A DNA stretch of 64,000 nucleotides from an uncultured virus (IMG/VR IMGVR_UViG_3300043427_002950) (lineage: Duplodnaviria > Heunggongvirae > Uroviricota > Caudoviricetes), in the IMG/VR virus record IMGVR_UViG_3300043427_002950, positions 62,001 through 126,000 of that record. One strand, 5' to 3'. The notes under the pieces were generated by a model that saw nothing but the letters and a program-made list of their open reading frames with translations, was not told where the DNA came from and did not search any database. Both the position numbers and the translations under genes were made by a program. This document shows, piece after piece, positions 1-64,000 of the stretch; positions within the stretch are counted from its first letter, which is position 1; the number at the start of each line of letters is the position of its first letter.

Positions 1-1
1 A

Positions 2-1633
2 AGACAAACATCTAATCCCACAATCTCTGTTCCAGATTCAAGTCTCGATTATGAATCTGCAAAAACAGCTTCTATTATAACTGGAACAGGTTCTGGATCT
101 CAATTCAGAATTGTTAGAGGGGGAATAAGAACTGCTGGGGTTACAACTTATTCTACAGTTGAGTTATTAAGTGGTGGATCTTTATATAATGTAAATGATG
201 TTATTAGAATACCTGGAAATCTTCTTGGGGGACAATCTGGAGATGGAACTACAAATACTCTTAGAAATGATCTTTTAATTTATATAGAACAAGTAATTTC
301 TGGTGGAAGTATTTCTGGAACTGGATTTACATTTAGAGGAATATCAAGAGATAGTGCCCCATTGGTAAACTCTGGATTATCCACAATTTATTTGGATGGA
401 GGAATTTCTAGAAGATCTAGGCCATTTGGATTAGAAAAAGTGTGGGATAATGTTAATGATTCTGGGCCACCACCAAATCAAGGGTTGTTAAGTCAAACTC
501 ATGATATGCTTACATTGGCAGAAGCAAATAAAGGTGGCGTTGTTAAAATTGATAAAGTTTATACTTATGGAGACATTGAGAAGAAAGCAGAGATTCAAGA
601 ACTATTTTTCTATAGCACTTCTTCTATAGGACATAGAGATTTGGCAGCAACAAACTTTGAAGCATCTATATTATATGATACGGGTGGAAAGAGTGGGATT
701 GCTACAATTATATTTGATAATGATGCATTTGATCAATCCGTATTTTCAAATATTGTGGCCAATGACAACTTATATTTTATAACCTCAAGAAGAAGTAATC
801 CAAATTTAGGTGTTCCATATTTAGATTATAGATTAATTAATAAATCATTGAATGTTATTCGTGCTAATACTAATTCTTCTACCGATAGTGGTTTTGATTT
901 AGTTGACGAAGGTACACAACAATTCATCCCTCCATTTGCAACTAATAATCCTGGATTTGCTTTTGGAAGTAGAATAGATCAAATAGTTATTCAAACGGAT
1001 AACACAATAACTGCTTCTATTTCCGATGATCTTCCTTCTGGGTATAAAGCAATAATCATAAATGATAAATCAGTTTTGACCGTTAGATCTGATAATCATC
1101 CATTTGTAAACGGGGAAATAGTCACTATTAGATTAAATAGATTATTTAATACAACTACATACGTTGAAGAGGGAACTGGAATAGCATATACTTCTTATAG
1201 AGTAAGAAATGCCACAACTTTTTCATTCCAATTAGAGGATGTTTCCACAGGAATCGGGTTAACTCCATCAACAATTATGCCTAATGGCAAAAAATTAATT
1301 GATTATTTTGCTGAAGCATATGTTCCAAACACAAGCATTGCTTTATCTCCATGGACAACTGCAAATCGTTCAGAATTGTATGGAAATTCAAATACTTGGT
1401 CTAGGGTGGGATATCCAGTAATTTATGCTTCCGTTGATGTAGATGGAAATGCACCATCAACTGGAACTGGTGAGGGAGATATACAAAACGTAACTAGGTC
1501 ACTTTTAAGTATTGAGGGGGAAGCATATAAGTTGATTCCAGGTGGAAAAGATCCAGTCGATAACAGAGTTGGATTGGCAAAATTAATTGCTAAAGTTATA
1601 TCAGACGCAACTCAGCAAAAATCAAATCCATAA
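2..1633 (+). CDS. Large virion structural/tail-associated protein, C-terminal part (5'-truncated by the window)
   Basis: The frame of the 362..1633 ORF is open back to base 2 (RQTSNPTISVPD...). It is G/S/T/N-rich, with GTGSGSQFRIVRGG and SGGSLYNVNDVIRIPG segments typical of cyanomyophage structural proteins. Confidence 0.65.
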   Translation, partial: RQTSNPTISVPDSSLDYESAKTASIITGTGSGSQFRIVRGGIRTAGVTTYSTVELLSGGSLYNVNDVIRIPGNLLGGQSGDGTTNTLRNDLLIYIEQVISGGSISGTGFTFRGISRDSAPLVNSGLSTIYLDGGISRRSRPFGLEKVWDNVNDSGPPPNQGLLSQTHDMLTLAEANKGGVVKIDKVYTYGDIEKKAEIQELFFYSTSSIGHRDLAATNFEASILYDTGGKSGIATIIFDNDAFDQSVFSNIVANDNLYFITSRRSNPNLGVPYLDYRLINKSLNVIRANTNSSTDSGFDLVDEGTQQFIPPFATNNPGFAFGSRIDQIVIQTDNTITASISDDLPSGYKAIIINDKSVLTVRSDNHPFVNGEIVTIRLNRLFNTTTYVEEGTGIAYTSYRVRNATTFSFQLEDVSTGIGLTPSTIMPNGKKLIDYFAEAYVPNTSIALSPWTTANRSELYGNSNTWSRVGYPVIYASVDVDGNAPSTGTGEGDIQNVTRSLLSIEGEAYKLIPGGKDPVDNRVGLAKLIAKVISDATQQKSNP

Positions 1634-1638
1634 CTATG

Positions 1639-1645
1639 ATAAATA
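1639..1645 (+). promoter_or_regulatory. T4-like late promoter (ATAAATA)
   Basis: Intergenic, ~35 bp upstream of the 1680 start. Confidence 0.65.
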
Positions 1646-1679
1646 AATAAGAATAAAAGAAGGGTGGATAGGGAAACCC

Positions 1680-4600
1680 ATGGCCTCAGTCAATAAAAAC
1701 TTTGTTGTTAGAAATGGTCTTGAGGTAAATACCAATTTAATTTATGCTGACATTGATACTCAAAGAGTTGGAATAGGTTTAACTCAACCTTTAGCATCTT
1801 TTCATGTTTTAGGCGATGCAATAATAAATCCAAATTTAACGGTTTCGCAAACGTTATCTGCTGGAAATGTTGATTCATCTTCTGGTTTATTTGGATCTCT
1901 TTCTGCAGGATCTGCAAGTTTAACTGGCGCAACTATTGGAAACCTATCAGTATCAAATAGCGCCTTAATTTCTAATGATCTTACAGTTGGAGATACTCTT
2001 ACTGTTGGAAAATATGCTGGTGATGGATCAGGACTTGTTGGTATTGTAACTCAAATTGTTGCAGGACCTGGAATTAGTATTGATGAAACGCAAGTACCTG
2101 GAAAAGGTATTGTAACAATTCAATCTTTTGCGCCAGTAGGTAAAACAGTATTTGTTACTACAAATGGTGATGATGCAAATAGTGGGCTGAGTGAAGCAGA
2201 TGCGAAGGCAACTATTAAAAGTGCAGCATCTGTTGCTTTAACAAGAGATACTATTAAAGTATATCCTGGGATTTATGTTGAAGAAAATCCAATAGTTTTA
2301 AATGAACTTGTTGCTGTAGAAGGAACTGAACTAAGAAACGTTGTAATAACACCAAAATTTCCTGAAAAGGATATGTTTTATGTCAACAATGGTTGCCATA
2401 TAACTGATTTAAGTTTTATAGGAAAAAACGCAAGAGATGGAGCTGCAATGGTATCTCTTGAAAAACTTTTGGGCACAAAGGAAGATCGATATTTTGATGC
2501 CGCAAGAATGCTTAGATTTAATCTAGACTTTCTTGCAAATGAATCTGTTGCTTGGCTGCATAGTGGATATAGTGGTTATGCTGGAGATCATCTTGCACAA
2601 GATGCTGCTAAAAAAATAGAAGCAAATATTGATTATATTGCTGCAGAAACTGTAGGATTTTTAACTGCTAGAAATGTAGGAACCCTTGGATATCTTGGAA
2701 GTAATGGTCAACCATTCGTTATTTCGGTCAATGGCGTTCCAACTGCCCCAGTAAATTGTGAAGATGATGTTAAAGATATATTAAAATCTTTAGTTAATGA
2801 TTTAAAATCTGGAAGTAATAAAAAATCAATAGGTGCTGCTAGAACATATTTCAGTGATGCTGGTGCTCTTCTTCACATTACTGGCAATGATACTAATAAC
2901 AATAGTATTTTAAAAGCTACTGTAGATGCTTTAAGTTTTGCTGCTGGAATAGCAACTCATGTCGTTAATAACATTGATTGGGCAACATCCCCAGCAGCAG
3001 TTGGATTTGGAACTACGACATTTGCAAATAGCAATGCATATGGATCTAGAGGGGTATATCAGGACTTAAGTTACGATCCACTTCCTGGAAATTGCACACT
3101 TACCATAGATGACGTTAAAACCAATATTGGTATTGTTACAAATACGTTATATCAACAATACATAAGTTCCAATGGATTAACATATCTTTCTGGGATTACT
3201 ACAACTTTTGGAGTTAATCTTGATGTAGAACAAGATTGCAGAGATGATATTAAGGATGTATGGAAAAGGATAGTACATGATTTAACTAGAGGTGGAAATA
3301 GTGAGGCAATAAACGCAGGAAGTGCTTATTATGATGATGACTGGAATTTAATTCCACAAATTCTTAAAAATCCACAAGAGGTCGAGCAAACAGTAGCAAC
3401 CTTAGAACATTCATTTTTAATTGCAAGATCAATTATTAATAATAACAATTTTTCATATTTAAGTTCTAGAGCAGCAGGAATTTCTACATATGGAAAACTT
3501 GTTGTTAGTAATGTTTTGTATGATAATGAATGCGGATTTGCAACGGTTTTCATTCAAGATCAAAATGGGAATGATGTTACAGTAGAAGATGCTGATATAA
3601 GACCAGGAGATCCAATTTATTTTGAGAATTTAATATTTGGTTGCGGAAGTGGTCCTGGTTTTTCAACTGCATATTTTCCATCAGAGGAAGCACAAACTGA
3701 ATATGGTGGAAAATATTATGGAAATATTTTCTGCGTATTTAGACTTCCACAAGATAATGCATTTTTCTCTGCAAATCCAAACACATTTGAAGTTTTGGTA
3801 GGTCCATCCACAATTGCACATTATCATTCTGGAGATGGTAGTGCGGAAGCTGGATCTGTAGGATGGAGCACGATTACAGAATGGCCCTATTCATCTGGAA
3901 CAATTGAAAGAAGATCACAATTTACTAAATCTTTTACTCAAGTAAAAGATGCTGCTATTCAAAAAGATCCTTCTCTGGGTTGTGAGGAATTTTTCCCCCA
4001 AGGAGTAAACGAATCTATTGCTGGTTGCAAAAATGTAGTTTCTACAATTAGAAATTTGGTAGGTGTTGTAACTACAATAATTGGATATGGACAAACTTCA
4101 GGAATTACTACGTCATTCCCAGGAAATAGAGGGGAAGGTATCCCATTTAGTAATGTTAAGTTTGTATCTGGTGCTACTTATGACGAGGTATTTGGTAAAG
4201 TTATAGTGACCGTACCTGGATTAAATGCAAGAAAGGGCGACAGAATAGAAATAAAGGATTTAGTATTTTCATGTTCTTCTGGAGGTCCAGTTTCCGAATC
4301 AGTATTTCCTTCAGGATTTTATGGATATAGATTTTATATTGATGATGTAAATGGGGATGACTATACATTAAATGTTGGAGTTTCTACATTACCTCATACT
4401 TATGAAAGAGATGGTTATGTAATTGATAGGACGTTTAACATAACCAGTGCTCCATATGACCATACTTCTGGAATTGTTACAATTACCGCCCCAGGAGCTT
4501 ATGTTTCAAGAGAAGATATTGTAACTATTCGTGATCTTACTTATTCTTGCAGCAGTGGGGGTCCAACGATTACAGCAACTTTCCCATCAGAATCTATTCA

Positions 4601-6185
4601 AACTGAATTCGGCGGAAAGTTTTATGGAAATGATTTTAAAGTTGTAGATATTATTTCCGATAGATTATATAATGCCACAAATTGTCAATATACTCATACA
4701 ACAGGAGTAACAACAATTACAGTAACTGATCCAAATTTTTCAGTTTCTGTTGATGATTTAATAGAAATAAGAGATTTTGAATTTACTTGTGCCAGTGGTG
4801 CTCAAACAACACCAATTTATCCATCTGGAAAATTTGGTTATGTATTTAAAGTTTATGGAGTTAATGGAAATGATCTCACAATTAATACTGGGGTAGGACC
4901 TTTCCCACACACATATGTTTCTGGCGGAACAGTTAGAAATGTAACACAAAGAAAGAGTTCAACTTTCACTTTAGATGTTGGAATTTCAACAATACCTCAT
5001 ACTTATATTGGAGATGGTTATATAATTCCTCCATATTCCCCAGGTGTTGGGCCAATTACACAAGGACCTTATATCAGAAATTGCACTAATTTTGTCGGTA
5101 ACAGTATAGGAATGAAAGTTGATGGATTTGATGCAGAACCTGGATATGAAGATGATATTGGCGTAACTGGAACAATGAGTGTTGACTCATATACTCAATA
5201 TAATCAAGGTGGCATAGGCGTTTCTATTACTAATGGCGGTTATTCTCAGTTAGTTTCTATCTTTACTATCTGTGATGATATTGCAATTTTCACTGGATCT
5301 GGTGGACAGTGTGACCTTACAAACTCTAATGCTTCTTTTGGAAATTATGGATTATATTCCAGTGGTGTTGGTGATGCAAATACAAAATCAATTTATCACA
5401 TGACAGGTTTTGTTGATGAAAGGGCAGAAGTTGAACAAGATAGAGTAATTATTGCTGGGGTAGGTACATATAGACCATATGATGGACAAGCACTTTATTT
5501 TGGTGAATTGTTCAAGAGTGTTAAGAGATTAAATGTTATTGATGGTGGAAGTGGATACAGTGCTTTAGTTCCCCCAAATGTTTCTATTGAACTTCCTCCC
5601 GAAAATGCAAGAGGAATTCGTGCTGAAGGAAGTGTAAACGTAGATCCTGTAACGGGAGCAATAACTTCAATTGATGTTATTAGTGAAGGAAGTCAGTATA
5701 GAAATGTTCCTATAGTAACTATTGATCCCCCATTTGCTGGGGGAACACAAGCAATAGCTCAAGCTGAAATGGAACCTATATATTATTTTGTAGAGTCTGC
5801 CACTATTCCGTGGAATAATGGAATTACTGGAATATCAACAGTTGTTCTTACGCAGAATCTAAATAATACAATAGAAGAAGATACTACTGTATATTTTTCT
5901 AGACTAAGTTTGCAAATTGCAACAACAATTTCTTTTGAATGGGTTGGAGCAGGAACAGACATTAATAAAGCAAAACCTGCACTTGGGGGTGTGACAATTG
6001 CCGAAAATGAAGTTGTGAAATTGAATGGAGGACAAGTTGTATTTACAAGTACAAATCAAGCAGGTAACTTTAGAATTGGAACTGATTTGACCATTAATCA
6101 GTTAACTGGAACAATTAGTGGAAGGGCATTCAGTCAAAGTCTATTGCAAACAGTAACACCACTCATCATCGCATTAGGTAAGTAA
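1680..6185 (+). CDS. Virion structural/tail scaffold protein A (1501 aa), paralog of 12576..16616
   Basis: MASVNKNFVVRNGL N-terminus; beta-helix-like core (VFVTTNGDDANSG...DSYTQYNQGGIGVSITN); Cys-containing helical repeats; YDHTSG...PHTY beta repeats; C-terminal TPLIIALGK. Confidence 0.75.
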   Translation: MASVNKNFVVRNGLEVNTNLIYADIDTQRVGIGLTQPLASFHVLGDAIINPNLTVSQTLSAGNVDSSSGLFGSLSAGSASLTGATIGNLSVSNSALISNDLTVGDTLTVGKYAGDGSGLVGIVTQIVAGPGISIDETQVPGKGIVTIQSFAPVGKTVFVTTNGDDANSGLSEADAKATIKSAASVALTRDTIKVYPGIYVEENPIVLNELVAVEGTELRNVVITPKFPEKDMFYVNNGCHITDLSFIGKNARDGAAMVSLEKLLGTKEDRYFDAARMLRFNLDFLANESVAWLHSGYSGYAGDHLAQDAAKKIEANIDYIAAETVGFLTARNVGTLGYLGSNGQPFVISVNGVPTAPVNCEDDVKDILKSLVNDLKSGSNKKSIGAARTYFSDAGALLHITGNDTNNNSILKATVDALSFAAGIATHVVNNIDWATSPAAVGFGTTTFANSNAYGSRGVYQDLSYDPLPGNCTLTIDDVKTNIGIVTNTLYQQYISSNGLTYLSGITTTFGVNLDVEQDCRDDIKDVWKRIVHDLTRGGNSEAINAGSAYYDDDWNLIPQILKNPQEVEQTVATLEHSFLIARSIINNNNFSYLSSRAAGISTYGKLVVSNVLYDNECGFATVFIQDQNGNDVTVEDADIRPGDPIYFENLIFGCGSGPGFSTAYFPSEEAQTEYGGKYYGNIFCVFRLPQDNAFFSANPNTFEVLVGPSTIAHYHSGDGSAEAGSVGWSTITEWPYSSGTIERRSQFTKSFTQVKDAAIQKDPSLGCEEFFPQGVNESIAGCKNVVSTIRNLVGVVTTIIGYGQTSGITTSFPGNRGEGIPFSNVKFVSGATYDEVFGKVIVTVPGLNARKGDRIEIKDLVFSCSSGGPVSESVFPSGFYGYRFYIDDVNGDDYTLNVGVSTLPHTYERDGYVIDRTFNITSAPYDHTSGIVTITAPGAYVSREDIVTIRDLTYSCSSGGPTITATFPSESIQTEFGGKFYGNDFKVVDIISDRLYNATNCQYTHTTGVTTITVTDPNFSVSVDDLIEIRDFEFTCASGAQTTPIYPSGKFGYVFKVYGVNGNDLTINTGVGPFPHTYVSGGTVRNVTQRKSSTFTLDVGISTIPHTYIGDGYIIPPYSPGVGPITQGPYIRNCTNFVGNSIGMKVDGFDAEPGYEDDIGVTGTMSVDSYTQYNQGGIGVSITNGGYSQLVSIFTICDDIAIFTGSGGQCDLTNSNASFGNYGLYSSGVGDANTKSIYHMTGFVDERAEVEQDRVIIAGVGTYRPYDGQALYFGELFKSVKRLNVIDGGSGYSALVPPNVSIELPPENARGIRAEGSVNVDPVTGAITSIDVISEGSQYRNVPIVTIDPPFAGGTQAIAQAEMEPIYYFVESATIPWNNGITGISTVVLTQNLNNTIEEDTTVYFSRLSLQIATTISFEWVGAGTDINKAKPALGGVTIAENEVVKLNGGQVVFTSTNQAGNFRIGTDLTINQLTGTISGRAFSQSLLQTVTPLIIALGK

Positions 6186-6187
6186 AA

Positions 6188-6556
6188 ATGGCAGCAATTG
6201 CACTTAATAAATTTAGAACAATTAGAACAAGAGTTACAACAAATAATGTTGGAATTTATACTTGTCCTATTGGTGTTGCTAGTATTATTATTAATTGGCA
6301 AATTACCAATGTTTCTACGGGAAATTCTGTTGGAATATCAAGTATAACTGCTTTACATGCAAGGGATCCAGATCCAGTGACTGGAGTTGTCAGCTTTAAA
6401 TTATCAAATGGAGTAATTATTCCTCCAAATGATGGATATAATATTGTTGGTGATGGAAGACTTGCTTTGGAAACTGGTGATGTTCTTTTCATTTCCGCAT
6501 CGGAAAATTGGAAACTTGAGTCCGTTTTAAGTGTATTAGAAACTGCAAAACAGTAA
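6188..6556 (+). CDS. Small beta-rich virion adaptor protein A (122 aa), paralog of 16621..16980
   Basis: IYTCPIG...QITNV...GRLALETGD...SVLETAK aligns with VYTAPIG...QVTNV...GKLILESGD...SILETLN. Confidence 0.75.
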   Translation: MAAIALNKFRTIRTRVTTNNVGIYTCPIGVASIIINWQITNVSTGNSVGISSITALHARDPDPVTGVVSFKLSNGVIIPPNDGYNIVGDGRLALETGDVLFISASENWKLESVLSVLETAKQ

Positions 6557-6561
6557 GATAA

Positions 6562-9258
6562 ATGACAAGAAATAGATACAACACAGGAAGATCTCTCAGA
6601 AGAGATGCAACTGGAATTACCAGTGATAGATATAGTTACATTGGATTAGATCAGGTTGAACCTCATCTTGGTGATCCTTCGGTTGGTATCGCATCTACTG
6701 GTAATAATCCGCCAGGATTGGGACTTCCAAGATCAACTTATGTTTTAGCAGCTAGACCTGGAGATCCGAGAAGATATTGGATCGATCCATTTGATTTGGA
6801 TACTGACGGCATTCAAGGTCTGCAGGGAACTCAGGGTTCTCAAGGTATGCAAGGCAATCAAGGCACCCAAGGTATGCAGGGTCTACAGGGTGCCTTGAGT
6901 AATTTCCAAGGAACCCAAGGGAGACAGGGAACTCAAGGTCTTCAGGGAAATCAAGGGAGACAAGGAACTCAAGGACTGCAAGGAGCACTTAGCAATTTCC
7001 AAGGAACTCAGGGAACAGCAAGTGGACAAGGTACTCAAGGTCTTCAAGGTCTTCAGGGAAATCAAGGAGTTCAAGGACCACAAGGAACTCAAGGATTCCA
7101 AGGGACAATAGGATCTCAGGGATACCAAGGTGTTCAAGGAATTGCAAATCAAGGTATTAGAGGAGATCAAGGTGTTCAAGGAGCTTTAAGTAATTTCCAA
7201 GGAACCCAAGGTGTTAATGGTCAACAAGGATTGCAAGGATTGCAAGGATTGTCCAACCAAGGTTTTCAGGGAATATCTGGACAAGCAGTATTTAAAGGAG
7301 ATCAAGGTGTTCAAGGTCTTCAAGGTGTTCAGGGTCCATTAAGTAATTTCCAAGGAACACAAGGAAGGCAAGGTCTTCAAGGTGTTCAAGGAGTTCAAGG
7401 TCTTCAGGGAAGGCAAGGTATTCAGGGTAATCAAGGTTTTCAAGGTGCCCAAGGATTTCCTGGAAGTGCTCAAGGAAATCAAGGAACACAGGGCGTTCAG
7501 GGACAAATTGGAAACTTCCAAGGAACTCAAGGTAGACAAGGTGCTCAAGGAGTTCAAGGAGTTCAAGGTCTTCAGGGAAGGCAAGGTGGTCAAGGAGTTC
7601 AAGGAATTCAAGGCAGTCAAGGTTTTTCAGGAACTTCTCAAGGTGTTCAAGGAACACAAGGATCCCAAGGCGTTCAAGGTCCACTAAGTAATTTCCAAGG
7701 TGTCCAAGGTCTTCAAGGTCTTTCTGGATCTTTACAAGGTCTTCAAGGAGAACAAGGCGTTCAAGGACTGCAAGGACTGCAAGGAAATCAAGGCGTTTCT
7801 GGTCAAAGTTTTAATCAAGGTCTCCAAGGAAGGCAAGGTCTTCAAGGAGTTCAAGGTCAAATTGGAAACTTCCAAGGAACTCAAGGTGTTCAAGGAAGAC
7901 AAGGAACACAAGGAACTATAGGAAATCAGGGATTCCAAGGAAGACAAGGAATACAAGGAACACAAGGTTTTCAAGGTGTTCAGGGGAATCAAGGTGTTCA
8001 GGGAAATCAAGGTATTCAAGGAAGAATTGGAACTTCTATTATTATTATTGGAACAGCCGCAAATATTTCCTCACAGTCTCCAGATCCATCCACTTACTTA
8101 ACAGCTACTTTTCCAGGTGCTCAACCAGGAAATGGTGTTGTTGATAGTGTTACCAATGAAGTCTGGGTATTGCAAGCCAATGGAACAACATGGGTTAATG
8201 TTGGAGATATTTCTATACAAGGTCTTCAAGGTCTTCAAGGTCCTCAAGGTGCTCAAGGATTCCAAGGAACACAAGGTAGACAAGGTGTTCAAGGTGTTCA
8301 AGGCATTCAAGGACTTCAAGGAAGACAAGGAAATCAAGGTGTTCAAGGTCTTCAAGGAATTCAAGGTCTTGCGGCAGCAAAACAATTGGGTGGTAAATTC
8401 TTATATGATACTGTACAGACAATAGCAGATCCTACTGGAAATGGATATTTTAGACTTAGCACTGCCTGGACTGGAGCTTTTACTCAGTTTGCAATAGACG
8501 AAACTGATTTTGAAGGAAATTCAATTGTATCGATACTGGATGCCGTTGAGGCTGTAAATAATCCACAAAAAGCTATCTTTACGTTTACAAAAATTGGAGA
8601 CTCTAATACTTTTGCTTCATTCTTTGTTACCAATAGAATTACTGATGGAGCAGCATTCAGAAGTTATTTTGTAACGAAAATTAGTTCTAATGGATCTCCC
8701 GTTCTTAATGATCAATTTAATTTAGTAGTGTCATTTGTAGGTGCTCAAGGAACCCAAGGCAGACAAGGACTTCAAGGATTACAGGGAGTTCAAGGAAATC
8801 AAGGAGTTCAGGGCCTTCAGGGTGGAAACTCTGAAACATCTTTGATTGTTGCACTTGGAGATGAATTTACAAACATTGGAATTGGAACAAGTGTAGTAAC
8901 ATTTAGGGTTCCATTTAAGTGTAGAATTACAGAACCACCAACAATTTCACTTTCATCTGCTGCAGTTGTTGGAATTACCAGTGTAGATGTTTTATATGCA
9001 GATAGAAATGCTAGCCCAGCTTCCTTTAATTCTTGGACAAGTATATACTCAAGTCGGACAACAGTAGCAAATATCGCAGTAGGAAACTACCAAAGTGAAA
9101 CTGGATTTGTTAATACCCCAACTCTCTTAAATTCACCAACAACATTCCCAAATCAAGTTTTAAATAGAAATGATCAATTAAGATTTGATATTACTGGAAT
9201 AGGAACTGGAGGAAAGGGATTGAAAGCAATAGTTTATTATTCTAAGGTATCACCATAA
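6562..9258 (+). CDS. Collagen-like (Gly-X-Gln) fibre protein A with interruptions and globular domains (898 aa)
   Basis: Three G-X-Q blocks separated by globular segments; C-terminal beta domain ending LNRNDQLRFDITGIG. Confidence 0.85.
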   Translation: MTRNRYNTGRSLRRDATGITSDRYSYIGLDQVEPHLGDPSVGIASTGNNPPGLGLPRSTYVLAARPGDPRRYWIDPFDLDTDGIQGLQGTQGSQGMQGNQGTQGMQGLQGALSNFQGTQGRQGTQGLQGNQGRQGTQGLQGALSNFQGTQGTASGQGTQGLQGLQGNQGVQGPQGTQGFQGTIGSQGYQGVQGIANQGIRGDQGVQGALSNFQGTQGVNGQQGLQGLQGLSNQGFQGISGQAVFKGDQGVQGLQGVQGPLSNFQGTQGRQGLQGVQGVQGLQGRQGIQGNQGFQGAQGFPGSAQGNQGTQGVQGQIGNFQGTQGRQGAQGVQGVQGLQGRQGGQGVQGIQGSQGFSGTSQGVQGTQGSQGVQGPLSNFQGVQGLQGLSGSLQGLQGEQGVQGLQGLQGNQGVSGQSFNQGLQGRQGLQGVQGQIGNFQGTQGVQGRQGTQGTIGNQGFQGRQGIQGTQGFQGVQGNQGVQGNQGIQGRIGTSIIIIGTAANISSQSPDPSTYLTATFPGAQPGNGVVDSVTNEVWVLQANGTTWVNVGDISIQGLQGLQGPQGAQGFQGTQGRQGVQGVQGIQGLQGRQGNQGVQGLQGIQGLAAAKQLGGKFLYDTVQTIADPTGNGYFRLSTAWTGAFTQFAIDETDFEGNSIVSILDAVEAVNNPQKAIFTFTKIGDSNTFASFFVTNRITDGAAFRSYFVTKISSNGSPVLNDQFNLVVSFVGAQGTQGRQGLQGLQGVQGNQGVQGLQGGNSETSLIVALGDEFTNIGIGTSVVTFRVPFKCRITEPPTISLSSAAVVGITSVDVLYADRNASPASFNSWTSIYSSRTTVANIAVGNYQSETGFVNTPTLLNSPTTFPNQVLNRNDQLRFDITGIGTGGKGLKAIVYYSKVSP

Positions 9259-9282
9259 TATTATTTTAAGAGGAATTAATTT

Positions 9283-10809
9283 ATGCCAGGTCCAGATGCT
9301 CAAGGTGGAATTCATTATATACTTGACACAACAAAGTTTCCAGTTATAGGTGAAGTAAGTTTTGCTTGTTCAACTAGGGAATATTTGTGGCAGGTTCCTG
9401 CTGGAATTACAAGTATAACTGCAGTTTGTATTGGTGGAGGTGGAGGTGGCCGTGCAGGAAACAATCAAACTCCTGGTGTTGGGGGTGGAGGAGGTGGACT
9501 TCGTTGGATTAATAGTATGCCAGTAGTTCCTGGGGAAATTCTAAGAGTAAAGGCTGGAGTTGGTGGAACTGGCAATCACACCTTAGTTGTTGATCAACTT
9601 GGATGGGATGCTTCATGGGGTCGTCCTGGGCAAACTAGTTATATTGCTTCAGATAATAATGCAAGTGTTCCTGGTAGAACTGGTATAGGAGGAACAATAA
9701 TTGTTTTTGCTCAAGGTGGGGGGCAAGATTTTTATGTTACAGATTCAATAAGAATTGATTCTAGGAATGGAACGACTCAATTTAATGAATCCGCTTTGCC
9801 TAAGCAAGATGCCAGAGCAATTACATCTGGAAATCAAGGTGGAACTGGATCCGCAGTTGGAACATTTGCATGGGGAACTATTGGAGGTGGTAATGGTGGT
9901 AATGGTGGTGTTCAGGGTGGAGTTGGTGGTGGACAAGATGGCGGTGGTGGAGGTGCTGGAGGATGGTTTGGTAATGGAGGAAATGGTGGAACTGCTGGCA
10001 CTCAAGAATCTCAAGATGGTCAAGGCGGAGGTGGTGGTGGAGGAATGTGGGGTGGTGGTGGAGGAGCAGACTCTGGAGGAGGTGGAGGTGGTGTAGGAGT
10101 ATTTTGGGGAGTGGGTCCAAATGGAAAAAAAGCATATTATTTCTTTAATGGATCTGTTATAGATGGTGGAGTTTTAACGTTATCTTCTGGAAATACTGGA
10201 GGAGGTGGACAGGGAGGTTCTTTTGGTGCTGATGGTAGAGCAACAGGAACGGAAGTTATATTAGATACTGATTATTTCGTTTCGGGTGCATTTTTTGGAG
10301 ATCCTCTTATTAATGAAAATTATAAAAATCTTTCAAATGGAAATGGTTTAAGGGGATTTAATGGAAGTGTTGATAATGAGTTTTCAGTTCCAGAGGTAAG
10401 ACCTAATGGTGGATTGTATGGTGGCGGAGGAGGTGCTGCTCAGACAAGTGGACAAGCTGGAACTGAAACTCCTTTTGCTGGTAACGGTGGATGTGGGCAT
10501 GTAAGAATTCTTTTTGTTGCAAGAAATCAATTTATAGTTAGGGAGTATGGGGGTCAAAGATTATCGACTCAACAAAAAACTATAAATGGGCAGACTGTAA
10601 CAGTTAATTATTATGATTTTAATCCAAATGCATCGATAACTGAAAATAGAAACAATGGATGGCCAGTTTGGACAAACTCCGCTAGAACTGCTCCTGGACA
10701 ATATTATAATCTTTTAGTTAATTGGGCAGATACTTTTGGACTTATTCCTCCAAATACACTACCACATTTACCAGCGGCAGTTGGAATAAATACGAGACAA
10801 TATCCATAA
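9283..10809 (+). CDS. Glycine-rich tail protein, putative receptor-binding adhesin
   Basis: WQVPAGITSITAVCIGGGGGG start and many polyGly tracts ending in GNGGCGHVRI, the phage glycine-rich domain pattern. Confidence 0.7.
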   Translation: MPGPDAQGGIHYILDTTKFPVIGEVSFACSTREYLWQVPAGITSITAVCIGGGGGGRAGNNQTPGVGGGGGGLRWINSMPVVPGEILRVKAGVGGTGNHTLVVDQLGWDASWGRPGQTSYIASDNNASVPGRTGIGGTIIVFAQGGGQDFYVTDSIRIDSRNGTTQFNESALPKQDARAITSGNQGGTGSAVGTFAWGTIGGGNGGNGGVQGGVGGGQDGGGGGAGGWFGNGGNGGTAGTQESQDGQGGGGGGGMWGGGGGADSGGGGGGVGVFWGVGPNGKKAYYFFNGSVIDGGVLTLSSGNTGGGGQGGSFGADGRATGTEVILDTDYFVSGAFFGDPLINENYKNLSNGNGLRGFNGSVDNEFSVPEVRPNGGLYGGGGGAAQTSGQAGTETPFAGNGGCGHVRILFVARNQFIVREYGGQRLSTQQKTINGQTVTVNYYDFNPNASITENRNNGWPVWTNSARTAPGQYYNLLVNWADTFGLIPPNTLPHLPAAVGINTRQYP

Positions 10810-10815
10810 TTAAAT

Positions 10816-10823
10816 TATAAATA
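10816..10823 (+). promoter_or_regulatory. T4-like late promoter TATAAATA
   Basis: Exact T4 late consensus in the intergenic gap before 10843. Confidence 0.8.
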
Positions 10824-10842
10824 GTTCTAAAATCTCAGAACA

Positions 10843-11184
10843 ATGTCAGTTGCTGTTGTAAATATAAGTTTGGAAAAAGGCACTGATTTTAGTGCTACAT
10901 TTAATGTGTCTGGACCAGATAATGGTCCTGTTTCTTTAGTTAATTATGACGCAGTTTCCAAAATTAGAAAGCATCCAACAGCAATAAGATCAAAATCATT
11001 TACCACGGAAGTAATTGGAAATGTAAATTCTCCATCAGTAAAAATCTCGATGGGGAGAACTGATACCGCTGATTTATCTTCTGGTAGAAATTATTTTGAT
11101 GTTTTTCTTGTCGATCAAAATACTGGTTATACTGTTAAGGTCGTTGAAGGATCAATCATAGTAAACGATAGTACATCACTATGA
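10843..11184 (+). CDS. Virion structural protein (BppU N-terminal-like beta domain)
   Basis: NISLEKGTDFSATF...KIRKH...TADLSSGRNYFDV...KVVEGSIIV pattern; late promoter upstream. Confidence 0.6.
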   Translation: MSVAVVNISLEKGTDFSATFNVSGPDNGPVSLVNYDAVSKIRKHPTAIRSKSFTTEVIGNVNSPSVKISMGRTDTADLSSGRNYFDVFLVDQNTGYTVKVVEGSIIVNDSTSL

Positions 11185-11522
11185 CAGATTTTAAAGTAAC
11201 AAAAACAAATTCTCAAAGTTTTAACATCAAAATAGGACCAGAACAAAAATTTAAAGTTAATGTTCAAACGGGGGGTGTAGGAGTGCCAGCAAGATTTTCA
11301 GATTTAGTAGATTTTGATGGTGAAGATACAAATGATCAATATGTTTTAATGTATAATGCTGCAACTGGAAAATGGAAAGCTGTTAATCCAGATAAAGTGT
11401 TCACTGCTGCAGCAGAAACAGAAACAATACAACCTGGATTTGTTGGTTATGCAACTTCCTTCCTCGATCGTATGGATCAAGATCTCGACGATAGAATTGA
11501 TACCGATGCTGGAGGATTTTAA
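11181..11522 (+). CDS. Hypothetical tail-fibre-associated protein
   Basis: FSDLVDFD...YVLMYNAATGKW fibre-like motif; ends DAGGF; ATGA overlap with upstream gene. Confidence 0.6.
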   Translation: MTDFKVTKTNSQSFNIKIGPEQKFKVNVQTGGVGVPARFSDLVDFDGEDTNDQYVLMYNAATGKWKAVNPDKVFTAAAETETIQPGFVGYATSFLDRMDQDLDDRIDTDAGGF

Positions 11523-11524
11523 TT

Positions 11525-12316
11525 ATGCCACTGCCAGTAATTCAATTTAAAAGAGGTGCTTATTCAGATCTTCCTGGATTGGCATTAGGAGAACCTGGAG
11601 TAACTACAGATACTAGAGACTTTTATATTGGATTTGATGGAACTCTGTTTGGAAATAGGTTTTTTGGTTCCGATAGATACTGGAGAAGGGAATCTTCTGG
11701 ATCTGGTGGTGGAATAAACTTATATGAAAATACTGATAACGGAGCAAACTTTATTGGGTTAAGAGCACCCTCTAATGTCCCGTCTACTTTTAGATATTAT
11801 TTACCACCAGCTCCTATTAATGATTATATTCTTTCCACTGATGGAGATGGAAATTTATTTTGGACAAATAGAATTATTGATCCAGTTTTATCTGGAGAAA
11901 TTGAAGTAGACGGAGATATTTCTGTAGGTGGAACATCTTCAAAGTTTAATACAGAAATTTTTGACACTCAAGCAAGAATTTTTAATGTAGGATTGGGAAC
12001 TATTTCCCCATCAAATACCACATGGGATTTGGGCGTATTATTTAATTATTATAAATCAAATACTAGATATAGATCTGGAATTTTTTGGGATGATAGTACT
12101 GGTAGAATTGGAATAGCATCAAATGTTTCCATTATAGCAAATGAATTTGGTGCTGCAACAACAGATCCAATCATAGATACATCATCAGTTGTTTATGCAC
12201 CAATGGTAATAAGTGGTTTATGGCTCAGTGATTGTTCTGGAGAATCTCAAGTTATTTCTTGTTCAAATTCAGAAAGAAATTTGGAAAATATTTCTATAGA
12301 CGGTGGATTTTATTGA
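11525..12316 (+). CDS. Tail fibre-like protein
   Basis: IQFKRG...LALGEPG...FYIG N-terminal module; GLRAP...YYLP...ILSTDGDGNLFW module; ends IDGGFY. Confidence 0.65.
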   Translation: MPLPVIQFKRGAYSDLPGLALGEPGVTTDTRDFYIGFDGTLFGNRFFGSDRYWRRESSGSGGGINLYENTDNGANFIGLRAPSNVPSTFRYYLPPAPINDYILSTDGDGNLFWTNRIIDPVLSGEIEVDGDISVGGTSSKFNTEIFDTQARIFNVGLGTISPSNTTWDLGVLFNYYKSNTRYRSGIFWDDSTGRIGIASNVSIIANEFGAATTDPIIDTSSVVYAPMVISGLWLSDCSGESQVISCSNSERNLENISIDGGFY

Positions 12317-12317
12317 C

Positions 12318-12325
12318 TATAAATA
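12318..12325 (+). promoter_or_regulatory. T4-like late promoter TATAAATA
   Basis: Exact consensus, intergenic. Confidence 0.75.
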
Positions 12326-12346
12326 GGTCAGAGTTTATATAATATC

Positions 12347-12523
12347 ATGACAGAAGAAGATTATAAGTCATTACTTTCTGTATATCAGCAAAGATCATTT
12401 GATCTTTTCAATGCAAACGTTCTGCTTGAAACGCAGATTGCACAATTAAAAAAACAGGTTGAAGATCTTCAAAGATCCATACAGTCAACTGCGTCTGTAG
12501 ATAATGGATCTGATGATTTCTGA
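12347..12523 (+). CDS. Small coiled-coil protein (58 aa), possible fibre chaperone; not in the ORF track
   Basis: Translated by eye: MTEEDYKSLLSVYQQRSFDLFNANVLLETQIAQLKKQVEDLQ...; follows a late promoter. Confidence 0.65.
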   Translation: MTEEDYKSLLSVYQQRSFDLFNANVLLETQIAQLKKQVEDLQRSIQSTASVDNGSDDF

Positions 12524-12575
12524 TAAATAATAAAAAAACTCCCTATCGATAGGGACTTAGGGAACCTTATCTTCA

Positions 12576-15500
12576 ATGACAAGACCAATAATTCGTATTA
12601 AACGATCAACAACACCAGGGAGTAAGCCAAGTTTAGGACAACTCCAATTAGGTGAATTGGCTTTAAATACTAATGATATTGAGTTATATGCTCGTAGAGA
12701 AAGAGTAGGATTTGTTCCCGATATAGTTAGAATTGGTGCTGGTGCAACAGTAACCAATATTTTATACGTAACAAAGGACGGAAACGATAATAATACTGGA
12801 AAAAAACTTGGAGATGCAAAGGCAACGATTAAATCTGCAGTAGATGCATCAGAAACTGGAACGGTTATAAAAGTAAGTGCTGGTATTTATTTGGAAGACA
12901 ATCCAATAGCACTGCCAAGTCAGGTTAGTGTAGTTGGAGACAGTTTAAGAGAAGTTACAGTATCACCTTTAAATCCAGATAAGGATTTATTTTATGTTGC
13001 AAATGGAAATTATGTTGCGGAGATGTCATATACTGGATCTTTAAATCCAGGAAAAGCAATTTTTACGTTTAACCCAGAAAAGGTAGGTTATTTTAATCAA
13101 TCTCCATACATTCAAAACTGCACAAATTTTATTCCGAATAGTATAGGAATGAAGGTCGATGGTACTTATGCCATAGGACCTTTAAAATCAATGGTTCTTG
13201 ACTCATATACTCAATATAATCAAGGTGGTATAGGAGTTTCTATTACAAATGAAGGGTATGCTCAGCTAGTTTCTTTATTTACAATTTGTGACGACATAGC
13301 AGTTTTTTGTGGGTCGGGTGGTGCTTGCGATCTAACAAACTCAAACTCTTCTTTTGGAAATTATGCTTTAGTTGCAGATGGTGTTGGTCCAAAAAAATAC
13401 ACTGGAACAATAGTTGAGGGAGGTACAAGTACAGATCAATTTGTAATTGATTTAACTGTACCAACTTTAAATATCACGAATGCAATATATGATCATACAA
13501 CTGGAATTTTAACTGCATATACGGACCAAGAACACAATTTTAAAGTAGGTGTTGGAGTTTCAATTGTGGGACTTGCATTTACTTGCAGTTCTGATGGAGG
13601 GATCACACAACTTGAATATCCTACGGGCAATTATGGGTACATATTTGAACCGTTTATTGTTGCTCCTGGAAGATATTATGATGCATATAATTCTATTCAA
13701 GCAAATAAGAAAGAAATTCAAGATAAGGCACTAGCATCTATTGCATTAAATTATCCAGATTTTTACTTACCTGGAGATGAGCAAACAACTGATAGATCTA
13801 GATATTATGATTCATATCGTCTTATTAAGCAAAATCAAAGAGAAATTGCTGACAAAGCAGCATCAAAACTTGCAGTAGGATTTCCATCAGACTTCTATTT
13901 TCCAGATGAACCAGAAACTAATGAGAGATCAAGATTTTATGATGGATCTGGTTTAATTCAAAAGAATAGACAAGAAATTATTGATAAGTCACTTGCTGCT
14001 GTAGCAATTGCTCATTCAGATTTTTATTTTCCAGGCGATAATCAAACAAATGCAAGATCAAGATATGCAGATTCATATCGTTTAATTCAAAATAATAAAG
14101 ACGTAATAGTTTCTATTGCTTTTACTTCCGCAGTCAATAATCCAGGATTTGCTGGGACTGACTTTGCTGCTGTAATGGATAAATGTAAGAGAGATACTGG
14201 TTTATTCATTGATGCAGTTTCGACAGATATATTCACAGGTGGTAATAGTTATTCTATAGCATTTGCAAAATTTTATTTTGATGCTGATGGAAATCCTACA
14301 AATAATGGATTACTTGGAGAAGAATCAGAATCCATTTATGTTTTTGAACAAGCAAAGCAGTTGATGAAAGATGCTATTACCAACACTCTTGTCGGTGCTG
14401 CTTATAGTGATTTAACAATAACTGTAGACCCACTAACTGGATCAAACACAAATCCAAACTCATGTGCAAACGTTCGTTCCAATATTGATAACTTAGTTGG
14501 AATCATAACTTCGGTAATTGATAATGGAAATTTACTGTCACTTCCACCACAAAATTTTGGGTATTATGTTCAAGATAGTACTAATGTATTACCTCATACT
14601 TTAGCAGGAATAGGAACAACCAGTTCTCCTGGAGGATTAAAATGTGCGAGAGATCTTGGATATTTTATAGATGCAATTGCAACAGATTTATTTACAGGTG
14701 GAAATAAGTATTCAAGAGATTTTACATTACAGTATTTTGATGCTCAAACTGGTCAACCAATTTCCAATGGATTGATTAATGAAGAATCTCAATCAATAAC
14801 TGCATTTAATGCCGCAAGAGATCTATTTAAAAGAGCAGTTACAAATCAATTAAATATCAAAACTATTGGAATATCTTCTGGAACTGCAGAATATCTTGGA
14901 GCAGGTAATGATATTCCAGTTTTTCCATCAGGAAATGCAAATTCTTGTATTGATGTTCAAAATAATATAGACACATTAGTTGCAATATCCACTAATGTAA
15001 TTGGAGTTGGAACAACCGCATTCTTATCAACATTCAATGAGAACCTGGGAATTTCTACAACCAATAAGTGCATAAGGGATACGAGATATTTTGTCGATGC
15101 AATCGCAACTGATTTATTTGTTGGCGGAAATTATTATGCTTCTGAGTTTACAAAGCAATATTTTAATAATGTTGGTTCTGCAACAACGGCATTGCTCGGG
15201 GAAGAATCAGAATCTGTTTATGTATTCATGCAGGCATCTGAATTTTCAAAGAAAGCAATTACTAATCAATTAAATATACAAGATCTTACTCTCACTACAG
15301 ATTCAAATCCAGGAATAGGAACTACTTCTAATAAAAATCCAACATCTTGTACAAATGTTAGAAATACAATTGATACTCTTACTGGAATTGTTACTTCTGT
15401 AATTGTTTCCTCAGATCTTACTGAACTGCCACCAATAAATGAAGGAATATATTCCTTAGGATTATCAAAGTGTCGTAGAGATATTGGTTATTTAATTGAT

Positions 15501-16616
15501 TATGTATCTCTTGATGTAAGAGATTATACTAATGAGAACACAATTGACGCAACTAAATTTTATTTTAATTTGGATGGATCTCTCGATAACAGCATTGAGA
15601 ATGAAATACCACAAACAATCACTTCTTTTGAATCTGCAAGAGATTACATGAAACTTGCAATTAATAATCAGTTGAATAAGAAGAATTTTGATTTAATTGA
15701 AGATCCAACTACTCAGAGTAATAATAGTGAAAACTCTTGCTCTAATGTTAAATCTTATATTGATAATTTAGTTGGAATAGTTACAACTGCAATTTTTAAT
15801 GCAGATTTGAATATATCTCCTCTTCCATCAGTATCTGCAGCAAGTACTGTGTTTTCAGCATATGTTGGCACTGCTCCATTTGAACACTATTATGTTTCTG
15901 GTGGAACTGCAAAGATTGATGTCATAAGACCTTTCAACGGACAAGTAGTTTATTTTGAGGATCTTTATTATACTGTAAAAAATGTAATTATTTTAAATTC
16001 AGGAAGTGGATATTCGGAACCTCCAACATTATCTTTTGAATCTCCAGAGGTTGAATGGGGAATTCCAGCTCAAGCGGTTGCTGAAATACGAAGTGGATCA
16101 ATAACAAATATTGAACTCGTATCCAGTGGAAGAGGATATAAGATTCCTCCAAAAATTACAATTACTGGACCTCAAAGTGGAATAAATACAGCTACAGCAA
16201 TAGTAGAACTTACTCCAACTTATTATGTAATTACTGAAGCAACAGAAGTTTCTTCAGGAATTACAACAATAACTGTAGGAGAAAATGTTCCTTATTTTGT
16301 TGGTGTTGGAACAGAAGTTCCATTTTATAAACAAAGTAGAGTATTGGCATCTGGACATTCACTTGAATATATTGGTACGGGAATTGATATAGATAAATGT
16401 TTGCCTAGATTGGGAGGAGTTCCTATTCCAGAAAATGAAACTGATGCTCGTAATGGTGGATTAGTTGTTTACACAAGCACAGATCAAGCAGGAAACTTTA
16501 AAATTGGTGACGGTGTAATTATTAATCAAACTACAGGATCTATTACTGGTGATTTTTATTCCAAGAGTTTGTTTGCAACTATGACACCATTTATCCTAGC
16601 ATTAGGAGGAGATTAA
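12576..16616 (+). CDS. Virion structural/tail scaffold protein B (1346 aa)
   Basis: Shares core blocks with 1680..6185 (DAKATIKSA, CTNF..NSIGMKVDG, DSYTQYNQGGIGVSITN, QAGNF.IG, TPFILALG). Has four helical repeat units. ATAAATA at 12523. Confidence 0.75.
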   Translation: MTRPIIRIKRSTTPGSKPSLGQLQLGELALNTNDIELYARRERVGFVPDIVRIGAGATVTNILYVTKDGNDNNTGKKLGDAKATIKSAVDASETGTVIKVSAGIYLEDNPIALPSQVSVVGDSLREVTVSPLNPDKDLFYVANGNYVAEMSYTGSLNPGKAIFTFNPEKVGYFNQSPYIQNCTNFIPNSIGMKVDGTYAIGPLKSMVLDSYTQYNQGGIGVSITNEGYAQLVSLFTICDDIAVFCGSGGACDLTNSNSSFGNYALVADGVGPKKYTGTIVEGGTSTDQFVIDLTVPTLNITNAIYDHTTGILTAYTDQEHNFKVGVGVSIVGLAFTCSSDGGITQLEYPTGNYGYIFEPFIVAPGRYYDAYNSIQANKKEIQDKALASIALNYPDFYLPGDEQTTDRSRYYDSYRLIKQNQREIADKAASKLAVGFPSDFYFPDEPETNERSRFYDGSGLIQKNRQEIIDKSLAAVAIAHSDFYFPGDNQTNARSRYADSYRLIQNNKDVIVSIAFTSAVNNPGFAGTDFAAVMDKCKRDTGLFIDAVSTDIFTGGNSYSIAFAKFYFDADGNPTNNGLLGEESESIYVFEQAKQLMKDAITNTLVGAAYSDLTITVDPLTGSNTNPNSCANVRSNIDNLVGIITSVIDNGNLLSLPPQNFGYYVQDSTNVLPHTLAGIGTTSSPGGLKCARDLGYFIDAIATDLFTGGNKYSRDFTLQYFDAQTGQPISNGLINEESQSITAFNAARDLFKRAVTNQLNIKTIGISSGTAEYLGAGNDIPVFPSGNANSCIDVQNNIDTLVAISTNVIGVGTTAFLSTFNENLGISTTNKCIRDTRYFVDAIATDLFVGGNYYASEFTKQYFNNVGSATTALLGEESESVYVFMQASEFSKKAITNQLNIQDLTLTTDSNPGIGTTSNKNPTSCTNVRNTIDTLTGIVTSVIVSSDLTELPPINEGIYSLGLSKCRRDIGYLIDYVSLDVRDYTNENTIDATKFYFNLDGSLDNSIENEIPQTITSFESARDYMKLAINNQLNKKNFDLIEDPTTQSNNSENSCSNVKSYIDNLVGIVTTAIFNADLNISPLPSVSAASTVFSAYVGTAPFEHYYVSGGTAKIDVIRPFNGQVVYFEDLYYTVKNVIILNSGSGYSEPPTLSFESPEVEWGIPAQAVAEIRSGSITNIELVSSGRGYKIPPKITITGPQSGINTATAIVELTPTYYVITEATEVSSGITTITVGENVPYFVGVGTEVPFYKQSRVLASGHSLEYIGTGIDIDKCLPRLGGVPIPENETDARNGGLVVYTSTDQAGNFKIGDGVIINQTTGSITGDFYSKSLFATMTPFILALGGD

Positions 16617-16620
16617 AGAA

Positions 16621-16980
16621 ATGGCATTAGCACTTAATGTATTCCAAACTGTAACAAAAGTTTTACAGACAACACAACAAGAAGTTTACACAGCTCCAAT
16701 TGGATATACTGGGGTTTTTTTGTTAGCGCAGGTAACAAATGTTGGCAATGTTTCTGAAGATGTTACTGTTTTACATAGGAGAATAGTTTCTGGATCTCCA
16801 GTAGATACTGAATTGATGAAAAGTTATCCAGTTTCTGGGACAGACACTTTAAATCTTTTTGGTGGAAAATTAATTTTAGAAAGTGGAGATAGATTGGTAA
16901 TATCATCAAGTAATAATGCGGGAATAGTTTCTGGAACTAATTTAAAATTTGTAGGAAGTATATTAGAAACTCTTAACTAA
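16621..16980 (+). CDS. Small beta-rich virion adaptor protein B (119 aa)
   Basis: Paralog of 6188..6556 in the same relative gene position. Confidence 0.75.
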   Translation: MALALNVFQTVTKVLQTTQQEVYTAPIGYTGVFLLAQVTNVGNVSEDVTVLHRRIVSGSPVDTELMKSYPVSGTDTLNLFGGKLILESGDRLVISSSNNAGIVSGTNLKFVGSILETLN

Positions 16981-16982
16981 CA

Positions 16983-19900
16983 ATGGCAAAAAATTACCTA
17001 AGCAATCGTCAACGCAGAGTTAATATTGGTATTGTTTCATATACGGAAAATGAAACAGTACTGTCGATTGCTGCTGGTAAAGTTGGAGTAGGAACAAATA
17101 ATGCAATATTAGATTTACATGTAGAAGGAAAAGGATATTTTTCAGATGCAGTTGCAATAGGAACAGAAACTCCTCAGGGAGCTGCTTTATGGGTCGATGG
17201 AGATGGATATTTTACGGGGGTAGTTACTGCAAGAACATTTTTTGCAGGTCCAACAGAAATTACTGGGGGGCAAATTGTTGATGAAGCTGCAATTCAAAAG
17301 TTAAGGACACAAACCTTATTTGTTGCTGGAATTACAACATTTTTAAATGGAACTGTAAGTATTGGAGTAGGAACTGGAGTAACAACTGGAACACCAAATC
17401 AGTTATTTCAAGTTTATAGTGGAGCATATATTAATGGTTCTGTAGGAATAGGAACAACTATTGTATATTCCGACTCCAAATTACATGTTGCTGGCAGTTT
17501 GAAATTAGACGGAACAGTATACGATAAAGATGGATTTGGTGGGAATTTAGATGACCTTCTTTATTCAAATGGCGATGGAACTGTTTCTTGGAAAACTGCT
17601 TTACAAGGTACTCAGGGTACTCAAGGTCTTCAAGGCGCATTAAGTAATTTTCAAGGAACTCAGGGTGTTCAAGGAGTTCAAGGTCTCCAAGGTAATCAGG
17701 GAGTTCAAGGTCTTCAAGGTCTTCAAGGACACCAGGGAACTCAAGGAGTTCAAGGATTGCAAGGAAATCAGGGAGTTCAAGGTCTTCAAGGTCTTCAAGG
17801 ACACCAGGGAACTCAAGGAGTTCAAGGAGTTCAAGGTCTCCAAGGTAATCAGGGAGTTCAAGGTCTTCAAGGTCTTCAAGGACACCAGGGAACTCAAGGA
17901 GTTCAAGGATTGCAAGGAGATCAAGGTGTTCAAGGTCTTCAGGGAAATCAAGGAGTCCAGGGAACACAAGGTCTTCAGGGTTTCCAAGGAAATCAGGGAG
18001 TTCAAGGTCTTCAAGGTCTTCAAGGACACCAGGGAACTCAAGGAGTTCAAGGATTGCAAGGAGATCAAGGTGTTCAAGGTCTTCAAGGTCTTCAAGGACA
18101 CCAGGGAACTCAAGGAGTTCAAGGATTGCAAGGAGATCAAGGTGTTCAAGGTCTTCAAGGTCTTCAAGGACACCAGGGAACTCAAGGAGTTCAAGGATTG
18201 CAAGGAGATCAAGGTGTTCAAGGTCTTCAGGGAAATCAAGGAGTCCAGGGAACACAAGGTCTTCAGGGTTTCCAAGGAAATCAGGGAGTTCAAGGAATAC
18301 AAGGTCTTCAGGGAAATCAAGGAGTTCAAGGTCTTCAAGGAAATCAGGGAGTCCAGGGAGTCCAGGGAGTCCAAGGTCTCCAGGGAAATCAAGGAGTTCA
18401 AGGTCTTCAAGGAAATCAGGGAGTCCAGGGAGTCCAGGGAGTCCAAGGTCTCCAAGGAAATCAGGGACTCCAAGGCAATCAGGGAGTCCAGGGAGTCCAA
18501 GGTCTTCAGGGAAATCAAGGAGTTCAAGGAACTCAGGGACTCCAAGGCAATCAGGGAGTCCAGGGAGTCCAAGGTCTTCAGGGAAATCAAGGAGTTCAAG
18601 GAACTCAGGGACTCCAAGGCAATCAGGGAGTCCAGGGAGTCCAAGGTCTTCAGGGAAATCAAGGAGTTCAAGGAACCCAAGGTCTTCAAGGCAATCAAGG
18701 AGTTCAAGGAACACAAGGTCTTCAAGGTAATCAAGGAGTCCAAGGAACCCAAGGTCTTCAAGGCAATCAAGGAGTTCAGGGCAATCAAGGAACCCAAGGT
18801 GTTCAGGGTTTACAAGGAAATCAAGGAGTTCAAGGAAATCAGGGACTCCAAGGTAATCAAGGAGTTCAAGGAACTCAGGGACTCCAAGGTAATCAAGGAG
18901 TTCAAGGAACTCAGGGACTCCAAGGTAATCAAGGAGTACAAGGAACACAAGGTCTTCAAGGTAATCAAGGAGTTCAAGGTCTTCAAGGTAATCAAGGAGT
19001 CCAGGGAACTCAGGGACTTCAAGGTAATCAAGGAGTTCAAGGAAATCAGGGAGTCCAAGGAATACAAGGTCTTCAAGGTTTCCAAGGTGTCCAAGGTGTT
19101 CAAGGTCTCCAAGGAAATCAGGGAGTCCAAGGAATACAAGGTCTTCAAGGTTTCCAAGGTGTCCAAGGTGTTCAAGGTCTCCAAGGAAATCAGGGAGTCC
19201 AAGGAATACAAGGTCTTCAAGGTTTCCAAGGTGTCCAAGGTGTTCAAGGTCTCCAAGGAAATCAAGGTGTTCAAGGTGTTCAAGGTCTCCAAGGTTTCCA
19301 AGGAACTCAAGGAACCCAAGGAGTTCAAGGTCTTCAAGGAAATCAGGGAGTTCAAGGAACACAAGGTCTTCAAGGTTTCCAAGGTGTTCAAGGAACACAA
19401 GGACTTCAGGGGAATCAGGGAGTTCAAGGAACACAAGGTCTTCAAGGTTTCCAAGGTGTTCAAGGAACACAAGGACTTCAGGGGAATCAGGGAGTTCAAG
19501 GAACACAAGGTCTTCAAGGTTTCCAAGGCGTTCAGGGTGTCCAAGGATTACAGGGAAATCAAGGAGTCCAAGGTCTCCAAGGAAATCAGGGAGTTCAAGG
19601 TGTTCAAGGAACTCAGGGTCTCCAAGGCAATCAAGGGGTTCAAGGAACACAGGGTCTTCAAGGTTTCCAAGGTGCTCAAGGAACTCAGGGTGTACAAGGT
19701 CTCCAGGGAAATCAGGGAGTTCAAGGAACTCAGGGATTACAAGGAAATCAGGGAGTTCAAGGTGTTCAGGGTCTCCAGGGAAATCAGGGAGTTCAAGGAG
19801 TTCAAGGTCTCCAAGGAAATCAAGGAGTTCAAGGTGTTCAAGGAACCCAAGGTCTCCAAGGCAATCAAGGAGTCCAAGGTGTCCAAGGTGTCCAAGGATT

Positions 19901-21524
19901 ACAAGGAAATCAGGGAGTCCAAGGTGCCCAAGGATTACAAGGAAATCAGGGAGTCCAAGGTGTCCAAGGATTACAAGGAAATCAGGGAGTCCAAGGTGTC
20001 CAAGGTCTCCAGGGAAATCAAGGAGTTCAAGGTGTTCAAGGAACCCAAGGTCTCCAGGGAAATCAGGGAGTTCAAGGAACTCAGGGATTACAAGGAAATC
20101 AGGGAGTTCAAGGAGTTCAAGGTCTCCAAGGAAATCAAGGAGTTCAAGGTGTTCAAGGAACCCAAGGTCTCCAAGGCAATCAAGGAGTTCAAGGAGTTCA
20201 AGGTGTTCAGGGTCTCCAAGGAAATCAGGGAGTTCAAGGTGTTCAAGGAACCCAAGGTCTCCAAGGTAATCAAGGAGTTCAAGGAGTTCAAGGTCTCCAA
20301 GGAAATCAAGGTGTCCAAGGTGTCCAAGGAAATCAGGGTGTCCAAGGTGTTCAAGGTCTTCAAGGAAATCAGGGTGTCCAAGGTGTTCAAGGTCTTCAAG
20401 GAAATCAGGGTGTCCAAGGTGTTCAAGGTCTCCAGGGAGTTCAAGGAAATCAAGGAGTTCAGGGAGTCCAAGGTCTCCAAGGTAATCAAGGTGTTCAAGG
20501 TCTTCAAGGAAATCAGGGTGTCCAAGGTGTCCAAGGTCTCCAGGGAGTTCAAGGTCTCCAAGGTGTTCAAGGTCTTCAAGGAAATCAGGGAGTCCAAGGT
20601 GTCCAAGGTCTTCAAGGAAATCAAGGAGTTCAAGGTGTCCAAGGGCTCCAAGGAAATCAAGGAGTTCAAGGTGTCCAAGGTGTCCAAGGATTACAAGGAA
20701 ATCAGGGAGTCCAAGGTGTCCAAGGTGTTCAAGGTCTCCAAGGAAATCAAGGAGTTCAAGGTGTCCAAGGTGTCCAAGGATTACAAGGAAATCAGGGAGT
20801 CCAAGGTGTCCAAGGATTACAAGGAAATCAGGGTGTTCAAGGCGTTCAAGGTCTTCAAGGAAATCAGGGAGTCCAAGGTGTCCAAGGATTACAAGGAAAT
20901 CAGGGTGTTCAAGGCGTTCAAGGTCTTCAAGGAAATCAGGGAGTCCAAGGTGTTCAAGGTTTACAAGGAAATCAGGGAGTTCAAGCAACTCAAGGACTCC
21001 AGGGTGTTCAAGGATTGCAAGGTCTTCAAGGCGCACTTAGCAATTTCCAGGGAACACAAGGAACACAAGGAAATCAGGGATTACAAGGAACACAAGGAAA
21101 ACAAGTATCAATTCCAGATCAAACAGTCATAATTGCATTTGAAGAGGTGTTTGATGGGTCTAGAACTACATTTACTCCATATGATAAAGTATTATTTGCA
21201 AATCAAGGATATTCTGTTGGATCTGGAAATCTTGCACGATTCATAAATAATGAGATAGACAGTTTGGCAAGATTTATACTTTCTGTCGGTGGAATTATTC
21301 AAGAACCAGATCCATCAAATAATCGTGGATTTAACACCAATCAAATTGGTGGTGGTGGAAATAATAAAGCAGCAGACCCAATTACTATCGCATTTGTTGA
21401 GGCACCAAAAGTTACAGATTCCTTCTTTGGGTATGCTGTTAAATCTACAAATTCCCCAACAAATATAAATCAATTTGGAACAGTTACAGATTCTATAGTT
21501 TATTCAATCATATTCGGAGTATAA
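16983..21524 (+). CDS. Very long collagen-like (Gly-X-Gln) fibre protein B (1513 aa)
   Basis: N-terminal VGIGT fibre repeats, ~1160 residues of G-X-Q, C-terminal domain ending DSIVYSIIFGV. Confidence 0.9.
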   Translation: MAKNYLSNRQRRVNIGIVSYTENETVLSIAAGKVGVGTNNAILDLHVEGKGYFSDAVAIGTETPQGAALWVDGDGYFTGVVTARTFFAGPTEITGGQIVDEAAIQKLRTQTLFVAGITTFLNGTVSIGVGTGVTTGTPNQLFQVYSGAYINGSVGIGTTIVYSDSKLHVAGSLKLDGTVYDKDGFGGNLDDLLYSNGDGTVSWKTALQGTQGTQGLQGALSNFQGTQGVQGVQGLQGNQGVQGLQGLQGHQGTQGVQGLQGNQGVQGLQGLQGHQGTQGVQGVQGLQGNQGVQGLQGLQGHQGTQGVQGLQGDQGVQGLQGNQGVQGTQGLQGFQGNQGVQGLQGLQGHQGTQGVQGLQGDQGVQGLQGLQGHQGTQGVQGLQGDQGVQGLQGLQGHQGTQGVQGLQGDQGVQGLQGNQGVQGTQGLQGFQGNQGVQGIQGLQGNQGVQGLQGNQGVQGVQGVQGLQGNQGVQGLQGNQGVQGVQGVQGLQGNQGLQGNQGVQGVQGLQGNQGVQGTQGLQGNQGVQGVQGLQGNQGVQGTQGLQGNQGVQGVQGLQGNQGVQGTQGLQGNQGVQGTQGLQGNQGVQGTQGLQGNQGVQGNQGTQGVQGLQGNQGVQGNQGLQGNQGVQGTQGLQGNQGVQGTQGLQGNQGVQGTQGLQGNQGVQGLQGNQGVQGTQGLQGNQGVQGNQGVQGIQGLQGFQGVQGVQGLQGNQGVQGIQGLQGFQGVQGVQGLQGNQGVQGIQGLQGFQGVQGVQGLQGNQGVQGVQGLQGFQGTQGTQGVQGLQGNQGVQGTQGLQGFQGVQGTQGLQGNQGVQGTQGLQGFQGVQGTQGLQGNQGVQGTQGLQGFQGVQGVQGLQGNQGVQGLQGNQGVQGVQGTQGLQGNQGVQGTQGLQGFQGAQGTQGVQGLQGNQGVQGTQGLQGNQGVQGVQGLQGNQGVQGVQGLQGNQGVQGVQGTQGLQGNQGVQGVQGVQGLQGNQGVQGAQGLQGNQGVQGVQGLQGNQGVQGVQGLQGNQGVQGVQGTQGLQGNQGVQGTQGLQGNQGVQGVQGLQGNQGVQGVQGTQGLQGNQGVQGVQGVQGLQGNQGVQGVQGTQGLQGNQGVQGVQGLQGNQGVQGVQGNQGVQGVQGLQGNQGVQGVQGLQGNQGVQGVQGLQGVQGNQGVQGVQGLQGNQGVQGLQGNQGVQGVQGLQGVQGLQGVQGLQGNQGVQGVQGLQGNQGVQGVQGLQGNQGVQGVQGVQGLQGNQGVQGVQGVQGLQGNQGVQGVQGVQGLQGNQGVQGVQGLQGNQGVQGVQGLQGNQGVQGVQGLQGNQGVQGVQGLQGNQGVQGVQGLQGNQGVQATQGLQGVQGLQGLQGALSNFQGTQGTQGNQGLQGTQGKQVSIPDQTVIIAFEEVFDGSRTTFTPYDKVLFANQGYSVGSGNLARFINNEIDSLARFILSVGGIIQEPDPSNNRGFNTNQIGGGGNNKAADPITIAFVEAPKVTDSFFGYAVKSTNSPTNINQFGTVTDSIVYSIIFGV
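17607..21100 (+). repeat. 9-bp-period coding tandem repeat (GGN-NNN-CAR) with higher-order perfect repeats
   Basis: Directly visible; e.g. a 72-bp unit repeated three times exactly at 19041..19256. Confidence 0.95.
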
Positions 21525-21530
21525 TTAAAA

Positions 21531-24506
21531 ATGGCAAGAAGATTTGAAAAATTATATAAATTTGATCCTGTTGCTGGAACATTAAAGATTCCAGGACATA
21601 TTGAACTTGAAGATTTACTTTTAGTTGTTAATACAACAAGAAATGTTATAATTTATAATTTTTCAGATCCCTCTAAAGGCGCAACATGGGAACATGATCA
21701 TTTAGGGGATGAAGATTACCCAGAAGCAATTGATGGGACATGCACTTTTAATTTTTTTGCGGATACATCTGGGATGTCTGCGGAAGATAGATTGCAAGTT
21801 GTAGTTGAAGATCAAAGAAGAGGAATTATTTCAAGACCTCCAGAATTTGGTTTAGACTCTATAGAAAGGCAAAGAGTTTCTAGTCCAGAAGCATTAATTG
21901 ACGCGGATTTTGAGTATGGAATTCAATTAACAAAATGGGATAACTTAGGATTAAATAGAAATATTCCTTCTTTTTATGAATTTCCAAAACCAACTCAAGA
22001 TATTAATAACATAGTTTCAAATGGGGTTTCTCCATTTTCATTGATTACTGTAACTTATAATGCTGGTGTTGCATCAACTGATGTTCCTGTTACTGGTGGA
22101 GTTATATCTGTAAGGGGAACTGGAAATCCACTTGCAGATGGACTTTTTATTGTTGAAAGTGGAGATTCTGTTACAGCAAAAACTTCATCTTATAGAGCAA
22201 AAGGAGTAATCTCTGTTGGATCTTCTTTACTCAACAATTATACTCAAGCAAAAGAGGGTGGAATTTTTGAAAGAGGGGTTTTGCCAGTTACGAGTTATCA
22301 AACTGGAGCAACTTCTGGTATTGTTACCGTTACATTTTCTGGATTTCATGGTTTAGTTCCAGGTTCTCCAATTTTAGTTGCAGATAACAGAGCTGGAAGA
22401 CAAACTCATGAAGGAAGATTTTATGTTCGTCAAGTTGTAGACGGAAGATCAATTAATTATGATTCTGGAAACACTCTAACGGACGTTCCAAACACAACAA
22501 ATACAGCAGTCTATGCAATAAATGACAGTTTCTTTGAACATGCACCTTTTGATGGTGGAGTAAAAACTGGATCATTATTGCCCGTTCATGGACTAGAAGC
22601 AAAAAGACAAACAAAAAGATATTTTAGATATCAAGCAGGAAAGGGAATTCTTTTCTCTACTGGAGCACTTCTTGCTCCATCTTTTGATGTAGATGATTTG
22701 GAAATTATTAATAATAAAACACAGATAAAAATAACAACTTCAGATTTTCATGGATTACAAACTGGAGCAGGAATTAAACTTATTGGAATTAGTACAACTG
22801 CTTCTGGAGATTCCTCATTAATCAACAAATATTATACAGTTTCTGGAATTACCAGTGAAAAGGCTATTATAGTAGATGCTGCTGCTGGTATTGCTGGAAC
22901 ATCAATAGTTACTGTAGATTCAAAAGTTGGAATTACAACATGGGCAGGAGCTGCAGTAAGACTTGGAATATTTGATGATTTTAATGGAATGTATTGGGAA
23001 TTTGATGGTCAAAAAATTTATATTGCTAAAAGGTCATCAACATACCAATTATCTGGATTTGCATCCATGAATGTTGGAAGTACAGAAATATTTGGTATTG
23101 GCACTAAATTTGCAGATCAACTTATAGTCGGAGATTCCTTACAAATTAAAGGACAGAGATATCAAGTTGTAGGAATTTCAAGTAATACTACGTGCCATGT
23201 TTCACCTCCATATAGAGGAGCTTCTTTCTCAGGTTCTAAAATATGTTTAATACAAGATAAAAGAGTACCGCAAGAAGATTTCAACTTTGATACTATAAAT
23301 GGAAAAGGACCATCTCATTTTAATTTAAAAACTGATGGAGACGCATTTAGAAAAATGCAGATGTTTGGAATACAATATTCTTGGTATGGTGCTGGATATA
23401 TTGATTATGCTATTCGTGGTCCATTAGGTGAATGGATTATTGCACATCGTATTGCAAATAATAATAAAAATACAGAAGCATACATGAGATCTGGAAATCT
23501 TCCAGCAAGATATGAAGTGTCTCATAATACTGCAAGAAGTAAATTAACTAATCAGACAGGATTTACAACTACAACTTTGAATTTGAAGGATGCTAATGAA
23601 TTCCCAACTCCACTTCCTGGATATCCAGAATATGTTGAAGTCACCAGTAAACAAACAATTAGTGGATCTGATAATTATATTCATGAGATTATGAGTTACA
23701 CTGGAAAATCAGGTAATACTTTAACTGGAGTTACAACTTCTACAAACTATAGTATTTTCTTAAGTGGATCAGAAAGAACATTTTACGGTCCTGGTGGAAT
23801 TGCTGAAGCAGGAAAAAGATTACAATCATGGAATCATCCAGAACATAGTTCAGTAATATTAATCAATACTACTTGTGCTCCAACAATTACTCACTGGGGG
23901 TCATCGGTAATTATGGATGGAGGATTTGATGGGGACCCTACTATTCAATTTTCATTAACGAGAAATACAATTGATGTTGCTGGTGGAGCACAAGTATTAG
24001 TTGGAGTACTTAGACCAGCTCCTTCAGTTTCCGATACTTTAATTGGCAATCTTGGAGAAAGGGAACTAATTAATAGATCTCTTATTAAGTTTGGAAATTT
24101 ATATGTATCTTCAAAACTTGGAACAGGAAATATTCAACCAACAACAATTGAAGTTATTGGAATATTAAATTCTACAGGATATGAAAATACATCTTGGATT
24201 TCTGCAAATCGAGTAACAATTGGAACAAATAATTATTATCAACCATCTTTTGTTCAATATAGTACTACCGAAACTCTTATTCCAAGAGATGGTGAAATTC
24301 TTTTTAGATTCCAATTAAGATCTGATGAGAGTAAAATTTTTGACCTTACTGGAATTAAAGAATTGCAAAATAGCATATTGGGTGGAAATAGAACATATCC
24401 AGATGGTCCAGAAGTTCTTGCAGTGGTTATAAACAACCCAGATGGTGGCGCATCAGATAATGCTATTGTTGATATCTCTCTTAGTTGGACGGAGGCACAA
24501 GCATAA
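21531..24506 (+). CDS. Large virion structural/tail protein (991 aa)
   Basis: YKFDP...LLLVVNTTRNVIIYNFSDP N-terminus, LIDADFEYG, RQTKRYFRYQAGKG, YSWYGAG, ends SWTEAQA; these recur in cyanomyophage structural proteins. Confidence 0.7.
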   Translation: MARRFEKLYKFDPVAGTLKIPGHIELEDLLLVVNTTRNVIIYNFSDPSKGATWEHDHLGDEDYPEAIDGTCTFNFFADTSGMSAEDRLQVVVEDQRRGIISRPPEFGLDSIERQRVSSPEALIDADFEYGIQLTKWDNLGLNRNIPSFYEFPKPTQDINNIVSNGVSPFSLITVTYNAGVASTDVPVTGGVISVRGTGNPLADGLFIVESGDSVTAKTSSYRAKGVISVGSSLLNNYTQAKEGGIFERGVLPVTSYQTGATSGIVTVTFSGFHGLVPGSPILVADNRAGRQTHEGRFYVRQVVDGRSINYDSGNTLTDVPNTTNTAVYAINDSFFEHAPFDGGVKTGSLLPVHGLEAKRQTKRYFRYQAGKGILFSTGALLAPSFDVDDLEIINNKTQIKITTSDFHGLQTGAGIKLIGISTTASGDSSLINKYYTVSGITSEKAIIVDAAAGIAGTSIVTVDSKVGITTWAGAAVRLGIFDDFNGMYWEFDGQKIYIAKRSSTYQLSGFASMNVGSTEIFGIGTKFADQLIVGDSLQIKGQRYQVVGISSNTTCHVSPPYRGASFSGSKICLIQDKRVPQEDFNFDTINGKGPSHFNLKTDGDAFRKMQMFGIQYSWYGAGYIDYAIRGPLGEWIIAHRIANNNKNTEAYMRSGNLPARYEVSHNTARSKLTNQTGFTTTTLNLKDANEFPTPLPGYPEYVEVTSKQTISGSDNYIHEIMSYTGKSGNTLTGVTTSTNYSIFLSGSERTFYGPGGIAEAGKRLQSWNHPEHSSVILINTTCAPTITHWGSSVIMDGGFDGDPTIQFSLTRNTIDVAGGAQVLVGVLRPAPSVSDTLIGNLGERELINRSLIKFGNLYVSSKLGTGNIQPTTIEVIGILNSTGYENTSWISANRVTIGTNNYYQPSFVQYSTTETLIPRDGEILFRFQLRSDESKIFDLTGIKELQNSILGGNRTYPDGPEVLAVVINNPDGGASDNAIVDISLSWTEAQA

Positions 24507-25969
24507 TGGCAGAATTATCAAGAGGTCAAATACTTAAAAATCCAGAAGTTATTTCTGGAGTATCTGGTGTAGGTGCAACAATTCGATTACAAGATGGAGA
24601 TAGAAGTGCTTATGTTGATATAAAATGCCCTGATACATTAGCATCGTCTTATCAATTAACTCTACCATTAAATGATGGAAATTCAGATCAAGTATTAAAA
24701 ACTGATGGATCTGGAACTCTTTCCTGGTCAGATACTCCAGCATCTGGAAGTAATACTCAATTACAATACAACAATTCTGGCGTTTTTGCTGGTGCTGCAG
24801 CTACTACAAATGGAAGTAGTGTATATTTTAACGCAGGAAGTGGTGTAATTTTTAAAGATAGTGTTGATTTATATTCTCAGATCAAACATTCAGCATCTTC
24901 AAATATAGATGGAGTAAATAATTTAGTTTATAATTTACCTCAACATGTTGGACTTGGAGGTTCTGTATTAAAAGTATTAACAAATCCAGTAAGTGGTGAG
25001 CATACACTTCATTGGGCTCCAGATCTTCTTGGTGAGTTTGATAGTGTTGCTGGAGCCGACGGATCAATTCAATATAATAACGGTGGACTTCATGGAGGGT
25101 CTACAAATCTTATTTTTGATGATAACACCAATACGATAGAATTAATTGGAAATCTTTTTGTTGGAAATAAAACAAGCCCAACAACGACGACTGTTGGAAT
25201 AGCAACTGTAACCACTAGATTGGCAGTAGGTCCTATAACAAACACTACAGGAGAAGGTGTTTTAATAAGAACAACTGCATTAGCTGGAAACCCAAATGCC
25301 ATTTCAATCTCAAATCCAACTAATGCAGTAACATTAACTGTTGGTTATCAAGGAAACGAGCCAATAATAAGATCAACGGGTGCAGATTTAAATCTCGTTA
25401 ATGTAACATCTGGTGAAATTGTATTAGATCCAACAAACAATGTAACACTTTCTGGAAATAAAAGTTTCAGATTTGCAAATAGTGGAAACACTCAGTTTGC
25501 ATCTTTTAAATTTAATAACCCAACTACAGATTATACAGTAACTTTACCAGCAACAGATGGTATTCAAGATGACATTCTCCAAAGAGATGCGTCTGGAATT
25601 ATGCAGTGGGTTGATAATAGAAGAGTTGTAAATGCTGTATTTTATGGAGGTTCAAATCCAATTGGAAGTGGATCAACGGTTGTTCTTTCAATACCAAATG
25701 ATTGCACAATCATTGAAGCAAGATTAATTGCTGGGGTATCTGACAGCATGACAATTATCGTAGAACGTTCAACTTTTGCAGCAACACCATCATGGGCAGA
25801 CATAAGCAATGGTGGACAAGCATTGAGTTCAGCAATTGCTGTTTCAAATACTGCATTAACTGGGTGGACAACTCAACTTAATAGAGGAGATTTATTAAGA
25901 TTTAGAGTAACAACAATTCCAACATCTGCAGTAAATGCCACATTATCACTAATACTTAGATCTAGATAA
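24506..25969 (+). CDS. Tail fibre protein (start revised to ATG 24506)
   Basis: TAATG stop/start coupling; LTLP..DG..QVL.TDGSG.LSW and G....QYNN.G...G fibre repeats; C-terminal LNRGDLLRF domain. Confidence 0.75.
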   Translation: MAELSRGQILKNPEVISGVSGVGATIRLQDGDRSAYVDIKCPDTLASSYQLTLPLNDGNSDQVLKTDGSGTLSWSDTPASGSNTQLQYNNSGVFAGAAATTNGSSVYFNAGSGVIFKDSVDLYSQIKHSASSNIDGVNNLVYNLPQHVGLGGSVLKVLTNPVSGEHTLHWAPDLLGEFDSVAGADGSIQYNNGGLHGGSTNLIFDDNTNTIELIGNLFVGNKTSPTTTTVGIATVTTRLAVGPITNTTGEGVLIRTTALAGNPNAISISNPTNAVTLTVGYQGNEPIIRSTGADLNLVNVTSGEIVLDPTNNVTLSGNKSFRFANSGNTQFASFKFNNPTTDYTVTLPATDGIQDDILQRDASGIMQWVDNRRVVNAVFYGGSNPIGSGSTVVLSIPNDCTIIEARLIAGVSDSMTIIVERSTFAATPSWADISNGGQALSSAIAVSNTALTGWTTQLNRGDLLRFRVTTIPTSAVNATLSLILRSR

Positions 25970-25971
25970 TC

Positions 25972-26526
25972 ATGCCATATCAAACTTTATTTCCTGATGC
26001 AATTTTAGCTTCTGCAAATTATACAGCACCTGTAACTGTTGGTAATATTGATAATGGTGTAAGTAGTGCCGATACAGTATATCTCGATGCAAATGGAGGT
26101 GGACAAACTCAAGTTCGCGTGTCCTTTCCAACTCCAACACAAACTTTCGATAGACCTGGATTAGTTGGAATTCAAACATTCAGATGTTCTTTTAGAAGAA
26201 GAAATGCAGCTAATAGTGGAACGGGAGGTCAAAACGTAACAGCAACATTGACTTTATTTGAAAATGGAACAACAAGAAATATTTCCGCATCGGCAACAAA
26301 CACTGGAGCAACTAATGTAACAGCAGTACTTGAAGTAAATGCAAGTACAATTAATCCAAGTCTTGCAACAGGTTCTGGAGTAGAATTGCTGGTAGCACAA
26401 ACTGCTGGAGGTGTTGGAGGTGGAGCTGCTACTAGATCCTATGTTGAAGTTAATGAAATTGAATGGATATCACAAACTCCACAACCTTATACTTACCAAT
26501 CTTATAATTGGGGAGAAGTATCTTAG
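25972..26526 (+). CDS. Hypothetical beta-rich protein, possible fibre tip/adhesin
   Basis: T/G/A/N-rich, last gene of the structural run, directly after the fibre gene. Confidence 0.5.
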   Translation: MPYQTLFPDAILASANYTAPVTVGNIDNGVSSADTVYLDANGGGQTQVRVSFPTPTQTFDRPGLVGIQTFRCSFRRRNAANSGTGGQNVTATLTLFENGTTRNISASATNTGATNVTAVLEVNASTINPSLATGSGVELLVAQTAGGVGGGAATRSYVEVNEIEWISQTPQPYTYQSYNWGEVS

Positions 26527-26563
26527 AGACTTTATTAATATAACTATCATCCTTGACAAGGAC

Positions 26564-26592
26564 ATTGTAACAAAAAATTGAACCTAAGTCAA
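26564..26592 (-). promoter_or_regulatory. Minus-strand sigma70-type promoter (TTGACT-17-TACAAT), antisense to the tail genes
   Basis: On the + strand, AGTCAA 26587-26592 and ATTGTA 26564-26569 with a 17-bp spacer. Confidence 0.6.
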
Positions 26593-26594
26593 GC

Positions 26595-26639
26595 TTGCTT
26601 TTTGAAATAAAAACGACTATACTGATAAGATTCTAAATA
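26595..26639 (+). promoter_or_regulatory. sigma70-type promoter (TTGCTT-17-TATACT) plus late-like CTAAATA
   Basis: Boxes at 26595-26600, 26618-26623 and 26633-26639, upstream of the glycan cluster. Confidence 0.55.
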
Positions 26640-26662
26640 TATCGAATTGACTTGAGATATTC

Positions 26663-27658
26663 ATGACTGTAGATCCAAATAATCTGGTAAAACTTGCTAT
26701 TCAAAATGGAGGAAGTATTCATCCTCTTGTTATTCCATCTAAAGATTTAAAGGGTCCAGCTTTAATGAACCCTTCAATTTATGTGGATGGGGATAAAATT
26801 TGGGTAAATCTTAGAAATATTAATTACACATTATATCATTCAGAAACAAAAAAGTTTGAGCATCATTGGGGTCCTTTAGTTTATATTCATCCAGAAAATG
26901 ATCTTCGTCTTCGCACATGGAATATTATGTGTGAACTTGATGAGGACATGAGAATCAAAAAATACCATCATATTGATACGACAAAATTTCCCAATAAAGA
27001 ACTTTGGGATTTTGTTGGGTTAGAAGATGTTCGTATTTTTAGATGGGAAGGAAAATTTTATACTTGTGGAGTTAGACGAGATTTAGAAACCACAGGTATT
27101 GGTAGAATGGAACTATGTGAACTTGAGATTGGTGATGGATATGTAAAAGAAATAAATCAAATTCGTATTCCTACCCCTGGAAATGATGATTCTTATTGCG
27201 AGAAAAATTGGATGCCAATTCTCGATATGCCATATCACTTCTTAAAGTGGACTAATGGAACTGAAATTGTAAAATATGATTTAGAATCTAAAAAAACAGA
27301 AAAAGTTGTCTCACATCATTGGAAAGATCTTGGATGTATTGATCTTCGTGGAGGATCTCAAGTTCTTAGGTTTGATGAAAAGCATAGATTTTGTTTAACA
27401 CATGAAACATTTTTAACTCAAAGTCCTCATTATAGAAAAGATGGAACTTACAGACATAGATTTGTTGTCTTTGATGAAGATTGGAACATTGTTAAAGTTT
27501 CTAAAAGATTCTCATTTTTGAATGCGGAAATAGAATTTGCAGTTGGAATGACTGAATATAAAGAAGATTATCTAATTACTTTTGGATTTCAAGATAATGC
27601 ATCATATCTTTTAAAAGCATCTAAGGAATTTGTTAAAAATTATATTTTTGAGGATTGA
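26663..27658 (+). CDS. Five-bladed beta-propeller glycosidase/phosphorylase-like protein (GH130-like)
   Basis: NPSI, GLEDVR, EKNWMP, LRGGS and IEFAVG motifs. Confidence 0.6.
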   Translation: MTVDPNNLVKLAIQNGGSIHPLVIPSKDLKGPALMNPSIYVDGDKIWVNLRNINYTLYHSETKKFEHHWGPLVYIHPENDLRLRTWNIMCELDEDMRIKKYHHIDTTKFPNKELWDFVGLEDVRIFRWEGKFYTCGVRRDLETTGIGRMELCELEIGDGYVKEINQIRIPTPGNDDSYCEKNWMPILDMPYHFLKWTNGTEIVKYDLESKKTEKVVSHHWKDLGCIDLRGGSQVLRFDEKHRFCLTHETFLTQSPHYRKDGTYRHRFVVFDEDWNIVKVSKRFSFLNAEIEFAVGMTEYKEDYLITFGFQDNASYLLKASKEFVKNYIFED

Positions 27659-27660
27659 TT

Positions 27661-28779
27661 ATGAATATCATTATCCCAATGGCGGGACTTGGTAGTAGGT
27701 TTTCTAAAAATGGAATTAAAACACCTAAACCTTTGATTAAAGTTAATGGAAAAACTCTTATTGAACATTCTGTAGAATCTCTTGGTATTCCTGGAAGATA
27801 TATTTTCATTACCCGAAATTATGAAGATCCTCAATACAATGAAGAACTGACAAAGATTCTTAAAAAATTAGATCCAAATTGTGAAGAAATTCGCATTGAT
27901 AATGTTACAAGTGGATGCAGTGAAACTTGTCTTTATGCAAAGCATTTAATTGATAATGAAGAAGAGTTGATTATTACGAATTGCGATCAACTCATGGATT
28001 GGGATCCTAATGCTTTTTTGGAAGAAGTCTCAGACAATCTTTCCGTAGATGGAGCAGTTGTATTATTTAAATCAAAAGATCCTAAAAATAGTTTTGCTAA
28101 AATTAAAGAAAATTATACTAATGGATGCAAAATTGTAAAGATTGTGGAAAAAGATCCAATTAGTGATAATGCTCTTGTTGGAATACATTATTGGGCAAGA
28201 GGAAAAGATTTTGTAGAGTCTTCTGAAAATTTACTTAAACATTTTAGAATAAGTGGACTTCCAGAATGTTATATCTCAGAAACTTATAATTATTTGATTG
28301 AAAGAAATTATTCTATTGTTCCATTTTTTATTCCCAAAAATAGTTATATTCCATTAGGAACTCCCGAAGATGTTTCAATTTATCTTGGAAAGTTAAAGGA
28401 ATTTTATACAAATAAACCAAAAACAATTTTTTGTGATTTGGATGGAACAGTGTTAAAACACTGTCATAAATTTAGTGATCTAAATCAAATTGATCCAGAA
28501 GTTCTTCCTGGAGTTAATAATAAATTTAATGAATGGGATTCTAAAGGATATAAAATTATTTTAACAACTGCTAGAAAAGAATCTGCCAGAGAAATGACAG
28601 AGAATCATCTTAAATCTCTGGGAATATGTTGGGATCATTTGATTATGGGTGTTTCTAGTGGAGTTAGAGTTTTAATCAATGATAAACTCAAAGATGAAGA
28701 CAACGATAGATCTGTAGCAATTAATTTAATTACTGACTCTGGATTTGATAGTGTTGATTGGGAGAAATATAATCTATGA
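27661..28779 (+). CDS. Sugar-phosphate nucleotidyltransferase fused to a HAD phosphatase
   Basis: IIIPMAGLGSRF...PKPLI, NCDQ, EK..IS, LGTPED; C-terminal CDLDGT...LTTAR...INDK HAD motifs. Confidence 0.85.
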   Translation: MNIIIPMAGLGSRFSKNGIKTPKPLIKVNGKTLIEHSVESLGIPGRYIFITRNYEDPQYNEELTKILKKLDPNCEEIRIDNVTSGCSETCLYAKHLIDNEEELIITNCDQLMDWDPNAFLEEVSDNLSVDGAVVLFKSKDPKNSFAKIKENYTNGCKIVKIVEKDPISDNALVGIHYWARGKDFVESSENLLKHFRISGLPECYISETYNYLIERNYSIVPFFIPKNSYIPLGTPEDVSIYLGKLKEFYTNKPKTIFCDLDGTVLKHCHKFSDLNQIDPEVLPGVNNKFNEWDSKGYKIILTTARKESAREMTENHLKSLGICWDHLIMGVSSGVRVLINDKLKDEDNDRSVAINLITDSGFDSVDWEKYNL

Positions 28780-29102
28780 AATTAGATAGACTTGATAGAA
28801 TGATTGGTGGATGGTTTATTGGAAACTTTGATTGTGCGTATAAAACTGATGCAGTTGAAGTTTCTTATAAAACTCATCCGAAGGGTGAGCAATGGGATAT
28901 TCATTACCATGAAAAAGTCACAGAAATAAATTTGTTGGTTCGTGGTAGAATGATTCTTCAAGGAGTGGAATTAAATGCTGGAGATATTTTTACTTTAACC
29001 CCTTTTGAAATTGCAGATCCAGAATTTTTAGAAGATTGTGAAATAGTATGTGTGAAACTTCCTGGTATACAAAACGATAAAATTTCCTTAACAAAAAAAT
29101 GA
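28776..29102 (+). CDS. Cupin-domain protein
   Basis: GWFIGNF; HYH...E.N...G.M cupin motif; ATGA-coupled to upstream gene. Confidence 0.75.
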   Translation: MKLDRLDRMIGGWFIGNFDCAYKTDAVEVSYKTHPKGEQWDIHYHEKVTEINLLVRGRMILQGVELNAGDIFTLTPFEIADPEFLEDCEIVCVKLPGIQNDKISLTKK

Positions 29103-29575
29103 AAATAATCGCACATAGAGGAAATCTCGATGGACCAAATCCATTGAGAGAAAATAGTTTAGACTATATTGATGAGGCCATTAAATCTGGATTTGATGTG
29201 GAAATTGATATTAGAGAAGATAACGGACTTTTTCTTGGACATGATAATCCTCAGCATCATGTGACTTTTGATTGGTTAATACGAAGAAAAAAATATCTTT
29301 GGATTCATTGTAAAAATGTTCAAGCACTTGACTTTTTTTCTGAAACATCTTTTAATTATTTTTGGCATGAAAATGATCAATATACAATCACAAGTCATGG
29401 AATAGGGTGGGTGTATCCAGGCAAAAAACCATATCATAAATCCATAATTGTGCTTCCAGAAATTACAGATTTTTATCATTCTGAAGAAAGTAATGGTTAT
29501 CTTACAAATTCAAAAGGAATTTGCACGGATTTTTGCAACGACTACAAAAGATTGTTTTTCAAATCGGTTAAATAA
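29099..29575 (+). CDS. Glycerophosphodiester phosphodiesterase-like protein
   Basis: IIAHRGN, EN, DVEIDI, LGHD, WIHCKN, GICTD. Confidence 0.8.
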   Translation: MKIIAHRGNLDGPNPLRENSLDYIDEAIKSGFDVEIDIREDNGLFLGHDNPQHHVTFDWLIRRKKYLWIHCKNVQALDFFSETSFNYFWHENDQYTITSHGIGWVYPGKKPYHKSIIVLPEITDFYHSEESNGYLTNSKGICTDFCNDYKRLFFKSVK

Positions 29576-29596
29576 AGAAAATATAGTTTTGACATT

Positions 29597-32500
29597 ATGA
29601 GTGTATCATTAATTTGTTCTTGCAAAAATAGAATTGATGCTTTACGGGTTTCTTTAAATTCTTGGGTTAAATTTAAAGAAATAACAGAAATAATAATTGT
29701 GGATTGGGATTCTGATGAATCAATTGATTTTTTACTTTCCCATGATCCGAGAATAAAAATTATTAAAGTCTCTGATGAGAAATATTTTAATCAACCTCAA
29801 CCTTTAAATCTTGCGGCTGATTTTGCTACAGGAGAATATATTTTAAAAGTTGATTGTGATTATGTAATAAATCCATATTATAATTTTTTTGAAAGATATT
29901 TCCCTAAAGATAATGAATTTGTCTGTGGAGAATATGAACATGCTGTTGATGAATCTCAATTTCCAGAAGATTATAATTACATGTTACTGGGGAGAGAAGG
30001 ATTGCTCCTATACGATAAATCATATTCTCCATTTTATAAGTATTTGATTGGACTTCTTTTTACCAAGAAAGAAAATTTTAATAAAATAAATGGGTATAAT
30101 GAGTTATTGCACAACTATTATGCGTTTGAAGATGAAGAAATATTTAAAAGATTGGAATTATCTGGACTCAAAAAAGTAAAAATTGATTTTGATAATTCTA
30201 TAATTCATATTCCCCATCCAGATAGTAAAAGGGTTGAAAATTTTAAAGGACATGTAGATCAACCTTACATTAGAGAAGAAATATATAATAACCTTAAAGA
30301 AATTTACTCAGAAGATCAACTTGAGTGGGAAGTTGATTATGTCTTGTCTACACTTCATGTGTCATTGAATAAAAATGACATTGGTAAAATTGATAATTTT
30401 TATATTAAAAGGATTCATGAATGGAAATTGGAAGAAATATCCGAGAGATATTTTCATGCAAAAAAAGTAAATAATATAAAAAAACTTGAAGATTTTCCAA
30501 AAGTAAATTTTATTAGTCTTGAAGAAAGTAAAGATAGGCAAAAAAATTTAATAGAACAATTTAAAAAAAATGGAGTAACTGAATTTAATCCATTAATATC
30601 TAAAAGATTTGATCAGTCTAATGATATAGTTACTGGATCTCAAGTTAATATTTTAGATAGTGGGACTAAAGGATGTGTAGTTTCACATATCAAAATGATT
30701 AAAAAATGGTATGATGAATCTGATGAAAAATATGGATTCTTTTGTGAAGATGATCTAAGTTTGGAATCTTTAAAATATTGGGATTTTACCTGGAAAGAGT
30801 TCATTGAAAATCTTCCAGATGATGCTGACTGCGTTCAACTTTATTGTATTAGGGATGAACAAAGAGATTTAAAATTTGAAAATAGATGGCAAACCGATTG
30901 GTCAGTAACTGCTTATATTCTCACTAAAGAATACGCAAAACGTATTATTGATCAATATTATGTTTCAGAAAATGAATTTAATTTGGAAGTTTATGATACT
31001 GGATGGTATCCAATGCCAGAAAATGTTTTATTCTGGGGACATGGTAAAGTATATTCAGTCAATTTATTTCTAGAAGATCTTAAATTAGGGACCACGTTTT
31101 CTGAAATAGATAGTGGTATTAAGGAAAATCATCTCGATAGCTATACTTACAATTTAAATTGGTGGAAAAATAATTCAAAAAATAATTTAAATTTAATTTT
31201 TGGGAAAAATAATTTAAAAAAATTAAAAGTAGTTCAAATTGGTTGTAATAGAGGGTATGATGATTTATATGAGTATTTGTCTTTAAATTATAAAGAAAAT
31301 GAAATAGAATTTGGACTATTTGTAGATGCAAATAAAATACATATAGATTCTGTAAAAGAATGCTATAAAAAATATAATAATATTTTTGTAGAAAATTTGG
31401 GAATAAAAAGTCCATCGCATGAACATGATCATCTAACCTTTTATTATCATCCTGAAGAATCAAATTACGAAATCGCATCTTGCAAAAAAGAACATATTCA
31501 AAAATGTATTGATTGGCCTGGATCTTCCCTCACGGATGGAAATATTGAAACTTTTGAAATTTCCTGTATTACATTGGAAGAATTATTTGATAGATACAAT
31601 CTTAAAGAAATTGATTGGTTATTATTGGACATTGAAGGTCTAGAATCGGATATATTACTTAATTTTAATTGGGAAAAATATTTGATAAAAAAAGTAGAAT
31701 TTGAATACCTTCACTTGGATGAGAATGCTGAAAAAATTCAAAGTTTGATGTATAATATGGGATATAGACAAGTAAAATCACTTTCAGCAAATGATTGGGC
31801 ATTTGAAAAAGTAGAAAATTTAGGAGAAAAATCAATGGTGCATGTAAAAAATCAAAACTATGTTCAAATTGTTCTGGATATTGAAGAATTGCTGACTGAA
31901 TATTCATCTGATACTGAAAATCCAGAACTTAATTTTAAAATTGGACTTTGGTATGAAGTTCATGGTCAAGATGCGGCTGCACTTTCTTTCTTCTTAAGAG
32001 CAGCAGAAAGATTTGAAAACGATCATTATGCTTATGAATCTTTAATTCATGGTGCTTATTGTTATGATAGGCAAGGAACTAGAGATATGACCGCAAAAGG
32101 AATTTTACAACAAGCATTGGTATTATTACCACATAGACCAGAAGCATATTATCATCTGAGTAATTTCTGCAGAAAAAGAGGATTTTGGCAAGATTGTTAT
32201 ATTTACGCATCAACAGCTTTAAATTTTTCCAGTTTTGATTCTATTCCCAATTTTAAAACGGATGTTCATTTTCCTGGGAAATTTGCTATTATGTACGAGC
32301 AAGCACTTGCTGCTTGGGATTGGGGTAAAATTGAAGAATCTTATAATATTTTGATGGATATTAAAGATAATTATGAAATTCCAGAAGAATATAAAGTTCA
32401 AGTAGAAAAAGAACTAGAAAAATTTAAGAACATTGAGTGCTTCTTTACCGAGCAATATCGAGATATACTGGAAAATCTTTCCTGCAATAAAAATAAAAAT

Positions 32501-33322
32501 GAAGAAACCAATAGTGTAAATAACGATATTGGAAAAATTGATATTGTCCTTGCTGGGCATTTTGATGAAGAGACTCCAAATATTATAAATTCATACCTTA
32601 AACTAGATTTTATTAATAATATAATTCTTTCTACTTGGAAGGGACAGTATGACGGATCTATTGATCATGATAGAGTTAAAATTGTTGAAATAGAAAAACC
32701 AATTCCAGGAACTGACAATAGAAATTTACAAATAGCAAGTGCTCATGCTGGACTTGAATTAGTTACAACTGAGTATTGCGCCAAAATGAGAACCGATCAA
32801 AGATATTATGATGAAAGTATGCATAATATGTACAATTACCTGTTGAATAATCGAGAATTTGAAGATCAGATTTTTGTTGCTGGAATATATCCAAATCTTT
32901 TGTTTCATCCAAGAGATCATGTTTTTTGGGGAAAAAGTTGTAATGTAAAAGAATTGTATGATATTCCATTAGAATATAATGGTCTTTCTGATAAAATTAA
33001 AATATCAAAAGAAAATCTTCACAAATATTATCCTTTCTTTGTTAGAAATGAAACTTATATTGGAGCAAGATATTGCTCTAAATTTGATGAAACAATCAAC
33101 ATCATGTTACTTGAACCTGAAAAATATTTACATGACAATTGCGGAGGATGGAATCAATCCCATCAAGTTAGTCAAAATGTTACTACTAGAGCATTTAAGT
33201 CTTTCCCCAGAGAAGGAATTGATCTGGAATGGAACCGTAAAGGATTGCAACATTATCCATATGATGACCAGAAAAATGGATACGGTGAGTGCTGGGCAGA
33301 AGATTTTCAAATTGAGGATTGA
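29597..33322 (+). CDS. Multidomain glycan enzyme: GT-A (GT2/GT7-like) + GT25-like + FkbM-like methyltransferase + TPR + WavE-like domain
   Basis: IIVDWDS, KVDCD, GYNE...YAFEDEE; ISLEESKDR, GCVVSH, CEDD; VQIG, IDWLLLDIEGLE, EFE; TPR helices (PHRPEAYY); ILSTW, NRNLQI, KMRTDQ, FHPRDHVFWG. Confidence 0.75.
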   Translation: MSVSLICSCKNRIDALRVSLNSWVKFKEITEIIIVDWDSDESIDFLLSHDPRIKIIKVSDEKYFNQPQPLNLAADFATGEYILKVDCDYVINPYYNFFERYFPKDNEFVCGEYEHAVDESQFPEDYNYMLLGREGLLLYDKSYSPFYKYLIGLLFTKKENFNKINGYNELLHNYYAFEDEEIFKRLELSGLKKVKIDFDNSIIHIPHPDSKRVENFKGHVDQPYIREEIYNNLKEIYSEDQLEWEVDYVLSTLHVSLNKNDIGKIDNFYIKRIHEWKLEEISERYFHAKKVNNIKKLEDFPKVNFISLEESKDRQKNLIEQFKKNGVTEFNPLISKRFDQSNDIVTGSQVNILDSGTKGCVVSHIKMIKKWYDESDEKYGFFCEDDLSLESLKYWDFTWKEFIENLPDDADCVQLYCIRDEQRDLKFENRWQTDWSVTAYILTKEYAKRIIDQYYVSENEFNLEVYDTGWYPMPENVLFWGHGKVYSVNLFLEDLKLGTTFSEIDSGIKENHLDSYTYNLNWWKNNSKNNLNLIFGKNNLKKLKVVQIGCNRGYDDLYEYLSLNYKENEIEFGLFVDANKIHIDSVKECYKKYNNIFVENLGIKSPSHEHDHLTFYYHPEESNYEIASCKKEHIQKCIDWPGSSLTDGNIETFEISCITLEELFDRYNLKEIDWLLLDIEGLESDILLNFNWEKYLIKKVEFEYLHLDENAEKIQSLMYNMGYRQVKSLSANDWAFEKVENLGEKSMVHVKNQNYVQIVLDIEELLTEYSSDTENPELNFKIGLWYEVHGQDAAALSFFLRAAERFENDHYAYESLIHGAYCYDRQGTRDMTAKGILQQALVLLPHRPEAYYHLSNFCRKRGFWQDCYIYASTALNFSSFDSIPNFKTDVHFPGKFAIMYEQALAAWDWGKIEESYNILMDIKDNYEIPEEYKVQVEKELEKFKNIECFFTEQYRDILENLSCNKNKNEETNSVNNDIGKIDIVLAGHFDEETPNIINSYLKLDFINNIILSTWKGQYDGSIDHDRVKIVEIEKPIPGTDNRNLQIASAHAGLELVTTEYCAKMRTDQRYYDESMHNMYNYLLNNREFEDQIFVAGIYPNLLFHPRDHVFWGKSCNVKELYDIPLEYNGLSDKIKISKENLHKYYPFFVRNETYIGARYCSKFDETINIMLLEPEKYLHDNCGGWNQSHQVSQNVTTRAFKSFPREGIDLEWNRKGLQHYPYDDQKNGYGECWAEDFQIED

Positions 33323-33369
33323 CAAATTAGATATAATCGGTTACAGTTCTGTCAACCACTACAAACTCC

Positions 33370-34080
33370 ATGAATCTTGAAGAAATTGCCGATCTAATTC
33401 AAAATAATTGTGATTGGGACTCATTTGTTGGATTTTGTATGGACATTCATAATGATATAGGATTTAAAAGTAGATCTGATAATATGTTGGTCTCTTCCAT
33501 GAGAGAAAAAGCATTCTCTCATTTTTGTTCAATACCTTTGCAACATATTGATGAAAATGGAAGAGACTATAAACTTTTTAAATCGCCAATTGAATATAAA
33601 AGTCAGCAAAATATCTTTAGAGTAAGAAAACCTAATGATAAAAATGGAAAACTTTTTGAAAGAGGAATAGTACAAAAAGATGATACCTCTCCAATTAAAA
33701 TGAAAAATTTTTATGGGTCGGGAGAAGCCACCATACACTCTTTTCTTGAAGAATGTAAGTATAATAGTACATGTGAATTTATTATTTTAAATCAAACTAA
33801 TTGTTTTGACTTTAGAGTTGGTTTGGTTAAAGATGAATATGCTAGAACAAGATATTATGCTCAGGGGGATGGAATTTATGCTGATTTTGAGAAAGATCAC
33901 ATTCACTTTTTAGATCTTTCAAATATAAATCCAGTCACTTTAAATAATAATATCTTTCTGGAAAATTCATATACAACTATTAAGTTGAATTGCCCAATGT
34001 CATACTCTCTCCAGAGCCTCCTTGAAGCAAAATTTAATTTGTATATGAAAATTTCTGAAGAGATGAAAAAAATAAAGTAG
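33370..34080 (+). CDS. Hypothetical protein, possible PD-(D/E)XK nuclease fold
   Basis: E...GRD...IEYK spacing; TTGACA-17-TACAGT promoter at 33319-33347. Confidence 0.4.
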   Translation: MNLEEIADLIQNNCDWDSFVGFCMDIHNDIGFKSRSDNMLVSSMREKAFSHFCSIPLQHIDENGRDYKLFKSPIEYKSQQNIFRVRKPNDKNGKLFERGIVQKDDTSPIKMKNFYGSGEATIHSFLEECKYNSTCEFIILNQTNCFDFRVGLVKDEYARTRYYAQGDGIYADFEKDHIHFLDLSNINPVTLNNNIFLENSYTTIKLNCPMSYSLQSLLEAKFNLYMKISEEMKKIK

Positions 34081-34102
34081 TCGGATTAAAAACTGGCACA
34101 CT

Positions 34103-34138
34103 GACCCCCCTCCTGGAACCCACCAGGGGGGTCTTTTC
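34103..34138 (+). terminator. GC hairpin plus T tract, immediately upstream of a TATAAT box
   Basis: GACCCCCC...GGGGGGTC followed by TTTT; TATAAT at 34143. Confidence 0.65.
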
Positions 34139-34169
34139 ATGCTATAATATGACCACACACGACAGACCG

Positions 34170-35402
34170 ATGATTCAACTCCGACCGCACCAACAACGTG
34201 CTCTCGATGCCATGCTCAAGCATAGCAAGGGTCAACTCGTCATGCCGACTGGTGCTGGCAAGACCCTGACCATGATCTTCAATGCCATTGGGCAGATGAA
34301 GACCTCCTCTGAGTCCATGCACTTCGTAGTGGTTGCTCCACGCATCCTCCTGGCATCTCAGCTGTGCTCTGAGTTCCTTGAGCACATCGACAATGCCCAC
34401 ATCATTCATGTGCATTCTGGTGAAACCGATCACTTTAGCACGACCAAGACCGCAATGATCCATGCTTGGCACCATGCCGTTGATGGTCATCGCATTACCT
34501 TCACCACTTACAACTCCCTTCAGAAGGTTGTTGATTCTGGTGTCCATATCAATACCATCTACTTTGATGAGGCACACAATAGTGTCAAGAAGTCCTTTTA
34601 TACTTCCACTGAGATTCTTAGTGACAAGGCAGATCGTTCCTACTTCTTCACCGCAACTCCCAAGCACAGTGCTGCCTGGAACAAACCTGGCATGAACAAT
34701 GCTCAGGTCTATGGCAACGTCATCATCAACGTTCCTGCTCCAGAACTGATTGAGAATGGTTCTATCATTCCTCCTGTTGTTAATGCAGTCAACATCAACA
34801 TGGAACGTGACAAGGAGTTCGGTGCAGAACGTGACTGCATGACTCTGCTTGACACCATCATCAACGGCGACAACATGCAGAAAGTGCTTGTTGCTGCTCC
34901 CAACACTAAGGTTCTGATGCGAATGCTTGCAGAAACCGACTTCATGCCTGAGATTCAATCCTACGGGTATGATGTGCTGTGGATCACTTCTAAGCATGGT
35001 GCCTTTATCAACAATGAGAAAGTCACCCGTGAGGAGTTCTTCAACGTTCTGAGTCAGTATGGTCATGATCCCGAGAAGAAGTTTGTTATCCTTCACTACA
35101 GCATTCTGTCTGAAGGCATCAATTGCCCTGGATTGACAGCATGTGTTATGATGCGTCAGATGGACGTAATCCAGATGTGTCAAACGATTGGTCGTGTGAT
35201 CCGTCTTCATCCCGAAGACGCATCCAACATTCGTAGTGGTAAGGTTGCTGCTGGTGATCTTGACAACTACACTAAGTCGTTTGGTCTCATTCATGTCCCT
35301 GTTTACTCCAACACTGGTATTGCAACTGCTCGTCGTCTTCAGGCAGTAGTCGATACCGTATTCACCGAAGGTCAACCCTGCATTGCTACTATCCAAAAAT
35401 GA
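34170..35402 (+). CDS. Superfamily 2 DEAH-box helicase (ResIII-like); start revised to 34170
   Basis: LRPHQ, PTGAGKT, DEAH, TATP, LSEGIN, QTIGRVIR; the -10 box abuts the upstream ATG at 34149. Confidence 0.9.
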   Translation: MIQLRPHQQRALDAMLKHSKGQLVMPTGAGKTLTMIFNAIGQMKTSSESMHFVVVAPRILLASQLCSEFLEHIDNAHIIHVHSGETDHFSTTKTAMIHAWHHAVDGHRITFTTYNSLQKVVDSGVHINTIYFDEAHNSVKKSFYTSTEILSDKADRSYFFTATPKHSAAWNKPGMNNAQVYGNVIINVPAPELIENGSIIPPVVNAVNINMERDKEFGAERDCMTLLDTIINGDNMQKVLVAAPNTKVLMRMLAETDFMPEIQSYGYDVLWITSKHGAFINNEKVTREEFFNVLSQYGHDPEKKFVILHYSILSEGINCPGLTACVMMRQMDVIQMCQTIGRVIRLHPEDASNIRSGKVAAGDLDNYTKSFGLIHVPVYSNTGIATARRLQAVVDTVFTEGQPCIATIQK

Positions 35403-35995
35403 CTGAAAACTTTGACATTTCTGCCCTCAATCAACGGATTGCTGAGGTTAAACAGGAAAGTAATGAGTGTACTGAGTTTACTCATTCTTTCATTGAGTGC
35501 CTTCTGAAAAGGCATGATCTCTCAAACATGATTCAAATTGATCAAGATTTTGAAGATGTCCCATCCGAAATGGTTGAAATGATCTTCAATGGCAAATGCC
35601 CACCTAAGGAAGAAATTTTTAAACTTGACATCGATACACAAGATGCTTTCATCAAGGATCTTGTGTGGATTTGTGGAATGGGAGCTGTCTCATGGTACTG
35701 CGATAATGAAGAGCAGTATCAAAAGATGGATCCTAAACCTTTTGATGAGATCATTAAGATGCCCACTCTTTCTATTGGACATCACTCATCCTCCTTTATT
35801 ATTGCTGCTTTGGTTCTTTTGACTGCAACCATTCCAAATCAGGTTATGGTCGAATGCATGACCAATAGCTTTGATAGTAGTGATGAACAACTTGAAAAAA
35901 ATGCCATCATCTATAACGATCTTTGCTACTGCATCCTTAAAAGGTACACTGAAGATTTGAACTACTTCAAAATTAACGACGGGTATAAGGAATAA
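35399..35995 (+). CDS. Hypothetical acidic protein
   Basis: 198-aa ORF starting with a 4-bp overlap on the helicase stop. Confidence 0.6.
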   Translation: MTENFDISALNQRIAEVKQESNECTEFTHSFIECLLKRHDLSNMIQIDQDFEDVPSEMVEMIFNGKCPPKEEIFKLDIDTQDAFIKDLVWICGMGAVSWYCDNEEQYQKMDPKPFDEIIKMPTLSIGHHSSSFIIAALVLLTATIPNQVMVECMTNSFDSSDEQLEKNAIIYNDLCYCILKRYTEDLNYFKINDGYKE

Positions 35996-35999
35996 AAAT

Positions 36000-36170
36000 A
36001 TGTTAGATGGATTTATTACTGACGATGGATACGCAGCAGTTCCTTTTGTAAATCAACTTATGGTGATTTACAATGGGCAACAACTAAAGGTTTGTAGGAC
36101 AGCAAAATCTGCTGCAAAATTTATCGCAGAGCACAGATCTCTTCCAAAATCTGGAACTGTTTTTAATTGA
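36000..36170 (+). CDS. Small phage protein (56 aa); not in the ORF track
   Basis: MLDGFITDDGYAAVPFVNQLMVIYNGQQLKVCRT...; fills the gap between neighbours. Confidence 0.6.
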   Translation: MLDGFITDDGYAAVPFVNQLMVIYNGQQLKVCRTAKSAAKFIAEHRSLPKSGTVFN

Positions 36171-36193
36171 CAACTATCCCCTGACATATTAAA

Positions 36194-36397
36194 ATGAACG
36201 CAACACGAAAGAAATTCATCTCAGTCATTCCATTGTCCAAACAAGCAAAAATCAGGTTTTCTGAAGATATGGATTTATTCCATTCATGCTTGGTCGAAAA
36301 TGAAACTGAAACTATGTTTTATTTGCAATCACTAAATAAGCAGTACAGATTTTGTGTTGAAAAAAAAGGTAATTGTCATTGGAGAATTGAAAAATGA
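36194..36397 (+). CDS. Hypothetical phage protein
   Basis: 67-aa ORF ATGA-coupled to the dehydratase. Confidence 0.6.
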   Translation: MNATRKKFISVIPLSKQAKIRFSEDMDLFHSCLVENETETMFYLQSLNKQYRFCVEKKGNCHWRIEK

Positions 36398-37416
36398 AAA
36401 AAGCACTTATTACTGGAGGAGCAGGGTTCATTGCTCATCATCTTATTGGAAAGATTCTTAGAGATACTGATTGGGATATTGTTACTCTTGACCGCCTTGA
36501 TTATAGTGGCAACCTTAATCGTCTGCACGATCTTATGCTTTCTTTTCCTGAGGACGTTAGAAAGCGAGTTAAAATTGTACATCATGACCTAAAAGCAGAA
36601 CTGAATCCTTTGATTTGTTCTGAGATTGGCAAAGTCGATTACATCTTCCACCTTGCTGCAGGATCTCATGTCGATAGAAGTATTGAGTATCCTATGGAAT
36701 TTGTGATGGACAACGTTGTGGGAACCTGCAACATCCTCAGTTTTGCGAGGACTCAGGATAATCTTGATCAGTTTCTGTACTTCAGCACAGATGAGATCTT
36801 TGGACCTGCTCCTGATGGCATCAAGTACAAGGAGAATGATCGGTACAACTCCACAAACCCCTACAGTGCATCCAAAGCGGGTGGTGAGGAACTTGCCGTA
36901 GCATTTGAGAACACCTATGGTCTTCCTGTCATCATCACGCATACGATGAACGTGTTTGGTGAAAGGCAGCATCCTGAGAAGTACATTCCCATGTGTATTC
37001 GCAAAGTGAGGGATGGTGAGACGATTACCATTCACAGTGATCATACAAAAACTATTCCTGGATCAAGGCATTATATTCATGCCGAAGATGTTGCAGACGC
37101 AGTTCTCTTTCTTTCAAAGTCGATTAAATATTTTGGAACAACTTGGGGTGGTGCAAAGTGTCCTAAGTTCAACATTGTTGGAGCAGAGGAGCTGAATAAT
37201 CTTCAACTTGCACAATTCATTGCAGATGCTCAAGGAAAAGAACTTAAGTATGAACTTGTAGATTTCCATTCTTCCCGTCCTGGTCATGATCTTCGTTATG
37301 CTCTTGACGGAACTAAAATGAAGGAAATGGGTTGGGAACCAAAACCAGTTTGTGAACGACTGAAAGAAGTTGTTCAATGGACACTTGCTAATGATAGGTG
37401 GATTAAAAATGTATAA
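36394..37416 (+). CDS. rfbB: NAD-dependent nucleotide-sugar epimerase/dehydratase (dTDP-glucose 4,6-dehydratase-like)
   Basis: TGGAGFI, HLAAGSHVDRSI, STDE, PYSASK, RPGHDLRY. Confidence 0.88.
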   Translation: MKKALITGGAGFIAHHLIGKILRDTDWDIVTLDRLDYSGNLNRLHDLMLSFPEDVRKRVKIVHHDLKAELNPLICSEIGKVDYIFHLAAGSHVDRSIEYPMEFVMDNVVGTCNILSFARTQDNLDQFLYFSTDEIFGPAPDGIKYKENDRYNSTNPYSASKAGGEELAVAFENTYGLPVIITHTMNVFGERQHPEKYIPMCIRKVRDGETITIHSDHTKTIPGSRHYIHAEDVADAVLFLSKSIKYFGTTWGGAKCPKFNIVGAEELNNLQLAQFIADAQGKELKYELVDFHSSRPGHDLRYALDGTKMKEMGWEPKPVCERLKEVVQWTLANDRWIKNV

Positions 37417-37630
37417 ACCCTATTCTCCTGAATGGAATCGTCAGAGGTATCTGCGAGAAGCACTTTACGCATACATTGAAGATGGTATTGATAACGACAC
37501 CATTCTTCAAGAGATTTGTGATATTCTATATGAACGATCTGAGCAATCATATCAGGATTTTGCTAAGTGTAATGATTTGGCAGAACGATTTAAGTAACTA
37601 ATGCTAAATAACCCAATATGGAGATTACAT

Positions 37631-37951
37631 ATGCTCTCTACACAATATCGCATCCGTCTGGAAGGTATTTGTCAGAAGATTGCCCTTCATGAAGAAGTCA
37701 GTTTAGAAGACATGATCTGGGCAGAAAAACTTGCTAAAGCAAATCGTTCTGCTGCTACCATACTCCGCCAGGCAAGAAGAAAGGCAGAGAATCCAGACAT
37801 GAAAGAAGGTGATATGGATGATTTTTTGAACCAACTTGATATTGGTGGTTTGGGTCATGAAAGATTCGGCAAACGTGGATTTGACAGTATAGATGACATG
37901 AAAGATTGGTGGACTCAAGATAAACCAGAAGATTGGAGACAGAGAGATTAA
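37631..37951 (+). CDS. Conserved cyanophage hypothetical protein (MLSTQYRIRLE...)
   Basis: GGAG SD and CTAAATA upstream; start revised from 37601. Confidence 0.65.
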   Translation: MLSTQYRIRLEGICQKIALHEEVSLEDMIWAEKLAKANRSAATILRQARRKAENPDMKEGDMDDFLNQLDIGGLGHERFGKRGFDSIDDMKDWWTQDKPEDWRQRD

Positions 37952-38333
37952 ATTTCATGGATTATCAGGAAATCCTTGAATTAATAGATTTTACATCACA
38001 TATCTTATTTCTCTTTGTATCTTTCATGTGTGGAATGTTTATAGGATACATTAAAGGAAGATTAGATGAACGTGATTGATTATGAATAACGAAGAAAAAA
38101 AATGGATAAATGATGCTTTTTATGTTAAGAAGCAAAGATGGGGAACTTGGGTATCTTATGATAAGGACGATAAAGCATTAATTACATCTCTTGCTGAGGA
38201 TATATGTATTTCTGCAACTCATTTTTACCTTAAAGGATTACAAGAAAGTTTTCACGAAACTAAAACTTATGATGGTGAAGTAGGTGGAAAACTTTAAATG
38301 CATAAATTATATTGAGTTTAATTACTTACTATT

Positions 38334-38627
38334 ATGACCGAATATAACATTACATTTAAACTTTCCGATGGAACTGAACAAACCATTCAATGTCCTGACG
38401 ATCAATACATTCTTGATGCTGCTGAATATGCAGGTTTAGATCTCCCTTCTTCCTGTCGTGCTGGTGCTTGCTCTGCTTGTACTGGTAGAATTGTAGATGG
38501 AGAAATTGATGATGAAGAACAAACATTCCTTGATGACGATCAGATTGAAAAAGGATTTGCACTGCTCTGCTGTTCTTATCCAAAATCTGATCTTATAATT
38601 GAAACTGAACAAGAAGAAAATCTTTGA
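38334..38627 (+). CDS. petF: Plant-type [2Fe-2S] ferredoxin (auxiliary metabolic gene)
   Basis: [22 protein letters not shown]...[14 protein letters not shown]. Confidence 0.95.
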
Positions 38628-39438
38628 TTAAAATTACTTATGACTACTCGCACATACACCCAAAAGGATGGTACAATATGGGAGTGGGAGGAAACCCCTG
38701 CTGCTTCCAAATTGATTAAAGCAATCCATGCAACGACGAAAGAAAGCAACGAAACTGAAAACCAAAGTAATTAGTCCTATTAAAAAGTTAGGAGAAGATA
38801 TTATTTTCTCCGAACCTTTTCATGAGGTTTTTCCTTATACTTTAAAGCATCTTAAAGATGATAAAAAGGTATGTTACTTTCAGTGCGAAGAGCACATGAA
38901 AAAATACATTGAAAGGGCTAAACTTAATAAAAAGGAGTATAAAATTGAATCAACAGAACCCAGAAACAATGAAGAGGAATAAATCTCTTTGGGGACTTTG
39001 GGCAAAATCTTTAGGGCAAAAAGCATCAAAATGTAATAAAGAATCTGATAAAGTTGCATTGATTAGAACTATTATCTTTGCAACCTATCTGATTACAAAC
39101 TGCTTTATCATTGCTGGTGTCATTAGGCACTGGAATGATGTTGATTATTCTAATCCACCATCTAAGGTAATCAAATGAGATACCGAGTTTTAGAAAAGGC
39201 CGATCTTAACGGGGAAGTAGTCTTTATTCCACAATATCAAAGGTTTTTTATGTGGATGGATTTTTTTGATTTTGATTTTCCTCCCAGGCAAATTAAATTT
39301 CATTCTTTAGAATCTGCTACAAAATTTGTTCGCAAACAGATTATTAAACCTAAAGAAAAGGTTGTTTACATTACAGAGGGTTAACCGAACTTTACTTATC
39401 TGTTCTTTCGTTATAAAATAATAAAAAAGGAGAAACAC

Positions 39439-39687
39439 ATGGCTCTGTCAAAACAAGTTGAAGAAAGTTTGAGGGATGCAGAATCTCATCTTAGGAATGC
39501 CCTTGCGTTTTCTGCAAGAAATGAAAAACCTTTCGTAAACAAACAAATTGCTGAAATGATCGCGGCAATTGATCATTTGATTTCAATTGATAATCTTTTT
39601 GATATGATGGAATCGAAAATTAAATCTATGAAAGATGATAATGATGAAGGTCCAAGTGGCAAGTCATTCTTCACTTTTGGATCATAA
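39439..39687 (+). CDS. Conserved cyanophage hypothetical protein (MALSKQVEESL...)
   Basis: Strong AGGAG SD; helical 82-aa ORF. Confidence 0.7.
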   Translation: MALSKQVEESLRDAESHLRNALAFSARNEKPFVNKQIAEMIAAIDHLISIDNLFDMMESKIKSMKDDNDEGPSGKSFFTFGS

Positions 39688-39782
39688 GTTACAATTTGTA
39701 ACATAAACATAAAAAAATAATTAAAAAATCAAAGTTTGTCAGGATTTCCTGATAATATAGTAAGGCAATTCAAACAAAGAGC

Positions 39783-39968
39783 ATGACAGAACAAGAATGG
39801 AACGAACTTAACGCACTTCGCAATGCAATCAATGATAATCCTGCGAGTGTTCATCCAGAAAAAATGGAACTTTTTACTTCATTGTTTGTCAAATCTCTGT
39901 CATATGTAGACAATGTGCCACCTTTTGAAGTGGCACAATCCCTTGACAAAACCACAACTACCAAGTAA
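39783..39968 (+). CDS. Small cyanophage hypothetical protein
   Basis: EWNEL.ALR.AI..NPASVHPEKME.F. Confidence 0.6.
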   Translation: MTEQEWNELNALRNAINDNPASVHPEKMELFTSLFVKSLSYVDNVPPFEVAQSLDKTTTTK

Positions 39969-39971
39969 ACT
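39914..39971 (+). promoter_or_regulatory. Early-type promoter: TGTGCCAC-N8-GTGGCACA inverted repeat plus TTGACA-17-TAAACT
   Basis: Perfect 8-bp inverted repeat directly upstream of the -35 box. Confidence 0.75.
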
Positions 39972-39994
39972 TTAGGAGTCGTTTAAAAACAAAG

Positions 39995-40228
39995 ATGAAA
40001 AACCTGTACATTGTCGATCACTTCTGTCCTTTCCCAACTTCCGAATATGGTGGAATTTGGAACGTAGTTGCAGAAAATGATGAGGAATGTTATGATTTGA
40101 TCGTTGAAGCTGATCAAGAGTTCAATGTTGATTATTATCCAAATCTTCGTGATCGAATCTTGAATGCAAGGGTTTTTGCTCTTGCTGAAGAAGTTGAATC
40201 TCAAGTTGTTGAATCTTTTACCACCTGA
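39995..40228 (+). CDS. Conserved cyanophage hypothetical protein
   Basis: LYIVDH..PFPTSEYGG.W.VVA...VVESFTT. Confidence 0.65.
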   Translation: MKNLYIVDHFCPFPTSEYGGIWNVVAENDEECYDLIVEADQEFNVDYYPNLRDRILNARVFALAEEVESQVVESFTT

Positions 40229-40559
40229 TGTTTACCCCTCACGACTCTAAAATTTTTGAACTAAAAGAACTTCAACAAAAACGAGTTGAAGTTCTTGAAA
40301 ATAAAATCAAAGAACTTCAAGAAGAAATTGAACTTCTTTATCAAACTATGAATAGGATGGATGATCTATGACTGAACAAGAACAACTTATTCTGAACCTT
40401 GAAGCTTTCTGGTGCCAGAGAATGACAGAACTTCATGAGCAAAATAGAATTGAAGATGCAAGTGCTCTGTTTTCTGAGTTTGTTCTTGATGATCAAGATC
40501 CTTTTCTTGACTTTGATACTAAAACTAAACATTGGGCATTTCTTCAAGTAATTTAATTA

Positions 40560-40584
40560 AAGGGAGGTTATTCCTCCCTTTTTT
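40560..40584 (+). terminator. Rho-independent terminator
   Basis: AAGGGAGG-TTATT-CCTCCCTT followed by TTTT; a late promoter AATAAATA follows at 40585. Confidence 0.85.
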
Positions 40585-40610
40585 AATAAATAAAAAAAAG
40601 AAGAAAAGCA

Positions 40611-40985
40611 ATGAAAACCTGGCAACAATTTAATGAAGATGTTCAATCTTATGCTAAAGATAAAGAAGCATATGAGAGGGCAACTGCTTCTGCCCAAAAG
40701 TTATCTGCCAGAAGAGATGCTGCCTTAAAAAAATCTAAATCTTCTGGAAATTTTACTTCACGAATGAAAAGAAAAATGAGTGAAATAAAAAGAAAATCTC
40801 AAGCACAGAAATCTGAGTATGAATCTGATAAAGAACATTTGGATGCTGTAAGAGAAAGAGAAAGGGCAATAAGTAAAAAAACAGTTAGACAAGGTGCATC
40901 TATGTTTAATGCTGGTGCAAAGGCTGGTGGAAAATTACTGAAGTTTGCAAGAAATAAAATACGGAAAGGACAATCCAAAAACTGA
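40611..40985 (+). CDS. Putative capsid-packaged internal protein (basic)
   Basis: Begins MKTWQQFNE, like the T4 capsid-targeting sequence MKTYQEFIAE; K/R-rich; has its own late promoter. Confidence 0.6.
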   Translation: MKTWQQFNEDVQSYAKDKEAYERATASAQKLSARRDAALKKSKSSGNFTSRMKRKMSEIKRKSQAQKSEYESDKEHLDAVRERERAISKKTVRQGASMFNAGAKAGGKLLKFARNKIRKGQSKN

Positions 40986-41025
40986 CCACTGCCCCCTTGA
41001 CCAATGGTTAAGGGGGTTTTATAAT
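40968..41025 (+). promoter_or_regulatory. Early-type promoter with a hairpin over the -35 box (TTGACC-17-TATAAT)
   Basis: GGACA..ACTGACCAC motif, then CCCCCTTGACCA-A-TGGTTAAGGGGG hairpin plus TTTT. Confidence 0.75.
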
Positions 41026-41045
41026 AGGTTTGAACAAGAGGACTA

Positions 41046-42230
41046 ATGAACTACGATTTCCCCCAAATTGAAACCATCGAAGATGTCCTTGATGATATCA
41101 ATGGATACGATGAAATCCGTGTGATGGCTAAGGGCGATTACACCGTTATCAATTATGCTGTTGCATTTGAAGAAACTTTTGCATGGGATTTAGAAGATCC
41201 TCATGCATCTTCAATTCGTCGGGAATGTCGTGGTTTGATCTTTAACAAGGAAGGGAAACTGATTTCCCGTCCATACCATAAGTTCTTCAATGCTGGCGAG
41301 AAAGAAGAAACCCAGTTGAATAAGATCAATCTGTATGAACCTCATGTGGTTCTGGAGAAACTGGATGGTAGTATGATCCGTCCGATTCCAACTGCTGATG
41401 GATTTGTTCTTGCAACCAAAGCTGGAGTTACTGATATTGCTCAGCAGGCAGAAGAATTCATTGCTGATAAACCTGAATACACTGAGTTTATTCGTTCTTC
41501 TATTGCTTGTGGGTTGACTCCTATTTTTGAGTGGTGCTCTCGTAAAAATCGTATTGTGATTGACTATCCCGAGGATCAATTGATTCTCACTGCTGTTAGG
41601 GACACTCTAAGTGGAACTTATGTCAATTATCCACTGATTGTTGAAACTGGTAAAAACTACGGCATTCCTGTAGTCAAAGCAGTGGATGGTCTTTCTGTCC
41701 AGAACATTGAACTATTTGTGAAACAGGTTCGTGAGTGGGAAGACAACGAGGGTATCGTTCTTCGGTTTGATACTGGTCATATGATCAAGGTCAAAGCAGA
41801 TGATTATATTCTGCGTCACAAGTCCAAGGAATCCATCAACCAGGAAAAAAATGTCATTCAGGTAGTCCTGGACGATGCTGTGGATGATATGATTCCCCTC
41901 TTAACTAAAGAGGATGCTGAACGACTAAAGAACTTCCAGAAAGCATTCTGGGACTCTGTGGAACACACCGCAATGGACATGAATGATCTTTACAATGCTG
42001 GAAATACCATGTATCCAGATAAAAAAGAATTTGCAGTGAACTTTGTTCAGAAGATGATTCTTCCATTCCATGCTCCTATCATGTATGCAATCCGAGGTGG
42101 ACGACCTACCATAGAAGTCATTAAAGAAATGATTCGCAAATCCCTTACTTCACAAGCAAAACTTAACGACAATCGGTGGCTGTGGGGGAACCTCGATTGG
42201 AACTATTCTAACGCAACCGCAGGAGAGTAA
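41046..42230 (+). CDS. rnlA: RNA ligase, T4 Rnl1 family
   Basis: RECRGLIF, RPYHKFFN, EKLDGS (motif I), TPIFE, EGIVL (IV), KVKADDY (V). Confidence 0.9.
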   Translation: MNYDFPQIETIEDVLDDINGYDEIRVMAKGDYTVINYAVAFEETFAWDLEDPHASSIRRECRGLIFNKEGKLISRPYHKFFNAGEKEETQLNKINLYEPHVVLEKLDGSMIRPIPTADGFVLATKAGVTDIAQQAEEFIADKPEYTEFIRSSIACGLTPIFEWCSRKNRIVIDYPEDQLILTAVRDTLSGTYVNYPLIVETGKNYGIPVVKAVDGLSVQNIELFVKQVREWEDNEGIVLRFDTGHMIKVKADDYILRHKSKESINQEKNVIQVVLDDAVDDMIPLLTKEDAERLKNFQKAFWDSVEHTAMDMNDLYNAGNTMYPDKKEFAVNFVQKMILPFHAPIMYAIRGGRPTIEVIKEMIRKSLTSQAKLNDNRWLWGNLDWNYSNATAGE

Positions 42231-42231
42231 A

Positions 42232-42708
42232 ATGCAACACTACCACATTTCCCCAAGAAGTCAGGTTCTTGTGCTCAATGCATCTTATGAACCAATCAAT
42301 CTCACAAATTGGAAACGTGCAATTGTCCTTGTCTTGAAGGAAAAGGCACAAGTTCTTTCTGCAAGAGTAATTCGTCTCGTTAATTACATCAAGATTCCTG
42401 TCGATCAATTTAGAAACATTCGTCCTTCACGGGATATGATCTATCGTAGAGACAATCATAAATGCCAATACTGTGGATCCACAAAGGGTCTTACGATTGA
42501 TCATGTTCTGCCAAAATCTAAAGGTGGCAAGGATACATGGGAAAACCTTGTGGTTGCATGTTCTACTTGCAACACTAAGAAAGGTGATAGATACCTGGAA
42601 CAAACTGGAATGAAACTTCAACGCATTCCCAAGGCACCTTATAACAAAGTCACACTGGCATTGAATTACAGTAATATCGAAGAATGGAGAGAGTACATGT
42701 ATGCCTAA
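42232..42708 (+). CDS. HNH endonuclease (VLVLNASYEP family)
   Basis: RD...CQYCG...TIDHVLPKSKGG..TWENLVVAC..CN..KG. Confidence 0.9.
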   Translation: MQHYHISPRSQVLVLNASYEPINLTNWKRAIVLVLKEKAQVLSARVIRLVNYIKIPVDQFRNIRPSRDMIYRRDNHKCQYCGSTKGLTIDHVLPKSKGGKDTWENLVVACSTCNTKKGDRYLEQTGMKLQRIPKAPYNKVTLALNYSNIEEWREYMYA

Positions 42709-43201
42709 TCTTGTAATGATGTGTGGGATTCCAGCATCTGGAAAATCAACGTATATACAACAAGGTTTGGATTATACTGATTTTTTCAATACTGGATACA
42801 CTTTTCTCTCCACTGATAACTACATTGAAGAAAAAGCAAAGAAAGAAGGAACAACTTACAATGAAATCTTTGATCGTACAATCAAAGAAGCAACTGAAGA
42901 AATGAATAAACTTCTTGAGTTTGCCGTTCAAAATAACATGAGTATTGTTTGGGACCAGACCAATCTGACTCCAAAGGTAAGGCAAAAGAAACTCAAAAAG
43001 ATTCCAGAGCATTACACTAAAGTTGCTGTCTACAGCAATATTTCTCTTGAAGAGGCAATGAAACGCAATAGAAAGAGAACTGGAAAGGTCGTTCCACAAC
43101 GAGTGCTAATTCAAATGCACTCCGTTTTTGTCCCTCCCACTGAAGACGAGGGATTTGATAAAGTTATTCAATTTGGAGAACAACATGAAATGCAAAGTTA
43201 A
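42701..43201 (+). CDS. Polynucleotide kinase (P-loop, PseT/Pnkp kinase-domain-like)
   Basis: GIPASGKST, LSTD, WDQTNL, RxxxR lid (KRNRKR), VP..V, EGFD. Confidence 0.85.
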   Translation: MPNLVMMCGIPASGKSTYIQQGLDYTDFFNTGYTFLSTDNYIEEKAKKEGTTYNEIFDRTIKEATEEMNKLLEFAVQNNMSIVWDQTNLTPKVRQKKLKKIPEHYTKVAVYSNISLEEAMKRNRKRTGKVVPQRVLIQMHSVFVPPTEDEGFDKVIQFGEQHEMQS

Positions 43202-43325
43202 ACTTTACGTTGCTGGTAAAGTATTTGAAGAAATTGTAGAAGCAGCAAATTATCAAGACGCAAGGGAAACTGCTCTTGCTCGCAATCCCAAAGCAAAAGT
43301 TGTTGGAGTTACCGCAGTATTTTAA
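43185..43325 (+). CDS. Small conserved cyanophage protein (MKCKVKLYVAGKVFEE...)
   Basis: GGAG SD; start revised from 43128. Confidence 0.65.
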   Translation: MKCKVKLYVAGKVFEEIVEAANYQDARETALARNPKAKVVGVTAVF

Positions 43326-43558
43326 TCATGAATGATGCATATTATGGTTGGGGAGTTGATTGCGATTGGGACTGGTTGAATCTTCTTATTGAAATGAAAG
43401 CAAAAAATCCTCAGAGGTTTTATGCATTTTACAACGATGCTTCGATTTATTATTATATGGAGAAACTCCAAGATAGGCAACATACATTGGATTAACGCAT
43501 AGTTTTCCTCTGATAGAGTGGCGTAAAACGCCTAATTACATAAGATACATAAGAACCA

Positions 43559-43843
43559 ATGAAATTCTCAGACATTCCCTTTCGTCCCTATAACGTAAAC
43601 GGAGCATACGGAAAGACCGCAAAAATCCAATGTGGGCGTGGGTATCAACTCAGTGTAGTCCAAATCTTCGATGAGGTTCAGGGGAACTCTCATGGGGCAG
43701 AGGAGGGGTTCTACGAGGCAGCATTGCTCAAGCACGGGGAAATGTGCTATGATACTCACATCACAGGGTTTGAGAAGAAGGTCATTGGCTTTCTGTCCGA
43801 ATCTGATGTAGAAAAACTTATTGAAGAGGTAGACAAATTGTGA
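43559..43843 (+). CDS. Hypothetical phage protein
   Basis: GYQLSVV...G.EEG.YE.A.L...VIGFLSE.DV pattern common in phages. Confidence 0.6.
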   Translation: MKFSDIPFRPYNVNGAYGKTAKIQCGRGYQLSVVQIFDEVQGNSHGAEEGFYEAALLKHGEMCYDTHITGFEKKVIGFLSESDVEKLIEEVDKL

Positions 43844-44532
43844 GGAATTATGCGTTAATTGGGGATGTACATTCCCATTACGGAAGACTTTCACAGGCAC
43901 TTCTCTATTGCCGTGATCACGAACTTACACCGATACTTCTCGGAGATTTGTTCGATAGTCGGTGTTTTGTGAGTGAGAGTGTGGAAGTTTATTCTCTTGT
44001 GAGAGAAGCAGAGCAAGCACTGGGTGCAATTGTATTGCAGTCAAATCATCAGAACAAACTGATTCGTCACCTGAAAGGAAACAAAGTTGTTCTGAATCAT
44101 GGACTTGAAAGAACTGTTGAAGAATTTGAAAATTCTTCTGTAGATTCTGAAGTTTTGAAGGAATGGTTGGAAACTCGTCCGTATGGAATCGCGTTTCGTG
44201 ATAAGAATGGAGAAGAGTATCGGTGTGCTCATGCGTACTTCTCTTCCAGAATTGAAGTTCCTGAATACGAAGACTTTCATTTGGTCGAATATGATTCGAT
44301 CAATACTAAGTTAAAAAATGTGATGATCTATGGTCCCGTAGATTCCAGTGGGAGAATCTCATGGTGGGATAGTCCCCGTAGACATGATTATCGAATGGTT
44401 GCAGGACATTATCATGTTGTTGTAGATCGTGATCACTGTTTGATTCTTGATGGAGAATGCGGTGATGAAGGAGAATACGTTTTTCTTGCTCTCTATGATG
44501 TGAACAAAAGAATTCTAAAGAAGTTTTTTTAG
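43840..44532 (+). CDS. Calcineurin-like metallophosphoesterase
   Basis: IGDVH, LGDLFDSR, SNHQ, AHA, AGHYH, LDGECG. Confidence 0.88.
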   Translation: MRNYALIGDVHSHYGRLSQALLYCRDHELTPILLGDLFDSRCFVSESVEVYSLVREAEQALGAIVLQSNHQNKLIRHLKGNKVVLNHGLERTVEEFENSSVDSEVLKEWLETRPYGIAFRDKNGEEYRCAHAYFSSRIEVPEYEDFHLVEYDSINTKLKNVMIYGPVDSSGRISWWDSPRRHDYRMVAGHYHVVVDRDHCLILDGECGDEGEYVFLALYDVNKRILKKFF

Positions 44533-44718
44533 TATGGCACAATTTTCAGAGGGAGTATTAGTTCAGTATAAAAATCTGATTGGACGTATTTCTTTCATAT
44601 GTGATTCTTCATTATCAATTCTAATCAGAGAGTTTCCTGAAGAACCAGTACGAAACGTAAAGGTTGTCGTTCAACGTCCAGAATGGAAAAACATTAAACT
44701 AATTAAGGAGAGTGACAA

Positions 44719-44865
44719 ATGAAGTATGATGTCGTTTATGATCAACCGAAGAAAAAAGGATTTGCAAAACAAACTGCTACATTTTTAAAAATCGATGACG
44801 CAATTTTTTGGGAAAATGTTATCAAAACTCAGGGGTGCAAAAACATTCAAATCTGTCCCCGCTGA
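44719..44865 (+). CDS. Small phage protein (MKYDVVYDQPKKKG...); not in the ORF track
   Basis: AGGAG SD and ATGA overlap with 44534..44722; 48 aa. Confidence 0.6.
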   Translation: MKYDVVYDQPKKKGFAKQTATFLKIDDAIFWENVIKTQGCKNIQICPR

Positions 44866-45014
44866 ATACAAGTGTCAGTGTTGCGGTGAAATTAAACCAC
44901 TCAACACTGATCACTTTCAAACTGTGAATAAGTTTAAATATGGTTATTCTACGTATTGCAATGTATGCCATGTAATATGTAATCGACCAAAAGAAAAATA
45001 AAACTCTAAATAAT

Positions 45015-45368
45015 ATGAGGAATTCCATCATGACAATGGCCAATTACAAGATCTCTCTGCGTCTAAACGAACAGCAATTAAACATTCTTTACGACGCACT
45101 TCAATATTACTCGATGATGAATGAAGAAATGAAAGAGCAATATTCAAATGCGGATGTTGCTGAATTGTTTGAAGAAGTTAGTAATTTGTATCTGGAAGAA
45201 GAACCAGAACATCAAATGGATCCTGCTGCACAAGCATTCATTGAGCAGTATGGAAGTACTGAACTTCTTTCTAACTACGAACGTTGGAAAGGTTTTAAGG
45301 CAGCATATGATCTGATGCATGAAAGTAAACCTGAATTTGTCGTAAGAGATACGGAAGTCGATATGTGA
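45015..45368 (+). CDS. Hypothetical protein
   Basis: ORF after CTAAATA; the true start is probably the later ATG after GAGG. Confidence 0.55.
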   Translation: MRNSIMTMANYKISLRLNEQQLNILYDALQYYSMMNEEMKEQYSNADVAELFEEVSNLYLEEEPEHQMDPAAQAFIEQYGSTELLSNYERWKGFKAAYDLMHESKPEFVVRDTEVDM

Positions 45369-45378
45369 GGTGAGCATC

Positions 45379-45834
45379 ATGAAGCTCATCATCGAAGGAT
45401 CAGAAGACGATAAGGTTCTTCATCGCAAAGCAAGAAGAGTCGATAAGATTGATGATACCATTCGCACAATCTGTGTTAGAATGGAAGAGTTGATGCTTCA
45501 ACACAATGGAGTTGGAATCTCTGGAAATCAAGTTGGTCTTTTAAAAAGAATCATTGTCATATCAGATGGCAATAAAATTATTCATATGATTAATCCAGAG
45601 ATTGCAATTGCTCCAAATGAATGGGAAATGGGAGAAGAGGGATGTCTGAGTCTTCCCCAAACCTTTATACATAAAAAAAGATTAAAGACAGTCAAAGTCA
45701 AATATAGGGATCGTAAAGGAAAACCACATATTGAAGAGTATAGTGGATTGACGGCTCGTGTGATACAACACGAAATCGATCATTTAGATGGCATTTTAAT
45801 GATAGAAGAAAATGAACCGCAAAAATACAGCTAG
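45379..45834 (+). CDS. def: Peptide deformylase
   Basis: GVGISGNQVG, INP, EGCLS, QHEIDHLDG; GAGGTG SD supports ATG 45379. Confidence 0.93.
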   Translation: MKLIIEGSEDDKVLHRKARRVDKIDDTIRTICVRMEELMLQHNGVGISGNQVGLLKRIIVISDGNKIIHMINPEIAIAPNEWEMGEEGCLSLPQTFIHKKRLKTVKVKYRDRKGKPHIEEYSGLTARVIQHEIDHLDGILMIEENEPQKYS

Positions 45835-46798
45835 AATCGGAACAATTACGCAGATCGAAGAAATCGAAGATAATAACGATTTTGTAATTGGTTTTATTGA
45901 TAAAGGATGGCAAGTTGTTTTTGAAAAGGGCAATTATAACGTCAACGATAAGGTTACTTTCATTCCTTCTGGTTCCTGGGTTCCAGATGAATTACTTCCA
46001 ATTATTGATGCTCAGAAATATAAGGGTGTCAAGGGTGGATATCTTACTGTCATGAAACGTGGTGGACATATTTCAGAGGGAATTGTTTTAGACGCAGACA
46101 AATATAACGACAATTTGGAAGTTCGTATTTGGGAAAGAGACCTTCCCGAAGAATTTGAATGTAAAGACTATCGAACATATCCATCTTTTATTCCAAAAAT
46201 TGAGTATTCATATGCTCAAGATATTGCGGAATCAATATTCACTGATCATTATTCAGAATCATTTGAAATTACTCCAAGACTTGATGGAGTTGAAATGACT
46301 GTTTATGTTAAGAATGGAAGATTTGGTTTGTGCTCAGAGAAATATGATATTACTGAAACAACAGATAATGCATTCTGGAAGTTTGCAAGACAACTGAATC
46401 TGATTGATCCAATGATTAACTATCGTGATCAGTATGCAATTCATGGAACAATCGTTGGTGAAGGAATTTACTCAAATCATGAACGAGTGTATGGTGAAAG
46501 GAAGTTCTACATTCACGACATTTACGACATTGAAAAGTCCGCTTTTTCTACATCGAAAGAAAGATATCAGATATTTTCCGACCTTGCAGAGTATTGTAAA
46601 TTTGATCATGTAGGCATTTTTAAACACTCTATGCCTCTGTTTGAAGTTGCATCAAACATTAGAGAACTGGTTAATTATGCAAATGGTCCTTCAATGTCAC
46701 CATTGACAAAAAGAAAGGGTTTGATCTTCAAGTCAAATGATTCTGACTTTAAATTTAAAGTAAAGTCGAATAACTTCTGCATAGCCAATAAATTATGA
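45812..46798 (+). CDS. RNA ligase Rnl5/DRB0094-family-like protein with a degenerate active site
   Basis: N-terminal I.EIE...GWQVV..KG.Y.V.D...SWVP and ISEG module; motif I reads RLDG, motif IV reads KGLIFK, C-terminal FKVKSN. Confidence 0.75.
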   Translation: MNRKNTARIGTITQIEEIEDNNDFVIGFIDKGWQVVFEKGNYNVNDKVTFIPSGSWVPDELLPIIDAQKYKGVKGGYLTVMKRGGHISEGIVLDADKYNDNLEVRIWERDLPEEFECKDYRTYPSFIPKIEYSYAQDIAESIFTDHYSESFEITPRLDGVEMTVYVKNGRFGLCSEKYDITETTDNAFWKFARQLNLIDPMINYRDQYAIHGTIVGEGIYSNHERVYGERKFYIHDIYDIEKSAFSTSKERYQIFSDLAEYCKFDHVGIFKHSMPLFEVASNIRELVNYANGPSMSPLTKRKGLIFKSNDSDFKFKVKSNNFCIANKL

Positions 46799-47655
46799 AA
46801 ACACTTGTTATTTTAATCGGCACACCGAGAGGAAACGAGGTGGTTTGGAAGAGCATGTATGATCATCTTCTTAAACCATATAAAGCTCATCTTGCATTAT
46901 GTTTTGAGCAGCAGGAAGATAAAACTTCATCCTTATATTCTAAGGCCAAATATCTTTGGGAAGTTCCAAAATATGATAACTGGGAACAGTATTATTTGGA
47001 CAATGAAATTGAAGGTAATTGGAGGGAGATTTATGAGTGGTGTGAATATGAAGGAAATAACATTGGGTTTTCTGGAATCGGCAAATCAAAGGGATTTGGT
47101 TCTGGTGCAATCTTAGTTGCATTTAGGCATTATCTTTTAAATAACCATTTGGATACGATTCGGAAGTATGATCGTATTATTCTGACTCGATCTGATTACT
47201 TTTATTTGTTTGATCAACCAATTCTTGATAATGAATATTATTGGGTTCCGAAAGGTGAAACCTATGGTGGAATTACTGATAGATTTCAACAGTTCCCATC
47301 AAAATTTGCAGAGGAAGCATTAAATATCATGCACTATGTCTGCTCACCACAGATACTGCATGATTTCAAATATACTCAACGATTAATTAATATTGAAAGA
47401 GTAATTGCCAGATACTTTGATTCTATATCATTTGATTATTCAAATCGAATTAAAACATTCAATAGATCAAATGTTTTGGTAATGACAGAACAAGATGATA
47501 CCACAGGTAGTTCTCAAAGAGTTTGGCTTAGAGGTGGAAAATGGCCAATTCCAGGAATGGAAGGAATTCACGTTAAATATATTGATGAATGGCATCATGC
47601 TTTGCAAAATAGTTTTGTACACTATGTTGCGAACAAGTATAAGGACATGTTATAA
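46795..47655 (+). CDS. Glycosyltransferase-like hypothetical protein
   Basis: ILIG..R start, YDRIILTRSD, YGGITDRF, INIE; aromatic-rich, GT-A-like layout. Confidence 0.5.
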   Translation: MKTLVILIGTPRGNEVVWKSMYDHLLKPYKAHLALCFEQQEDKTSSLYSKAKYLWEVPKYDNWEQYYLDNEIEGNWREIYEWCEYEGNNIGFSGIGKSKGFGSGAILVAFRHYLLNNHLDTIRKYDRIILTRSDYFYLFDQPILDNEYYWVPKGETYGGITDRFQQFPSKFAEEALNIMHYVCSPQILHDFKYTQRLINIERVIARYFDSISFDYSNRIKTFNRSNVLVMTEQDDTTGSSQRVWLRGGKWPIPGMEGIHVKYIDEWHHALQNSFVHYVANKYKDML

Positions 47656-47678
47656 TTAAATTGTGTATAGGAGGATTT

Positions 47679-47915
47679 ATGAGTCGTACTCATCGAAAAG
47701 ACATCTACCATCCAGGTGCATTGCGTCACCCACAAACTACAAATGAAAAGTCACAGTTAGATGAAATTCTGAATGATCCAGAACTGGATGAATATCCAGT
47801 AGATAAGAAGAATCGTATGCAGTCCCGTAGAGGGGAATCTGGAAAACTGCCTACTGCTTATGATGATATGGTAGTTTCTGCATATTACGAAACAGATCAT
47901 GGCAAGGGAAGTTAA
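47679..47915 (+). CDS. Small hypothetical protein (MSRTHRK...LRHPQTTNE...LPTAYDD)
   Basis: AGGAGG SD supports ATG 47679. Confidence 0.65.
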   Translation: MSRTHRKDIYHPGALRHPQTTNEKSQLDEILNDPELDEYPVDKKNRMQSRRGESGKLPTAYDDMVVSAYYETDHGKGS

Positions 47916-48271
47916 GTTAGAGTTAGGTCCAGATATACAAGAAGATTACGAATCTTGGGTTGAATGTTGTCGGTCACTTGATAGACCGATCAACATCAAC
48001 TCTTTTTTATCTTATATCGATTACTTTGGGACCTATACAAATCCTAAAGATCCTGCTACAATGGATGAGTAATTTGGATTTATATTATGTCACGAGCTCC
48101 TGATGGTGAACTAATTAGTGATAAGCATAATCGAGCAGTCGAAATGTTCAGACAGAGAATTCTGCATGATGAAGAATTGGAATCTTATGCACATGAACAG
48201 CACTGCTATCACGAATGCATGAATATCCGTGAGCATCTACTGCAGATTATTGATGGTCTGTACTGGGTGTA

Positions 48272-48330
48272 GGACACTTTCTAAACTGGCACAAGGGTGG
48301 TTGCACTGCCCCCTTCCCCCATGGTATATT
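48272..48330 (+). promoter_or_regulatory. Early-type promoter with upstream inverted-repeat motif
   Basis: GGACA-N-AACTGGCACA, then TTGCAC-18-TATATT. Confidence 0.65.
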
Positions 48331-48361
48331 ACTTAGGTAAACAAACGGAGGTCTTCCCCCC

Positions 48362-48544
48362 ATGCAAATTTCCCAACAAGTTCTGGAAACCATCACCGAT
48401 CCTACCGTGGATCGTCAAACTGCCCGTGAGCAACTGATTGCCCTGTCCATTCTGAATGGTGGTCGCAAACTGCGTTCTGCTCGCAAGGCAAGTGTCGTTC
48501 GTCTTGCTCAGTGGGCAAGTGGCACCCCTGCTGCTATTTCCTGA
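48362..48544 (+). CDS. Small early protein
   Basis: GGAGG SD, early-type promoter, C-ending codon style. Confidence 0.65.
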   Translation: MQISQQVLETITDPTVDRQTAREQLIALSILNGGRKLRSARKASVVRLAQWASGTPAAIS

Positions 48545-48561
48545 CGTTTGAGAGGGAGGGG

Positions 48562-48589
48562 TTGACACTCCTCCCAATCATCCTATAAT
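48562..48589 (+). promoter_or_regulatory. sigma70 consensus promoter TTGACA-16-TATAAT inside a GGGAGG..CTCCC hairpin
   Basis: Exact hexamers upstream of 48613. Confidence 0.75.
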
Positions 48590-48612
48590 ACCACCGAACA
48601 ACTTCTTCATTC

Positions 48613-48981
48613 ATGACTGCAACACCCACTGTTCACAAGATCCCTTCTCACGTCAAAACTTTCAGGGCAGATGGCAAGTATGTTATGCCTTGGACAGTCG
48701 CAGAATTCCAAGCAGCAGTAAAATGCTATCTGATGATTGGTGGATTCTCTGAGCGTGATAACGACCTGAGATTCGGTTATTTCGCACAGGCAATTCGCAA
48801 CATTAACCCCAAACGCAGTGATGACTCCATTTATATGGTGTTCTTCAACATTGCACGATGCGATAAGAAAGTTCTGGAAATGAACTACTATAATCTTTAC
48901 GGTGGAAACAGCAATCTTCTCATGTCTGTTTTGAAGAAAATGGATCCAAACGAAGTTCGTTTTACTCAAAACCCAGCATGA
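48613..48981 (+). CDS. Hypothetical early protein
   Basis: 122-aa ORF behind a consensus promoter. Confidence 0.65.
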   Translation: MTATPTVHKIPSHVKTFRADGKYVMPWTVAEFQAAVKCYLMIGGFSERDNDLRFGYFAQAIRNINPKRSDDSIYMVFFNIARCDKKVLEMNYYNLYGGNSNLLMSVLKKMDPNEVRFTQNPA

Positions 48982-49248
48982 CGTTTCTGCTCTTTTATCT
49001 TGGTGGGTTGGCAACAGCCCTCCTCTTCAACTATGCTATCCACAGTCCCAATAAGAAATGGGAGGAAGTGGAGAAAAAACTGAATATTCTTGAAGATAAT
49101 CTTTATCGTAATTCAGGTCATTAACTATGGTTACTACTATTATGGCAGCATTTGCCTTCGGTTATTGTGTTGCTGATATTATCATCGGCATTTACAATAA
49201 AAAACGTGACAAAGAACTTTTGGAACAAATTCTTGCTGAATCTAAACG

Positions 49249-49674
49249 ATGACTAAAGTTGTCTACAATGCCTGCTATGGTGGGTTCGGTCTGTCCCGTG
49301 AAGCATGTAAGCGTTATTGGGAACTTCAAGAAAAAGAAGTTTGGATTGAGGAAGACCCTAAATTCAAATCTCTGGATGTATTCACCGTTTGGTTGGTTCC
49401 ACCCGAAGAACGTGTTGAACAAAAAAATTGGCATTCTATGTCTCTTACTGAACGTCTTGCTTACAATAAAAAGCATTCTGAACAAACTTGGTATGACCGT
49501 AATGTTTCCCGTCACGATCCTATTCTTGTTCAAGTTGTAGAAGAACTGGGTGCCAAAGCAAATAGTGATTATGCTAACCTTACTATTCAAGAGGTCTCTG
49601 GTGCCTATCGTATTGATGAGTATGATGGGTATGAGAGTGTTATTGAATCTTATGACGATTGGATTACTCCCTGA
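49249..49674 (+). CDS. Conserved phage hypothetical protein
   Basis: KVVYNACYGGFGLS...RHDP.LVQVVEELG...IDEYDG.E.V. Confidence 0.75.
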   Translation: MTKVVYNACYGGFGLSREACKRYWELQEKEVWIEEDPKFKSLDVFTVWLVPPEERVEQKNWHSMSLTERLAYNKKHSEQTWYDRNVSRHDPILVQVVEELGAKANSDYANLTIQEVSGAYRIDEYDGYESVIESYDDWITP

Positions 49675-49696
49675 ACTTTATTAAAGGTAAAAAATT

Positions 49697-50104
49697 ATGA
49701 AACAACAAAACGGATTTATTGACCCTGCCATTGCTCTCATTGCTGTTGGTGTTGTGGTAGTTGGTGGTCTCATCTTTATCGGTGGTCCACAATATAATGT
49801 GTGGCAACAATCTCTTGCTGGTAAGGCAGAACTTCAGAAAGCAGAATATACTCGTCAGGTAGCAGTGTTGGAAGCACAAGCAAAGAAAGATAGTGCTCAA
49901 CAACTAGCTGATGCTGAGATTATTCGTGCTACTGGTGTTGCCAAAGCAAACCAAATCATTGGTGATTCGCTGAAAGATAATCGTGAGTATCTTCAGTATC
50001 TGTATATCACTGGACTGGAAGAAGGATCTAACAAAGGTAATGTGACCATCTATGTGCCTACTGAGGGTGGTATGCCTGTTCCCACACTACAGATGAATAA
50101 GTGA
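49697..50104 (+). CDS. Membrane-anchored SPFH/band-7-like coiled-coil protein
   Basis: N-terminal TM helix; AEIIRA.GVAKAN.IIG.SL....YLQY..I...IYVPTE. Confidence 0.65.
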   Translation: MKQQNGFIDPAIALIAVGVVVVGGLIFIGGPQYNVWQQSLAGKAELQKAEYTRQVAVLEAQAKKDSAQQLADAEIIRATGVAKANQIIGDSLKDNREYLQYLYITGLEEGSNKGNVTIYVPTEGGMPVPTLQMNK

Positions 50105-50421
50105 TTATGTGTAACGACGACATTCTTTACAATTCCTTTATGGAGGATGATGTGATTAAGATTACTGGTCCTGAGGAAATTGATCCAAGCAAAGACACTT
50201 ATCCTCATAACTATGCAAAGACATCTTACAATCATGCAAGGAAAGAACGACTTGATGATGTTGTCTTTGATTACATTTCTGATGAAAATGTTGATGCAAA
50301 TCAATTCTATAAAGAGTTGAAAGAATCAATTCAAGAGTGTGTTGATTATTTTGAAAAATTTTCAAAAAAGTCAAGCAGTATGCTTGAACTTGTGACAAAA
50401 AATAAAGTTGAACTTTTTTGA
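50101..50421 (+). CDS. Hypothetical protein
   Basis: 106-aa ORF ending at the terminator. Confidence 0.55.
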   Translation: MIMCNDDILYNSFMEDDVIKITGPEEIDPSKDTYPHNYAKTSYNHARKERLDDVVFDYISDENVDANQFYKELKESIQECVDYFEKFSKKSSSMLELVTKNKVELF

Positions 50422-50424
50422 TTT

Positions 50425-50449
50425 GAGGGGCAATGCCCCTCTTTTTTTT
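50425..50449 (+). terminator. Rho-independent terminator
   Basis: GAGGGGCA-A-TGCCCCTC followed by T8. Confidence 0.85.
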
Positions 50450-50456
50450 ATAAATA
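50449..50456 (+). promoter_or_regulatory. T4-like late promoter TATAAATA
   Basis: Exact consensus fused to the terminator T tract. Confidence 0.8.
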
Positions 50457-50476
50457 ATCAAAAAGTAATTAGAAAA

Positions 50477-51382
50477 ATGCCTAATATCACTGGAAAAGAT
50501 GCTTTTGAGCTGTTCCAAGCATATCAAGATGTTTATGCTTCACAAGAAGTGGATGAAGCAACCGCAATGGCAAAACGTGGACTGGATGAACCAGCAATTC
50601 GTCAAAAGATTGCCAAAAACACTGGTGGTGGTCAGGCAGCAGATCGTGCAACTGCTCTGGCAGACAAGCAGACCTATGGACAAAGTGGTGTAGATCCTAA
50701 GGCAAGGCAACAACTTGCTGCAAAGCAGAGAGGTGACTTCCGCAACACCACATCCTCCAACCCAGGATTGCATGGTTACGCACACAAGGCAGAAACTCCT
50801 GCAGATAAAGCAAAGCAGGCAGCAAGAGGAGCACAGAGAGGTGCATTGACTCCAGCAGAAAGACAGAAACTCAACATGGGTTATGAGATGGAAGGTGAAA
50901 TGTCGGAAGCAACTTATAGAACAACTGCATCAGGTAACAGAGTTCGTTGGGACGAAGATGATGCAATTGATAATGCAGTGTCTGATAGATTGCAAAGACA
51001 AAGAGAAGCAGCAGCAAAGAAAACAGCACAAGCAAGAATGAAAGCAAAGGGCACTGTTCCCACAAAGAATGGTAAGCCTGTTTTTGAAGAAGTTGTTGAG
51101 TATTTGTATGTTGAGGGATATGCTGATAGTATTGAAGCAGCAGAACTGATTGCAGAACACGCTGGTGAAGAATGGATTGATATCATTCTTGAAAAAGATG
51201 AGACCGAAATTGGAATTGCTGGCCTCCCAATTCCAAAGAAAAAAATGTCTCCAGCAAAAAGACATGAGTTTGAAAAGAAGAGAAGAGAAAATCTAAAAAA
51301 GCAACCAGGACAAGCAGGAGATAGCAAAATGATTCAGGCACTCCGCAAAAAAGCACAAGATTCTGGCAATTATGCCAACTGA
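50477..51382 (+). CDS. Putative internal virion protein (start revised to 50477)
   Basis: Late promoter; L..AY..VY...EVDE and EEVVEYL..EGYADS.EAA acidic segments alternate with basic low-complexity blocks. Confidence 0.6.
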   Translation: MPNITGKDAFELFQAYQDVYASQEVDEATAMAKRGLDEPAIRQKIAKNTGGGQAADRATALADKQTYGQSGVDPKARQQLAAKQRGDFRNTTSSNPGLHGYAHKAETPADKAKQAARGAQRGALTPAERQKLNMGYEMEGEMSEATYRTTASGNRVRWDEDDAIDNAVSDRLQRQREAAAKKTAQARMKAKGTVPTKNGKPVFEEVVEYLYVEGYADSIEAAELIAEHAGEEWIDIILEKDETEIGIAGLPIPKKKMSPAKRHEFEKKRRENLKKQPGQAGDSKMIQALRKKAQDSGNYAN

Positions 51383-51392
51383 GGACATTTCT

Positions 51393-52067
51393 ATGAAAAA
51401 CTTAACGGAAGTTTATTTTGAAATGTATGGTGATCAGGAACTGAATGAAAATGTGTCTGGAGGAAGAGGAAGACGTGCAAGTTCACAGCAAGCACCTATT
51501 CCTCAAAGAGTTACTGCTGGACAAGCTGCAGAAATTCGTAGAAATGCAAGACAAAAAAATGATCCGATTCCTGAAGAACCAAAGAAAAAGAAAAAGGAAC
51601 CTCCAGAACCAACTACTGTTCCATCCAGAGGTGTTGGAGCAGAAGAACCTGCATTGAGAAGAAGAACTCCTGAAGGTCATAGAAAGAGAGGAGCATCTCC
51701 AATGTCTGTTGCTAAGAAAAAGCAGAGACTTCTTTCAACTGGGCAGGATACCACACAAAAATATACATATGCGAGAACTCCAACACCTGAAAGTAAAGCA
51801 AGAGCAAAAAAAATTAGTGCTGCTTTAAGAAATAGGGAAAACTGGGGATCTAAAAAAGAGTCATTGACCTTTCAAGATTTTATGACAATTGCTGAGGCAA
51901 AGGTTGATTGGAAGGATAGAGACAAAGAAAATGTGCAAGATAGAATTAATGTGCTGAGGGATAGAAATAGAAGATTAGAAAGTGATCATCCAGAAGTTGC
52001 AAGTGGTAAGTATCAAACTGATTTCAGAAGAAAAAGACACGAAGAATCCAGAGGAAAGAAAAAATGA
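51393..52067 (+). CDS. Putative internal virion protein (basic)
   Basis: GAGGA SD; MKNLTEVY...LNE leader; internal LTFQDFMTIAE. Confidence 0.55.
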   Translation: MKNLTEVYFEMYGDQELNENVSGGRGRRASSQQAPIPQRVTAGQAAEIRRNARQKNDPIPEEPKKKKKEPPEPTTVPSRGVGAEEPALRRRTPEGHRKRGASPMSVAKKKQRLLSTGQDTTQKYTYARTPTPESKARAKKISAALRNRENWGSKKESLTFQDFMTIAEAKVDWKDRDKENVQDRINVLRDRNRRLESDHPEVASGKYQTDFRRKRHEESRGKKK

Positions 52068-52450
52068 TTACATTTTCTGAATTCATGCTTTTGGTAGAGA
52101 AAAGATATGCTCCAGATGAGAAACTTCCATCTGGAAAAACTCCCGATGAAAAAATGTATAGAAAACGTGCCCAACATGGCGCAAGAGTGATGTTGGGTAA
52201 TCCTGCATTGGGAAGAAATTCTCGTAATGATCCTGAAAGAGATTCTTATCGTGAAAGAGCACATACAATGGATCTTGTTAAAAAAGCACAAGATGCTAAA
52301 GAAGAACCAAGAGATAGTTCAGCATGGAAAAATACCATTGCTGCTCGTCGTCGTCCCCGTGCTTCTTATGAGAAACCAAATGAAAGACCTGGCGGTTTGA
52401 GAGCAAAAGAAACAAAAGCAGGTGGTTATAGGAAAGTAACAAGAAAATAA
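52064..52450 (+). CDS. Putative capsid-packaged internal protein
   Basis: MITFSEFMLLVE capsid-targeting-like leader; R/K-rich body. Confidence 0.6.
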   Translation: MITFSEFMLLVEKRYAPDEKLPSGKTPDEKMYRKRAQHGARVMLGNPALGRNSRNDPERDSYRERAHTMDLVKKAQDAKEEPRDSSAWKNTIAARRRPRASYEKPNERPGGLRAKETKAGGYRKVTRK

Positions 52451-52451
52451 T

Positions 52452-53753
52452 ATGGAAGGATTTCCCTTAGAATCAAGCAATATAATTGAACATTTCACAT
52501 CAGTTGGATATGGGAAAAAATTTGGAATGCTTAGATTTTCTGGCAATCCTACCAAAAAAAGATTTATAATTGATAATTTATATGGATATGAACTTACTAA
52601 GGAAAAAAAAGATAAATTTGTAGAATTTTTAATATCCAAAAAATTTGCTATAACAGAAAAAAGATGGAATGGTGATACTTTAACAATAACTGATAATAGA
52701 AAAAATACAGTACAAATAATATTTCAAATACCAACAGAATCAAAAACTAATTGGGGAAATACAGTTGAAAGTATTTTGACAGTTGCTATAGGATGTAGAT
52801 TTAAACATAAAAACGATAATATAACTCAAGAGCAATATTATGACTTTTTAAACGAATTTAATAAAAAATCAAAATTAAAAACAACATCCGATAATAAAGA
52901 TATACCAGATAAAGATAAGTTAACAGTCACTTTATCTCTTACAAAAAGTGATTCTTTGTTTACAAGAACAGATGAGACGAAATATAAAACACATGTTAAA
53001 TCGGCACTTCAATATGTAAATACGTCAAAAGTTAAAGCATGGTCAACATTGATCTATGAGAATAATAGAATAGATGAAATAACAGTTACTGGAAAGGGGA
53101 AACAAGGAGGAAAGGTAGATACTGAAGTTAGATGCACAGGTCAGGATCCAAATGCAAATTTAAAAATAAAATTGGATCTTTCGGTAAAAGCTGAGTCTGT
53201 GAAACAATTTGGACAAGCAGTTGGATCGGATTTTGATACAACTAACAATTTTTTAAATGGCATTTTTGGTCATCAATTTAAATCGGATAAATTAAAATAT
53301 AATAATTTGATAGTCAATCATAAAGTTGCAGAAGCATTTCAACTTGCATATCAAAAAATAGCGCAAGAAATTAATCAAAACGGTGTCGATCCAGACATTT
53401 TGGTAAAAGGAATTAAACAACATGCTACTGGCGGAAATTCACAAATGAGAATGTTAATCCTTGGACAAGATACTAAACTTTTAAATTTTGAAAAACTGCA
53501 ACAATGGGTTGATGATAATAAATCAACTTGGGATATTGTTAATGAGCAATTTTATGCAGATTATCAATTAACTAATAGTGATTTTCCTAAAATTCAAATA
53601 AAAATTAAAGGATATGATAATACAAAATCATTATTTCAGGTTAGAGCAAGACAAGATAAATCAACATCAAAAGGTAATATAGTCTATAGACATTATATCG
53701 AAAAAGGAACTTTGATGAATGAATTACTTGGAGTAGATTTACAGGAAGAGTAA
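52452..53753 (+). CDS. Hypothetical AT-rich protein, possible restriction-like nuclease fold
   Basis: GNTVE...KVD...LSVK arrangement. Confidence 0.45.
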   Translation: MEGFPLESSNIIEHFTSVGYGKKFGMLRFSGNPTKKRFIIDNLYGYELTKEKKDKFVEFLISKKFAITEKRWNGDTLTITDNRKNTVQIIFQIPTESKTNWGNTVESILTVAIGCRFKHKNDNITQEQYYDFLNEFNKKSKLKTTSDNKDIPDKDKLTVTLSLTKSDSLFTRTDETKYKTHVKSALQYVNTSKVKAWSTLIYENNRIDEITVTGKGKQGGKVDTEVRCTGQDPNANLKIKLDLSVKAESVKQFGQAVGSDFDTTNNFLNGIFGHQFKSDKLKYNNLIVNHKVAEAFQLAYQKIAQEINQNGVDPDILVKGIKQHATGGNSQMRMLILGQDTKLLNFEKLQQWVDDNKSTWDIVNEQFYADYQLTNSDFPKIQIKIKGYDNTKSLFQVRARQDKSTSKGNIVYRHYIEKGTLMNELLGVDLQEE

Positions 53754-55477
53754 TGGCAAAAGGCAAAAAAACCAAAGACGATTTAGGCAAAGAACTTATA
53801 CAGTGCATGGCATTTGCACATTTTGCTGTTCAAAAATATAGATCATCAGATTCTGATGCTCATATGGAATCTTTTTATAAACTTTTTGATCCAAATGAAA
53901 AGCCAAATAATTCTATAATAAATGAATATACTCAATATTTGGGTGAAAAATTTGATTTTGATAGATTATATGCAAATTGGGGCAAAAAGGAAGGATCTAA
54001 AGACGTAAAAATAGTATATGATGTAGCAAAAAAATTCTATCTTTCAAATAATATCTCAAAAAACTTTTCGCAGTATGAATTCTTGGATCAAAAAGATTCA
54101 TTTATGATTACGATTAAAGATAAAGCACTTGATAAAATTATATTGGCACTAAAGTTACCTTTTAAAAGAGACATTTTATCCAGTGCTGACATTTATATTG
54201 TTAAAAAGCAATCGAAAAAAAATATTCGGAAAGAATTTGAGGATGAGATAATTAATAAAAATACCTTATACTTAATCAATAATTTTGATATGTACAATAA
54301 GTTATTGATTAAGTATTGGAAATCTCACGATTTATTTGGAGTGTCATTAAAACTTCCAAGTGTCATAAGTGCAAGTAAAAATATTAAGATTGTTGGCGCA
54401 GAAGAAGATATTTTAAATAAAAAAATGCAAAAACAACTTGATCCGTACACCAAATTTATATCTCTTTTATCTGATAAAAATACTAATATTCGACAACTAA
54501 TCGACGATACAATAGAGATTAGAAGTAAAAATTTAAAAAATGCATCTTGGGATTTTAATTTTAGATTTAATTATAAAAAGTTGGGATTATATCCAACCGA
54601 TGTTGATTTTGTACTTAAATCTTGGACAAAAGCACAAACTGCTGGTGGCGGAGCAGCAGGTTTCAATGGTGGATTTGATAAAAGTGTCCCAGGATATTCT
54701 GATCAATGGGTTGGGGGAACAGGAATTGAAACATTGCAAACATTCCTATTTAAATACTCGGAATATAATAGAATAATGGCAGAATTGTCTAATATTAGAC
54801 AAAAGGCATTAAATTATACCTTAACTGGATCTGCAAACACAAGAGCAAATGTTAATCAACCATTACAAAATTCTAAAAGAGAAATTAGTTTTCCCATTGT
54901 TCCCAAAGAACCAAAGTTTAATAAGCAAGGAAAACTTACAAGATTTATTAAGAAGAAGGGAGAAATGAACGGAATAACATATAAAACTGATGTTACAGGT
55001 GAAATGAAAGTTAAAAATTTGCAAAGTTTTTATTCAAGTGCTTTGAGAGAAATTAAATCTAAAAATTTCAATCTTGGTGTGAATAAAAATAAAAATCTTG
55101 ACTTGTTTTTTATTGAATATGAAAAAGCAAATAATATTGCTGAAGGTGAATTGTGGAGAAGATATAAGATGGCTGTCATAAATTTGGCTACACAAACATC
55201 AATTGGAACTAAAATAAATCAATCTGATAGTATGCTTAATTCATTCTATGAGCACAGTCAGATTTCTTATTTTATGCTTCGTGGTGGACAGGACTTTTTA
55301 AAAAGAAAAATCTTCATGACAATATTTGGTGTTATTACTAAAAAGGGTTATCATATCATCAAAGATTCTGATCTTACTTCAAGTAGACTTGAGGGAGCAA
55401 TAAGAGCAATCGCATCTAAGAAATTATTAAGAGAAATAAAACAATTTGACACCGTACCACATTTCTACATGTCATAA
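53753..55477 (+). CDS. Hypothetical AT-rich basic protein, possible restriction-like nuclease fold
   Basis: KELIQC...SADIY...GVSLK arrangement; TAATG-coupled to upstream gene. Confidence 0.45.
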   Translation: MAKGKKTKDDLGKELIQCMAFAHFAVQKYRSSDSDAHMESFYKLFDPNEKPNNSIINEYTQYLGEKFDFDRLYANWGKKEGSKDVKIVYDVAKKFYLSNNISKNFSQYEFLDQKDSFMITIKDKALDKIILALKLPFKRDILSSADIYIVKKQSKKNIRKEFEDEIINKNTLYLINNFDMYNKLLIKYWKSHDLFGVSLKLPSVISASKNIKIVGAEEDILNKKMQKQLDPYTKFISLLSDKNTNIRQLIDDTIEIRSKNLKNASWDFNFRFNYKKLGLYPTDVDFVLKSWTKAQTAGGGAAGFNGGFDKSVPGYSDQWVGGTGIETLQTFLFKYSEYNRIMAELSNIRQKALNYTLTGSANTRANVNQPLQNSKREISFPIVPKEPKFNKQGKLTRFIKKKGEMNGITYKTDVTGEMKVKNLQSFYSSALREIKSKNFNLGVNKNKNLDLFFIEYEKANNIAEGELWRRYKMAVINLATQTSIGTKINQSDSMLNSFYEHSQISYFMLRGGQDFLKRKIFMTIFGVITKKGYHIIKDSDLTSSRLEGAIRAIASKKLLREIKQFDTVPHFYMS

Positions 55478-55584
55478 ATACTAAAAATTTATTTGACTTG
55501 TTATGCCAGATAAAGAAGTGTCACAACACTCCTACAACCGATGGTCGAATCCACTATACTACAAGTATCAACACATGAATTCTC

Positions 55585-55761
55585 ATGAACCCCTATCCTC
55601 TTGGTTTGGACAATCCTTACATCGTCCGAGCAGTGGTTGGAAGCAGTCGATGGGCAATCTATCGCAAAGAAAATTTTCAAAAAATAGCAACTTTTCCTAA
55701 TCAATTTGTTGCATATGAGTGTCGTCGTGCTCTTTTAAGATTTGATGGGTATAATGCATGA
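55585..55761 (+). CDS. Small early protein (MNPYPLGLDNPY...), preferred over the track ORF 55503..55700
   Basis: Downstream of TATACT at 55555 and ATGA-coupled to 55758. Confidence 0.55.
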   Translation: MNPYPLGLDNPYIVRAVVGSSRWAIYRKENFQKIATFPNQFVAYECRRALLRFDGYNA

Positions 55762-56592
55762 AATTTACAGGAAAAACCCTCGCAGAAGAAGAATGGAAGA
55801 AAATCTATGGTGATTGGCCATCAGATTCTGATTTTGCATGGCCTTTTTTCCGTGATGCTTTCGATGCTGGAAAAAAATCCACAAAAACAGAAAACCAATC
55901 TTTTTATGAAATTTTAAGATCTAAATTTTTATTTTCATCTGAAATTGCTGATGATATTTTAAATGAATTTGATACATGGTTATCCTCCATACAGACAACA
56001 TCTCAATCTGATGATAGAATTTCAGTTTCATTAATTCGCAAAAAACTCAAAAAAATCAAAACTTATGATCCCTGATTGGAACGTTCCAGAAAAAATTACA
56101 AGCATTACTATATCTCGTCTTCTCAGTGAATTGGAAGGTTGCTCTTATCTTCTTAAGAGGATGGAAGAGCATGAGGATTTTGAAATGATTGAACTATTAA
56201 AAAACAAATATTATAAAATGTACTTTCAAATACACAAAATAGAAAAAAGTGATCAGTACCCATACCCCATATAAAACCGCAGATATCATTCGTGATACTT
56301 GGCCAAATCTTTATAGACCCACCAAAGATTATAAACCACCATCAAATTGGAGACCTAAACAATCATGACAGTTCAAACTTCTGGATATTTTGATGAAATC
56401 ACTGGAATTTATGGAATTAACATTGCATTTGATGACAATCATGTAATTACATTGGATGGATTGAGCAAAGAAGATATGCAAGAACTAAAATCATGCATTG
56501 AATGTATGTTGGTTGACTGATAAGCATCCCTTATACCCCTTGACTCCTTGAGTCGGGGGTGTTATTCTATTATTATCACTTGAGGACTCATC

Positions 56593-57417
56593 ATGACTCA
56601 CGGCGCAAAACTTACACTCAAATACGATAGTAAATTTGAATATACTGGAACTTACTATGGTGATGATATTCTTCCAGAAGAGCATATCACTATGGAGATT
56701 CCTGCAGAAGATCTGAGTACAATGCAATTGTTCAGGTTCTTCAGTAATTTCCTTCGTTCCATTGGACACAATGAGTATGGCATCATGAAAGGTGCCTGTA
56801 ATCTTGCGTTTAATGAAATGAACAACGAAGATGACATGAAAAAACTTGCACATGAGTTTGATCTTGTCATGGAAGAACATATCGACGCAAGAATCAAAGT
56901 ATATGAAGAACTTGCAGAAAATTGGGAAAAACGATATTGGGATCTCCGACGTAACATGCAAAAGAAGCAAAACGAAGATTGTATGCCACCTTGGGGACAT
57001 AGTGATATGGAAGCACTTCGTTATACTGATGAAGAGATTAATGCGATGTGCGATGCTGCAGAAGATAAGGAATCATGCAAAGAAATGACCACCCGTGAGT
57101 TGGAATGGGCAAATAAACCACTTACATGTGATAAAGACGATAAATCTAAAGAATGTGAAGATGCATGGGGCAAATTTTGGAGTGATGACCATAGTAAAGC
57201 ATTAACTTATGGTGAAATGGTTGCTGAAGGTTATGAAATGACAGCAGATGGATTTTGGGTTCCAGGTGACAACATGATGACATGGAATGGTTTGATTCCT
57301 GGATCTAAAGAGGCAGTAAAAAAAGGATGTAAATGTCCAGTAATGGATAACGCAGAAATGCCAGATGATCGTAAATGGGTCAATGGCGACTGTCCTCTTC
57401 ATGGTAAATCAAAATGA
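56593..57417 (+). CDS. Hypothetical mosaic protein with a C-terminal C.CP..DN...CPLHG motif
   Basis: GAGGA SD; hairpin/promoter at 56535-56575. Confidence 0.65.
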   Translation: MTHGAKLTLKYDSKFEYTGTYYGDDILPEEHITMEIPAEDLSTMQLFRFFSNFLRSIGHNEYGIMKGACNLAFNEMNNEDDMKKLAHEFDLVMEEHIDARIKVYEELAENWEKRYWDLRRNMQKKQNEDCMPPWGHSDMEALRYTDEEINAMCDAAEDKESCKEMTTRELEWANKPLTCDKDDKSKECEDAWGKFWSDDHSKALTYGEMVAEGYEMTADGFWVPGDNMMTWNGLIPGSKEAVKKGCKCPVMDNAEMPDDRKWVNGDCPLHGKSK

Positions 57418-58161
57418 AAAAACTAAAGTTTAGGGATCCATACAATCATCATCACGAATACACTAATGACATTGATCGCATTGTCAAAGTGTTTGCCGAT
57501 CGAGGATATGACATCTCCCATCAGGATGCAGTTCGTGCATGGGAATGTGTTTCAGAATCCTTATGTGCTGGATGGTTGTGCTTAGATTCAAGTGATGATG
57601 ATGAAGTTTTTCGTGATGCATTCCGTTATTTTGAGGAAGTATGACTCAGTTCTTTACCGTAACATCTGATGCTCCTTATGATAGGCATCATTATATACTT
57701 CATTATACGAATGGGAAGCAAGTGAAGTATGAGGAGTATGATCTTGCCAGAAAGGCATGGATGGATTATGATAAAAGGTATGTTGATTACATTGAAGTGA
57801 TTGATATTCCTAAAAAGAAGTCAAAGTCCAGTAAAGGGGGATTTGCATGATTAAGATGTTTATTATGAGTCAATTGTTGATCATTACATTTTTTGTTGGT
57901 GCTGCAGTTGGAGTTGCTGGAACTATCACCGTATATAATAATACCAATATCTTGAAAATAGTCGGAGGGTTTCAATCACAATGAATAGATATTACATGCA
58001 AGAACAATTTGATGAATGGTTCTATGAACTTGAAGGTTATTCATTTAGGTCGGAAAGATTGATCGATGACTTGTATTATGCTGCAGATACGAAGGATGTT
58101 TCTACGATAATCACTTGGATAAAAGCAGCATTTGAAGAAGGATACAAAGCGGGAATTAAAG

Positions 58162-58770
58162 ATGATAAACTTTGAAAAATTGGCACAAGTGCCATACATG
58201 GCAGATTACTCCAAGAATGACATGTTTAAAGCATATGTTGCCAAGTGGGAGTCAATTTGGAGAAGGCAATCTGAGACTGGCAAACAACATGCTGCCCTGA
58301 TTCGTGCAATTGAATGCACTAATGGATGCATTCAATATGCCTACAGAGATGGAGTTACCAATCTAACATTGGAACAGACACGCGAATGCATGAAACTGTC
58401 TATGAGTGCTATTAAAAACAAGCAAATTACGTTGAAAAATGGGGAGACAATCGGATTTGATCCGACTATCCATGATATTTTGGACGAAACCAGAGACATT
58501 TATATTGCTGGATTTAAGCATGGAGACGATGAGAAACTGATGGAGTTTTATGCTCAATCGGTTGCTATTTTTTATGTTCTTGGCAGAGATCGTATTGATG
58601 ATGCATTTCAAATGGTAGTCGATAACTTTGCTGACGTGTTTACTCTACCTTGGATAGACAGGGGTAGGTCTTATGTTTATAAATATGTCAACGCTATTGA
58701 GCCAGCAACTCACACAAATGAAAATAGCATAAATCCATACATTGACTTAATCCTCGGAGGCATCATATGA
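58162..58770 (+). CDS. Hypothetical helical protein (start revised to ATG 58162)
   Basis: Long ORF, ATGA-coupled to the sulfotransferase-like gene. Confidence 0.6.
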   Translation: MINFEKLAQVPYMADYSKNDMFKAYVAKWESIWRRQSETGKQHAALIRAIECTNGCIQYAYRDGVTNLTLEQTRECMKLSMSAIKNKQITLKNGETIGFDPTIHDILDETRDIYIAGFKHGDDEKLMEFYAQSVAIFYVLGRDRIDDAFQMVVDNFADVFTLPWIDRGRSYVYKYVNAIEPATHTNENSINPYIDLILGGII

Positions 58771-59399
58771 TCTGTCATCATTATAAATGTATTTTTATTC
58801 ACGTTCAAAGAACGGGTGGAACAACCATAGAAAGATGGTTACAGGGAGAAGATCAATGGAATATTCGTCATAATACAAAGCATATTACGACTGGTTATGC
58901 TAGAGATAGGGCATATCCTGAATATTTCAATGATTACTTTAAATTTGCTTTTGTGAGAAATCCATATGAGCATATAATGTCACAGATTATCATTGCAGAT
59001 TCCTATCAAAATAGACATTTTGGACCAAATAGAGAAACACCAGATGAAAGTTATCTGAGATTTAATTATAATGAATATATTAATGTTCATTGTGTTGGAG
59101 GTGCTCATATTAATGATTATCATGATGAATGGAATAACCTAATTCCAAATTCAATATATCAAAATATTTTTGCTGCTGGAATTGATAAAGTTTATAAATT
59201 TGAAGAGTATGATGATGCAATTGATGACATTGCATCAATTTTGGGAATTGAATCACCATCTGGAAAATTGCAGAAACATGGTGCAAGACCTGAAGATTAT
59301 CCACAAGTTGATCAATTAAAACCAAAAGATTTTGAAATGATAAATGAATTATATGGAGCAGACTTTGAAAAATATGGATATGACAAACGATTTGTATGA
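58767..59399 (+). CDS. Sulfotransferase family 2-like protein
   Basis: IFIHVQRTGGTTI (5'-PSB loop), FAFVRNPY (3'-PB), C-terminal Y..DFE.YGY. Confidence 0.75.
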   Translation: MICHHYKCIFIHVQRTGGTTIERWLQGEDQWNIRHNTKHITTGYARDRAYPEYFNDYFKFAFVRNPYEHIMSQIIIADSYQNRHFGPNRETPDESYLRFNYNEYINVHCVGGAHINDYHDEWNNLIPNSIYQNIFAAGIDKVYKFEEYDDAIDDIASILGIESPSGKLQKHGARPEDYPQVDQLKPKDFEMINELYGADFEKYGYDKRFV

Positions 59400-59819
59400 G
59401 TGGTTTTGTGGTCAGTGTAATGCTGCTTCAAATCAAATAAAAACTGATGAAGATCGTGAAAGGGCTCAAAAACTTATTCTTTCTTCATTCGTAAAAAAAA
59501 TTGCAGACATTGCGATGAATGATGGATTAGATTCACTATTGATGTTGTCTAAAGAGATTGAAAGTTAAATGGAAAACTACAATAAAGTTACCAGATTTGA
59601 AGTCATTGATCGGTTTGGAAGATCCTATTCCAATTGGAATGTTGAAGATGTTAGTTTTTCTCTTCAAGATAATGGAAAAACACTTAAAGTTTTTCTGAAG
59701 GATACTACAAGATACAACTATGAATGTGATATATAAATATGCCAGATTCAGAAGTGTCACAAGATACCTTGTGGTGCGATAAAACTCTGAATACTATGAT
59801 CAACTACAAGATCAAAACA

Positions 59820-60053
59820 ATGAAAGTCCCGAATTGGCAACACCACTCCCGCAAGGAGCAGAAACGGAAACTTAAACCACAGGCACTGCGACAAGCAAAG
59901 GCCCGACTGAGCCACTTCAAAAAGCGGCACATGACCTCCCCGAAACGGGAGGTTTTTTCGTATATTGGATTCAGTTCAAACAAACCGCACCCATGTCTGT
60001 CAACTACGAAGTCAAAGGTGGAATTGCCCGTGTGCTTGCCACAGAGAACCTGA
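59820..60053 (+). CDS. Small basic early protein (MKVPNWQHHSRKEQKRKLKPQALRQAKAR...)
   Basis: Behind the early motif at 59740; its 3' end runs through a hairpin and is uncertain. Confidence 0.5.
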   Translation: MKVPNWQHHSRKEQKRKLKPQALRQAKARLSHFKKRHMTSPKREVFSYIGFSSNKPHPCLSTTKSKVELPVCLPQRT

Positions 60054-62179
60054 TCGTGGAGCACAAGCAATGTGACACCGCACAATTTAACGTTCAAACC
60101 CGTGTCCTGACTCTTCCCATGTGGGGAAAAGCAACTGATGAAGTGTTCGACCTTCTGGTTGCACACGAAGTTGGTCATGCTCTCTACACTCCTAACATCG
60201 ACTGGACGGAAACCCATAAGATTCCTCCTCAGTTTGTGAATGTGACTGAAGATGCTCGCATTGAGAAACTGATGAAACGTCGTTATGGTGGTCTTCCAAA
60301 GACCTTCTTCAAAGGATACCAGCAAATGCAGGATGATGATTTCTTCTGCCTTGAGAATGAAGATATTTCCAAGATGAATCTTGCAGATCGTGCCAACCTG
60401 CACTTCAAGATCGGCAACTTTGTTGATATTTCCTTCACTCCCGAAGAAGATGTCATCATTGATATGATTGATAAAGCAGAATCTTTTGATGATGCTCTGA
60501 ATGCTGCACAGGCACTCTATGATTATTGCAAACAGAAAAACCCTACTCCTCTGGATATATCCATTCAGGCGGACTACACTGAACAAGGTAGTGGTGGTGG
60601 TTCTCTGGAAGAACAACCTCCCAGTGATGCTGGTCAACAGCAACCAAAGGATGAAGGTAAATCTGAAGAATCGCAAGAATCTGAAGAATCCCAGGCACAT
60701 CCTTCTGCAGATTCCGATCAACCTTCCACTTCTGGTGAGAATGTGAAAGGTGCTGGAAACGATCCAAAGCAACCAGTTGATGAAGAGCCCAAGGTTCGCA
60801 CTGATGATATGCTTAAGAATAATCTTCGTGATCTTATCAATAAGAGCGCAAAGGATGCAGTGTATCTTGAGTTTCCGAATGTCAATCTGAAGAATCATGT
60901 AGTGGATACCAAGGATGTTCACAAGTTGATTGAATCTCACTTCAAAGCACAAGAACCTTCTACAAGTTATCTTTATCCTACTCCATTCAATGCTCCAGAT
61001 TCTGAGTATCAAAAATACAAGACAGAATCTGTGAAGGAAGTCAACTATCTGGTGAAAGAGTTTGAATGCCGCAAGGCAGCAGATTCTTATGCCCGTGCCA
61101 CAACTGCTCGCACTGGTATTCTTGACTGCACCAAACTGCATACCTACAAGTACAATGAGGATCTGTTCAAGAAAGTAACAACCATTCCTGATGGTAAGAA
61201 CCATGGTTTGGTGTTCATTTTGGATTGGTCTGGTTCGATGAGTAAAGTGATGCTTCAAACTCTGAAGCAACTTTACAATCTCATCTCTTTCTGCAAGAAG
61301 TGTGGTATTCCTTTTGATGTTTATGCTTTCACCAACAACTGGTCTGAAACTGCTTCTTCCATGGAACCAGAAAACAAAAATTACCAGATGAGGTTGGATC
61401 CCACCTTCAGTTTGATGAATTTCTTCTCCAGTAAGACATCATCGCGTGAACTTGAGAAGCAAATGCTTAACATCTGGAGGGTTGCATACAATTTCGATCA
61501 CTGGACTTGTTATGGTATTCCTTCTTCTATGCATCTGTCTGGAACTCCTTTGAATGAAACTATGATGTGTCTGAAAGAAATTCTTCCCCAGTTCCAGAAG
61601 AAGAACAATGTTCAAAAGGTTCATTGTATTCTTCTGACTGATGGTGAAGGTAATCCCCTTCAGTATTCCGTTCACATTAAAAAAGATTGGATTGATCCAG
61701 ATACCAATAGCAAGTTTGGTTATTGGGGCGTGAGGAGTATTTTCTATAGTGACAATCAGCACTATGTTCGTAATCGTGCCACTGGAAAAGTTTACAAGAT
61801 CAGGAACAATGCCTATCTTGCTCAAGATACTCTTCTGGAAGCTCTCCAGGATGAGTTTGTGAATGTCAATTTCATTGGTATTCGTATTCTTGAGAACGGA
61901 TTTGATGCTGGAAAGTTCATGGATTACTATGTGAATTTTGGTGAAAAGACCAAACTCATGACTGATTGGAAGAAAGAGAAGTCATTCTCCATTTCCGATT
62001 CTCCTTACAGTAAATACTTTGGTATTGCAATGGCAGGTATGGATAATCAAACTGATTATCTTTCGCAACTTGAGGAGAATGCAACCAAGATTCAGATTCG
62101 TAATGCAATGAAGAAGACCTTGACATCCAAGAAGATGAACAAGAAGATCCTCAACGAATTTGTCCAACTGATTGCCTGA
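59993..62179 (+). CDS. HExxH metallopeptidase-like + vWA domain protein (CobT-like partner of the MoxR ATPase)
   Basis: AHEVGH, NVTEDARIE, acidic linker, LDWSGSM (MIDAS), SGTPL, LTDGE. Confidence 0.85.
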   Translation: MSVNYEVKGGIARVLATENLIVEHKQCDTAQFNVQTRVLTLPMWGKATDEVFDLLVAHEVGHALYTPNIDWTETHKIPPQFVNVTEDARIEKLMKRRYGGLPKTFFKGYQQMQDDDFFCLENEDISKMNLADRANLHFKIGNFVDISFTPEEDVIIDMIDKAESFDDALNAAQALYDYCKQKNPTPLDISIQADYTEQGSGGGSLEEQPPSDAGQQQPKDEGKSEESQESEESQAHPSADSDQPSTSGENVKGAGNDPKQPVDEEPKVRTDDMLKNNLRDLINKSAKDAVYLEFPNVNLKNHVVDTKDVHKLIESHFKAQEPSTSYLYPTPFNAPDSEYQKYKTESVKEVNYLVKEFECRKAADSYARATTARTGILDCTKLHTYKYNEDLFKKVTTIPDGKNHGLVFILDWSGSMSKVMLQTLKQLYNLISFCKKCGIPFDVYAFTNNWSETASSMEPENKNYQMRLDPTFSLMNFFSSKTSSRELEKQMLNIWRVAYNFDHWTCYGIPSSMHLSGTPLNETMMCLKEILPQFQKKNNVQKVHCILLTDGEGNPLQYSVHIKKDWIDPDTNSKFGYWGVRSIFYSDNQHYVRNRATGKVYKIRNNAYLAQDTLLEALQDEFVNVNFIGIRILENGFDAGKFMDYYVNFGEKTKLMTDWKKEKSFSISDSPYSKYFGIAMAGMDNQTDYLSQLEENATKIQIRNAMKKTLTSKKMNKKILNEFVQLIA

Positions 62180-62262
62180 TGGACAGTTGGGCAAGTGTCC
62201 ACTGCGGACCTTGCCCACCCCACCTTTGCCCTATACTTACTTCAGTTCAAACAACCACCCAC

Positions 62263-63381
62263 ATGATTGCCATGACTCAAGACCAAATCATCGAAGATCT
62301 CAAGACCACCTACGGCACTGAGATCACTGCTGCTGATGTCCGTGCCTACTGTGCTATGAACGATGTCTCCTATCCCACCATCACCCGTCGTCTTGAAGAG
62401 TACAAGACCACCCGCGGTCGTTGGAACCTGGAGATGACTATGCAACGTGTTCAAGAGATCGAACATGCCTATCAATCTCCTTCTGTGATTCCTGCTGAAG
62501 ACAGGCAGTGCATGATTCCTGACAAGGATGATTCCTTTGTTCCTTTCGGTAACTTTGCCGATCTCAAGAAGATTGTCAAGTCGGAGATCTTCTATCCTGT
62601 GTTCATCACTGGTCTCTCTGGTAACGGCAAGACCTTCAGTGTCGAGCAAGCATGTGCTCAACTGAAACGTGAACTGATTCGTGTCAACATTACTATTGAA
62701 ACTGATGAAGATGATCTTATCGGGGGTTTCCGCCTTCTCAATGGGGATACTGCTTGGCACAACGGTCCCGTCATTGAAGCACTGGAGCGAGGAGCAATCC
62801 TGCTTCTTGATGAAATTGACCTTGCCAGCAACAAAATCCTGTGCCTACAGTCCATTCTTGAAGGTAAAGGTGTCTTCCTGAAGAAGATTGGTCGTTATGT
62901 GAAACCTGCTCCTGGTTTCAACGTGATTGCCACTGCTAACACCAAAGGTAAGGGTTCTGATGATGGTCGTTTCATCGGCACCAACGTGCTCAACGAGGCA
63001 TTCCTGGAACGGTTCCCTGTGACCATGGAGCAGTCCTATCCTGCCCCCTCTGTGGAGCAGAAGATCCTTGAAGGCACTGCCCTGGACCTTGGGGTGGAAG
63101 ACCGTGACTTCTGCAAACGACTCGTTGACTGGGCAGATAACATCCGTAAAACCTTCTTCGATGGTGGTGTGGATGAGATTATCAGCACCCGTCGTCTGGT
63201 TCACATCATCCGTGCCTATAGCATCTTTGGTAACAAGGAAAAAGCACTGAAGGCGTGCATCAACCGATTCGATGATGAGACCAAGCAGATCTTCCTGCAG
63301 ACCTATGACAAGTTCGATGCCGATTTCAACGTGAATGCTGAGGAATCGACTCCCGAACTGACTGTCGAATATACTTCCTGA
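62263..63381 (+). CDS. cobS: MoxR-family AAA+ ATPase (cyanophage CobS-like); start revised to 62263
   Basis: GLSGNGKT, LLLDEID, ATANTKG, LNEAFLERF, ISTRRL. Confidence 0.9.
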   Translation: MIAMTQDQIIEDLKTTYGTEITAADVRAYCAMNDVSYPTITRRLEEYKTTRGRWNLEMTMQRVQEIEHAYQSPSVIPAEDRQCMIPDKDDSFVPFGNFADLKKIVKSEIFYPVFITGLSGNGKTFSVEQACAQLKRELIRVNITIETDEDDLIGGFRLLNGDTAWHNGPVIEALERGAILLLDEIDLASNKILCLQSILEGKGVFLKKIGRYVKPAPGFNVIATANTKGKGSDDGRFIGTNVLNEAFLERFPVTMEQSYPAPSVEQKILEGTALDLGVEDRDFCKRLVDWADNIRKTFFDGGVDEIISTRRLVHIIRAYSIFGNKEKALKACINRFDDETKQIFLQTYDKFDADFNVNAEESTPELTVEYTS

Positions 63382-63403
63382 TACAACTCGGGAACTGTCC
63401 ACC

Positions 63404-63427
63404 AGGCACTCTGCGGAGTGCCTTTTT
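63404..63427 (+). terminator. Hairpin plus T tract overlapping the next promoter
   Basis: AGGCACTC-TGCG-GAGTGCCT followed by TTTT; TACAAT at 63433. Confidence 0.75.
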
Positions 63428-63459
63428 GATGCTACAATGATCTCATCCGCAAAGGAGCA

Positions 63460-63900
63460 ATGACCAAAACCTACACTCTCACGATCACTGAAAAGCAGGC
63501 ATGGGCACTTCAAGAGGCAACTGACTTGCTTCAACGGGTTCAACTGGGACAGTGGAGGGAGATTGAAGACAATCTACCTCTTAAGAAACCTGTTGACTAT
63601 GAAGAACTTCGTAATGATCTTCAAATCATCGGAGCACTGCTATCCAAGCACATGATCAACAACATTGATGGATATGCCTCTTCACTTGGCATTGGCAATC
63701 AGAATCTTCCAGAGAGCAATGGGATTCTTTATGATCTTCATTGTGTGATTCGGCACAAACTCTCATGGGAACGTGCTGTAGAGCAGAATATCATTGAAAG
63801 TGAAGGTTCTGAAAGGAAATGGCCTGAAATGATTGGTGTGAATTATGATCCCCCGATGAAATGGGGCAATGAACCACTTGCTAAAATGGAGAGAGTATGA
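63460..63900 (+). CDS. Hypothetical early protein
   Basis: AAGGAG SD; 146 aa; followed by an ATGA-coupled ORF running off the window. Confidence 0.7.
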   Translation: MTKTYTLTITEKQAWALQEATDLLQRVQLGQWREIEDNLPLKKPVDYEELRNDLQIIGALLSKHMINNIDGYASSLGIGNQNLPESNGILYDLHCVIRHKLSWERAVEQNIIESEGSERKWPEMIGVNYDPPMKWGNEPLAKMERV

Positions 63901-64000
63901 CACCAGTAAAGTTTGTATCAGTCATCCGTGTGATTGACCCCAAGACCCGCATTCATTACCTGGATGCTGTTGATGTAGATGGCATTCACTGGATGGCACA

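Follow-up and report, generated by a model that had tools for sequence, protein, structure and literature searches.

A T4-like cyanophage tail-fibre-type protein with a probable nest of four phycobiliprotein-like globin domains

Gene context and family of scaffold B

The window analyzed here is a 64,000-nucleotide stretch of an uncultured virus record, and the source phage is of the T4-like cyanophage (cyanomyovirus) type. Two of its genes carry the repeats under study and are referred to as scaffold A (ORF 1680..6185) and scaffold B, a tail-fibre-type protein. The scaffold B gene and its parts outside the repeats are as follows.

12576..16616, + strand: scaffold B gene (P0001), 1346-aa tail-fibre/baseplate-type structural protein (ORF and PHROG matches)
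12723..13388, + strand: segments common to scaffolds A and B, aa 50-271 (BLASTP of A against B)
13443..13670, + strand: host domain, first part, aa 290-365 (A 988-1061 matches B 290-362; 39%; E value, 2e-7)
15801..15914, + strand: host domain, second part, aa 1076-1113 (A 1071-1086 matches B 1098-1113)
15909..16607, + strand: conserved C-terminal fibre module, aa 1112-1344 (match to A 1259-1500; 42%; E value, 3e-46)

The scaffold B protein shared homology with the PHROG tail-fibre families phrog_17885 (8.9e-182; best stretch, aa 1063-1344), phrog_4527 (1.4e-146), and phrog_5342, and its gene lies in a structural gene block, next to collagen-like fibre genes and a fibre-assembly-like gene. Relatives have been annotated by their depositors as "putative short tail fibre," "tail protein," or "virion structural protein," the last being the label given to the P-TIM40 and S-ShM2 relatives; on these annotations they are putative virion proteins. 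Using tblastn, the nested region was matched in 308 phage records, every one of them a cyanophage. BLASTP alignments between the two scaffolds paired A 144-248 with B 50-154 (47% identity) and A 1123-1231 with B 170-271 (70%), and aa 50-271 of scaffold B can be read as a beta-helix-like fibre body. The match to the second part of the host domain was short (62% identity across 16 aa; E value, 0.015). The two halves of this domain are separated by 10 aa in scaffold A and by 736 aa in scaffold B.

Repeat units of scaffold B

Within the ORF, four N-segments of 40 to 44 aa are followed by four C-segments of 111 to 153 aa. The helices and partners given below are those assigned from the structure models.

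13671..13799, + strand: N1, helices A-B of the outermost unit, partner C4; helices at model residues 26-53, pLDDT 94-95
13800..13931, + strand: N2, helices A-B of unit 2, partner C3 by elimination; repeat and pLDDT shift
13932..14060, + strand: N3, helices A-B of unit 3, partner C2; match range of 8wix_B
14061..14180, + strand: N4, helices A-B of the innermost unit, contiguous with C1; phycobiliprotein and globin matches
14181..14639, + strand: C1, helices E-H of the innermost unit; motif Cys 14184-14186, second Cys 14463
14640..15065, + strand: C2, helices E-H of unit 3; motif Cys 14643, second Cys 14946
15066..15467, + strand: C3, helices E-H of unit 2; motif Cys 15069, second Cys 15348
15468..15800, + strand: C4, helices E-H of the outermost unit, most diverged C; motif Cys 15471, second Cys 15738

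All eight coordinates are in frame with the ORF, and each coincides with the opening residue of a repeat (R366, R409, R453, and R496 for the N-segments; K536, K689, K831, and K965 for the C-segments). Repeat significance was assessed by local BLOSUM62 alignment against 200 shuffles. All six C pairs scored z values of 24.2 to 43.0, with no shuffle as high, and pairs among N1 to N3 scored 20.9 to 25.8. N4 gave 9.0 and 9.3 against N1 and N2, respectively, and N3 against N4 gave 3.6, with one of the 200 shuffles as high. An earlier reading made from the sequence only had proposed four N-halves followed by four C-halves in scaffold B, and this arrangement was confirmed by the in-frame starts and by z values of 9 to 43 for every pair except N3 and N4. 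Tandem Repeats Finder identified no DNA-level repeat over the scaffold B array, which indicates that the copies are old and diverged. Residues 360 to 1080 contain exactly eight Cys, two per unit.

Fold of the repeat unit

An AF2 monomer model was generated for aa 340-1090 (pLDDT 82.5, pTM 0.83). The eight best rows of the VIA comparison were all phycobiliproteins, a result that was repeated with a truncated model (aa 360-830, from which C3 and C4 had been removed). The top-ranked correspondence was between N4+C1 of the predicted structure and the phycoerythrin beta chain 5aqd_M (Z 16.1, rmsd 3.0, 149/184 residues aligned), and further phycobiliprotein matches included ApcE (4xxi_A, Z 14.0) and 8or7_A (Z 13.9). 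Phycobiliprotein and globin matches extend over model residues 154-315, which correspond to N4+C1, and the model displays a globin-like helical fold in which helices A, B, E, F, G, and H are present. As modeled, the repeat unit is a phycobiliprotein-like globin domain in which the N-half supplies helices A-B and the C-half helices E-H, and the predicted insertion point of each nested unit is the B/E loop. A Foldseek search with the model returned no PDB match at an E value of ≤0.001.

Sequence comparisons pointed to the same family. The scaffold B protein scored 20.9 bits against PF00502 (E value, 3.9e-4), where the curated cut-off is 22.2 bits; seven of eight tested relatives scored above it (27.2 to 48.6 bits), their best stretches running across the innermost N-to-C junction, and a precomputed PF00502 match is present in many homologs. 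When a 74-homolog profile was searched against the PDB, all 12 matches at an E value of <1 were phycocyanin or allophycocyanin chains (best E value, 0.015), compared with 0.16 for the single-sequence match; a profile of the C-unit only found nothing in the PDB. Together, these searches show a weak but consistent kinship to phycobiliproteins, an identity that the sequence-only reading had missed. As the units are split, nested inside a 1346-aa fibre protein, and lack an X-Y hairpin of their own, they were classified as phycobiliprotein-like and not as phycobiliproteins. Overall, residues 366-1075 most probably comprise a nest of four phycobiliprotein-like globin domains.

Pairing of the half-domains

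Pairing was read from the first and last aligned residues of structure matches and from the pLDDT of the models, not from a contact map. Most structure-match rows of the full model span N4+C1. N1+C4 was represented by 3wct_C (rmsd 4.1, 129/150 aligned, model range 24..736) and N3+C2 by haemoglobin 8wix_B (rmsd 4.0, 142/146 aligned), each at Z 6.0, a value that the tool describes as common for helical models. In the truncated model, the 8wix_B range (91..455) begins where N3 starts and ends where C2 does. The pairing of N2 with C3 was assigned by elimination only. A mutual-information test was uninformative (Neff 27).

Removal of C3 and C4 lowered the pLDDT of the N1 and N2 helices from 91-95 to 80-85 (for N2, 91-95 in the full model versus 81-85), while N3 and N4 stayed at 92-95. 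The drop in the orphaned N-halves is modest, and values of 80-85 are still confident. With the pairs N4-C1, N3-C2, N2-C3, and N1-C4, the models thus largely support nesting. The sequence-only reading had expected N4 to pair with the first C-half and N1 with the last, which the three globin matches bore out and with which the truncation agrees; it had named independent folding of the N-halves, colinear pairing, and unequal counts as results that would speak against nesting, and on all three the outcome favored nesting.

In the proposed arrangement, the chain would run outwards through N1 to N4 and return through C1 to C4, with the next domain sitting in each B/E loop. Each unit would consist of an N-half of ∼43 aa and a C-half of 111 to 153 aa that starts with Cys-x-Arg-Asp, and the entire nest would itself be inserted into a loop of a small fibre domain. 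Judged from this inferred geometry, the nest is most likely a projecting stalk of four globular beads, whose length among relatives would shift in matched steps from 1 to 10 units deep.

Unit counts and array history

Counting N- versus C-halves across homologs had been suggested as a check on nesting. N and C counts were equal in every N-run/C-run block of 113 of 121 proteins, comprising 77 N4C4, 17 N3C3N2C2, 7 N5C5, 7 N3C3, 3 N6C6, and 2 N4C4N3C3. Among the eight exceptions, five were fragments and two were complete relatives off by one, P0033 (N4C5) and P0123 (N7C5N2C5). The eighth, P0122 (N10 C7 N2 C5), has unequal blocks yet is bracket-balanced, with 12 N versus 12 C. After a second N profile was added, 186 of 267 proteins read as balanced brackets, with depths of up to 10; the remaining 81 were unbalanced under automatic detection. 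Balanced words, the models, and the truncation all fit copies of one fold, each inserted in a loop of the previous copy.

Two other readings of the repeats were considered. If there were no nesting, the N-segments would make up a helical stalk or coiled region of their own and the C-segments independent truncated bundles in tandem, as could be suggested by the N-segments remaining helical at pLDDT 80-85 without their proposed partners and by the 81 unbalanced proteins. However, the matched-count rule holds for k = 2 to 10, the 129 to 142 residues aligned in the globin matches need an N plus a C segment, contiguous relatives show one N-half ahead of each C-half, and PF00502 alignments pass unbroken over the innermost junction. 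This reading is already disfavored, and we give it hardly any probability. Slightly less remote, yet still highly improbable, is a domain swap in which N-halves complete the C-halves of a neighboring subunit to form an intertwined bundle in a multimeric fibre. Tail fibres are commonly trimers, the AlphaFold model is of a monomer only, and equal N and C counts fit a swap equally well; nevertheless, the monomer was modeled confidently as an intrachain nest, with an N4-to-C1 turn of only ∼9 residues the innermost pair, at least, must be intrachain, and branched words such as that of P0122 are natural under intrachain nesting.

Given nesting, the sequence-only reading had pictured its history as the insertion of each entire domain into the copy before it. 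This does not fit 13 relatives with 3, 5, or 6 units, in which the extra units are N2/N3-like and C2-like while the end units keep their types. With extra units of the middle type and constant ends, the arrays seem to have grown as middle N- and C-segments were duplicated separately and balance was restored; in the proposed mechanism this would be the main route of growth, and selection would restore the balance. Gaps between C hits were bimodal (0 to 19 aa and 30 to 49 aa), and the 30- to 49-aa gaps carry an N-half-like consensus. Distant relatives have tandem (NC)n arrays with n of up to 22, and these contiguous tandem beads are probably the older state.

Scaffold A carries a smaller and more irregular set of units.

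2487..4127, + strand: two nested units of scaffold A (N aa 270-304, N 305-345, C 359-511, C 520-603 + 754-816)

HMM searches confirmed C-units at aa 359 and 520, the second being interrupted by ∼150 aa (HMM positions 2-79 at aa 520-603 and 71-126 at 754-816). The first N-segment scored a z of 9.1 against the N consensus, with none of 1,000 shuffles as high. The second did not match the nested-type N consensus (z 0.4); against the contiguous-type N-half consensus it scored 5.1, with 1 of 1,000 shuffles as high. The two N- and two C-halves that had been proposed here are therefore supported, although the count is less firm than in scaffold B. The first N start had also been placed at 2488, which is out of frame by one base; the segment begins at 2487.

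The Cys-x-Arg-Asp motif and a possible pigment

Counted from sequence alignments, Cys-x-Arg-Asp aligns with C84, R86, and D87 of phycocyanin alpha chains. Among 512 close and 548 representative units, respectively, Cys was conserved in 99% and 98%, Arg in 99% and 95%, and Asp in 99% and 99%. The second Cys, a candidate equivalent of the beta-Cys153/155 attachment site in the G-H loop, lies one residue ahead of the last helix in all four units; it is invariant (100%) in close relatives and is the majority residue in <60% of the 548 representative units. The sequence-only reading had suggested that the two Cys per unit might staple the rod. The first, however, corresponds to the bilin-attachment Cys84 and the second is less conserved in the more distant units, and the match and conservation of the Cys/Arg/Asp triad argue for bilin binding over a disulfide staple. 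With fold and pigment-attachment residues both kept, these putative virion proteins could be pigmented. Bilin binding by the domains, with either host lyases or phage CpeT making the attachment inside infected cells, is a serious possibility, albeit one to which we assign somewhat less than even chances.

The nest could also be real and yet a structural building block, with the fold recruited as a stable helical bead for a length-adjustable stalk without bilin, in which the triad is kept for folding, an N-half salt bridge, or a metal; we put the chances of this at about even. The phage domains lack the X-Y helices that true phycobiliproteins have along with ring assembly, Arg is lost (Cys-x-Asp-Asp) in scaffold A and some P-HM2 units, and no report of colored virions was found in the literature searched. 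Furthermore, neither heme oxygenase, bilin reductase, nor CpeT was identified in the 127,876 bases of the source record (61% complete). Against this, the triad remains at 95 to 99% across 1,060 units, including relatives at 26 to 30% identity in which most other positions have drifted. Asp87 and Arg86 of phycobiliproteins contact the chromophore and do not hold the fold. Bilin attachment to ApcE is autocatalytic, and either such a reaction or host lyases could replace a phage lyase.

Two genomic comparisons bear on the pigment reading. The phage bilin-lyase gene cpeT was concordant with the units in 29 of 30 isolate genomes, a concordance that reduces to two or three independent changes on the tree. 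DSL-LC03, the nearest isolate to the window, is the only exception; it has units and lacks cpeT, as a bead without bilin would allow. Three phages described as light-dependent in adsorption have units, and one dark-adsorbing phage is without them. These tests are only suggestive of pigment, and a bilin role in light-dependent adsorption is considered unlikely. The fullest version, to which we accord a similarly low probability, is one of virion biliproteins with bilin bound, inside infected cells, to the motif Cys and perhaps the second Cys, in which CpeT would be a dedicated lyase where present and the pigmented stalk a light sensor or a light-dependent conformational switch for adsorption.

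Comparison with known systems

The phage units resemble phycobiliproteins in their predicted globin-type helical fold, in their sequence kinship, and in a motif at Cys84/Arg86/Asp87 that is found equally far into helix E. An insertion in the B/E loop, as proposed for the phage units, is likewise present in ApcE. In contrast, phycobiliproteins are free proteins of ∼160 to 180 aa located in the antenna, whereas the phage domains are split, nested, and located in a fibre protein. Phycobiliproteins have an X-Y hairpin, the place of which is occupied by the preceding phage N-half in the 5aqd_M superposition, and assemble as alpha-beta rings.

Repeated insertion of one fold into its own copies, giving an elongated arm, is also a feature of Si3 of cyanobacterial RpoC2 (RNA polymerase beta'). 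A survey from 2026, which covers 48,551 insertion events, presents the six-level nesting of Si3 as the complex extreme (PMC13114784); word stems for phycobiliproteins and for phages have 0 occurrences each in its text. The window has four levels and P0122 ten, compared with the six of Si3, and the number of phage units varies freely among close relatives. Si3 is an all-beta sandwich-barrel hybrid motif in the RNA polymerase trigger loop, unlike the all-alpha globin proposed for the phage fibre, and the likeness is one of analogy in design, not of membership.

By PHROG families, gene neighborhood, and annotations, scaffold B resembles the long and short tail fibres of T4-type phages and the baseplate-attached fibres of cyanomyoviruses. 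The fibre shafts known so far are trimers of beta-structured or coiled-coil type, and no paper describing a fibre shaft or side arm of nested globin domains was found.

Significance

The predicted architecture represents a rare protein build, in which a fold is self-inserted four times in scaffold B and as many as 10 times in one relative, with copy number changing in matched steps among close relatives. The presence of a host light-harvesting fold with its triad kept in >1,000 copies makes pigmented virion proteins a concrete hypothesis that is cheap to test. According to one study (PMC3037559), what cyanophage cpeT does "remains unresolved," and the function of the phage genes for bilin synthesis "remains a mystery." If true, the pigment reading would give both cpeT and the bilin-synthesis genes of cyanophages a substrate, and it would supply a mechanism for the light-dependent adsorption of cyanomyoviruses.

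Repeats in the giant fibre proteins

Scaffold B (P0001), a giant fibre-type protein, and its paralogue scaffold A lie among other fibre genes in the window:

1680..6185: scaffold A, paralogue of P0001, 1501 aa
6188-6556: small gene right after scaffold A, 122 or 119 aa, phrog_1276 match, function not assigned
6562-9258: collagen-like fibre protein 1, 898 aa
10843-11184: fibre-assembly-like gene, 113 aa, 'L-shaped tail fiber protein assembly' family (phrog_3304, 5.6e-19)
12576..16616, + strand: scaffold B (P0001), 1346 aa
16621-16980: small gene right after scaffold B, 122 or 119 aa, phrog_1276 match
16983-21524: collagen-like fibre protein 2, 1513 aa, in a GC-rich stretch (0.48)

The PHROG profiles matched by P0001 are tail-fibre families (phrog_17885, 8.9e-182; phrog_4527, 1.4e-146; phrog_5342, 2.8e-95). 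The 113-aa fibre-assembly-like gene sits between both fibre gene sets, and the two phrog_1276 genes, apparently paralogues of each other, may encode fibre assembly factors. Long overlapping or antisense ORFs within the 1513-aa collagen-like gene (17458-21036 on the − strand and 17665-21132 on the + strand) are probably by-products of its Gly-X-Y repeats. Farther along the window are a helicase, CobS (62179-63381) and other genes typical of T4-like cyanophages. The 127,876-base virus record, from which the window takes bases 62001-126000, has an estimated completeness of 61%, and its nearest isolate by CobS among 30 was the freshwater Synechococcus phage DSL-LC03 (78% identity).

Four short helical N-segments followed by four longer C-segments starting with Cys-x-Arg-Asp had been proposed for scaffold B from sequence alone. 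All eight coordinates were found to be in frame, each on the first residue of a repeat:

N-segments N1 to N4: aa 366-408, 409-452, 453-495 and 496-535
C-segments C1 to C4: aa 536-688, 689-830, 831-964 and 965 to about 1075

Segment alignments against 200 shuffles established that the repeats are real, with z of 24.2-43.0 for C pairs and 20.9-25.8 among N1-N3; N4 was the outlier among the N-segments (z of 9.0 against N1, 9.3 against N2 and 3.6 against N3). A DNA-level repeat search of the scaffold B region identified nothing relevant, and BLAST of scaffolds A and B at default settings gave no off-diagonal self matches, only A-versus-B matches.

Scaffold A carries two clear C-units, the second split by ∼150 inserted residues (aa 604-753). 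This insert, in the C-half of the outer unit, resembles a small domain that scaffold A repeats several times. The first N-segment of A was clear (z 9.1), and the second resembled only the contiguous-type N consensus (z 5.1). The units of A (window 2487-4127) occupy a different site from those of B, between the shared parts A 144-248 and A 1123-1231. Two further matches, A 988-1061 to B 290-362 and A 1071-1086 to B 1098-1113, lie 10 residues from each other in A and 736 in B. The nest of B as a whole (N1N2N3N4-C1C2C3C4) was therefore inserted in a loop of a small domain, one repeated several times in scaffold A.

Balance of N- and C-halves across relatives

Of 8000 candidates scored in a database search with aa 340-1090, 564 proteins reached an E value of ≤1e-5. 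HMMs for the N- and C-segments were scanned on 121 proteins, comprising the two from the window and 119 relatives among the best 120 matches. An equal run of C-halves followed each run of N-halves in 113 of these 121 proteins, in agreement with the equal numbers read from the sequence of scaffold B.

Architectures with equal N and C runs (number of the 121 scanned proteins)
N4C4: 77
N3C3N2C2: 17
N5C5: 7
N3C3: 7
N6C6: 3
N4C4N3C3: 2

The eight exceptions included scaffold A, whose N-halves were missed by the N HMM, and five fragments, of which P0018, P0022 and P0023 start mid-unit and P0117 and P0115 are without the conserved C-terminus. The remaining two, P0033 (N4C5) and P0048, are complete proteins.

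A search of 1.84 billion representatives, a more distant set, gave 453 matches at an E value of ≤0.001, of which the best 150 were listed. In distant representatives, gaps of 30-49 aa separate the C matches, and the consensus of these gaps is plainly an N-half; here the unit is contiguous and arranged in simple tandem, in up to 22 copies. With both N profiles, perfectly balanced words were obtained for 186 of 267 proteins (114/121 close relatives and 72/146 representatives), while the 81 that were not balanced include fragments and cases of missed detection. P0122, a relative of 2927 aa, reads N10 C7 N2 C5; its blocks are unequal, but its brackets balance, 12 to 12 and ten deep, as predicted by a nested branched chain and not by a rule of equal blocks. 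Its sibling P0123 (N7 C5 N2 C5) is off by one. P0033 and P0123 both appear complete and each have one C-half more than N-halves; they may represent evolutionary intermediates, a diverged N-half that escaped detection, or repeat collapse or assembly error.

Structural models and pairing

AlphaFold2 modeling of aa 340-1090 with 74 aligned N4C4 sequences gave a pLDDT of 82.5 and a pTM of 0.83. In the model, each N-segment is predicted to form a kinked helix pair (pLDDT 90-95) and each C-segment four helices. Eight phycobiliproteins ranked top when the full model was searched against 48,161 chains, led by phycoerythrin 5aqd_M (Z 16.1; rmsd 3.0; 149/184 residues); the other seven included the ApcE bilin domain 4xxi_A (Z 14.0) and allophycocyanin 8or7_A (Z 13.9), and haemoglobins and globin-coupled sensors ranked next. 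With few exceptions, the phycobiliprotein and globin matches covered model residues 125-320, which correspond to N4+C1. Haemoglobin 3wct_C (row 43; Z 6.0; rmsd 4.1; 129/150 residues) instead spanned model range 24..736, beginning at the first residue of N1 and reaching the last helix of C4. Foldseek aligned phycoerythrin beta chains with a probability of 1.00 and TM scores of 0.56-0.72 at E values of only 0.04-0.2, and no match to the PDB reached E≤0.001. An ESM Atlas search with N4+C1 returned no usable match.

A truncated model (aa 360-830) contained only N1-N4, C1 and C2. In this model haemoglobin 8wix_B (row 43; Z 6.0; rmsd 4.0; 142/146 residues) covered range 91..455, which begins where N3 begins and closes with the end of C2.

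pLDDT of the two helices of each N-segment
N1: full model 95 and 94; truncated model 85 and 80
N2: full model 91 and 95; truncated model 81 and 85
N3: full model 92 and 90; truncated model 92 and 92
N4: full model 92 and 94; truncated model 94 and 95

The fall in predicted confidence for N1 and N2 on removal of C3 and C4, a modest drop, is in the direction that nesting predicts. Mirrored pairing, in which N4 joins C1 and N1 joins C4, had been predicted by the sequence-only reading; matches for N4-C1, N1-C4 and N3-C2 were seen in the models, leaving N2-C3 by elimination. As Z values of ∼6 are common for helical models, the 3wct_C and 8wix_B rows were taken as supporting evidence and not as proof. 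Colinear pairing was not separated from mirrored pairing by two other analyses. APC-corrected mutual information over the 74 N4C4 sequences (Neff 27) gave top pairs that were mostly signal within C3, and its counts among N-C pairs (N1-C3, 17; N1-C4, 13; N4-C1, 6; N3-C1, 5) do not discriminate. In relatives with five or six units, a test of the 'new' units placed additions centrally, with C-types collapsing to C2, and fitted both pairings.

Growth of the array

To follow changes in unit number, 13 relatives (3 of the 7 N3C3, all 7 N5C5 and all 3 N6C6 proteins) were compared with the four types in scaffold B. The first N was N1-like in 12 of the 13 and the last N was N4-like in 12; the last C was C4-like in all 13, and the first C was C1-like in 8. 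Extra units were N2/N3-like and almost always C2-like. The end units thus keep their types and extras are central, as if middle N- and C-segments had each been duplicated in tandem on their own and then paired anew. Growth looks like duplication of middle segments rather than insertion of a ready-made domain. Of the Russian-doll architecture first proposed, the pairing is therefore well supported by counts and models, being deduced indirectly from match ranges and pLDDT rather than from a contact map, and the successive insertion of ready-made domains is not supported.

A phycobiliprotein-like globin domain as the repeating unit

In structural matches such as 1b8d_A, chain residues 34-164 fall on N4+C1, so that the N-half corresponds to helices A-B and the C-half to helices E-H, and the insertion point is consequently the B/E loop. 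The phycobiliprotein profile PF00502 scored 20.9 bits on P0001, just below its cut-off of 22.2, and 27-49 bits in seven of the eight relatives scored; its best-matching part (profile positions 32-107) crosses the innermost N-to-C junction in P0122 and P0078. When a 74-homolog profile was compared with the PDB, all 12 matches at E<1 were phycocyanin or allophycocyanin chains (best, 0.015). The C-unit profile (A3) had no matches among PDB sequences. The bilin of phycobiliproteins is attached mainly at Cys84, with Arg86 and Asp87 in contact with the chromophore. In the units, the Cys, Arg and Asp of the motif align to residues 84, 86 and 87 of phycocyanin alpha, both in the profile and in a single-sequence match (E value, 0.16).

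Conservation of the motif (512 units from close relatives; 548 from representatives)
Cys: close relatives 99%; representatives 98%
Arg: close relatives 99%; representatives 95%
Asp: close relatives 99%; representatives 99%

An Asp eleven residues beyond the motif and a Tyr were equally constant. In scaffold A, as in some units of P-HM2, Cys-x-Asp-Asp replaces Cys-x-Arg-Asp. The repeating unit is a phycobiliprotein-like globin domain in which the chromophore triad is conserved.

The nested region of scaffold B contains exactly eight Cys, two per unit, and these had been suggested to staple the rod. Such a disulfide is unlikely, as the first Cys falls on the bilin-attachment Cys84 and the second, a single residue ahead of the last helix, does not vary among close relatives yet is not a 60%-majority residue in representatives. 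The second Cys recalls in position, though not by residue-by-residue alignment, the beta-153/155 site of phycobiliproteins. T-type lyases are reported to act at Cys-153 of beta subunits (PMC10452541).

Full-text literature searches, mostly outside subscription journals, found neither phycobiliprotein-like domains described for phage structural proteins nor nested units of this kind. Among described designs, the Si3 arm of cyanobacterial RNA polymerase comes closest, with six-level nesting according to a 2026 survey (PMC13114784).

Distribution and co-occurrence with cpeT

Of 50,697 records in a phage collection, 308 carried the nested region by tblastn, and every one came from a Synechococcus, Prochlorococcus or other marine cyanophage; the matches were annotated as tail or structural proteins. 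In the same collection, 239 plus 66 records carried two cpeT types and 463 carried CobS; these counts would fit co-occurrence without showing how many records overlap. Thirty isolate genomes were scored with A3 and a phage CpeT profile (A4): 16 from the set in Table 3 of Sullivan et al. 2010 (PMC3037559), 13 distinct phages selected by their names among evenly spaced CobS matches, and S-SRM01, added by choice.

Units and cpeT in 30 isolate genomes
Both present: 22
Both absent: 7 (P-SSM2, P-SSM5, S-SM2, S-SSM7, S-B05, Bellamy, S-SRM01)
Units present, cpeT absent: 1 (DSL-LC03)
Units absent, cpeT present: 0

The hypergeometric probability of this table, ignoring kinship, is 23/5,852,925. When the entire P-SSM2 genome was scanned with HMMs in six frames, no unit was identified at iE≤0.01, with S-PM2 and P-HM2 scoring strongly as controls. 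In one clade (S-PM2, Syn1, S-CAM3 and ACG-2014e), cpeT lies 1.4-2.6 kb upstream of the unit-bearing giant ORF, as at:

S-PM2: 163964-164470
S-CAM3: 18166-18672
ACG-2014e: 18249-18752

In the other 18 cpeT-positive genomes, cpeT and the units are tens of kilobases apart. Syn1 is listed without a CpeT-like gene in Table 3 of Sullivan et al. 2010 (PMC3037559). A full-length open frame at 19950-20462 of Syn1 (NC_015288.1), just upstream of the giant unit-bearing ORF at 21837-26294, matches PF06206 with 119.6 bits.

On the CobS tree, all seven phages without units and cpeT fell in one poorly resolved 14-row clade, and the fewest changes required were three for units and two for cpeT. Independent contrasts left two usable pairs, one concordant and one without a difference; with only two, the association of cpeT and units is not established, and the link is a lead only. 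Among IMG/VR contigs sampled through CobS for this comparison, 2 of 80 reached 150 kb. The window's phage lies inside the clade of the seven unit-less phages, where it groups with DSL-LC03 (98/91 support); thus, units were gained or lost more than once there. Its 61%-complete record contained no Fe_bilin_red, heme oxygenase or CpeT match, only sub-threshold PF00502, a negative that carries no information at this completeness. Given that the discordant DSL-LC03 is its nearest relative and that this incomplete record has no cpeT, the units in the window's lineage probably exist without a phage lyase.

Units are present in P-HM1, P-HM2 and S-PM2 and absent from P-SSM2. Adsorption of S-PM2 is reportedly light-dependent (work attributed to Jia et al.). 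For the other three, P-HM1 and P-HM2 showed no adsorption in the dark, and P-SSM2 adsorbed in the dark, less than in light (PMC6628666). The comparison of light-dependent adsorption with units rests on four phages and is an anecdote rather than a test, of value as a lead only. Judged from sequence, putative binding of bilin by these units of cyanophage tail proteins is a reasonable hypothesis.

Follow-up and report, generated by a model that had tools for sequence, protein, structure and literature searches.

A long proline-free Gly-X-Gln array in a putative collagen-like tail-fibre protein of an uncultured phage, probably a freshwater cyanophage

The window analysed here, a 64,000-nucleotide stretch of the IMG/VR virus record IMGVR_UViG_3300043427_002950 (positions 62,001 to 126,000), contains two copies of a three-gene cassette in which genes for a large protein, a small protein and a fibre follow one another in the same order. 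In the first cassette, genes 1 and 2 (1680..6556, + strand; 1680..6185 for the 1,501-aa product and 6188..6556 for the 122-aa product) precede the gene for P0002, a collagen-like fibre of 898 aa (6562..9258, +). The second cassette, also on the + strand, comprises a gene for a tail-fibre or tailspike-like protein of 1,346 aa that matches PHROG tail-fibre families (12576..16616), a gene for a small protein of 119 aa (16621..16980), and an open reading frame for the collagen-like fibre protein P0001 (16983..21524; 1,513 aa, 150.6 kDa). The two cassettes are paralogous, with E values of 3e-46 for the products of gene 1 and 8e-15 (37% identity) for those of gene 2. In P0002, globular inserts and seven motifs of the form xxxNFQ break up the Gly-X-Gln segments; the seven are occurrences of the motif that reads GALSNFQ in P0001, which is present in further relatives too. 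The genome has at least two more Gly-X-Gln genes besides that of P0001.

Phage records with a homologue of gene 1 of the second cassette number 397 (312 Synechococcus, 59 Cyanophage and 14 Prochlorococcus) and include P-SSM2, S-PM2 and S-SKS1; the homologues are annotated as tail fibre, and the genes next to that of P0001 match PHROG tail-fibre and virion families. The cassette is syntenic with S-SRM01 gp329-gp331, the small protein occupying the same place as gp330. Its gene order, and the relationship of its first two genes to genes of cultured cyanophages, are those of a cyanomyovirus three-gene cassette. When a 14-kb region was compared with cultured phages, S-SRM01 was the sole match, covering 5% of the length. 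The viral origin of the DNA is borne out by its place in an IMG/VR virus contig carrying T4-like cyanophage genes, and its source is probably an uncultured freshwater T4-like cyanophage (Kyanoviridae-type) with cyanobacterial hosts. In tblastn searches of cultured phages neither the C-terminal domain of P0001 nor P0002 gave a match; for P0002, masking of low-complexity sequence is the probable reason. There is no enrichment of the T4 late-promoter word TATAAATA, with 5 matches against 4.46 expected.

P0001 begins with a non-collagen domain (16983..17654, +; aa 1-224), the last seven residues of which form a GALSNFQ break (17634..17654, +; aa 218-224) that amounts to a Gly-to-Ser triplet plus one additional residue. 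The Gly-X-Gln array follows (17655..21029, +), and after a second GALSNFQ break (21030..21050, +; aa 1350-1356) and six more Gly-X-Gln triplets (21051..21104, +) the protein ends in a tip domain (21105..21521, +). The original prediction, made by reading the translation, held exactly when the triplets were counted: 375 in-frame triplets, or 3,375 nt, lie between the two GALSNFQ motifs, Gln fills the Y position in 375 of 375, Pro is absent, charge is nearly so, and there is one Gly-to-Ala change, at 20985. Position 1 is thus Gly in 374 of the 375 triplets, and the lone Ala codon (20985..20987, +) ends the longest Gly-X-Y run, of 370 triplets (17655-20984). The X position is occupied by V (142), L (98), N (73), T (36), F (10), H (6), D (4), I (4) and A (2), and is V, L, I or F in 254 triplets. 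Among the 1,125 residues there are no Pro, Lys, Arg or Glu, four Asp and six His. The Asn residues are regularly placed, with 48 of 72 spacings equal to 4 or 5 triplets, and 66 of the 73 have Leu before them, usually in the form Leu-Gln-Gly-Asn.

At the DNA level, Tandem Repeats Finder reports a single array (17652-21031) with a period of 36 or 45 nt and 73% matches. Bases 1 and 2 of the Gly and Gln codons are unchanged in 749 of 750 codons, with the third base free to change (Gly A210/T149/C12/G4; Gln A283/G92); the invariance of the first two bases while the third varies indicates selection on the protein. The array is therefore neither a chance occurrence nor a mere DNA repeat.

The precise triplet count comes from a single assembly, and the repeats of the array are of a kind that could mislead assemblers. 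Five exact tandem 72-nt blocks are identical over 98-158 nt, exact repeats of at least 127 nt cover 883 of the 3,375 nt, and 1,264 of 3,456 55-mers and 210 of 3,384 127-mers are non-unique. We compared Logan contigs (k=31) from runs X1, X3, X5 and X8, which covered the flanks and pieces of the array and fragmented within it, none spanning the array. Many repeat-induced joints are present in these contigs; one in run X3 connects the two GALSNFQ regions and may represent a short form of the array, yet is probably spurious because its sides are just 21 nt. Summed Logan depths inside the array are no measure of copy number. Two of three orthologous metagenome contigs also end within the array, and the additional Gly-X-Gln genes could confuse an assembler. 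P0053, a protein that joins the anchor of P0001 to the tip of P0002, is either real shuffling or a chimaera. These observations speak for a genuine array whose assembled length is too long or too short by over about 20%, through a short-read miscount or misjoin and possibly through fusion of two collagen genes. We nonetheless consider such an error unlikely: 94% of the 127-mers are unique, distinct sub-blocks follow one another in ordered succession along the array, and independent contigs have runs of 176 and 210 triplets. Moreover, the flanks and several unique interior pieces (17913-18007, 19245-19346 and 19499-19726) recur with 100% identity among the contigs of freshwater runs that belong to two studies, one run of which may be the source sample. 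Matches in X5, which has a marine label, and in X8 are partial, with differences, and provide no basis for a claim about habitat. Two exact strings from the window had no match in viral and metagenome contig collections, which may omit the window's own genome, and the exact P0001 and P0002 proteins were absent from a 15-billion-protein collection.

The array is recognised as collagen by the Pfam model PF01391, with 30 matches in a 1,515-codon frame scoring 36.9-43.1 bits against a cut-off of 27.2, and it shows Gly at every third residue over the long stretch that this family calls for. The prediction of a fibre is likewise supported, the array being the shaft of a putative fibre protein encoded in a tail-fibre gene cluster. 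What the array does not have is the imino-acid (Pro/Hyp) content or the charge pairs on which collagens depend for stability, so both documented Hyp-free stabilisers, high Pro at X and charge pairs, are missing. To our knowledge, every collagen with an explained stability uses Pro/Hyp, charge pairs or glycosylated Thr. No collagen-modifying oxygenase was detected by Pfam among the 39 ORFs of the window, and the one 2OG-FeII_Oxy_3 match outside it (G000:C1:45532-45855) is below threshold (20.2 bits against 27). If P0001 does form a triple helix, the V, L, I and F residues at X would be exposed on it. Glycosyltransferase genes lie downstream, and Asn and Thr of the array would be candidate residues for modification. 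Of the explanations offered with the original prediction, a ladder of Gln residues, glycosylation and a polyglycine-II bundle may each account for stability.

The last of these is a different fold. Polyglycine-II bundles are made from Gly-X-X repeats, and the bundle domains of the snow-flea antifreeze type have short strands, turns, and small side chains at the packing face. Polyglycine-II-type domains are the subject of a preprint (10.1101/2023.11.25.568672). In such an arrangement each Gly-X-Gln segment of 12-15 residues would be one strand and Gly-Asn would form the turns; a hydrated, disordered Gln-rich tether is another form that P0001 could take with no collagen triple helix. The lack of Pro and charge pairs speaks for a non-collagen fold, as does the recurrence of Asn every 4-5 triplets, mostly as Leu-Gln-Gly-Asn, which could mark the turns. 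The phase of Gly, however, is unbroken over 370 triplets, whereas bundle turns normally break triplet register, and the residues at X and Y are bulky (Val, Leu and Gln) instead of small. The Pfam matches extend throughout the array, milder members of the family have Pro, and in relatives the tip domain follows ordinary Pro-rich collagen. On balance we regard the non-collagen fold as distinctly improbable and favour a collagen-like shaft.

The domains at either end of the shaft are found on other fibres. The N-terminal domain, in which motifs of beta-helix type accompany the conserved anchor MAKNYLSNRQ..IGIVSYTENETVL, is common to 30 longer and 27 shorter proteins (E<=1e-3); the 14 longer ones that were inspected all have non-collagen shafts, and Gly-X-Gln shafts are found in P0053, P0072 and P0076 among the shorter ones. 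An AlphaFold2 model of these 224 residues from a 14-row alignment had a pLDDT of 51, too low for use. The tip domain (139 aa) is a predicted beta-sandwich (AlphaFold2 pLDDT 69.8) common to 20 relatives (E<=1e-3), and is at the end of the protein in all 16 that were inspected. In three of these (P0033-P0035) it lies directly behind ordinary Pro-containing collagen repeats, so that it also caps conventional collagen stalks, and in the other 13 it lies behind non-collagen fibres. Pfam assigned no family to the N-terminal domain, the C-terminal domain or the small cassette protein. Judged by these sequence relationships P0001 is modular, consisting of anchor, shaft and tip, with both end domains recurring on fibres that have other shafts. 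A stalk between non-collagen domains that recur on other fibres, encoded among the tail-fibre or baseplate genes of a phage, is the arrangement of phage collagen-like tail fibres.

Searched against the BFVD, the model of the tip domain hit fibre and baseplate proteins of cyanophages 19 times at E<=1e-3, with E values from 2e-6 to 1e-3. Foldseek against the PDB returned nothing at E<=1e-3 (best E 0.041), and the Z scores of 4.4-7.7 in a VIA wide search against PDB folds lie inside the tool's stated noise. The best matches include 'baseplate wedge initiator' proteins of cyanomyoviruses and, from the T7-like tail fibres of cyanopodoviruses, the N-terminal domains that attach to the virion. These could mean that the C-terminal domain is the virion-attached end; otherwise P0001 might be a virion fibre with no role in adsorption, a decoration or whisker that spaces virions, binds particles or mucus, or causes bundling, and an exposed Val/Leu/Gln surface would promote lateral sticking. 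We judge this pair of alternatives quite unlikely, given the weakness of the fold matches and the location of the gene in a tail-fibre cassette. The first 40 residues are also the most conserved part and stand at the start of a wide range of fibres, as is usual in phages, where the N-terminus is proximal; an adsorption fibre anchored by its N-terminus is the reading that we prefer. A three-copy prediction for aa 1290-1513 had a median score of 0.29 against a mark of 0.32 and counts neither for nor against a trimer.

The array is not an isolated case. The 68 viral loci that were fetched hold 109 open frames with at least 20 triplets, and among the class members listed Gln occupies Y in 73-100% of triplets and Pro accounts for 0-5% of positions; the sample is biased because the loci were retrieved through NFQGTQGT-type patterns. 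The longest runs in viral contigs are of 210 triplets (L021 and L022), followed by 116, 111, 96, 93 and 89. The ORF of an orthologue whose anchor is 79% identical is complete and has an unbroken run of 176 triplets, Gln being present in 169, and a homologue at 73% identity has about 19 triplets only, so shaft length varies strongly among orthologues (19, 176 and 375 triplets). By sequence, nearly Pro-free Gly-X-Gln collagen is widespread in viral contigs, and the array of P0001 is its extreme member and not unique. In the literature searched, the class did not turn up under the names used to look for it. Collagen-type phage fibres as such are known; what is extreme here is the run of about 370 unbroken, Pro-free and nearly uncharged Gly-X-Gln triplets.

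Among cultured cyanophages the positional counterpart of P0001 in the closest genome is S-SRM01 gp331 (YP_010670306), which occupies the slot after gp329 and gp330 and has an anchor homologous to the P0001 N-terminus (36% identity, residues 1-159), but is 219 aa long and has zero collagen triplets. Closer in composition are S-CRM01 gp20 and gp23 (both annotated 'collagen triple helix repeat protein / tail fiber protein'), S-SCSM2R_204 and a DSL-LC02 tail-fibre protein, which like P0001 are cyanomyovirus proteins encoded in the tail-fibre region, S-CRM01 being from freshwater. Gln also dominates Y in these cyanophages (82 of 134 triplets in S-CRM01 gp20, and 40 of 60 and 51 of 63, the last in S-SCSM2R_204), and their DNA is near enough to that of P0001 for detection by blastn. 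Their longest runs, however, are much shorter (66, 50 and 25 triplets), and they retain Pro (29, 12 and 4 residues), have other end domains and contain no pure Gly-X-Gln run. P-SSM2 orf028, from a T4-like cyanophage of Prochlorococcus and a proposed tail-fibre candidate, has Gly-X-Y over 49% of the ORF, but as described its X and Y positions frequently carry Pro, Ser or Thr, which sets it apart from Gly-X-Gln proteins (PMC1079782).

Type I collagen has about 338 uninterrupted triplets, a length comparable to that of the array and with no sequence relationship to it, and has charge clusters and D-periodic fibrils, in which the array differs. Scl2-type bacterial collagens have about 80 triplets or fewer. 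A study covering viral and prophage collagens (PMC3368898) puts the imino-acid content of type I collagen, which unlike the array relies on Hyp, at about 20%, and gives averages for viral collagens of 22% Pro in the X position and just 13% Gln in the Y position (Table 4). The same source describes EPclA-D, collagen-like tail-fibre proteins of E. coli O157:H7 prophages, as trimeric, with an experimentally demonstrated triple helix that lacks hydroxyproline and melts at 42 °C (PMC3368898). They are phage-encoded and, like P0001, have a collagen-type stalk between non-collagen domains; in contrast, EPcl stalks are short and charge-rich (GPK, GER), with Pro at 48% of X and Gln at 14.5% of Y (PMC3368898). 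Recombinant prophage and bacterial collagens form triple helices without Hyp (PMC3368898, PMC4066190). Scl2 and other recombinant bacterial collagens are Hyp-free Gly-X-Y proteins nucleated by a non-collagen trimerisation domain, as proposed for P0001, and differ in being stabilised by electrostatic interactions (PMC4066190) and in being cell-surface proteins and not virion fibres.

The reading that we consider moderately probable is that three copies of P0001 form a collagen-like thread for host capture, with a length of about 320 nm if the chains wind into a triple helix. The analysis itself shows the sequence of the array, its gene context, the modular build of the protein, its class and the selection acting on it at the protein level; from these we infer the trimer, the triple helix, and the virion position, orientation and function of the protein. 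In this model P0001 would be a side-fibre of the tail or baseplate, with the array as its shaft. The N-terminal anchor would dock it on the baseplate, presumably to the proteins encoded by the two preceding genes of the cassette, and the C-terminal beta-sandwich would register the three chains, bind the host surface, or both. The three chains would wind into a collagen triple helix, for which the predicted length of ~320 nm is arithmetically correct (1,125 residues x 0.286 nm = 322 nm), and the resulting thin, flexible thread would be more than twice as long as the T4 long tail fibre. Such a thread would widen the radius of first contact between phage and cell. The suggested role in host capture fits the gene neighbourhood; nothing here supports those of drag or grazing avoidance, which had also been put forward. 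The shaft probably grew by tandem duplication of 36-, 45- and 72-nt units.

As there are no Pro, Hyp or ion pairs, the stability of a triple helix must come from its length, the terminal domains and the invariant Gln at Y, which might act through side-chain hydrogen bonds or hydration. A bolder proposal, which is possible rather than probable, is that these phages use a third route to the collagen triple helix without imino acids or charge, in which the invariant Y-position Gln forms an inter-chain hydrogen-bond or hydration ladder. It would yield phage threads of 0.3 µm and longer, the length of which is tuned by expansion and contraction of tandem repeats, with GALSNFQ as a register-setting cap or hinge.

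If this is true, a natural helix of 1,100 residues that lacks Pro/Hyp, charge pairs and glycosylated Thr would provide a new design rule for collagen biophysics and recombinant biomaterials, and Gly-X-Gln, a class common in viral metagenomes, would be a very simple repeat with which to test collagen stability. For the phages themselves, a flexible thread several times the length of a T4 tail fibre would shift estimates of the rates at which cyanophages encounter sparse planktonic hosts, and if slippage of the repeats sets shaft length, this adsorption trait would evolve rapidly.

The P0001 open reading frame (16983..21524, + strand) encodes a collagen-like fibre protein of 1,513 aa in which two GALSNFQ motifs, at aa 218-224 (nt 17634-17654, +) and aa 1350-1356 (nt 21030-21050, +), enclose 3,375 nt, or 375 triplets. 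A scripted census of this array (17655..21029) finds Gly at position 1 in 374 triplets and Ala in one, with the Ala codon beginning at 20985, Gln at position 3 in 375/375, and V142, L98, N73, T36, F10, H6, D4, I4 and A2 at position 2; Pro, Lys, Arg and Glu are absent, and the longest uninterrupted run is of 370 triplets (17655-20984). The original prediction of about 370 Pro-free Gly-X-Gln triplets is confirmed, every element of it being borne out by the census. The IMG/VR virus record, 127,876 bp long and 61% complete by CheckV estimate, contributes its bases 62001-126000 as the window, whose + strand carries nearly all of the long ORFs. A third collagen-type match (37.6 bits; G000:C1:4810-4974, - strand) lies in the same record outside the window, in a 178-codon open frame.

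Tandem Repeats Finder reports the region as one tandem array with a period of 36 or 45 nt and 73% matches, and the X residues fall into ordered sub-blocks, from His-containing 8-triplet units through VTLN and VILFVVLN to VVLN. Across the 750 Gly and Gln codons the first two bases are constant with one exception, while the third base varies (A210/T149/C12/G4 for Gly; A283/G92 for Gln). T and C, with which a Gln codon would become one for His, do not occur there. This pattern indicates that the array is under protein-level selection and is not a mere DNA satellite. The Gly-X-Gln frame alone runs on into domains with homologues, and the long ORFs read in the remaining frames or from the opposite strand are by-products of the repeat.

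The assembled length is less secure, and the triplets may be over- or under-counted. The longest exact repeat inside the array is 158 nt, five tandem 72-nt blocks are exact over 98-158 nt, and exact repeats of at least 127 nt cover 883 of the 3,375 nt, yet 94% of 127-mers are unique. Part of the stretch is present in thirteen public runs, with 82-84% of sampled words found in four freshwater runs from two studies. Contigs from runs X1 and X3 are 100% identical to the flanks and to several unique pieces from the interior of the array, and one of these runs may be the source sample; none of the X1 and X3 contigs examined crosses the whole array, and repeat-induced joints are numerous. It is therefore uncertain how many of the exact tandem blocks, which count in steps of 8 triplets, are present, and the array may contain an assembly mis-join.

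Scanning IMG/VR with the C-terminal 164 aa of P0001 yielded 68 loci, nearly all through the GALSNFQGTQGT region alone, containing 109 open frames of at least 20 triplets. Among the frames listed, Gln occupies Y in 73-100% of triplets, Pro accounts for 0-5% of positions, and unbroken runs reach 210 (L021, L022), followed by 116, 111, 96, 93 and 89. In all six relatives inspected (L021, L060, L067, L018, L017 and L071) the collagen is N-terminally fused to a protein of the large tailspike-like type and is not a separate third gene; that of L060 has 388 triplets broken solely by two-residue 'NQ' insertions. A metagenome scan with the conserved N-terminal domain (the anchor) recovered three P0001 orthologues (66-79% identical), of which one has a complete ORF that holds 176 triplets without a break, 169 with Gln and one with Pro, and that ends in a further, different C-terminal domain, and two reach the contig end inside the array. 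Cultured cyanophages have milder Gln-rich versions whose annotation is collagen or tail-fibre protein: S-CRM01 gp20 (134 triplets; Gln at Y, 82; Pro, 29), S-CRM01 gp23 (60; 40; 12) and S-SCSM2R_204 (63; 51; 4). Comparison with these viral, metagenomic and cultured-phage members places the P0001 array at the extreme of a real family, as the longest found, with pure Gln at Y and no Pro. The GALSNFQ break can be read as a Gly-to-Ser triplet followed by a single added residue, and it shifts the Gly register by one residue. Conserved G(A/P)LSNFQ or GQIGNFQ motifs occur at 17634-17654, at 21030-21050 and at seven sites in 6562-9258, and recur in the Gly-X-Gln collagens of many viral contigs, with up to 29 NFQG per protein. 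GALSNFQ lies at both array ends and is found throughout the family; it may be a register setter or hinge.

Fourteen sequences agree without exception on M1, R9, G16, I17, S19, Y20, L27 and G32 within the first ~40 residues of P0001. The anchor and the beta-helix-type motifs that follow it are common to 30 long proteins (832-2,648 aa) and to 27 that are shorter; the shaft is non-collagen in all 14 of the long proteins read, and S-SRM01 gp331 is a 219-aa counterpart without collagen. Gly-X-Gln follows the anchor in three shorter proteins (P0053, P0072 and P0076), with P0053 combining an anchor 73% identical to that of P0001, only ~19 triplets, and a tip of the type found in P0002, the paralogous fibre. 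Among 1.84 billion representatives, 20 are related to the last 139 aa of P0001 at E<=1e-3. This tip domain ends the protein in all 16 of those read; it directly follows ordinary Pro-containing collagen repeats in three (P0033-P0035) and non-collagen fibres in the remainder, some with Mtd_N-like N-termini. AlphaFold2 models the tip as a beta-sandwich (pLDDT 69.8). Its PDB matches are weak and confined to phage tail parts, and the best Z, 7.7, falls within the noise range of the tool. In BFVD, cyanopodovirus T7-like tail fibres and cyanomyovirus 'baseplate wedge initiator' proteins account for 19 matches at E<=1e-3. Because anchor and tip are each found on other fibres, both ends of P0001 are exchangeable fibre modules, and we infer that the N-terminus is virion-proximal.

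Genes around the array carry tail-fibre, baseplate or virion labels in PHROG scans, and the remainder of the window carries genes usual for cyanomyoviruses, among them CobS, peptide deformylase, RNA ligases and sugar-nucleotide enzymes; an RNA-repair-like cluster (41046-46798) comprises an Rnl1-type RNA ligase, an HNH endonuclease, a polynucleotide-kinase-like ATPase, a second RNA ligase and peptide deformylase. Homologues of the 1,346-aa product of 12576..16616, upstream of P0001, are found in 397 phage records (312 Synechococcus, 59 Cyanophage, 14 Prochlorococcus), mostly annotated as tail fibre, with top matches in the freshwater phages B3, B23 and S-SRM01; the product also has a sub-threshold Pfam Phycobilisome match at aa 369-408 (E 3.9e-4, 20.9 bits vs cut-off 22.2). 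The order 12576..16616, 16621..16980, 16983.. is that of S-SRM01 gp329-gp330-gp331, and the large/small/fibre cassette is repeated in this arrangement at 1680..6185, 6188..6556 and 6562..9258. Between the two cassettes (1680-9258 and 12576-21524) the large genes are paralogous (E 3e-46), as are the genes for the small proteins of ~120 aa (E 8e-15); P0002, the fibre of the first cassette, is a Gly-X-Gln collagen interrupted by seven xxxNFQ motifs and globular inserts, and comparison of the P0001 and P0002 N-termini found no relationship. Two more fibre-like proteins lie between the cassettes (9283-10809 and 11525-12316), one with Gly_rich_2 (PF21722) and the other with Mtd_N (PF18454, 26.7 bits vs 26.3). 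The T4-type late-promoter word TATAAATA is present at 10816-10823 and 12318-12325, in the intergenic gaps preceding 10843.. and the second cassette (12576..); its five copies in the window, all on the + strand, are not above chance. Downstream of the fibre genes are glycan-related genes (27655-28779, 29597-33322, 36394-37416 and 58767-59399) encoding, in this order, a nucleotidyl-transferase/HAD fusion, a 1,241-aa protein with GT2, GT25, WavE and FkbM-methyltransferase domains, a GDP-mannose-dehydratase-type epimerase and a sulfotransferase; these proteins could decorate fibres or host glycans.

By analogy with phage fibres and collagens, P0001 would be trimeric, its anchor docking on the baseplate alongside the large and small cassette proteins, and its C-terminal sandwich aligning three chains in register and nucleating zipper-like helix folding. 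Cell contact would be made by this sandwich or by the shaft itself; alternatively, the fibre may be a decoration without a role in adsorption. A rise of 0.286 nm per residue would give the array a span of 322 nm, so that the arithmetic of the predicted ~320-nm filament holds, the triple helix itself being presumed; a filament of that length would outreach a complete T4 particle and be over twice as long as the T4 long tail fibre. Imino-poor collagen is flexible, and the array would therefore act as a thread, not a rod. A disordered tether is an alternative, as is a fold-back polyglycine-II bundle, with which the Leu-Gln-Gly-Asn spacing of 4-5 triplets is consistent. The prediction's interpretation is partly supported.

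Of the published Hyp-free collagens, EPclA is described as stabilised by Pro at X and charge, with a Tm of 42 C (PMC3368898), and Scl2 by electrostatics (PMC4066190). The array, in contrast, has neither Pro at X nor their charge stabilisation, so that a triple helix would be left to rely on cooperative length, the terminal domains, the invariant Gln and a cool environment. Viral collagens are reported to have 22% Pro at X and 13% Gln at Y (PMC3368898), P-SSM2 orf028 is described as a tail-fibre candidate with 49% Gly-X-Y (PMC1079782), and pelagimyophages have structural proteins with collagen repeats (PMC7029224). In the literature searched, which covered neither the genome papers of S-PM2 and S-CRM01 nor the review by Yu (2014), no description of Gly-X-Gln-type or proline-free triple-helix phage collagens was found. 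The P0001 array is a new, extreme form of the known phage collagen-like fibres, and its chief interest is biophysical.
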